Below are positions 1 through 32,000 of a stretch of DNA of 32,000 nucleotides, in pieces. Position 1 is the stretch's first letter. Every line of letters starts with the position of its first letter. Source of the stretch: Wallemia ichthyophaga EXF-994 (lineage: Eukaryota > Fungi > Basidiomycota); NCBI RefSeq assembly GCF_000400465.1, contig NW_008806293.1, forward strand, positions 32,601 to 64,600. The letters are read 5' to 3'. The notes beneath the pieces were generated by a model. That model was not told where the DNA came from, made no database searches, and was given only the letters and a program-made list of their open reading frames with translations. The position numbers were made by a program, and so were the translations under genes.

Positions 1-1612
1 TAAGCCCTTCTATGGCTTGATTCTGTATACTTGCAAGTTTAGTTGATATGCTTATCAGCTTTTCATAATCATCTTGTGCATCTGTATGTTTTTCGTTCAT
101 TTCATAACTAGATGCACGAGATCTGTATGCTTTGGCGACTGTTTCTAACACATTAACACCATCACTAGGTTCATAATCTTGATTTACGATCGAAATTGCA
201 CTTGACGCAGCTTTAACTCCACCATCACCATCACCATTCTTCACGTGCGTAGCGGCAAGATTAGTATTGATTACAGCACAGCGTATGTGGTTGGGAGGTA
301 TAACCGACGCTGCTTGCTCATACAACTCAACAGCTTGAGCATATGATCCTAACTTGAATGCTTCATTCCCTTGAATGCGCAAAGCAGCTGATTGATCCAA
401 TGCTGCTTGTGATACAGGAGGATTCACACGTGATTTTTTTGGTTTAGGTGATGTTATCGGTGGTTTTGTCGGTGTTCTTGGTTCTGCTGCTACGGGCGTA
501 CCTGTGCGACTGCGAACGGCATGTCTCGCTGGAGATACATAGGACTTGGGTTTAAATGCATCGAGTAGACTGCCAGAAGATTGTTGTGAAGACTGTCTAG
601 ACGGTTGCTGAGAACTCTGCTCACGTTGCTCGGGCTGCTGAGATTGTTGCATCTTGGTTGGTAGAAATGAACTCTGTTGTACAGGTATATCATCATCTTT
701 GAAACCACTAGACTCTCCTTCCTCCCAACGTCTTTTTCGTTCTTCATACTCCCGCTTCTCATTGGCTTTTCTTAAACGATCTTGATCAGATTGTTGCTGA
801 TTTACGCGCAAACGTTGATCTTCTAAAGCTTTTTGAGCCATGTTCTTCCCAACAGACCAGTAAGAAGAAGCTTTAGAGAAGAGATCGTTACCGATCGTGG
901 AAGCTTGTTGAAGTAGTTGGTCAGATTGAGGTAATTGAGGGGAGTGTTGGGTTTGTTTAGGTGGTTGAGATTTGGGTTTGTGGGTATCAGGAGGTTCTTG
1001 TGGTGTATCAATTTGTTGATTAGCATTAGAGTGACTAATAAGGATGGTAGCTGCAGCTGAGACATCAAAATTTGCGCTTTTAAGAGCGTGATTGGCATCT
1101 AAAGCGCTAAAACCCATCTCAACGAGCTGACCGATAAGGTGAGGGGGTGGAGATGAGGATTTTTTTGGTAAAGAGTGTGTCTCAGGTGGGTGACTGTGTA
1201 CAGGCTTAGCGAGATCACCGAGGATATCGAAATCGTCAGGATTATTGGAAGGGGAGTTGATTGAAAGAGACTTAGAGGAATCAAGGACGCTAAAGTCATT
1301 AAAGCCATCGACAAGGGTATCGTCACCGAGGAGGTTGTTTGAGAGGTTGTTATTAGTGGTGGTGGTGGTGGTGTTGCTACTAGTGCCAGTACTAGTACTA
1401 GTGCCACCCAAGAAATCCAAACCATTCCAATTAATATCGTGTGTCTGTTGGTTGTGCTGTGGTTGTTGCTGCGGCTGGTCCTTTAGCAACTGGTTTCCCT
1501 GCTGTTGCTGCCTTCTCTGACCGTCTAAATCGAATAAAGTTTTATCAGAATTTCCATTAAAGTCTAAAAGACCATCGAAAGCATCCGACTTTTTGTTTGA
1601 GTTTGAATTCAT
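1..1612 (-). CDS. SWA2: Swa2/auxilin-like UBA-TPR protein (clathrin uncoating co-chaperone); 3' end (expected J domain) lies outside the window
   Basis: Stop-free minus frame from ATG 1612 (MNSNSNKKSDAFDGLLDF) to position 2. It contains a UBA motif (LIGQLVEMGFSALDANHALKSANFDV) and TPR motifs (ALRIQGNEAFKLGSYAQAVELYEQA...NTNLAATHVKNGD). Not in the ORF track because it runs off the edge. The orthology call rests on domain order. Confidence 0.75.
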   Translation of the reverse strand, partial: MNSNSNKKSDAFDGLLDFNGNSDKTLFDLDGQRRQQQQGNQLLKDQPQQQPQHNQQTHDINWNGLDFLGGTSTSTGTSSNTTTTTTNNNLSNNLLGDDTLVDGFNDFSVLDSSKSLSINSPSNNPDDFDILGDLAKPVHSHPPETHSLPKKSSSPPPHLIGQLVEMGFSALDANHALKSANFDVSAAATILISHSNANQQIDTPQEPPDTHKPKSQPPKQTQHSPQLPQSDQLLQQASTIGNDLFSKASSYWSVGKNMAQKALEDQRLRVNQQQSDQDRLRKANEKREYEERKRRWEEGESSGFKDDDIPVQQSSFLPTKMQQSQQPEQREQSSQQPSRQSSQQSSGSLLDAFKPKSYVSPARHAVRSRTGTPVAAEPRTPTKPPITSPKPKKSRVNPPVSQAALDQSAALRIQGNEAFKLGSYAQAVELYEQAASVIPPNHIRCAVINTNLAATHVKNGDGDGGVKAASSAISIVNQDYEPSDGVNVLETVAKAYRSRASSYEMNEKHTDAQDDYEKLISISTKLASIQNQAIEGL

Positions 1613-1641
1613 TTGATGGTTCCAATCAAACAGCCAGGTCA

Positions 1642-4140
1642 ATGAGAATAATCGTGAGTTGCTTGAATTATTCAAATGAATTTAAATTTTAATAATAAAT
1701 CCAGGTAAAAGGTGGTGTTTGGAAGAATACGTGGGTGTTTAAATCCCTTTGAAGTAATTCCATCTAACCCATCAACGCCCACAGCGAGGATGAAATATTA
1801 AAGGCTGCTATATCCAAGTATGGTAAGAATCAGTGGGCTAGAATATCGTCTCTCTTAGTTCGTAAAACACCAAAGCAATGTAAAGCTCGTTGGTATGAGT
1901 GGTTAGATCCTTCAATAAAGAAGACTGAGTGGTCAAAACTCGAGGATGAGAAGTTACTCCACTTGGCCAAGTTAATGCCCACTCAATGGCGTACTATTGC
2001 TCCTATCGTTGGTAGAACTGCCACTCAATGTCTCGAACGCTATCAACAACTCCTCGACGAAGCTGAACGCCAAGAGAACGTTGATCTTGGTTTATCTGGC
2101 CCTGGCGATGAAGCTGGTCCAAGTGATGACATGCGTAAACTAAAACCTGGTGAATTAGACACTGACCCAGAATCCAAACCCGCAAAACCTGATCCTATCG
2201 ATATGGATGAAGATGAGAAGGAAATGCTTAGTGAAGCTCGCGCTAGACTTGCAAACACTCAAGGTAAGAAAGCTAAACGTAAAGCACGTGAACGTCAACT
2301 TGAGGAAGCTCGTCGTTTAGCTGTTCTTCAAAAGCGTCGTGAATTGAAAGCTGCAGGTGTCATTTCAAGGATACGTGAGAAGAAAAAGGGCGTTGATTAC
2401 AACGCGGATATTCCTTTCGAGAAACAGCCTGCTATTGGTTTCTATGATGTTGGTGAAGAACGCGCAAAGACTTACGATTCCTCCATCGGTAAATCAAGAA
2501 TGGAAGCTGAAGGTAAACGCAAATCAGATAAAGGTGATGATGATCGTCGCAAGAAGCAGAAAACTTCTAATAAAGAATCTAATGATAAATTTCAAGCTGC
2601 TCGTGAAGCTCAAATTGCCAAACTCAAAGAAGCTGACAAAATATCTGCTCGTCGTAAATTAGACCTACCAACTCCTCAAGTGGGTGAAAAGGAACTTGAA
2701 GATATCGTCAAACTTGGTCAAGCAGGTGAAAGTGCTCGTGAGCTTGTTGAGGATGGTCAAGGCTCTACTCAAGGTTTACTCAGTGACTACGACGCTCTTG
2801 GTCCTGTACAAAATCTGCGCACTCCTCGTACTGAACAAGGCGAGGATAATGTGATGAGTGAAGCACGCAATTTGAGAAACATGACAGCAAGTCAAACACC
2901 TTTACTTGGTGAGGAGAATACACCGATCCATGAGCAGAAAGGTGGTACAGGTTATGATTCGGCCACTCCACGACACGCACCAAACTTCACTCCCAACCCT
3001 CTAGCCACGCCTAGTCAAGTTGGTCCAGGAGCTACACCACTCAAAACACCTATGCGCGATACACTCTCAATCAATCGCACAGATGGTATCTCTGAAGCAT
3101 TCGAAACACCCGCTGAGCGTAAATTCAGCGAAAAGTCTGAACGTGCTAGGCTGAAGATGGGTTTTAAGAGTCTACCCACACCTCAAAACAACTTCGAAAT
3201 TGAAATGCCTGAAGATGAGGTGAACGAGGATGGTGATAGTGTTGCTATATCGCGTAAAGAGGATGCAGCAGAGCGTGATGCACGTATTGCAGCTGCTATT
3301 GTTGAAGAAGAGCGCAAAATAGCATCTCGACGTTCATCCGCAATCAAACTCAGTCTACCGCGTCCAATTAATGTGGATGCTGCCCAGCTTCTTGGCTCGC
3401 TAACGCTCAATGAAAAGACAGTAGATGAGATGATAGAGAATGAATATCTCAGGTTGGTAGTTCACGATGCAGTGTATTACCCACTCCCTGGATCTACACC
3501 TGCCAAAGATATTGATGAAATCACTCAGCTTCCAGATGAAGCTGTTGAAGCCGCTAAAGCGGCTGTGAATACTGAGCTTGCAGCAAGGATGGGTGTACCT
3601 GGTGCCAACGCTGATGCAGTCAAACGCAGTCTTTTAGTATCGATTGAAGGACAACTTGATGCTATACCAGCAGGTGAATTCGCTTACTCATCATCTAAGA
3701 AGGCAGTTGTCAGTGTAAATGAGCTCAGTGAGGTTGAGAAGGTCAAATATTATGAAGCCAGATTCAACAGTATCAAGGAAAGATTAACGAATGACGCGAT
3801 TAAGACAGCAAAGCAGGAAAAGAAGCTTGGGGTGAAATTGGGTGGATATATTGCACGTAAGGATGTGTTATCGAAGAGATTACTTGACGCTTTCAATGCG
3901 AATGAGATTGGATCTATTGAAAGAGAGGCATTTGGTCAACTGGCACTGAATGAGCGTGAAGCTGCACCAATTCGTGTGAATAGACTCGAAAAGGAGGTCT
4001 CGTTTATGCAACAGCGTGAAGCTGAACTTCAATCAAGATATAAGGAAATGGACATGGAAAGACATCGCCGTGAGCAAATCATTGAAGGATTAGAGGAAGA
4101 GGAAGCAGAGCGTCTTAATGAAATAGCGCTAGCTGAGTGA
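1642..4140 (+). CDS. CEF1: Pre-mRNA splicing factor Cef1/CDC5L (Myb repeats)
   Basis: Exons 1642-1653, 1705-1730 and 1785-4140 (GT-AG introns of 51 and 54 bp) give [62 protein letters not shown], the canonical Cef1 N-terminus, in frame with ORF 1963..4140. Confidence 0.97.
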
Positions 4141-4218
4141 ATTGTAAAATATAAAATAAACAATTTAATCATTGATGACGTCTTTAGTGGGGTTGATTCA
4201 AAACCATCACGATCAATA

Positions 4219-5871
4219 ATGAAGACCAACGCAGTGGTGATTTCTTTGGCACTTAGCACAGCTGCCGTAGAAGCCAATTGGTTCGATAGCAAGCCACACA
4301 GCCTTAAGGTATGCAGCCTTCTCACGCGTATTCCCAAGGCTAATTAGATTAAAAGGATTGGAATGCTGATCAACTTCAAGGCTGGCTCAAGGAAAACAAA
4401 ATTAGTTTCCCTGATAACGCAAATAAGGATGATTTGCTTAGATCCGTGCACAAGAGCTGGGATACTATAGCAAACCATCAGCAACGTCTTCTTAATGACT
4501 TGAAAGACGAGACGATTGATAGGTGGGCGTGGATATTGTAGCCAACACACAGCTCACACAATTTCACAGTTGGGATGAGTCTAAAATACGCCAATACCTC
4601 CTCGAAAATGGCGTCGTTGCTCCAAGCTCAAATGTAGAAGAATTGCGCGTGTTAGTGAAGCAATTGTGCGTATTTATATAGTCATTCACTCAATAGCTTA
4701 TATCACACAGAGTCACTGAAGTTCGCTCCTCTGCCTCCTCTGCATCCGCTCAAGCAACTGCCCATGCCGCGTCCGCTTACGATTCAAGCAAGGAATACGC
4801 TAAGGATCATATTCATTTCGTTCAAGATTACGTTCTTAACGAGCTCAATGACTCCAAAGACTTCATTTACTCCACTTGGAATGACAACGACTTGCGCTCT
4901 TTCCTCGAGAGAAAGGGTGTTATTCGAACTAATGTTCAAGTTAAACGCGATGATCTGCTTAAAAGTATGCGTCATTACTACGCTGCTGCCACAGACCCTG
5001 TATACGCTGCTTGGTCAGACAATTACATCGTGAGTTTCATCATGCATAAAAAAGCACCCACTAATCACTCAAGCAGAGACACTGGCTTCAGAACAATGGC
5101 GTCATCAAGTCCAAGACGGCTCAGACTCGTGACGAATTACTCAACTTGATGAAGGTTTGTTGGGATGTCAAAAGTGGTTCGCCAGCTAACCCTATACAGG
5201 ACAACTACTATGACGCAAAGAGCTATGTCTACAACAGCTGGTCTGACAACCAAATTCGCAGCTGGCTAATCGACAATGGCTACCTCATGTCAAGAGAACA
5301 GAAAACACGCCAAGAACTTCTCGATCTCATCGACAAGTACTTTACTACATCCCGTAACACTGTCATATCTTCTTGGCACACAAGCGACCTCCGTCAATGG
5401 GCTATCGAGCACAACCTCATCAAGTCAGATGTACAAATTAAGCGTGAAGATTTGGAAAAGTTGGCCCACAAAAAGTACGACAAGTTAACGCAAGCTGCTT
5501 CACCATACATTGCATGGACTGATGCCAGATTGCGTGGATGGTTGAGAGCACACTCTCCAGACATGAACGCAGCCAACAAGACACGCACTGAACTTATCAG
5601 TGAGGTGAGAAAGCGCTACTCAGCAACACAGGGCTATGGTGAATCTCTCAAGGGCACTATCATGTCTTATGTTGATTTCGGTTTGCATTCTATCGATCAC
5701 TTTTATGCATACCTCACTGGCACGGCTCAGTCACTCGCTGAACGCGCACAGGAAAAGGCGGAGGTGCTTGGTAAATCGGCTGACGCGGCGTCTTCCTCCG
5801 CTGCAAGCGCTGCGTCATCTGCATCTTCCTTGGTCGCTAAGGCTTCCCACTCTGCCAAACAAGAGCTTTGA
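4219..5871 (+). CDS. Ish1/Msc1-family stress-responsive nuclear envelope/ER protein, multi-exon
   Basis: Signal peptide MKTNAVVISLALSTAAVEA and repeated W-x-x-x-x-L/I-x-x-W/Y/F-L units (DWNADQLQGWLKEN, WDESKIRQYLLENG, WNDNDLRSFLERKG, WSDNQIRSWLIDNG, WTDARLRGWLRAH). Five GT-AG introns splice into one open frame ending at ORF 5146..5871. Confidence 0.85.
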
Positions 5872-7200
5872 TCGGTTTGAAAATGAGAAGTTTTACTTAC
5901 TACAATTCTTAACGACTATGATGCTAATATGATTTATTTCTGCTGTACTGTTAAAATGAATAGTCTGATAACCAATATCAATTGTGATGGATCTCGGATA
6001 CGACTTGGTTTGTATATTCTATCTCACACCCGCATATCATGAAGAAGTTATTACTTTAAGCGGCTCTAAAAAGTATTTATTAGCTGGGAGACATAATTGT
6101 ACTCATTTCACCACGCAAATGGCTAACTTAGTGAGGAGACAAACGCAGAAATACCATATACTGACTATTTGAGCAATTTAACAATACCGCCATTTTCTTA
6201 GCATCTTCAACATTCTATAAACATCCTCAATTTAACCCTGCGCTCAATAACCACCGAGTTGAATTTCTCGACTACCACCAATCTCATCTCAGACGGTGTT
6301 TTACGACTTTTGATGATCTCCAAATAAAAAAGCTTTGATGATAGCTCTGGATGGAGCGAATATGATTTTACCATATTTAGATCTCTGGAGTTCCTAATGG
6401 GTGCCCTGCACGCTGATCGGAAGCAATGACCCGAAATCGCTCTAAAGCACGCTACAGGATAGTTATGGAGTAACTGACGCGCTAACTCGATGTAATAAGG
6501 TCGAATCTGACTTTAAGAGGCTGGAACCGCTCAAATATTATATATATTCCGTCCTTTAAACGCGATTTCCTTTTTTTTTTTTTTCGGAAACTCAGCATCC
6601 ACAGGACTTAATGTTGGCAGCAAGAAAAAGGCTTGGAAATTTTGAGTCATTGCACAATTATTCACTGCAATTAATTCAAAGAAAAGTGGGGTTCAGTCCA
6701 ACTCCGAAATCAGGAGTTTGTCTCGACCAGGTGCATTCAGAGATATCAAAACATCGGGGTGTGAAGGTGATTGAGGCTGCGTTAGAATTGCAGAAGGACT
6801 TTTATTGGGAATAAATATTTTTAGATACCAAATCACACTTCCTGAAACATGCCACATTTCGCTGAAGTAGTACAGAGCACATCACTGCGATATTTACAAC
6901 ATCCCTGCTTTCGAATAATTCGCGAAATCAATAGCTTCGTAATGATGTTAATATTGCTCGCGTTAGCAGTAATTACAGTGCTATGACAAACACGTCATTG
7001 AGCATGCCATTCTCGGTTAGAAAGAAACTACTCGTCAGATTGTCGAGTGATGAAACAGACGTACTTATTAAATTTAACAATGCTTTAAATGTCAATTACA
7101 TTATTCAAAGTAAGATTGATATACATATAAGTTAGAAAGCGTGAAGAGTTAAAGGGTGCGCGTGAAAAGGCATGCAGTGAGTAGTAAGACACATCCAACG

Positions 7201-7949
7201 CTACCTTCTACTCGCCCAACCATTATCTAAAGGTCTACGCCTAAGAATAAAGTCAGAAAAGCTGGTATTTGGTTTGACACCCACATAGATTGTCCACCAT
7301 AACCACCACTGTGACCAGCAGTTAAAGATCCGCTATTAGGCGGAGGAGGCGGTCTGCGTTGAGCTTGACCTGGCAAATGGAGGTGTACAGAGAGATAATC
7401 ACCTGGGAAGATGCGTGCATCTTCGAGTGTATCGGCGTCGTCATATTTGTCGCTATAGTTCTTCACACAGAGACTGAAACGGCCTAAATCCCTTTCTCTA
7501 TGAAACATGGATTTCATATCGACGTAAATACACCTCTGTAAGTGCATTGTCAGCGATGTTTGATTTGTGATAAAAGGAAGCTTACGAGACCGTATATTGC
7601 TCGAGGATTGCGTTGGTGCTCTGGTAGAGAGTGCTGAAGAAGAAGAATGAGCTCTCTGATGGTGGTATCGCGGCTGTTTTGTGAGTGTAAGAGGTGTCTT
7701 CTTTTGAGTTTTGAGTGACTAACGTAGCCAATATCTGAATGATATGAGTTAATAATGTCAGCCTCAAGTACACCAAACTCACATCATATTCGTCCTTCGG
7801 CGGTACACCTTTATCAAAAGAGTATGCGTCGTACGGCTGAGAGGTCCTGACGAAAGTTCTAATAAGGCGCGGTCCGACAAGATTCTAATAAGCGGTGTTA
7901 GATTAAATTACTAGAAAAACAATAGACGCGCCTTCTTATCGATGTCCAT
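7201..7949 (-). CDS. SAP18: Sin3-associated polypeptide SAP18 (ASAP/HDAC complex subunit), divergent
   Basis: Spliced product MDIDKKNLVGPRLIRTFVR...PPKDEYDILATRDTTIRELILLL...RCIYVD...RDLGRF...DTLEDARIFPGDYLSV fits the SAP18 pattern. Introns are 7931-7885 (GC-AG), 7782-7735, 7723-7674, 7585-7536 and a probable last intron giving ...MRRPLDNGWASRR*. Confidence 0.8.
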
Positions 7950-7968
7950 TCTCTTGTAAAGTACGGTG

Positions 7969-8496
7969 ATGGGTGATCAAGAGCTAGAAGCTATTAGACA
8001 GTCGAGGCTCCAGCAGCTCAAGCAGCAAGGTGGTGGAGGCTCTGGTGGAAAAGATCCAGAGGCAGCATCCGCCAATGATGAAGCCAAGCACATGGATTTG
8101 GCAAGGATTCTTGAACCGCAAGCGTGAGTGGATGTATGAGTTTACAATTTGGCTAAAGAAGCGCGTAAATAGAAGGGAAAGATGTGAGTATCTACGTAAT
8201 AATTATTAAATTACCTCACAAGGCCTACAAGTATCGAGAATCGCACTTGTAAAACCAGAACACAGCGAGAGAATAAAGGATATGCTGATTAAAATGGCAA
8301 AATCAGGACAGATTAGATCGCAAGTGACTGAGCAGCAGCTCGTTGGGCTACTCGATCAAGTTTCTTCTGTTGTGCCATCAGCCTCTGCATCCAAAATAAC
8401 GGTAAGTGAGAATTTAGCGATTTTAAGCAGCGTTAAAGAATCGTGCAGTTTAACAGGAAGCAAGTTATTGACGATGAAGATGATTTTGACTTGTAA
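7969..8496 (+). CDS. PDCD5: PDCD5/TFAR19/Sdd2 double-stranded DNA-binding domain protein
   Basis: MGDQELEAIRQSRLQQLKQQ...LARILEPQARERLSRIALVKPE...VTEQQLVGLLDQV...DDEDDFDL*. Three short GT-AG introns, including an 11-nt exon at 8173-8183. Confidence 0.93.
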
Positions 8497-8526
8497 TTGA
8501 TTGATAAACTTCTTTCTTCAACATTC

Positions 8527-9561
8527 ATGGGTAACCCACGCAACGCACGCAAGTCTGGTAGAAGAACGAATAACGTCATTGATGATACCAAGGATTACGA
8601 GCGCGATCTTAAGACTCAAGTTGACAGTATGGGCTTGTACACTGTTGATACCCCGACAGATGGTAGCTGTATGTTCCACGCCATTTCTGATCAAATGTAC
8701 GGCGACAACAAATTTCACTTGGAGCTGAGAAATAGCACTTGTAATTACCTTGAAGAGAACGAGGATTTGTACGCAGGTTTCATTGAGGATGATCAAACGT
8801 ATAGTCAACACGTGGATAATATGCGGGACCCAACAACATATGGTGGCCATTTAGAGCTTTCTGCGCTAGCTAATATAACAAGACACTCAATTAAGGTTAT
8901 ACAACCCAATTTAATTTATGTCGTAACTGCAGATAACACATTACCGCCTAATCTCTACGTAGCCTATCACAATTGGGAGCATTACTCATCCGTGAGGAAC
9001 AAGAAAGGTCCTCATAAAGGTCCTCCTATGGTACAAGAGGTGGGTTTAGGATTTCCCTTTATTTGGATGCGCTGAAATTGTATATAGCAAATAGGAGTGA
9101 CTGAAAATGTCTCTAATTACCATAATGACCAAAATCAAGATGTCATGAATCAAGTAATGCGATGTATCCCCGCTGATCTACAAGCTATAGCACAGGAAGA
9201 GCGTATAGTGGAAATACTCGCAGACTTTGATAATAACTGGGAAAATGCCGTGGAGTACATACTTGAGTACAGAGAAGTGACTATTGATCACCTCGGCGAC
9301 CGGTCAAGTAAGGCCGCCGAGATTGAGACCGACAAGGCGTCAAAGTCACCGAAGCGAGAGCTGGAAGAGAGTAGTGGGGAGGATAAGGGGGATCAGACGG
9401 TGAAAAAAACCAACAGAAGAGAAAAAAAGGCGCAGAAGAAGCAGAACAAGTCAGACAAGCGCAGAGTGACGCGTAGTATGGCACGCGAAGACAAGGAAGA
9501 AGATATACACCATGTTAATAACTCAATTGCGTCAAATACACCGCTAGAATTGAAAATATAA
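8527..9561 (+). CDS. OTU-domain cysteine protease (OTUD3-like deubiquitinase) with C-terminal CUE/UBA-like segment
   Basis: Catalytic motifs DGSCMFHAISDQ, YGGHLELSA and AYHNWEHYSSVR. Intron 9040-9087 joins ORFs 8497..9075 and 9097..9561 in frame. Confidence 0.88.
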
Positions 9562-9653
9562 ATTTTGTATAAATATCGTATGATGATATAATTAGCTGAA
9601 TATGAAGAGACTCGCTTGGCTTTTCGCACGAACGTCGAGATATAAATAAAGCG

Positions 9654-10872
9654 ATGGACTTTATAAAGAACTTGAAAGATATCTCGCAATCACTCGTAAA
9701 TGCGCCAATAACGGGACCTGGGGAGAATGAGGACAGATCCAGTCACTCACTATCCCAGAATCATGCACCAAGTTCCGTTAAGAGCGGCAGCCGTGGCGAC
9801 AAAGGCGAGAATGATGTTGCTGATAGTGCATCACCCAATAAAACTAGAAGGAAGAAATACGCTCCTGAACTTCTTGTGATTGTCAGACCACCTCCACACA
9901 TATCCAACAACCCAATGAACCTCCAAATACAGCTCGTTACTCCAAAGTCTAATCGACAGTCAACTGCATCCGATGGCGATCTATCTAGATCATCTTCCAT
10001 ACACTCGGACCATTCCCTTGGTCAGGTCTCAAATCTAAGCCTTCACAGCACAACCTCACAGATAACTTCCGGTGGCAGAAAATTAATCCCATTGTACAAT
10101 CTACAATACCACAACGTTCTCACTACTGCCATCACTGATGCAGGCACTGACGCCCGTATCGCTAGGTTCACTAAACGCGGTCTCGATATTCAAAATCTCA
10201 TTAATTTGGAAACTGAGGGCGTCCTTGATGACACTTTGTCTACTACTTCTACCAAAAAGTTCTCCCTCGATAACTTGTTCAAGTTAACTAAAGACAAGGG
10301 TAGCGCTTTGGATAAAACTCCGAATCAAGAGGAGTACACATGGAATGTCAAACGCGTCATGAAAGGCAATGATGAAATCATAGAGGATGATGCCCTACGG
10401 TTTTTGTGGCAGAAAAAGACCGACAGTACCCCAACTTCCGGTGACAATTCGAGAAGATCATCCATTAGTCATTCTCAGTCATCGAGACCAAATTCAAAGC
10501 CTAATTCGAAACCTAATTCAACAATTGACACCGATATAGATAGAGAGGACGATGAGACGCCGTGGAAATTCTACGCGCTGTCCAAACACTTTGAGAGGGT
10601 TCATTTAGGTACTATCCACCCGGCACCTCATCATCCAAGGATAGTGGGACAGCTAAAAGTACCATTTCCGCTCCCAAGTGTACAATTACCAAATACCAAC
10701 ATCAACCTGTCTCCAGAAGACCTCAAAGATATCCTTTCATGTACTGGTTTGGTGCGTAGGCGTCTTTAGCTGTTCAACAACTTTACTAACTTAATCCTAG
10801 TGGCTTGTCATCAAAGAAGAGTTTGGCGGTCTTGATAAGCGTAGAAAAGGCGATGGGTGGAGAATAACGTAA
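9654..10872 (+). CDS. Conserved fungal hypothetical protein
   Basis: 371-codon ORF plus intron 10752-10800 giving the C-terminus PAPHHPRIVGQLKVPFPLP...EDLKDILSCTGLWLVIKEEFGGLDKRRKGDGWRIT*. No function recognised. Confidence 0.75.
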
Positions 10873-10985
10873 GTTGCACATAATTACCCACACTTTTTTT
10901 CTTCACTTGAGCACACCTATCTACACTAAGGAGTCTGTTAACTAACTAATTTGATGCATTTAACTAATACGTTTAATTATGTGTT

Positions 10986-12701
10986 TTAATTGGCATTAAA
11001 ATCGCCTTGCTTCTCTTGAGCATCTTGGTCAGTTTCGCCAAAGTCAGCTGGGACAGAGTAAAGGCGAATGATGGACTATGTGTTGTTAAAAAAAAAAAAA
11101 ACGGTCATCCGTCTCAAGCTGCTACTCACTCTGTTTGGATCCTTGATGAGAATGTATTTACCTTCAGGCTGGTTCTTGACGAGATCAACAATAGTGCGAA
11201 CGATGCCGAAACCATTGCTGAGTGTAATATGGAGTTGTGATGCCAAATCCTTTGGCTTATAAGACTGCACACCTACGATGACATGCTTCGATTCATCTCT
11301 AGGGTTAGCTCTGCTGATGAAACCGAACTTCATCTGGTCAGCGCCAGCGAGAATAGATTGAACAGCCCATCTAGCGAGCTTGGCAGAGTTATTTTTGAGC
11401 TCAGTAGCGACAACAGCACCTCGTTGTGAGTCGAGCTTAGTTCTCCAGTCGAGTGCACCACCTGAGCCTTGAGCTTTGTGATCAAATTCGTTGAGAGCGC
11501 GAATGGTAATTTGTGGAGTTGGAGTTGGATCCTTCTTCTTGAGATTAGGAACGTACGCATCTAGCTCTGTCCTAACTATCAAGTCCATCTTTTCAGAATC
11601 GTCGATAGCGAGATTGAATTTTCTGTACTTGTAAACATTCTTAGCAAGTGGATCAGGCTCATCACCGGAGTGGAAGGGATTAGATTCGCCGACAGGCTTT
11701 GGTTTGCCTTCCTCATTGGTTACTTGAGTTGTGTAATTGTGGTTAACATAGGTAGCTTCGAAAGAGAGACTGGCGGGGGTGTTGAGCGTCTCCTTATCAT
11801 TTTCCATTGGGGGGTCAGCTGCGTTTTCGTTGACAGAAGCGAAATCGAAAGGACCACCTTCACGTTTGTCGAGGAAGATTTGGTTACCCTTGCGCACAAC
11901 GACCAAATCCCATGGATAAACAGATCTAGCAGAAGTCATGAGTACAGACAAGACGCAATCAGTTGCGAAAACTTGAGCTTTATCTTGTTGAGCGAGTTTC
12001 TTTATGACGGGGTCGACAGAAGTAGAGGGATTGTAGCGTGTACGGTCTTTAATTTCGAGAGGTTTCTCATTTTTAGTATTGATTCTATCGAAAGATCTAT
12101 CATAAGGATATAATTGACCGAAAGATTCAACATCTTCACCTTCATTGACATCCAAATTGAGTTTGTTGAGCCTAGGGAAGTCAATTTCAGCGATATTTTG
12201 CCATTCAGGTTCAACTTGAACGGATGCGTCACGTATTCTGTTCGGTTTATCCCAGTCTTTCCAGCCCATCTTTCTGTGAGTGCGTGGTTGTTGCTTTTGT
12301 TGAGTTTGTTGTTGTTGTTGTTGGCGTTGGTTAGTGTTTGTACGGGTAGGAGTAGGTCTAGAAGGTTGAGTACGAGATTGTTGACGTTTACCCAAAGCGA
12401 CAGTTCTCTTTGCAGAGGTTTTGTTATCAACCAAGCTGAAAGACGCCTCGTCTTCGCCATGAATGTAACCGAAAGCGGTGGCAGAACCAGAGCCATATAT
12501 AGATTTCTGTAAAGGTTTCAATTGCTTATTAGACTGCTTTGATTGATCATCCTTCAAATCCAAGTTAAAATCAGCGATTTGAGTTATTTTATCAAATTTT
12601 GAGTACGGGGAGAAAGGAATTTCATTGAATCTGTTGGATTTATTGTTAACTGGAGGACCAAAGTTTTCATTTGAAGATAATTTCGGTAATTTAAATTCCA
12701 T
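10986..12701 (-). CDS. EIF3D: Eukaryotic translation initiation factor 3 subunit D
   Basis: MEFKLPKLSSNENFGPP...PFSPYSKFDKI...VFATDCVLSVLMTSARSVYPWDLVV...LDWRTKLDSQRGAVVATELKNNSAKLARW...KDPNR, intron 11129-11076, then SIIRLYSVP...*. Confidence 0.96.
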
Positions 12702-12746
12702 TTGTTGGGTGTTGTTGCGGTTCAAGGAGCTCAGTTCAATTCACCC

Positions 12747-14433
12747 ATGGCAGATAAAGAAAGAAAATTGAATTCTAAAGTTGCTTACTTTTACGATCGT
12801 GGGTTTAATAATCTGGGCTTTACGATACATTCTAATCCCCTCACAGCCGACGTCGGCAACTACTCTTACGGTTTTGGTCACCCAATGAAACCTCATAGGA
12901 TGAGAATGGTACATAATCTCATCTTGAATTACAATTTAGATAGTAAAATGTCTTTATTAAAACCTCCGCGCGCATCTCCTGAAGAAATGACTCGATTCCA
13001 CACCGACGAGTACATTGACTTCCTTCATCATGTCACTCCAGAGACTGCAACAGATTTAACTAGGAATCATGAAATCTGTTGGTCTATACGCCCCTATTAT
13101 ACTCCTGTTCACTCTTTTTAGTCCTCGCAGGTGAAGATTGCCCTTCTTTTGAAGGTTTGTTCGAATTTTGCTCGATTTCTGCAGGCGGTAGCATTGGTTA
13201 GTGCTTATTTACTCTTATATCCTCTTTCTAAGCTTATTTCCCTTTAAAGCCGCCGCAAATAGACTCACTTCCGGTGAATCTGACATCGCTGTCAATTGGG
13301 CAGGTGGTCTTCATCACGCTAAGAAGAGAGAAGCTTCGGGTTTCTGCTACGTTAATGATATCGTCCTCTCTATCATTGAACTCCTTCGCTATCATCAACG
13401 CGTTCTCTACATTGACATCGATATCCACCACGGTGATGGCGTTGAAGAAGCTTTTTATACAACTGATCGCGTACTCACTTGCTCTTTCCACAAATACCCT
13501 GACTACTTCCCTGGCACCGGATCAACTGATGATACTGGTATTCATAACGGTAAAAATTACTCCATCAACTTCCCTCTAAGGGACGGCATAGACGATGACT
13601 CTTATCAGTCCGTTTTCAAACCCACCATTCAACGTATTATGGAATATTACAGACCTGGTGCTGTTGTCTTGCAATGTGGTGCTGATTCTTTAGCTGGCGA
13701 TAAATTAGGTGTCTTCAATCTTAGTATGAAAGGTCACGCTGAATGTGTCGACTTTGTTAAGAAGTTTGACCTTCCAATGATAGTACTCGGTGGTGGTGGT
13801 TATGCTGTTAGGAATGTGAGCAGGACGTGGACTTACGAAACTGGTTTGCTAGTAGACAAACAATTAGAAGAAGATTTGCCCTTCAACGATTATCTCGACT
13901 ATTACGGCCCACGTTATAAACTTGAAGTTCCAGAAACTAATATGGAGAACCACAATACTCGGGAATACCTTGACGACATACAGCAAAAAGTTTTCGATCA
14001 TCTCAATCACCTTCCCTTTGCACCATCAGTCCAGATGCGTGAGGTACCTTCAGATCCATGGACTTACAGTGATCATTCGGACGACGAATTAGATGAAAAG
14101 ATCTCCAAAGCCGCTAATCAGATTAATCAGGTGTATGAAGAGCCTGAAATGGAGGAGGATGACTATCAGTCTGCTTACAAGAACAGATCAAATAGACTTA
14201 ATGGCCGTAATCGTACACAAAACCTACAGCGACAGAAGAGAAAATTCTTTCAGTCTGCCGCTATATCTAGTGCTCAACAGCAGTTTACTCATAATGATAA
14301 TGGCTGCGGACATTCACATCTACCCAAACCTCAACTAGACGATTTGCTCAAATTGGTAGTCGGTTCATCAGCACAGAAGAGACCGACGCCTTCACGAACA
14401 CATATATACGAACAATCTCCCGAGTATTTGTAA
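12747..14433 (+). CDS. RPD3: Class I histone deacetylase, Rpd3/Clr6 type
   Basis: [83 protein letters not shown] and [14 protein letters not shown]. Three short introns near the 5' end. Confidence 0.95.
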
Positions 14434-14457
14434 ATTATCATATGTATTATTATCCTT

Positions 14458-15578
14458 TTAATCGTTTTTAATCGAATTGGTTAGCGTAGCCCGTAGCGTG
14501 TTGGAAAATATGTCGACTGTGTCGTCCTCGTTGAGCGTGATAGGTGGTGTGCGTGAGAAGCCAACACCTGCCGGGGTGCCTGTCCAAAGGAGCGAGCCGG
14601 GCTCGAGGGTGGTGCCCTGAGAGAGGAATGCAATTGTCTCAGCGAGGGAGAAAATTTGCTTGCTAAGGGAATGCTAGTGAGTTTGATATGTTGATACATT
14701 CACTGTAAACGTACCTAGTTGAGCCATTTTGTAACACATTACCATTAACTCTCGCACCTAGGTGCACATTATCTGCATCTATGCTTTGTGCACTAACGAG
14801 ACATGGACCCCATGGAGCACTCCCGTCAAAGGACTTACTGAATCCCCATTGACTAGTAGCGCCCTGGTGTCTGCGTACACTAACATCATTTCCCAGACTG
14901 TAACCTAGCACATGATTGAGAGCGTCACCAACAGTGACATTCTTAGCTGGTGTGCCAATCACCGCAACAAACTCGGCTTCGTAGTCCACTTTGAACTTGG
15001 AAGACGGCTGCGAGACGCGTGGAATAGGGATAACGTCATTTGGACCACTCAGCGCCGTTGAGGGTTTGTAGAATAAGATTGGGGCTTTAGGGAGCTGCAT
15101 ACCACACTCTTCCTGTATGCGGATTTAGTGGAATGGTCGCCAGTATGTCATACACACCGCATGGTCTCTATAATCTGAAATATAGTTATGAATGAAAAGT
15201 GATGAGGATTGGCTACCTACTCAGGCCGAGAAAGCGTGATGTCACAACCTCATTTGAAGCTATTGGTGATAACAGTTGTGAGACTGTCTTAACTTCGCCT
15301 GTGTGTCGGGTGGCGGTGAGAGCGGATCGTGTATCGAGAGTTTCTGCCTGGATGTGAGATTCTGTGCCAACTGAATTGATATGGAGTGATATTGGTGGGT
15401 GAAAATTTAACTGCTAAAAACCCACCATCGATATTTGAGAGTAGTGGCTCGCCGATGTAAATACGACCGTCTTCTTTAGCGGTGAAACGAATTAGGCGAT
15501 TCCATTGCTGTGTAGGTAATTCGTTGGTGTCAAGTATTTTAGCTACCAAAATCTCACTCTTATCGCGCTTTTACTCAT
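14458..15578 (-). CDS. Fumarylacetoacetate hydrolase-family protein
   Basis: Spliced MSKSAIRQWNRLIRFTAKEDGRIYIGEP...GLNYRDHAEECGMQLPKAPILFYKP...VDYEAEFVAVIG...NDVSVR...FSKSFDGSAPWGP...FLSQGTTLEPGSLLWTGTPAGVG...KND*. Includes a 17-nt exon at 15174-15158. Confidence 0.9.
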
Positions 15579-15735
15579 ATTGCTGGTGGTATTGGATTGA
15601 GAGGGTAATAACGCGTATAAAGCGTGTAAAATGGATTCAAAATGAGTAATTGGATAAACAATTCCAGTTATGCCATCAAATAGACCCTTTCTCCAATCCA
15701 AAATCACCCCACACTGCCCCTTATCGCCAACGATC

Positions 15736-16481
15736 ATGCTCAAATCGATAAACACTTTCATTTTCGGACTTTCACCTGAAGAGAGAGTGCGTAAATGGCA
15801 GTCAAATCTCCGAAGAGAGCAGCGTGGACTTGATCGCGAAATTCGCCAGCTCGATCAAGCCATTTCTCGTACCAAATCATCTCTTAAGCAGGTTGCTAAA
15901 CGGAATGACACAAAATCATGTCGTATATTAGCAGTCGAGATAGTTAGATCTAATAAGCAGAAAGAGCGCCTTCTCTCAAGCAAAGTACAACTTAATTCGA
16001 TATCCATGCAGCTATCGTCGCAGCTTTCGACGATTAAAGTTACTGGCAGCCTTCAAAAGAGCACAGAAGTCATGAAACTGTCCTCAAATCTCATTAAGCT
16101 ACCACAATTATCCAGCACAATGAGCCAGATGTCTGAGGAAATGATGAAGGTGCGTAGATATATTACCTGTTACTTGGCTAACATTATTCAGGCAGGTATT
16201 ATGGATGAGATGCTGCAGGATACTATGGAAGCTAATGATGAGGATGGCGTCGAAGAGGAGGCGGATGAAGAAGTCGATAAGGTTTTGACTGAGATCACCG
16301 GTGGAAAACTCTCACAAGTCGGCTCAGTAACTGATAAGCCATTGCCTGTAAGTGTTTTCCTATGCTGGAAGATTCACAATACTAATCAAACTCAAAGGAG
16401 ATTGAAAACGAAAGCGAGCAGGCGAATGATGAAGAGTTAGAGAAGATGCAGAAGCAGTTGGATGGTTTGTTGAGAGGTTGA
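15736..16481 (+). CDS. VPS24: ESCRT-III subunit Vps24/CHMP3 (Snf7 family)
   Basis: MLKSINTFIFGLSPEERVRKWQSNLRREQRGLDREIRQL...CRILAVEIVRSNKQKERL...GSLQKSTEVMK...EMMK/AGIMDEM...EEVDKVLTEIT. Two introns; ends MQKQLDGLLRG*. Confidence 0.92.
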
Positions 16482-16621
16482 TACTAGAACACAAACACCA
16501 AACACACATGATATCCTTTCTATTGATAGATACATACATTCAGAGCGATATAAATAATATAAATACACGCTAATTGTACATCTCAGTAATAAGTATTGGT
16601 GATAGTGCTCAGTATGCCTTT

Positions 16622-19353
16622 CTATTCACCGGATTCTGCATTGCCATCTTCCTCCGCCACTTCTTCAGCATATTCGGCTCTACGCTTTAATTTTTTTGAC
16701 TTCTTACCCTGTTTAGCACCCCCTTTACCCTTCTTCGCTGGCGCCTCTTTGTCCTGATAGCGCAGACTACTGCTCCACTCCATTGCCCAATTGTCGTATT
16801 CAATTGACATTTCTGTAGACAGAATGCGTCGTGCAACCGTTTGGACTGGCTGTTTATCAGAGATGAATCCATGTAATTTCATTACTTGCATCATATCACC
16901 CTCAGTGATGCGATTCGGACGTCCCATCTGCTCAGCTCCATCCGTCAACGCCTCGATATACTCCATGCACCGCTCCATCAACACCTCCTCCGTTCCCTTC
17001 TCAATTGCTAGCTTTGGGCCTGAACGATTCTGATTCATGAACCTTTCAAAGTGTTTCTTTATCAGCGTTTGTGTGATGTTAGGTAAACGCCTTCTGACGC
17101 CCCTGGCCTTGGCGTTTGTGCTGCGTGATTTACCGGTGTTTCTTTGTCCCTTAAAATTGGATTGTGTGATTGTGCTGTGTGTTGTTAGTCAGAAAAGTAC
17201 GGGGGTGTGAGTGACCCACACGTCAGGATCTTCGCCGTTTTCCTCATTCTCATCCTCCTTTTGCTTGCGTAAGAGCGGGTCAAGAATTAGATCTTCTTCG
17301 TCAGCTTCAGCTTCATCGTCCACAGATTTGGAGCGTGGCCTTATAGCCATAGAGTCGTCGGCAACGTTACCACGCTTCTCGACATTATTATCATCAGCTT
17401 CAACTTGGGCTTCTGGCTCGGCTAAATTCCAGTCATCTTTTGGTAGATCTTCGCCCGGCTGCATAACTTCGTCTTCCTCCCATGCATCGTCTGCTTCTTC
17501 TCCGCCCTCAGCCACCTCAGCATCAATCATGTCGTTCGTAGGTAGCATATCGACCAGGTCTTCTACAGGCTCCTCTTCGGCTATATCCTCGCCTTCTGGC
17601 TGCTCGCCAGGATTCATGACTGATGATCTGTCCTGATCACCCCTTCCACGATCGCTTTCATTATCGGCTGGTATCTCATTCTCGAAAGGAACCTCACCCT
17701 CGATTGGTTTGGGTTCCCCAAATTGATCGGGATCTTCATCTTGTGCATCTTCAATAGCAGGTGAGCTATCCTGATTGTTTTTTTCATCTTCTATCGCCGC
17801 TGAAGACCTATCCTGAGTGTCTCTTTCACGTGGACTTTGATAAAAAATTGATGATCTATCTTGGGACATTCTTTCGCGCTGGCTTTCATTCAGAATTGAA
17901 GATCTGTCTTGAATATCTTTTTCGTGTGGACTTTCATTTATAATTGAAGACCTCTCCTGTGTGTCTCTATTTTGTGGACTTTGATTGAGAAGTGAGAATC
18001 TATCGCGAGCACTAGGAGCATTTTCACTCCCGTCCGACTCTCGAGGACGTTTACTACCTCTACTACTTCTGCTACTGAGCAAACTTGAGTTACTCTTGTC
18101 AGATAAACTCTCATTAGGGCGAGAGCTCTGAGGCGATACCTTTTGCCTTTCTAAGGATTGATCGGAATGAGGGCTTTGAGAGGGGTGTTGACTGAGGCTT
18201 TTTTCGGTAGAATCCCTATCATATTCCGTTGAATGAGGTCTAGATTCCGAAAGCCGTGCACTTTCGATGGACGATCTCCTCTCTTCTCTGCTATTGGATC
18301 TCATGGATTCCTTTGAGCTGTTTGTCAGTAAATCATCTTGAGTGCTATTGCTCCTCTGCTCAGTCAACTCATTTTCATTATTATCATCGAGCAATATGTC
18401 ATCACCATCGACCTCATCCAGCATAACAGGTGGCTGTCTTTGAGCCAAGCTCGACTCATTACCTATTTCCAGAGTTTTATCATCTCCATAGAAGAAGCTG
18501 CTTTTATCAATTTGAGCAGACTTTCTTGTTGAAGTGTTATCTAGATGTAAAGATGGGTCATCCATCAGGCTATCACCACTATTTAGCTGGATAGAGTCAT
18601 CTTTCATATCTGCGCCTAAACCCATACCAAAACTAGATCTATTGACCATACTGAGTCTGAAGTCGGCTGGAGCACGTTCACGTCGAGCCAATTCAGGAGC
18701 TTCTGTATCGTCAAAAGCAGAGGTATTTGATGGTGAGCGTGAGATTGGGCGGTGTTGTTGCCAATACTCATTGACGCTTACAGGACTTTCAATAGTGACG
18801 ATTGAAGCAGGGGAGTCAGTTAGAGAGTGAGGAGTTGGCGGTGGTGGCATAGAAGTTCTCTTAATACCTCTGTATGCAGAGGATCGCCTTACAGTTGGAG
18901 GAATGTTAGGAGAAGATTGCTGAGGGGTGTGTGAGGATTGAGCGGATTGAGCAGATTGAGGTGGATGACGAAATGATGTTGATTGACGGCGTGAAGTTGG
19001 AGTTTGTTGAGTTTGTGCGGGTAATTCGACTGGTGGTGACGGTTTTGGTACACCGGGAGCTATAAAGTGGTTAGAGGGATATTATTGGTTGTTATTGATA
19101 TACCTTTGGTCAGCATTCTTAGTAAGTTTCGCGGAGTTTCACGATCGGAAGTTGAATTGAAGTTTGATTCAACGCGAATTGGAGTTTGTTGAGCGCGAGT
19201 TGGTGGTAAAATACGCGTACCACGTGGTGTACGACGCGAAGGAGTTGGAGGCTGAGATTCTCTAGCCCTGTTTGGCGTTGGAATTGGCGGATAATTCTTC
19301 CTTTTATTTGGCGTCGTCATGAGGGTAAGTTGATAAGGATTTTTGTTGGACAT
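16622..19353 (-). CDS. CENPT: CENP-T/Cnp20-like inner kinetochore protein (long disordered N-terminus, C-terminal histone-fold-like domain)
   Basis: Intron 19103-19060 and a second intron near 17175-17219 join ORFs 19060..19353, 17189..18850 and 16622..17038. N-terminal ETPRNLLRMLTK resembles the CENP-T TPRxLL motif. C-terminal LPNITQTLIKKHFERF...ITEGDMMQVMKLHGFISDKQPVQTVARRILSTEM resembles the CENP-T histone fold. Matched from memory, no HMM run. Confidence 0.65.
17801..18004 (-). repeat. Degenerate 48-nt (16-aa) coding tandem repeat, about 4.25 copies
   Basis: Units start at 18004, 17956, 17908, 17860 and 17812: DRFSLLNQSPQNRDTQ / ERSSIINESPHEKDIQ / DRSSILNESQRERMSQ / DRSSIFYQSPRERDTQ / DRSS. 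Confidence 0.9.
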
Positions 19354-19437
19354 AAAAGGTATAGTAATTAATAATTATACAATCTGACTTAATTTATTGA
19401 ACGCTTGTTTTATTGTTTGTTATTTGGTCTGAGTTCT

Positions 19438-20062
19438 CTATTTATCCATTGTATATTGAAGATTTTCATCATTTTCAGATTGAACACCACAATCACAATC
19501 AAAATGATTTGATAGAGTGGTGCAATCAAATTGAGGCTTTTCTAGCCTTTGATTTACTAAATTATGCATATTGCACAACCAATCAGAGGCAGCTTTGTTT
19601 GAGGATGTCTGTGAGTGTAGATATTAAGTGAGAGGCAATGAATTTCAAATATATAACAACCTGAGGTGGAAACTTGAGTAGAATGTTTTGAAAGTGTTGA
19701 CTACATTCCTCGCAGGGATATAGCTCACTAAACAGGTAAAAGAATTGGGAAAGCTTCTGAGATTGATCTGGAGTTGGATTCTAATAAGCCAGTTAGAAAA
19801 TCAATAACATCCTCACAACTCCATCAAACCTCGGGAAATTTAAAAGTCAAGTTATGGAGGAATTTCCAAGTTGAGTGGCCTAGTTCAGCTCTATAGATGT
19901 GTTAAAGATCTTTTATTGGAATTTACTTGAAACTAACTTGTAGCTCTTGTAATTTGAAGATAAAAGATTGACTTTGAAGGGTTTTATTGAGTGTATTAAT
20001 ATTATAGTAAAGCTTATTATTATAAAAGATGTCAATGCTATCAATTTTCTAATCAAATTCAT
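19438..20062 (-). CDS. ERV2: FAD-linked sulfhydryl oxidase Erv2 (Erv1/ALR family), N-terminal membrane anchor
   Basis: Four exons give MNLIRKLIALTSFIIISFTIILIH...KAELGHSTWKFLHNLTFKFPENPTPDQSQKLSQFFYLFSELYPCEECSQHFQNILLKFPPQTSSNKAASDWLCNMHNLVNQRLEKPQFDCTTLSNHFDCGCG...MDK*. It has the CxxC active site and the C-terminal CGC typical of Erv2. Confidence 0.92.
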
Positions 20063-20108
20063 TCCTTTATTCTCCGAACCCGCTAACGACTTAACCACCA
20101 TCGCATAA

Positions 20109-20826
20109 ATGATCTCAGCCGCATTACAAAGATCAAAATTTAGTTTAAATTTACAGCCATTTAAAAGGCTCTACTCAAATAAGCAAACTGTACCACAAAA
20201 AACTACGCACGATGAACAAATCAAAGAGCACAGAGAATCAGGCTTAACAACTCCACATCCACCAAAGGACGTTTTGACAGCTGAAGTTATATCAGGCGCT
20301 CCAGGTTGGTTATTTTAGACTTTTCATTTTACTTGAATGTTGATAATTCGCTTAGAAACACTTCAACATCGCCAAGTTAGAATTTATAAGCCAACGAAGA
20401 ATACTATGCAATCTGGTACTCACAATACGCATCACTGGAGAGTAGATTTTGATATTTTACAAGGTGGTGGTAGATGGGAGCATCCTTTGATGGGCTGGTC
20501 TTCATCGTGAGTTTGATTTGGTTATCACAGAACTCAACTAAAGTTATTATAGAGCTGATCATATGCAAGGAACAAACGTCAAATTCCAATCAAAGGAAGA
20601 TGCCATCAACTTTTGTGAGAAGCAAGGTGAGTAAGATGAATATAATCCCCCCATTCTAACAAGAAACAGGCTGGGATTACTTTGTTTCAAAACCACGTTC
20701 CCCAAAGTTTAAAACAAAGCAATACGCTGCAAACTATTACCACTGTGAGTTGACTGCCTTGGTTGATATCTCCAAGCTAACAATCCCAAAGCACCTGGAA
20801 AGTTACGCTTAGCTCAGACAAAGTAA
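20109..20826 (+). CDS. NDUFS4: NADH:ubiquinone oxidoreductase subunit NDUFS4 (21 kDa Fe-S protein 4), mitochondrial
   Basis: Basic presequence, then AEVISGAP/ETLQHRQVRIYKPTKNTMQSG...WRVDFDIL...RWEHPLMGWSSS/ADHMQG...FQSKEDAINFCEKQ/GWDY...KQYAANY...PGKLRLAQTK* across four short introns. Confidence 0.93.
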
Positions 20827-20960
20827 ACGCGTTTAAACGCGTAGAATCGCGTCAATCAAGTAAAACGAATTAAAACTTTTATTCCAAATCCATTCAATTT
20901 CTTTATTTGTAAATTTATCCACGCGTGTCCAATCACTTTCTATTTTCATTATCAACCGTC

Positions 20961-23904
20961 ATGTCGATTTTGAGTACTTCACCTGCAAAATCATTCTTAA
21001 GCAGAAAAAAGCATTCTTCGCAGCCAGATATACATATATCGCAGCAACCAACACAACAATTCTACACCTCCAACGATATCAACACCAAGGACTTCTGTAA
21101 CTCATTTTGGGGAGTAGATAGTAACGGATATGGATTTGATACTCTTACAAATAAACTAAAGTCTTCTTCAAAAACTGTTGATGATCTTAAGTTATTTTGG
21201 AAGGAAAGGTCGGCAATTGAGGACGAATACGCCAGAAAAATGGCAAAATTATCGCGATTTTTGGTTGGAACTGGTGAAACTGGAGCAGTTAGAGATAGCC
21301 TCGATACTCTCAGTACGGAACTCGAGCAAACATCACAGAATCATTTCAATCTTTGTCAAACTATCCATAGGGACTTGGAGAGACCAACGAATGAATGGTC
21401 TATTCGTTTATCCAATTTAAAGAAGAGCTCCCTTGCGACTATTGAAAAGAAGTACAAAGTTCTCCAAACTCAAGAAAGTTATGTTGATAAGGTCCGTCTT
21501 GTTTCCTCTTTTATGCAATCAACTCATTTTTTCCTCAGGCTAAAGCTAAATATACTGACAATTGCGTTTCTATCAACACTTTCACCGCACAAAAGTCTCT
21601 CTTACAAGGCAAAGACCTTGATAGAGTTGACGTTAAACTCGAGAAAGCTAAAAGTGTTGTTGGCGCTAATGAGCGTGACTATCAAAACTTTGTTAAAGCC
21701 CTTTCTGATACTCGTAAGCGTTGGGAAGCTGACTGGCGTATGTTTTGCGATCTATGCCAGGATGAAGAAGAAGAGAGGATAGAATTCTTAAAGTCAAATA
21801 TGTGGTCATACGCTAATGAAGTTTCAACCGTGTGTGTTGCAGACGATGAAGTGAGTTTATTTCGTTGGTTTACATTCTAACTGACGTCCGTTAGTCGTGC
21901 GAGAAACTTAGACAATCTCTTGAACAAGTTGACCCCGAGCTGGATGTTGAATTCTTTGTTGATGAGAGTATGACTGGCAACATTCTTCCAAGTCAGTTAT
22001 GTTCTAGTACAAACAGAATACTTGCTCACAAACATACAGACCAACCTACTTTTATTGATTTCTCACGTGAAACTCAAGTTCCATCACCCGCTCCTAGGTA
22101 CGCTACCTTCCATAGGAACAGCATTCGTCCGCTCGATATGCCTAGGGACTCACACCGCCCATTACAATCTCACAATCAACCACCTAAGCATGAGGTTCTC
22201 GATCATCCACCTCCATCATCTCCAAAGAAGCAAGTCGTTCAAGAGGAACCCAAACTTCAAAAGTCTCAACCAAAAGAGTCTTCTCATGATGAAAACGCAC
22301 CTTTCAAAGTACCTCAACTTCCTGCTCGTAATATCGATCGACCACCTCCGACTAAAGTCGAACCACCTTCATTTGATACTGCTTCCGCGCCTCAAACAGC
22401 TCCAAAGTTTGACGAAGCTCCACCTAGACCGGAAAAGGAGGACAAAGTTGAAACAAAAAAAGAATCAGGGGATGTGGATGAACTTGCCGCCGCTCTTGCT
22501 CAACTTAGAAACGCTCCTCCAGCAACGGGTAACCTTCGCGCCAATGTCGCAGCACAGGCGGAGAAGAAGCCACGTTCACGACCTGTATCACAGCATTCAG
22601 CTGTATCACCTGGTCCACAGGTAGGAGCGCCGGCGGGACAACAGGTATCTCCTACTAAAACTCAGCAACAGCCTCAACGACCTCCATTCAACCCTCAGAA
22701 TCCAATCTATCAAGGGATGGACGCCTCACAAATCCAGGCACTTCAAATTCAACATAAGTATGCACCTCACACCACCCCTCCTTTCCCTGCCATGATGCAG
22801 CGTCCAACGTCGAGCCAATCTAATGCGGGCGGACCCGTTGAAGACGTGATGACAACGTACCATCAACAGCTGCCCCACGAAAGAAGTCATCGAAATTCGC
22901 GTTTGGATCAGACTCAGCAAACTCAACAGCACATCTCCAGACCTCCCTCATCGACGGGTAGATCACCATCAAGAGAAGGCTTTGCAGGTATTGGCGCTGG
23001 CGGTGGTTTTGGTGCTAGTTACGGTAGCAGACAGCCTTCTCCAGCTGTCAGCAATGCATCACCGGTCCGTGCCGCAACCCCCCTAGGTATAAGTTTAAAT
23101 GCATCTGGAGAGGTAGCACACGATCAAAAAGCGGAGGAGTACAGGAAGAGACGTTCTGTTTCACCAGCGCTTGCACCTGCACCATCTGCTACTCCTGCAC
23201 CTGCTAACACACTCGCCAATCAACAGCAGCAGATGCAGATGCAACAGCAGCATCAGGCTCAGGCATACTATCAGTACCAAATGATGATGGCTCAACAGGC
23301 TCAGCAAGGCCAAGGTCAAGGCCAGCAACAACAACCACAGCATCCTTATCAGCCATACCAGTATTATCCATATGGACAGCCACAACAACAACCATACGTT
23401 ATGACGACGACACCAGGACCTGGATACAACCCATACCCACCAAGCAGTACGCCGGCACCAGCGCCTACCCCTGCTCCGAGTGGCCCAATTATGAATGCCC
23501 AACAGCAACATCGAGCACCCTCCCCATCTCCAACGCCTATATACAATGGAACACCGGGGCCACATCAACACCAGCAAAACCAGCAAACACCTTTTATTCC
23601 ACAAATTCAAACGCAGCAACTCTCTCACACGCCACAAATACACAGCGCCACAAATACATCAATGTATAGACAACACTCACCTTCGCCGCTTGCCAGTCCT
23701 AGCAAGGAACCTATCCTCTTCCATGTCAAAGCACTGTACGACTATGCAGCACAGACGACCGAAGAGTTTGATTTCAAGGCAGGCGACGTGATTGCTGTTA
23801 CAAAGACACCCGAAGACGGGTGGTGGACCGGACAGCTTACTGATGAGGCTCGATGCCTCCCTGGAAAAACTCTCTTTCCTTCTAATTTCGTCTCTTTGTT
23901 TTGA
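20961..23904 (+). CDS. F-BAR/SH3 (PCH family) cytokinesis protein, Cdc15/Hof1/Imp2-like
   Basis: FCNSFWG...GFDTL...KERSAIEDEYARKMAKL F-BAR start, ERIEFLKSNMWSYANEVSTVCVADDESCE, a Pro/Gln-rich middle and a C-terminal SH3 (VKALYDYAAQTTEEFDFKAGDVIAV...DGWWTG...LFPSNFV). Two introns. Confidence 0.9.
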
Positions 23905-24306
23905 TTATAAATTTCTTTGTGTATTAGTATATATTCTCTTGTTCATCTCAGTTTGCAGGATCAGCGGTTGATAATGTGATTTAGAACTTCTTAGCACTAT
24001 ACATGATTTAATGACTGCTCTAGAAAAGGACAAAGGGCCGCAAACGCGCTCCATCAATGCTTCTAATTTCATCTTGCCGGTTAACAAAGAAATTCCACAG
24101 GAAGAAGAAGCCATTCGGTCCTTATATGTAAAATGAAATCAGGAAAAATTCTGTATGCCAAAAAGAAATGTAAATCAAGCAATGGTAATGAACCATGTGA
24201 GCTGGAATGTGACTCAAGTGCATGGTCTAATTATACCCAAATACTGCTACTAGTTTGAGTCGTGTAAACACCTAACTCACGCTTTAACAGCATTTTAGAC
24301 AATGCA

Positions 24307-25237
24307 TTTCTCCTGAACGAACAACATTCACGCCTTAATACTTTGAAGTATTGAAAATACTTCCATCTTTTCTGCTTCTTTGCTTTACAAGCCAATCTTT
24401 AGCCACTAGTCTGAAACTCACAAGATTTGCTTAACTGCTCATTCTGCAATGAAAGATATTGTTCACAGGCATCATCAACGAAATATTAAAAATAATGGGA
24501 TATATGTATGTGAGTGATATAGCTGACGATAATTGATGCTACAAATTCACACCCTAGTCAAACTGTACTAGTGCTACCAAAGAATTTGCTACCAAATCCA
24601 ACTTTAGGTGTGTTAAGTTCCGGACTTTTGCTCGAGGAATTGCTTTTACATCGAATATAAAAGATGAAACATAATAATTTAGTTTGTTTACAGTAGTGAG
24701 ACTGTCGTACCTTGGAGATATACAATGTGAAAACATTCTCGGAGGTTTGGCCAAGAATGCGGCGAGGGAGAAAATAAGGAGAAAACCTCAAGATGCGTAG
24801 ATGAATTTCATGAAGTGGGGGGTGTTTAAAGGATGCTTCAAAAGTGAACGAGTAGAAATTCTGGTCAAAGAAAGGATATTAAGTCTTGCAGAGTAACGAA
24901 AGCACCGGTGTGACGTGAACAATGTTTACTTAGATGATTGAATGAAAGAAATTTAAGGGTAAAGTACGCCAGTGACTACTTAGTATTGAAGCTCTCAGAA
25001 TTGCACTATACCGCAAGAGGGATAACATAGAAAAGCCCAACACTTGGACAGTTGTAACTCTGATGACATAAATTGAAGGCGAAAATGGAAATTGATCGAC
25101 AGTTGATACTAGAACTGGAAAAGAAGCAAATCTACTCTAAAGATAAGAAGGCCGTCGTGTCACTATTGACATCTAAGGAGCGTTAAAGATGTTATTATTA
25201 TGCAAAACAAATCGAAGACGAGATCTAAACATTTGTA
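24307..25237 (+). repeat. Left arm of a 931-bp perfect inverted repeat
   Basis: Line-by-line comparison shows it is the exact reverse complement of 26364-27294; paired coordinates always sum to 51601. Confidence 0.97.
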
Positions 25238-26363
25238 GTGAAAAAAGTCGTATAAATTAAGCATTCGCGCGAACTATTGTAAACTCAAGTTAAAATAAAA
25301 CATATCAATGTTTGCATTTCGGTTGAGCTAAATTCGATAAGCATGCCTTTTCCATCATAACAAAGTTATAGCCATAGGTGCCTCTCTCAGATTTCAAACT
25401 ACTAAGTTTAACACTTTGTACAAACACAACTGTTTTACCAAGATAAGGACTCAGTAATCGTAAAATAGGTTATGATTGTAGTTCAGAATTTAACTAAAGA
25501 ACATTTTTACCTATGGTATTTCAAATGTATCAGAAGCGACTAAAACTATCTTTAAGCCAAAGAAAAAAAATGAACAATTTGACAACAAGAAAAGCAAGGT
25601 TTTGGCAGCATACATCTATAAAGTTTAAAAGAAAAATTTGGACGCAAAATTCAAATAGTTTAACTGTTAATTCGAAATTTGTCAAAAGGGAAATAAAAGT
25701 TCCGTTGGATCGATCATGATTAGGAGACTCAATTAGGAGCGATATTAAACAATATGGCCTTCAATTCCATCTAAAATGCTAATAGGACCCCTACTGCTGA
25801 TTAACTGCCATGAATGTGCTTGCCAGCTTCTGTTTCCTTGATATGATCGTGGTTATCAAATTTGGAAAATGAATGCCTTAGACATCGTGATTCAATCTAA
25901 TTGCCACTTGTAGTCACAAAAGAGTGACTTCGTAAATATCAAATGAGAATGACGAAATGATATTTACGAAAGCCAGTTTTAGCCGTAAGCTTCTATTTTA
26001 GAATTTCACTGCTCATTCCATTTAGGGTCGACATTATGAAGAATGCAAAAAAAATCGAATATGTAGAATGAAGGGGTTTCTGAGGTCTTAAACATGGCTC
26101 TGGCTAAGTCTCAATTAGTGAACCTTAATGTTGTACATTAAAAAATTAAAACTTTTAGAGACATTAATTAAAAAGTATCACTTCCCGTCTGTGTAGTTTT
26201 TTTTCCTGTCTGGGCCTTCTTGTGATGAAAATGAAGAATCATGATTTAAATTTATCATAGCTTGTCTTCTAATGTAAAAGCAATCCAGACCTCGATATAA
26301 GTGTCCCTACAACATGCGATTCTCATAGCTCACGCGAATGCTTAATCTATTCGACTTTTTCAT
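25238..26363. other. 1126-bp unique AT-rich core between the inverted arms; candidate centromere core or invertible segment
   Basis: Hand count 363 G+C in 25261-26340 (about 34%), versus about 47% in a sampled CEF1 line. No credible spliced gene found. The function is inferred from architecture only. Confidence 0.55.
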
Positions 26364-27294
26364 TACAAATGTTTAGATCTCGTCTTCGATTTGTTTTGCA
26401 TAATAATAACATCTTTAACGCTCCTTAGATGTCAATAGTGACACGACGGCCTTCTTATCTTTAGAGTAGATTTGCTTCTTTTCCAGTTCTAGTATCAACT
26501 GTCGATCAATTTCCATTTTCGCCTTCAATTTATGTCATCAGAGTTACAACTGTCCAAGTGTTGGGCTTTTCTATGTTATCCCTCTTGCGGTATAGTGCAA
26601 TTCTGAGAGCTTCAATACTAAGTAGTCACTGGCGTACTTTACCCTTAAATTTCTTTCATTCAATCATCTAAGTAAACATTGTTCACGTCACACCGGTGCT
26701 TTCGTTACTCTGCAAGACTTAATATCCTTTCTTTGACCAGAATTTCTACTCGTTCACTTTTGAAGCATCCTTTAAACACCCCCCACTTCATGAAATTCAT
26801 CTACGCATCTTGAGGTTTTCTCCTTATTTTCTCCCTCGCCGCATTCTTGGCCAAACCTCCGAGAATGTTTTCACATTGTATATCTCCAAGGTACGACAGT
26901 CTCACTACTGTAAACAAACTAAATTATTATGTTTCATCTTTTATATTCGATGTAAAAGCAATTCCTCGAGCAAAAGTCCGGAACTTAACACACCTAAAGT
27001 TGGATTTGGTAGCAAATTCTTTGGTAGCACTAGTACAGTTTGACTAGGGTGTGAATTTGTAGCATCAATTATCGTCAGCTATATCACTCACATACATATA
27101 TCCCATTATTTTTAATATTTCGTTGATGATGCCTGTGAACAATATCTTTCATTGCAGAATGAGCAGTTAAGCAAATCTTGTGAGTTTCAGACTAGTGGCT
27201 AAAGATTGGCTTGTAAAGCAAAGAAGCAGAAAAGATGGAAGTATTTTCAATACTTCAAAGTATTAAGGCGTGAATGTTGTTCGTTCAGGAGAAA
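26364..27294 (-). repeat. Right arm of a 931-bp perfect inverted repeat
   Basis: Exact reverse complement of 24307-25237. The ORF track also shows mirror-identical short ORFs (24554..24754/26847..27047 and 24558..24791/26810..27043). Confidence 0.97.
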
Positions 27295-28389
27295 GGCGTT
27301 GTCGGAATTGAGATGAAAGTAGTTGGCTTTTTTCAGCAATTCAGAATGTTTTAATTTAAGTTGTAAAGAATCGGGTCAAGGTGGAGTTGGTTGCGTGCCA
27401 AGCGTCTTCCAGTAAGTGATGGATGTCGCATTCCCCGCTTTCTTTTCGCTAATGCGTTGGATTATATATTTCTAGTTCGTACCTCCGATCTTTATATCTA
27501 GCATTGTAATTATTCATGTTTAAGGTTGAGGCTAAGTGGTTCTCCCTCCCCATTATTTTTCAGCTCACACTACCCACCAATATAAACATTTCAAAGAGTC
27601 GCTGCATTGCAGTTCTGATCAATAAAATGAATCACGTAGAGCAAGGATTTATTTAAACTGGTGTAATCAAGGTAAGAACGACGTGAAATGCTCTTGATAC
27701 GACCGACCCACAGCATCTAATTCCTGAAATATTTGTCATCGTATTGTATAGGGAAAATTACAGACTCCTTTGGCCTAATGAATTAGGTACATTTAAAAGC
27801 TTATGATCGACCCGATATACCCTCGATTGAGTGCTTCAAAGTGATGCTGGACCGTAAACTCCGTTCAGCTTGAAGGGTGTGAATAAATTCGACAGGCTCC
27901 GCAACTGGGGGTGGTTTTACGTCTCCACCAGAGCAACCCTAAACATGTTCGTTGGAGACTTCCATAAGTCGCAAATCATCCATTAGAGCTTAAGCAAGTG
28001 TATTAGATAATACAATTTGGAGGATTTTGGGGAGATATACGTTTTAAAAGCTTATTCTTAGTCCCGTAGAGCTGATAGGGATGACGGTGTCACAAGATTG
28101 TCATTCTCTAAAAACACTGCGCTCGCCTTAGCGCTTACTTCGCCATTTTGCAGCGTAAATAGTGCAACATAAACCAAGAAGCCATTTGATACTGCATTAG
28201 ATAACCCATGATGATGGACTTAGCATTTCAAATACCCTGCTATCTCATCATGTCGACCTGAGGTCATCAGTGATACGGGGCAAATGTTTTATTTTAGTGG
28301 TTAGGGATGTGAAGCAAGATAACATGTTACGGCGAATTATTTACATTACTGAAGCCGATCAGGGATTCGTGTTTCCCGACAATCAAGTG

Positions 28390-29900
28390 ATGAATTTACC
28401 AGAAGGAATTTTGGGTCTATTTGTAACGTCTTTTGAGCCTGGCGTTGGTAACAGCATTATTTGGAAATACAAAAATCCCTGTAAGCTACATGCTGACTTA
28501 ATATCACCCACTAATCAGCTCCAGCCAATGACGAGGACCCAGAGATGGATGGGGTGGAGTACACCTCTATGCCATCTGGAATGCATTTGATGAACTCCGA
28601 CGAGATATATTTCACTACGGAAGGCGACAACCATGGAATTGCTATCTATAGAAAGATACCTTCAGCCGATCAACATGAGCGTGGTGTTAAGATGTTTTCA
28701 GTCGGGGTGATCACGAGAGGCACTTACACACCATATGATTACTTACCGGAACTAGAGGAACTCTCTCTATATTTACTGACAAACCGCCCGTCCGATGTTC
28801 TGCTTGAGATGTTTTTTGCTCCAATACAATCATCTGACAATGATCACATTACCCAGCAATCACCATCACCTAAAGCACTTTCGCTGCTTTTCGATGTACT
28901 TGGCCCGCTGCTGCTTCTGCTGTTCAGATTGCTGCTTGCACAAAAGCGAGTAGTGATATTTTTTCGCCCTACCGAAGGAAAAGGAGTTGGATGGATTAGC
29001 GCAGCTTTAAAATCTTTCTCCGAAATTCTCAACAATGATGATGATGGACTTATCAGTGAATCTAGAACTCGCTATATTGGTAATGTTGGTTTGACCGATT
29101 TAGAGCGTTTGGAGAGTGTAAAGCGTGGCTATATAGCATGTGAGTAGTACGACAGTTTAAATTATCACTAATGCGGTTTCTTAGCTACCACCGACGCGTT
29201 GTTATTGGAGAAGCCCCAGGTATATGACGCAATTATAGATTTATCACCCAAAGTCAAATACCCCTCCCTATACATATCACAAACACATGAAAAGGGCGCG
29301 TTACTTACTAGGCAGACCTACACGCTTGCTGATTTAAACCTCTGGAGGAAGCTGAGAAGTAGAATTGATTCTCAAACTCTCGTTTCTTCACCGCCTTATG
29401 GGTTTGCGGACCTCTTTGCGGATATATGGAGCTCTATCTTTGGGGCCAATAGCAAAATGAGTATACCATCGCCAACACCGAGTGAATATTACCCAGAAAA
29501 CGAACCAAACACAAATGAAGATGACGAAGTCAGACTTTTAAGGAAGAGCCTCAACCCGTCACCTGCTATAGCAGCTTTCATGAAGAACTATTCTAATGCG
29601 ATTCTTGCTAGTTTACTCGCGTTGGCACTAAAGCCAGATTATGACCACAATGAAAACGTTAGAGATGAAGATCACCATCAAATAGACGGTGACAATGTTA
29701 TCAACGATGATAGACCGCTTGAGCTGTCAGCAGCAGATCTACTGACGCTTGGGTTGTCACCACTTAGTGATGTCGATAGTCTAGTGGCTAAGACAATATC
29801 AAAGACGGAATTGGGAAGGAGTGCAACCGTCTCGGTCAGTTGTGCTTGGTCTGTAGCTTCCTTTGTACGTCGCCAATTCTTAAGTATTGGCTGGATATAG
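28390..29900 (+). CDS. DUF2347/DUF4484 DENN-like protein (Anr2/DENND11-like)
   Basis: MNLPEGILGLFVTSFEPGVGNSIIW...DGVEYTSMPSGMHLMNSDEIYF...ERGVKMFSVGVI...GYIASTTDALLLEKPQVYD. Two short introns join the track ORFs. Confidence 0.78.
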
Positions 29901-30045
29901 CCTTTTTAATGCATATATAACGTGGAATTCAAACCATATTGTGTATAAAAGGGTAACAAATCAGGAACGCGACAATAAAACAAATCAAAAAGGTAGTATG
30001 AAGTCCCATTAGAGTAGAAAATCTATTTGTGTCAGAACGAGTCGC

Positions 30046-31138
30046 TTACTCTGGTTTTTTGGAGATAAATAACATCATCGGGGTGAAGAGTTTCTTTTGA
30101 CCACCTTCGACGAGAGCATCAGCAGCGACCTTGAGTGATTCTCCAACTTCAAATGTACCCTTTGGTACAACGCCGAACCTCTCGAGTACCTTTATACCAT
30201 TTTGAGTCACAAATTTACCAACGCTTGTCATTCTCCAGACTGTGAAAATATCCCACAAGTTTTGACATTTTCTGATATCTCCTTCTAATGGATAGTACCA
30301 TGGTATAGGATCCGGTCTAGCTGCAAGGTCTTCCTCGTGGAGAATCTCGAACCCGACCTTTTTCAAAGCGTTACGGGCATTTTCAACGTTACGCATTTCT
30401 GGTATACCATCGCCGACTTCAATTCCGTGAGCCACTCTCTTGTGCTCAGGGTTGCGTGGGTCCCATTCGTCGGTCATACACCATTCGCTGTGGAAAAATT
30501 AGAATGGAGGAGGGTACTTGAAAGTGTACTTACTAGACACCAAAGATACCACCTGGCTTGAGGATCTTCTTAATTTCATTGTAAACACCCTCGAAGTTTG
30601 GAGCGTGAACGGTAGCCTCGATAGCGTAGACAGCATCAAAAGAGTTTTCACCGAACTGTTCGGACAACTTCATGAAGTCACCCTTGACGAAATCAACTTT
30701 ATCTTCAAGACCAGCTTTCTTTGTGTATTTTCTTGCTCTCGCGACTTGGAAAGCGTTGTTGTTCAGACCGACAATGTTGGCATCTGAGAAGGTAGCAATC
30801 TCTCTGGCAGGGCCACCGACACCACAGCCGACATCCAAGACCTTCATGCCCTTCTTCAAACCGATGTTTGAGGACAAATAATGCTCATGTCTGGCCAAAG
30901 CTTGATAGAAGCCCTCACCCTTGTAATATCTACAGAAGTGGAAGGAAGTGCCCCATCCGTACTCGTAGAGCTCAGTAGCGCCATCGTAGTAGCCGTTGAC
31001 GACATCTTTGTAGACGTCCAACCTGTTTTGACGATCGGTTTCTGAGTCGTTCGAAGAATCTTTTTGCCAGAAGTTGTTGTAATTCTCGATACCAGCGTTT
31101 GAGCGCTTTCCGTCGTCTTGCTTGTTGTAAGTTGACAT
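30046..31138 (-). CDS. ERG6: Sterol 24-C-methyltransferase
   Basis: [48 protein letters not shown]; intron 30533-30488; [17 protein letters not shown] and [14 protein letters not shown]. Confidence 0.97.
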
Positions 31139-31218
31139 TTTACGTTGTGAGAGTTTGAGACCAAGACTCAACTAAATAATCAGCGCACTTGAGCTCGAAC
31201 TTCTAGGCGGGAAATTAA

Positions 31219-32000
31219 ATGTAAGAATCAGATCATAAATAGGTTCTTCAAAAATTTATATTGGCCTAGGAGTAACACGATAAATATATTTCCTCTGCAA
31301 AATTATACGTTTACCACGCGTGAAGCTCAACCGGAAGAAGATGCAAGGTATGGTCTGATACGCGAGCGTGGATGTCTATTGATCGATTATATAGCGTTGC
31401 TGCTAGATTACAAAGGCTGCAAAACAACTACGAGGATTTCGGTACGCTTCTACTTGATGTTTCCCGCCAAGTTAATCAGTATTTCAGGTATGAGACGCAC
31501 AGTTGAAGGTATAATGGTCGTACACGAGCATGGTCACCCTCATATTCTCATGTTGCAGATCGCCAACGCGTTTTTTAAGCTGCCTGGAGACTACCTCACC
31601 CCCGGAGAGACCGATGAACCTGGATTGAAGAAGAGGCTGGATGACAGACTAGCACCGTTAGATCCAACAATGTTTGAGCCGGAGGATGGGGCGCTTAATG
31701 ACTGGGAAATTGGAGACTGTCTTGCTCAGTGGTGGAGACCCAACTTTGAAACATTCATGGTGAGTAGTCGTTGCCGAAAGCAGCCGAGACTGACAAGTAC
31801 AAGTATCCATTCATTCCTGCACACGTGACTAAACCAAAAGAATGCAAAAAGATGTATGTCGTCGACTTGCCGGAGCGAAGTGAGTCATTTTATTATTGGA
31901 TCGACGCAATCTGACTTTCTCTTAGAAGTGTTCGCCGTTCCAAGGAACATGAAGCTTTTAGCGATACCTGTGTTTGAACTATACGATAACTCAGGTAGAT
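31219..32000 (+). CDS. NUDT21: Cleavage factor Im 25 kDa subunit (CFIm25/CPSF5), 3' end outside the window
   Basis: Spliced MSNTINIFPLQNYTFTTREAQPEEDASVAARLQRLQNNYEDFGMRRTVEGIMVVHEHGHPHILMLQIANAFFKLPGDYL...[27 protein letters not shown]...VPRNMKLLAIPVFELYDN. The ATG is split by intron 31221-31269. Confidence 0.94.

Follow-up and report, generated by a model that had tools for sequence, protein, structure and literature searches.

A gene-free inverted-repeat locus as a candidate small regional centromere in Wallemia ichthyophaga

We found that a gene-dense region of the Wallemia ichthyophaga EXF-994 genome is interrupted by 4.4 kb of gene-free DNA in which two inverted, base-identical arms enclose a unique core, and we propose that the locus may serve one chromosome of this species as a small regional centromere. 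This reading is plausible but unproven, and we hold it tentatively. The DNA analysed, referred to here as the window, comprises 32,000 nucleotides of contig NW_008806293.1 (assembly GCF_000400465.1; positions 32,601 to 64,600 of the forward strand); the coordinates below are those of the window. The analysis establishes the anatomy of the locus, its lack of genes, its location at a gene-order break and the presence of a real repeat in other strains. A centromere is the best single hypothesis for the locus, though not an established one, and the strongest competing reading is that a chromosome rearrangement left a scar here that has no centromere role.

The gene-free stretch extends from the stop codon of one gene to the ATG of the next (23905-28323, 4419 bp) and is the only large gap in the window. 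The gene whose stop codon forms its left limit (20961-23904, + strand) encodes an F-BAR (FCH) and SH3 protein of the Cdc15/Imp2/Hof1 type, identified by Pfam matches to FCH and SH3, and has orthologues in W. ichthyophaga strains and in W. mellicola. A same-species Logan contig, L012, stops ahead of this gene. On the right lies a three-exon gene of the DENND11 (formerly DUF2347) family (28324-29900, + strand; Pfam PF09804), for which a splice model built from the sequence places introns at 28481-28518 and 29140-29184; a metagenome scan for DENND11 relatives returned nothing.

The earlier note had reported about 4.5 kb without a recognisable gene at this position, and our searches bear this out. 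The longest ORF in the stretch encodes 77 aa, the longest stop-to-stop frame (106 aa) compares with 97 +/- 19 in shuffled sequences, and coding potential is low across the 4.4 kb. A Pfam search of the stretch gave no matches of note, an Rfam search found no family even at E<=1, and a tRNA search found none; we thus rejected tRNA, snRNA and other known RNA genes as an explanation. Satellite or tandem structure was also rejected, as the search for tandem arrays in the stretch was empty. A search of 1.84 billion representative proteins found no homologue of the longest frame of the arm, and exact-protein look-ups returned no record for the 77-aa and 60-aa ORFs of the arm, the 68-aa ORF of the core, the ORF at 17189-18850 or a 644-aa last exon. 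A metagenome scan with an exact 24-mer from the arm likewise returned nothing.

Such a stretch is out of keeping with its surroundings. The W. ichthyophaga genome consists of 73.6% CDS and 1.67% repeats (PMC3849046), and annotated intergenic gaps in the corresponding region of the strain assemblies measure 25-141 bp. These values agree with the claim that all other gaps but one are 160 bp or less, while the apparent exception, a gap of 756 bp, contains an unannotated ERV1/ALR gene. Because the genome is so extremely compact and local gaps are so short, 4.4 kb that gives no signal of an ORF, a Pfam domain, an Rfam family or a tRNA is exceptional. An ORF-free region far longer than the usual spacers, one feature of inverted-repeat (IR)-type centromeres, is therefore present (4419 bp versus 25-141 bp).

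Within this stretch, the left arm (24307-25237, + strand) and the right arm (26364-27294, - strand) are perfect reverse complements of each other over 931 bp, with 0 mismatches, reproducing the arms that had been reported. They constitute the sole repeat of at least 40 nt in the whole window, and the length of this perfect match makes a chance origin impossible. A repeat finder extends the arms to 24282-25245 and 26356-27319 (964 nt, 99% identity). Between them lies a unique core of 1126 bp (25238-26363) without coding, RNA-family or repeat signal, such that a second feature of IR-type centromeres, a unique core between near-identical inverted repeats, is found as well. On the left, a unique spacer of 402 bp and 36% GC (23905-24306), without ORF or domain and 99.6% identical in two strain contigs (L006 and L007), separates the repeat from the F-BAR gene and presumably includes its 3' UTR. 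On the right, a unique spacer of 1029 bp and 41% GC (27295-28323), also without an ORF, presumably includes the DENND11 promoter; it does not resemble the sequence that precedes DENND11 in relatives.

The inner margins of the arms carry information about the history of the repeat. Over 36 bp (25242-25277 and 26324-26360), the inverted repeat continues into the core in diverged form, at 86% identity. The presence of such a margin beside a perfect 931 bp suggests, as far as sequence comparison can tell, an old repeat whose interior has been made uniform by gene conversion. The pattern of a perfect interior and an 86% inner margin might reflect concerted evolution of the arms, but the perfect identity may equally be a collapse in a short-read assembly. 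If the window stems from such an assembly, then neither the identity of the arms nor the orientation of the core can be trusted; the claim that the arms are base-identical stands for the given sequence, and part of that identity may be that of a collapsed repeat.

This concern leads to an alternative in which the inverted repeat, or the joining of the flanks across it, is unreal. A two-copy repeat that was collapsed and then used twice during a possible short-read assembly would yield identical arms and an arbitrary core orientation, and orientation errors of this kind did occur in K. phaffii reference genomes. We nonetheless consider an artefact highly improbable, since independent strain assemblies branch at the exact first base of the arm. 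The window is 99.8-99.9% identical to the assemblies of two other W. ichthyophaga strains, which were built with IDBA-Hybrid at k=120 (PMC6738226); the Wallemia-like host proposed in the earlier note is thereby borne out. In these assemblies, contigs L006 and L007 run through the left spacer into the arm and stop at 24425, 119 nt (k-1) inside it, and their final 128 nt also match 27176-27303 in reverse. That the contigs end exactly k-1 into the arm indicates that the repeat boundary is real in those strains. A SNP at 24303, at the arm boundary, differs between strains. An assembly graph that contains the arm twice permits only the order left flank, arm, core, arm, right flank, and the diverged mirror-image margins at the core ends are unique sequence that fits only an inverted repeat around a contiguous core. 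The strain assemblies comprise ~200-290 contigs each (PMC6738226), indicating that repeats capable of breaking an assembly far outnumber centromeres, a point that weighs against the centromere reading.

The base composition of the locus is unremarkable. GC content is 36.7% in the arms and 33.2% in the core, compared with 42.3% in the window overall; the core is near the ~34% GC claimed for it, but its description as AT-rich implies a special trough that is not seen, as a gene-bearing, non-coding-rich region at 19400-20100 also has 33% GC. Because the dip to 33-37% is that of ordinary non-coding DNA in the window, it does not serve as a centromere mark. A footprint of RIP or methylation was rejected, the TpA/ApT and CpG ratios being equal to those in genes.

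When we compared the synteny of the F-BAR and DENND11 genes with that of relatives, gene order was found to break exactly at the gene-free stretch with respect to genomes of the W. sebi complex, in which each of the two flanking genes lies within a tightly packed array of genes. Colinearity with W. mellicola stops at window position 23901, and colinearity with a second relative (L001) begins at 28366. A further relative of 86% identity (L005) is too short on the upstream side of DENND11 for comparison. In the W. sebi-complex contigs, neither flank carries any trace of the gene-free stretch, indicating that the element is lineage-restricted and that it could be plain rearrangement debris. No inverted repeat of at least 60 nt was present in ~95 kb of related Wallemia loci.

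Debris of this kind would be a functionless, non-centromeric scar, composed of an inverted duplication (arising, for example, through fold-back or template-switch repair) together with orphan DNA, which we regard as a serious but rather unlikely explanation. It would imply that two blocks of ancestral genes became fused in the lineage of W. ichthyophaga and W. hederae and that ordinary gene conversion keeps the arms identical, a history that we again judge to be on the unlikely side. The exact coincidence of the gene-free stretch with the gene-order break is what such a scar predicts, its lack of homology to anything fits junk, its composition is that of ordinary non-coding DNA, and conversion between nearby inverted repeats needs no function. 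However, in a genome that is 73.6% CDS and whose spacers are usually 25-141 bp long, a palindromic stretch of 4.4 kb that is prone to recombination and of no use should vanish quickly. In addition, we rejected pseudogene relics, as the stretch retains nothing of the genes found next to the flanks in W. mellicola or L001, and a contig break in W. hederae suggests that the stretch is older than the split from that species.

This break is the end of contig SPNW01000031.1 of assembly GCA_004918325.1, which falls ~390-490 bp past the stop codon of the W. hederae F-BAR gene, an observation that consists of the contig-end position alone. We estimated the chance of a contig end within such a small interval at ~1-3%, using for W. 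hederae the mean reported for W. ichthyophaga assemblies (286 contigs per 9.55 Mb). The W. hederae assembly probably breaks at the matching place, and the contig break suggests that the gene-free stretch predates the split between the two species.

The same anatomy could be that of a mobile element: the locus might be what is left of a foldback or long-TIR DNA transposon of the non-autonomous kind, or a pair of dispersed-repeat copies in inverted orientation, that inserted at or built up near a breakpoint. Foldback elements have just this layout, with a non-coding core between long terminal inverted repeats, RepeatMasker assigns ~85 kb of the W. ichthyophaga genome to DNA transposons (PMC3849046), and gene-order breaks often harbour transposons. 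The particulars of the locus make this origin distinctly unlikely. In agreement with what had been noted before, a scan for target-site duplications of at least 4 bp found none at any boundary offset, and Pfam and protein searches detected no relic of a transposase or reverse transcriptase. Moreover, no further copy exists in the 32-kb window or in the ~95 kb of related loci, the inner margin of the repeat decays gradually and has no sharp end, and the probable W. hederae break at the matching position is unexpected for a recent insertion. Foldback and other long-TIR non-autonomous transposons thus resemble the locus in their long inverted termini and short non-coding middle, but differ from it in target-site duplication and in the form of the margins, and the DNA covered here yielded neither additional copies nor transposase relics.

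We also weighed an unannotated functional non-coding locus, such as an lncRNA, a small-RNA hairpin, a DENND11 regulatory region of unusual length or a switch segment that can be inverted by recombination between the arms. If transcribed through, a perfect inverted repeat of 1 kb would give a long hairpin RNA, and methylotrophic yeasts switch their MAT loci by means of segments flanked by inverted repeats. The empty Rfam search speaks against the former, and for the latter the core offers no gene or promoter-bearing ORF to switch. A pheromone or MAT locus in particular was rejected: there is no pheromone-type CaaX ORF, no match to the published W. ichthyophaga pheromone candidate and no MAT gene in the window. 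We consider such a locus very doubtful.

The centromere reading is, by comparison, in keeping with the sequence-level evidence, in that each property expected of a small regional centromere of the IR type, where it could be addressed from sequence, appears to agree with what is found at this locus. The proposal of the earlier note that the locus is of this type draws its strength from the IR-core-IR anatomy, the gene-free setting and the gene-order break; the AT-richness of the core and the base-identity of the arms contribute less than had been stated. In such a centromere, CENP-A nucleosomes would occupy the unique core of ~1.1 kb, which would nucleate the kinetochore, and the two inverted arms of ~0.93-1.0 kb that flank this core would be kept identical by intrachromosomal gene conversion. 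The spacers of ~0.4 kb and ~1.0 kb would set this unit apart from the neighbouring genes, centromere identity would be set by structure, as in Komagataella phaffii, and the structure would have persisted since the split from W. hederae. We consider it possible, although somewhat short of probable, that W. ichthyophaga, and probably W. hederae, uses centromeres of ~3 kb built from an inverted repeat and a unique core, which would be the first outside the ascomycetes and independently arisen. With similar caution, we suggest that these centromeres operate in a genome that retains the CCAN and that they mark where a chromosome was rearranged in comparison with the W. sebi complex. Wallemiales appear to retain CCAN kinetochore proteins (PMC7794384), and a CENP-T-like gene is present within the window.

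If the locus binds CENP-A, then the IR-core-IR design evolved at least two times in fungi with very compact genomes, which would strengthen the idea that dyad symmetry of DNA helps to specify centromeres. It would also be the first IR-type centromere in a basidiomycete; our literature search found no paper on a Wallemia centromere or on an IR-type centromere in a basidiomycete. A centromere here would provide an easily cloned 3-kb element for stable vectors in an extremely halophilic fungus and, because the locus sits on a gene-order break, an anchor for karyotype reconstruction in the Wallemiomycetes. If it is not a centromere, the locus is a palindromic scar that stands on its own and has limited interest.

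The centromeres described in basidiomycetes are either large and transposon-rich (Cryptococcus and, in a survey from 2026, the majority of fungi) or short, AT-rich and repeat-free (Malassezia). Outside this group, the cnt/imr organization of Schizosaccharomyces pombe resembles the candidate locus in having a unique central core with an inverted repeat on both sides. Centromeres of S. pombe span 35-110 kb and include heterochromatic otr repeats; unlike them, the locus described here has no otr-like flanks, the genes on either side being no more than 0.4 and 1.0 kb away.

Malassezia centromeres are 3-5 kb long with an ORF-free core of <=1 kb, lack direct and inverted repeats, and are marked by sharp GC troughs (78% AT core) and enrichment of a 12-bp motif (PMC7025860). 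Chromosome breaks at these centromeres are documented (PMC7025860). The two systems have in common a compact basidiomycete genome, a short ORF-free core and an interspecies gene-order break at the locus. In contrast, the core examined here is 67% AT, like ordinary non-coding DNA: a GC trough of the Malassezia type is absent, the core having the same 33% GC as the 19400-20100 region. Nor does the locus share the Malassezia-type absence of inverted repeats, as it is dominated by its 931-bp arms.

Greater likeness is found among ascomycete yeasts. In Candida tropicalis and the C. parapsilosis group, inverted repeats stand on either side of a mid core within an ORF-free region (PMC7263194), and interspecies chromosome breaks in the C. 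parapsilosis group coincide with centromeres, as the gene-order break does with our locus (PMC7263194). The identity of those repeats is 85-99.8%, compared with 100% here (PMC7263194). In K. phaffii, which also has a compact genome, centromeres consist of a 1-kb mid region between virtually identical inverted repeats of 2.0-2.7 kb, lie within non-transcribed regions of 6-9 kb, and have a GC content just slightly under the genome mean (10.1101/056382). Those centromeres have been shown to bind Cse4, to occur once per chromosome and to have a mid region of polymorphic orientation (10.1101/056382), all of which would be predictions for the present locus. The present locus also belongs to a basidiomycete rather than to the Saccharomycotina. 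Its arms are shorter (0.93-1.0 kb versus 2.0-2.7 kb), as is its gene-free region (4.4 kb versus 6-9 kb). As the earlier note had proposed, the anatomy of the candidate locus nevertheless matches that of K. phaffii centromeres, at approximately half the scale: both have a unique mid region of ~1 kb, virtually identical inverted repeats and a single large gene-free region in a compact genome, with a composition slightly below the genome mean and no involvement of a sequence motif or transposon.

The locus is built around one inverted pair of sequences. A repeat finder run over the 32-kb window returned a single pair (24282-25245 / 26356-27319; 964 nt, 99% identity), and a base-by-base check found its interior to be perfect over 931 bp (24307-25237 / 26364-27294), exactly reproducing the arm coordinates of the earlier note; besides the arm pair, no repeat of at least 40 nt was found in the 32-kb window. 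The arms (36.7% GC) enclose a core of 1126 bp (25238-26363), whose ends mirror each other in diverged form (25242-25277 versus 26324-26360, 86% identity). The absence of genes was likewise observed directly: the stretch between the stop codon of an F-BAR/SH3 gene (20961-23904, +) and the ATG of DENND11 (28324) measures 4419 bp, so that the proposed desert of about 4.5 kb holds up. Within it, a Pfam search yielded no meaningful match, Rfam gave none whether the gathering score or E<=1 served as the cut-off, and searches for tRNAs and tandem arrays were negative; no RIP-like or CpG-depletion footprint was seen at the locus. Its ORFs do not exceed 77 aa, the longest stop-to-stop frame (106 aa) is as expected from shuffled sequence (97 +/- 19), and a search of 1.84 billion representative proteins returned no relative of the longest frame in the arms. 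The codon-usage score of the stretch (5.7-12.7) lies below that of held-out exons (17-33), a measure that is blind to short exons: since the small-exon ERV1 gene reaches just 10.1, short exons are not excludable on this basis. The AT-rich core described earlier does have a low GC content (33.2%, compared with 42.3% for the window). It is not a distinctive trough, because region 19400-20100 is as AT-rich as the gene-free stretch, and the argument from low GC therefore falls away. The window's GC maximum (53%) lies at 22500-23500, where the F-BAR gene encodes a low-complexity tail rich in Gln and Pro, and adjoins the AT-rich stretch.

Over 14.3 kb, the window matches two W. ichthyophaga strain assemblies at NCBI with 99.92% and 99.83% identity, from which we conclude that the host, previously called only Wallemia-like, is W. 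ichthyophaga; its eIF3d protein shares 89% identity with the W. hederae protein. The genome of this species comprises 9.6 Mb, with 73.6% CDS and 1.67% repeats (PMC3849046), and the genes annotated here in the strains are separated by gaps of 25-141 bp. The one other exceptional gap that the earlier note had counted corresponds to an annotated gap of 756 bp (19354-20108), which contains an unannotated ERV1/ALR sulfhydryl oxidase gene of several short exons (19474-20086, -), recognized by Pfam Evr1_Alr and by a W. mellicola gene (contig L008, 8550-9160). Because that gap bears a gene, the 4.4-kb stretch is the window's only large non-coding interval.

For the strain genomes, IDBA-Hybrid had been run on paired 150-nt reads with k up to 120 (PMC6738226). 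We found that the contigs of two strains, L006 and L007, both end at window 24425, exactly 119 nt (k-1) past the arm's first perfect base, and that the terminal 128 nt of each can equally be aligned, in reverse, to the right arm's outer end. Since contig ends at k-1 reflect the behaviour of a de Bruijn graph at the start of a repeat, 24307 is a genuine repeat boundary in independent strains. Furthermore, the diverged core margins are unique sequence that fits only as inverted copies on either side of a single contiguous core, and the two arm copies leave one graph path: left flank, arm, core, arm, right flank. Against these contig ends and mirror-image margins, an assembly artefact is scarcely credible. 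If the window is a short-read assembly, the orientation of the core is uncertain, and so is the 100% identity of the arms, because a collapsed repeat gets written twice; K. phaffii reference genomes carried just such a core-orientation error (10.1101/056382). At window 24303, where the repeat has its outer edge, the left copy reads T, whereas the right arm carries a C equivalent and L006 and L007 have C in their left copy; thus, the edge of the identical tract shifts by a few bases between strains, as expected, at this single site, if gene conversion still acts.

The earlier note had proposed comparing the F-BAR and DENND11 flanks among relatives. We found that window 10532-23901 is colinear with the W. 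mellicola contig, in which more densely packed genes resume 31 bp after the F-BAR gene, and that 28366-31999 is colinear with L001, a W. sebi-complex-like contig in which a DOP1 gene precedes DENND11 at a spacing of ~0.5 kb. (Contigs L001-L003 come from read sets SRR337699xx.) As both colinearities stop at the locus, the gene-free stretch is a precise gene-order break; the two genomes otherwise have "long syntenic regions" in common, and no relics of the neighbouring genes of W. mellicola or L001 were found in the stretch. A functionless inverted-duplication scar, left when a rearrangement brought the two gene blocks together, would account for this break, but would leave unexplained the survival of 4.4 kb of recombination-prone DNA among 25-141-bp spacers, apparently since before the W. 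hederae split; we consider such a scar possible, though unlikely. In W. hederae, whose coding DNA is only ~70% identical to the window, the contig with the orthologous block ends ~390-490 bp past the F-BAR stop codon, and the W. ichthyophaga strain contigs end 521 bp past it (402 bp of spacer and 119 bp of arm). From the average of ~286 contigs per 9.55 Mb in W. ichthyophaga assemblies (PMC6738226), we put the probability that a contig would end within so short an interval at 1-3%. Judged from the contig end, an assembly-breaking feature probably occupies the same place in W. hederae. Assembly-breaking repeats far outnumber centromeres, because the strain assemblies have ~200-290 contigs (PMC6738226). 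Public read sets hold at least one further Wallemia lineage, represented by contig L010 (Logan SRR5256705; eIF3d 81% identity, versus 89% for W. hederae); this contig continues ~1.8 kb past the F-BAR gene, then ends.

We confirmed the reported lack of a target-site duplication (none of at least 4 bp at any boundary offset) and of any transposase relic, and found no further arm copy in the window or the related Wallemia loci examined. These results make it improbable that the arms derive from a degenerate foldback or long-TIR element, or from two copies of a dispersed repeat. With nothing positive in its favour, an unannotated RNA, regulatory or invertible locus is decidedly improbable. A standard TIR transposon was rejected, as the available DNA contained no target-site duplication, transposase relic or other copy; a pheromone or MAT locus was also rejected.

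To the left of the gene-free stretch, at a distance of 4.5 kb, a large acidic, serine-rich gene (16622-19353, -) looks by sequence like a CENP-T (Cnn1) orthologue: the exon for its C terminus has a sub-threshold, near full-length match to the CENP-T_C histone-fold (E 6.9e-4, 20.1 bits, profile 5-99/108), and its W. mellicola orthologue has a CENP-T_C Pfam match on record. Its nearness to the candidate centromere is probably coincidence. NCBI models from W. ichthyophaga strains (protein P0124, 1047 aa) and W. hederae (1079 aa) fuse NDUFS4 to the downstream F-BAR/SH3 gene (window 20109-23904, +; L006 10001-13796; W. hederae contig L009 1-2542). These are two distinct genes in W. mellicola, and the fusion is probably a merged gene model. 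On the right, DENND11 (formerly DUF2347; 28324-29900, +) is 86% identical to that of L005, a contig of another Wallemia relative (SRR25399871). Its putative first intron (28481-28518) has just 38 nt (GTAAGC ... CTGAC ... CAG), and the ORF-based protein call P0121 from L005 continues in frame through the equivalent stretch. The 22 N-terminal residues before MNLPEG are not conserved in L005; the true start may be the second ATG.

Our literature search found no description of Wallemia centromeres, nor an inverted-repeat (IR) type centromere in any basidiomycete, in agreement with the earlier note. Wallemiales are reported to branch before the loss of the CCAN in Agaricomycotina (PMC7794384). Given its K. 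phaffii-like anatomy, its position on a gene-order break and the apparent retention of the CCAN, we tentatively prefer, among single explanations of the locus, an IR-type small regional centromere. Our data establish the anatomy, the lack of genes, the reality of the repeat and the gene-order break, and from this structure we infer all chromatin features; the reading is plausible but unproven, and the evidence from the strains, W. hederae and gene order lends it modest further support. The core would act as a CENP-A platform, gene conversion would keep the arms uniform, and the arms might define or insulate the centromere domain. If confirmed, the locus would extend a known structural kind of centromere to a new phylum, at a smaller scale.

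Its position on an interspecies break fits the centromeres of Malassezia, which coincide with such breaks (PMC7025860), and the IR centromeres of the C. parapsilosis group, at which such breaks also occur (PMC7263194). In K. phaffii, each centromere is the chromosome's single 6-9-kb non-transcribed region in a compact genome, with a 1-kb mid region between virtually identical IRs of 2.0-2.7 kb; sequences are unique to each chromosome and without a common motif, and Cse4 binding is strongest on the mid region and falls along the arms (10.1101/056382). Like our locus in its GC content, these centromeres are compositionally unremarkable, and the locus has the same anatomy at about half the scale.

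Follow-up and report, generated by a model that had tools for sequence, protein, structure and literature searches.

Results

The gap between the imp2-like and DENND11-like genes

Wallemia ichthyophaga is a halophilic (salt-loving) basidiomycete and not a Komagataella. The window, by which we mean the whole stretch of 32 kb of DNA that was analysed, was 100% identical to the sequence of scaffold KE007243.1 (186 kb) of strain EXF-994, of which ~41 kb were examined. The EXF-994 reference is a SOAPdenovo assembly (K=21) built from short reads only, obtained from Illumina libraries of 500 bp and 2 kb, and it has zero Ns across the repeat region described below. Between a gene for an imp2-like septation protein and a DENND11-like gene lies a gap of 4,485 bp without an annotated gene (L008 12944 to 17430), whereas the neighbouring intergenic gaps are all below 0.8 kb. 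The end of the imp2-like gene faces the repeat, and the start of the DENND11-like gene is 1 kb away from it. The closest match of the left gene was in W. ichthyophaga P0001 (97% identity); an exact protein look-up with the 644-aa imp2 exon ORF of the window returned no record. The gap is AT-rich, with 33-37% G+C compared to 42% for the window, but 35-37% G+C was also found at 19000-21500, which is mostly annotated gene, and the trough in the gap is therefore not distinctive. For the whole genome, ~74% coding sequence and 45% G+C have been reported (PMC3849046).

An inverted repeat with identical arms and decayed edges

As listed in Table 1, the gap contains a perfect inverted repeat around a unique core. 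With the pairing x+y=51601, 931 of 931 positions of the two arms were complementary, and the neighbouring registers gave only ~250 matches in 931. This bears out, for the reference, the claim of a preliminary description of this DNA that arms of 931 bp are free of mismatches. A repeat search delimited the arms at 24282-25245 and 26356-27319 (964 nt, 99% complementary, spacing 1110 nt). These results confirm that the repeat is real and that it consists of arms of ~960 bp and a unique core of 1.0-1.1 kb. The orientation of the core in the reference follows from the 2-kb library alone and is not secure.

Table 1. Features between and including the genes that flank the repeat; positions refer to the window
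Feature	Position	Strand	Description
imp2-like septation protein gene (FCH + SH3)	20961-23904	+	annotated 934 aa, L008 10001-12944
Left spacer, 3′ flank of imp2	23905-24281		377 bp, unique, non-coding, without annotated gene
Outer decayed edge, left arm	24282-24306		pairs with 27295-27319; 16/25 complementary
Left arm	24307-25237	+	931 bp, perfect complement of right arm
Inner decayed edge, left arm	25238-25291		pairs with 26311-26363
Unique core	25292-26310		33% G+C, non-coding; segment that an arm-arm crossover would invert
Inner decayed edge, right arm	26311-26363		partner of 25238-25291
Right arm	26364-27294	-	931 bp
Outer decayed edge, right arm	27295-27319		partner of 24282-24306
Right spacer, upstream of DENND11	27320-28389		~1.07 kb, unique
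DENND11-like gene (PF09804)	28390-29900	+	L008 17430-18940

At both ends of the arms the homology fades. On the inner side, the homology between 25238-25277 and 26325-26363, previously described as having five substitutions and one indel, was reproduced by alignment, and it could be followed to about 25291/26311 (50 nt, 80% identity), with a local-alignment score of 52 compared to a shuffle maximum of 21. On the outer side, the 9 bp of homology with two substitutions (24303 and 24306) that had been described are present, but taken alone they lie within chance (score 11 versus a shuffle mean of 11.1). An ungapped extension to 24282, however, gave 16 matches in 25 positions, a value reached by 0.02% of position pairs drawn at random from this region. 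The decayed outer edge is therefore real, and it extends further than first described. Divergence between the arms thus amounts to 15% at the inner edge, 36% at the outer edge and 0 of 931 in the interior, where the zero may partly reflect one collapsed graph node that was output twice, as SOAPdenovo at K=21 merges bubbles. Local alignment found no leftover palindromy deeper in the core or farther out in the flanks.

The repeat is non-coding. No ORF of more than 77 aa starts in it, its longest stop-free stretch comprises 106 codons, and the core holds no ORF of more than 68 aa. A coding signal was found in the repeat under neither genetic code (including code 4), and the CpG/TpA ratios were negative. 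A tRNA scan of the repeat gave no match, nor did an Rfam search of the repeat at the gathering score and at E≤1, the core included. None of 10 ORFs of the repeat was present in a collection of 15 billion proteins by exact look-up; for ORFs that begin with TTG or GTG, the translation used may deviate from that of a gene caller. An arm 30-mer had 0 matches among JGI metagenome contigs. Arms and core were free of internal repeats of at least 12 bp beyond chance, and the 32-kb window contains no additional copy of the arm. A mitochondrial origin was rejected, as code 4 yielded no long ORFs and neither tRNA nor rRNA was detected, and an RIP-like mutation bias was rejected because the TpA ratio was not elevated.

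Synteny with related species ends at the gap

Two synteny blocks that are common to W. mellicola and W. hederae terminate at the gap. The imp2-like gene is the last gene of the block common to W. mellicola, where the upstream gene order is identical. In that species compact genes, among them a zf-U1 gene and one for a Zn-cluster factor, directly follow imp2, and the gene in front of DENND11 is DOP1. In W. hederae other genes precede DENND11, and nucleotide homology ends at window position 28379. Neither an inverted repeat nor a gene desert was found within 10 kb of both flanks in W. mellicola and of the DENND11 flank in W. hederae. None of the 4.5-kb gap could be aligned to the relatives' flanks, and searches with tblastn and blastn detected no remnants of the relatives' neighbouring genes in it. 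Judged from these comparisons, the gap appears to be a species-specific evolutionary rearrangement breakpoint, and as the repeat lies at this breakpoint, it would bear on how the compact genome was rearranged.

Contig ends in other strains mark the limits of arm identity

The assemblies of other W. ichthyophaga strains were made with IDBA-Hybrid at a maximum k of 120 in a study with PE150 data from 21 strains (PMC6738226) and are independent of the reference. The repeat was present with unchanged outer junctions in all of these assemblies that were fetched, including that of the most divergent strain. No other assembly crosses an arm, and in each arm of the other strains the visible part is the outermost 119-155 bp. 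The left-flank contigs of SPOG, SPNX, SPOC, and SPOL stop at 24425, a distance of 119 bp (k-1) from the last arm difference, and the right-flank contigs of SPNZ, SPNX, SPOR, SPOE, and SPOM stop at 27176, likewise 119 bp into the arm. In the case of SPOB the flank contigs stop at 24461 (left) and 27140 (right), with the same 119 bp between the last arm difference and the contig end. The right-flank contig of SPOI stops at 27185, implying identity out to 27303. In SPOI the left contig ends as early as 24028 and does not reach the arm. At their termini, left- and right-flank contigs are mutual reverse complements. Such ends of k=120 flank contigs, 119 bp beyond the final difference between the arms, indicate that the repeat is older than the strains sampled.

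The start of identity in the left arm is at 24307 in most strains, at 24343 in SPOB and, by implication, at 24298 in SPOI. Compared to the reference, the identity edge has thus shifted 36 bp inward in SPOB and presumably 9 bp outward in SPOI, and such strain differences can already be seen in public assemblies. Three private SNPs, at 27259, 27290, and 27291, were found in the right arm of SPOB, all within the outermost 36 bp of that arm and all absent from the left arm of the same strain. Across the visible outer 119-155 bp, between-strain variants were arm-specific only, and they were those of the SPOB right arm. The tight cluster of three SNPs hints at a single patchy event; a third arm copy elsewhere in the genome could have served as donor. 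At position 24303, EXF-994 and SPOL have T, and SPOG, SPNX, SPOC, and SPOB have C, as in the right arm. That several strains have the base of the partner arm could be due to conversion or to an ordinary SNP. Two strain haplotypes are split by five SNPs, located at 23982, 24131, 24239, and 24262 in the left spacer and at 24303 in the outer edge.

In the right spacer, 8 strains compared over 1,017 bp showed 14 segregating sites, with a pi of 0.45% and a maximum pairwise difference of 1.08%. If the arms are assumed to be as unconstrained as this neighbouring spacer, about 4-10 arm differences per 931 bp are expected without homogenisation. The number observed was 0 (P(0) of 0.015-0.0001), a count from a single short-read assembly at K=21, which could conceal a few arm-specific variants. 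The arms are far more alike than either their own edges or the adjoining neutral DNA.

Discussion

Homogenisation of the arms

In our assessment the locus is probably an inverted duplication specific to W. ichthyophaga, non-coding and situated at a rearrangement breakpoint, which homogenises itself by arm-arm conversion. Intrachromosomal recombination between the arms, resolved as non-crossover gene conversion, would repeatedly overwrite one arm with the other, and the interior would thereby stay identical. Conversion tracts would require homology on both sides and would rarely reach the final tens of bases, so that the edges would gather differences. The zone of identity would creep inward and at times be pushed outward again. 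A resolution by crossover would invert the core and leave the flanking genes unaffected. The observation that the start of identity varies among strains supports a prediction of edge erosion combined with conversion. The preliminary description had proposed an old homogenised repeat instead of a recent duplication. The same junctions across strains, the edges diverged by 15-36%, the deficit of arm differences, and the moving edge all speak for this proposal; gene conversion as the cause of the arm identity, like the flipping of the core, is what we infer.

An alternative assumes no ongoing homogenisation: the arms would be ~99% similar, their perfect identity would result from de Bruijn collapse or bubble merging, and the step in divergence would be exaggerated. 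The reference, a SOAPdenovo assembly with K=21 from short reads only, is open to this kind of error, arm-specific SNPs do occur in one strain (SPOB), and misassembled inverted repeats, at least as regards the orientation of the core, have been documented for K. phaffii genomes (PMC5010909). However, contigs assembled with k=120 run on at any arm difference, yet most of them stop exactly 119 bp past the edge. Where both flank contigs were fetched, both stop at 119 bp, so that in most strains the two arms must be truly identical over their outer 119 bp or more, and by the same contig-end logic the arms of SPOB are identical for 119 bp beyond 24342. Moreover, the step from 15-36% divergence in the edges to ≤ ~1% inside would still require homogenisation at some time. 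We regard this alternative as unlikely.

The repeat could be what is left of a mobile element, either foldback-like or a non-autonomous DNA transposon, that had long terminal inverted repeats and was inserted at this site or mediated the rearrangement, with the arm identity reflecting a fairly recent insertion. The inverted-repeat architecture with its non-coding centre would agree with such an origin, as would the species-specific occurrence at a breakpoint and the ~85 kb of DNA transposons reported in the genome (PMC3849046), and the clustered SNPs in the SPOB arm could derive from a diverged extra copy. What makes the transposon origin quite unlikely is the lack of its expected marks. There is no target-site duplication, the flanks at 24281/27320 and at 24297/27304 sharing no common direct repeat, no transposase remnant or other ORF was detected, and the arms are devoid of the sub-repeats that are typical of foldback elements. 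The ends fade over ~25 bp and are not sharp, a second copy is absent from the window, and the junctions are alike in every strain with a readable flank, which means that there is no insertion polymorphism.

The locus could also be a small inverted-repeat centromere of the type known from K. phaffii, C. tropicalis, or S. pombe (imr-cc), in which core and arms would bind CENP-A and the repeat would be maintained by this role. From annotation and ORFs, the region is indeed gene-free, and its inverted repeat encloses a unique mid. A 4.5-kb gene-free, AT-rich gap stands out in a genome that is ~74% coding (PMC3849046), the unique-sequence arms and the unique mid are similar in scale to those of K. 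phaffii (PMC5010909), and centromeres are often found at synteny breakpoints. The position relative to the flanking genes is, however, not conserved in the relatives, unlike that of most yeast centromeres, and the relatives' fetched flanks have no desert or repeat within 10 kb. The equally low G+C content at 19000-21500 deprives the trough of its weight. A search of the literature at hand found no inverted-repeat centromere for any basidiomycete and, for Wallemia, no publications on centromeres, inverted repeats, or long-read assemblies. Taken together, a centromeric role seems improbable. If it were true, the locus would represent the larger prize of a first inverted-repeat centromere in a basidiomycete, namely, a regional centromere of 3-4 kb with a unique core and homogenised ~1-kb arms in a compact genome of 9.6 Mb. 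It would be independent of the ascomycete cases and would mark a centromere-associated rearrangement compared to W. hederae and W. mellicola, a prospect that is very improbable on present evidence.

Finally, a chimeric scaffold in which a dispersed repeat joined unlinked flanks would account for the synteny break as well but is hardly credible: the break coincides with the repeat and no other assembly crosses it, but the region has no Ns, the core is unique and repeat-free, the 2-kb library spans the 964-bp arm, and two arm copies would allow two junction pairings, both of which should read imp2-arm-core-arm-DENND11 and differ in core orientation.

If the reading as a self-homogenising inverted duplication holds, the locus offers a clean and very small natural palindrome whose identity would be maintained by arm-arm conversion while its edges erode. 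For Wallemia genomics the repeat is a warning, as every short-read assembly made after the reference that was checked breaks at it.

Comparison with known systems

Foldback and other long-TIR DNA transposons, such as FB and Galileo of Drosophila, have kilobase-scale inverted arms, a short and often non-coding centre, and an association with rearrangement breakpoints. The repeat described here differs from them in that it lacks a target-site duplication, sub-repeats, a transposase remnant, sharp ends, and insertion polymorphism. A breakpoint model from Drosophila makes do without a mobile element: staggered breaks leave inverted duplications of single-copy sequence flanking the inverted segment. 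An inverted duplication at an evolutionary breakpoint is what we find as well, but this model leads one to expect sharp-edged copies of the ancestral flank, whereas the gap in W. ichthyophaga is unalignable to the relatives. With 4.5 kb that do not align to the relatives' flanks, the origin of the repeat is untraceable.

Together with the imr-cc structure of S. pombe and the centromeres of C. tropicalis, the centromeres of K. phaffii are among the closest known systems. Those of K. phaffii resemble the present locus in their near-identical inverted arms, a unique mid of ~1 kb, the absence of genes, and a slight AT-richness (Coughlan et al. 2016, PMC5010909). They differ in having arms of 2-2.7 kb compared to ~1 kb here, and the host of the present repeat is a basidiomycete whose relatives show no desert beside the fetched flanks. 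The mid of the K. phaffii centromeres occurs in both orientations among isolates as a result of arm recombination (PMC5010909), and the preliminary description was correct in citing core inversion for these centromeres.

In the flip-flop mating-type switching of the methylotrophic yeasts Ogataea polymorpha and K. phaffii, inverted repeats of ~2 kb at MAT recombine and thereby invert the segment between them (PMC5010909, PMC6738226). The putative MAT locus of W. ichthyophaga is situated on different genes, namely, STE3, HMG, BAP31, and CAF1 (PMC6738226). In the yeasts the invertible segment carries MAT genes that are moved beside silencing chromatin, whereas the core of the present repeat is ORF-free. 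A function as an invertible genetic switch of this type found no support, the core having no ORF of more than 68 aa and no match to an RNA family.

In the palindromes of the human and primate Y chromosomes and in the inverted repeats of plastids, the arms are kept identical by arm-to-arm gene conversion. The W. ichthyophaga repeat shares with them an identity far above that expected from the age of the duplication, a unique spacer, a probable homogenisation confined to the region of homology, and the inversion of the spacer that a crossover would cause, known in plastids as "flip-flop." The arms of those systems measure 10 kb to >1 Mb and usually bear genes whose conservation presumably matters, whereas here they measure 1 kb and carry no detectable gene or RNA.

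An inverted repeat with identical arms and decayed edges

The window is 100% identical to the EXF-994 scaffold KE007243.1 and contains no Ns. The left arm of the inverted repeat (24307-25237) was complementary to 27294-26364 at 931 of 931 positions (pairing rule x + y = 51601); neighbouring registers gave about 250 of 931 matches. A preliminary description had claimed zero-mismatch arms with decayed edges, and both the 931-bp arms and the inner decay (25238-25277 differs from its right-arm counterpart by 5 substitutions and 1 indel) were borne out. Inner homology was traceable to about 25291; its local score was 52, and no shuffle scored above 21. At the outer edge, the claimed 9-bp extension was not significant by itself, but homology reaches 24282 without gaps (16 of 25 matches); random position pairs drawn within the region equalled this in only 0.02% of cases. 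As the inner score exceeded shuffled sequence and the outer extension exceeded random pairs, both edges are truly decayed. A repeat search of the window widened the arms to 24282-25245 and 26356-27319 (964 nt, 99%, spacing 1110 nt), and no residual palindromy was found deeper in the core or farther out in the flanks.

In the EXF-994 annotation, the repeat lies in a 4,485-bp gene-free gap between an imp2-like gene (end 23904), whose ORF has its closest match in Wallemia ichthyophaga, and a DENND11-like gene (start 28390); other intergenic gaps nearby are below 0.8 kb. The G+C content is 33-37% in the repeat versus 42% across the window. No ORF longer than 77 aa starts in the repeat, code 4 gives no longer frame, and the repeat ORFs were absent from the protein collection. 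No tRNA or Rfam matches were obtained in the repeat, even at E ≤ 1, and the 32-kb window holds no further arm copy.

The repeat in other strains

The 21 further W. ichthyophaga genomes were assembled with IDBA-Hybrid at a maximum k of 120 (PMC6738226). A flank contig in a graph of this kind extends 119 bases (k-1) beyond the last position differing between the arms. None of the assemblies other than the reference crosses an arm, and at their ends the left and right contigs were mutually reverse complementary.

Flank contig ends and start of arm identity in W. ichthyophaga strains (window positions)
Strain(s)	Left-flank contig end	Right-flank contig end	Identity from
SPOG, SPNX, SPOC, SPOL	24425		24307
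SPNZ, SPNX, SPOR, SPOE, SPOM		27176	27294
SPOB	24461	27140	24343 / 27258
SPOI	24028	27185	24298 / 27303 (inferred)

Since the contigs end k-1 bases inside the arms, the repeat is real and inverted relative to both flanks wherever that flank was readable, and the edge of arm identity shifts between strains. The repeat therefore predates the common ancestor of the strains read. Both SPOB flank contigs are 36 bp longer than in most strains, and its right arm carries private changes at 27259, 27290, and 27291 that are absent from its left arm. SPOI is the most divergent strain; its right contig ends 9 bp early, which by itself implies that arm identity extends farther out. At 24303, EXF-994 and SPOL have T, and SPOG, SPNX, SPOC, and SPOB have C, the right-arm base.

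The same strains fall into two sharply different haplotypes across the left spacer and outer edge (23905-24306), EXF-994 and SPOL versus the other four, with five SNPs (23982, 24131, 24239, 24262, 24303) in about 400 bp, or ~1.2% divergence versus 0.05% in adjoining genes. The three private SPOB substitutions fall within 33 bp, versus one private SNP over the next 1 kb, and look more like a single patchy repair or conversion event, possibly from a diverged donor, than like three independent mutations. The left contig of SPOI (GCA_004918755.1) stops 124 bp past the imp2 stop and 254 bp short of the left arm, where those of all other strains reach 24425 or 24461; the spacer of this strain may contain a structural variant, or the culture may be mixed there.

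Probable homogenisation of the arms

The preliminary description had proposed an old repeat whose interior is kept identical by gene conversion or crossover. Across 8 strains, 1,017 bp of the right spacer had 14 segregating sites (pi 0.45%, maximum pairwise 1.08%), and diversity in adjoining genes was 0.05%. Arms independent since the strains' ancestor would be expected to show about 4-10 differences per 931 positions (P(0) ~0.015 to 0.0001); the reference shows 0. The edges have diverged by 15% (inner) and 36% (outer), so the duplication would greatly predate the diversity within the species. The missing differences, the old edges and the moving boundary together favour repeated arm-to-arm gene conversion, in which one arm would be repeatedly overwritten by the other while the edges erode. 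This falls short of proof, as the interior identity is that of an assembly in which the arms could have collapsed, and no change common to both arms of one strain was seen in the outer 119-155 bp of each arm that the other strains' contigs cover. EXF-994 was assembled with SOAPdenovo (K=21), solely from 500-bp and 2-kb Illumina libraries (PMC3849046). Near-identical arms would share one graph node, so that perfect arm identity and core orientation are less secure than they appear. That the arms were simply collapsed in assembly, with no homogenisation, is rather unlikely.

A junction of conserved gene blocks

The left block (OTU, eIF3-zeta, HDAC, FAA hydrolase, Snf7, CENP-T-like, NDUS4, imp2) has the same order in W. 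mellicola, where other compact genes directly follow imp2. The right block (DENND11, ERG6, NUDIX, Pam16 and onward) has the same order in W. mellicola and W. hederae; DENND11 is preceded by DOP1 in the former and by an RG-rich ORF and ADH-like ORFs in the latter, the sister species, whose nucleotide homology to the window ends at 28379. Neither an inverted repeat nor a gene desert was present at either flank in W. mellicola or at the DENND11 flank, the one compared, in W. hederae, and the 4,485-bp gap held no relics of the relatives' neighbouring genes. Gene order thus places the gap exactly where two conserved blocks join, and on the evidence of these loci (both flanks in W. mellicola, the DENND11 flank in W. 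hederae) the repeat is specific to W. ichthyophaga.

At 28379-28390, three Wallemia species have three upstream neighbours of DENND11 (repeat and imp2; RG-rich and ADH-like ORFs; DOP1), and this boundary was broken more than once. The two ADH-like ORFs of W. hederae (140 and 184 aa; 14443-15424 of the fetched locus) adjoin on the minus strand, upstream of DENND11, where no gene is called and, judged by eye, resemble an alcohol-dehydrogenase-type protein. NDUS4 (176 aa) and imp2 (934 aa), at 20109-23904, are separate in the EXF-994 annotation but appear as one protein of 1047 or 965 aa in the strain annotations of 2019; W. mellicola annotations similarly fuse DOP1 and DENND11 into one model. 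For the DENND11 exon at 28545-29147, homology searches returned no NCBI Wallemia protein, only Logan and ENA fragments of ≤86% identity; the EXF-994 annotation nonetheless has a 473-aa DENND11 protein there. In the CENP-T-like gene (869/880 aa), whose W. mellicola orthologue carries a CENP-T C-terminal domain, a 48-nt unit occurs four times in tandem (17801-18004; copies 70-80% alike); this repeat is part of the coding sequence of a kinetochore protein.

Nature of the repeat and orientation of its core

The repeat itself is confirmed, and the data partly support its reading as a small non-coding palindrome whose arms are homogenised and which sits at a breakpoint specific to this lineage, of a known kind but not previously described in W. 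ichthyophaga. A relic of a long-TIR transposon is unlikely, as there was no target-site duplication at the repeat, no transposase, no sub-repeat within the arms, no sharp end, and no insertion polymorphism among strains whose flanks were read. A gene-free, AT-rich repeat with a unique mid at a synteny break would fit a centromere, and the repeat is of modest interest unless it is one; this is quite unlikely, however, since the position is not conserved at the flanks compared in the relatives, the largely genic region 19000-21500 has equally low G+C, and no literature support was found in the library searched. A chimeric scaffold join is very improbable, as it would require more than two arm copies.

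If the arm is present twice around a contiguous unique core, there would be two outer and two inner junctions with only two possible pairings, both reading imp2-arm-core-arm-DENND11 and differing solely in core orientation. Were the 0.9-kb inverted arms to cross over, the core would be flipped. W. ichthyophaga recombines, its LD decaying at ~1.3 kb (PMC6738226), so there is no reason to doubt its recombination machinery. The preliminary description had cited core inversion in K. phaffii centromeres, and correctly so: the orientation of the mid varies among isolates through such inversion, and published assemblies had mid orientations wrong (PMC5010909).
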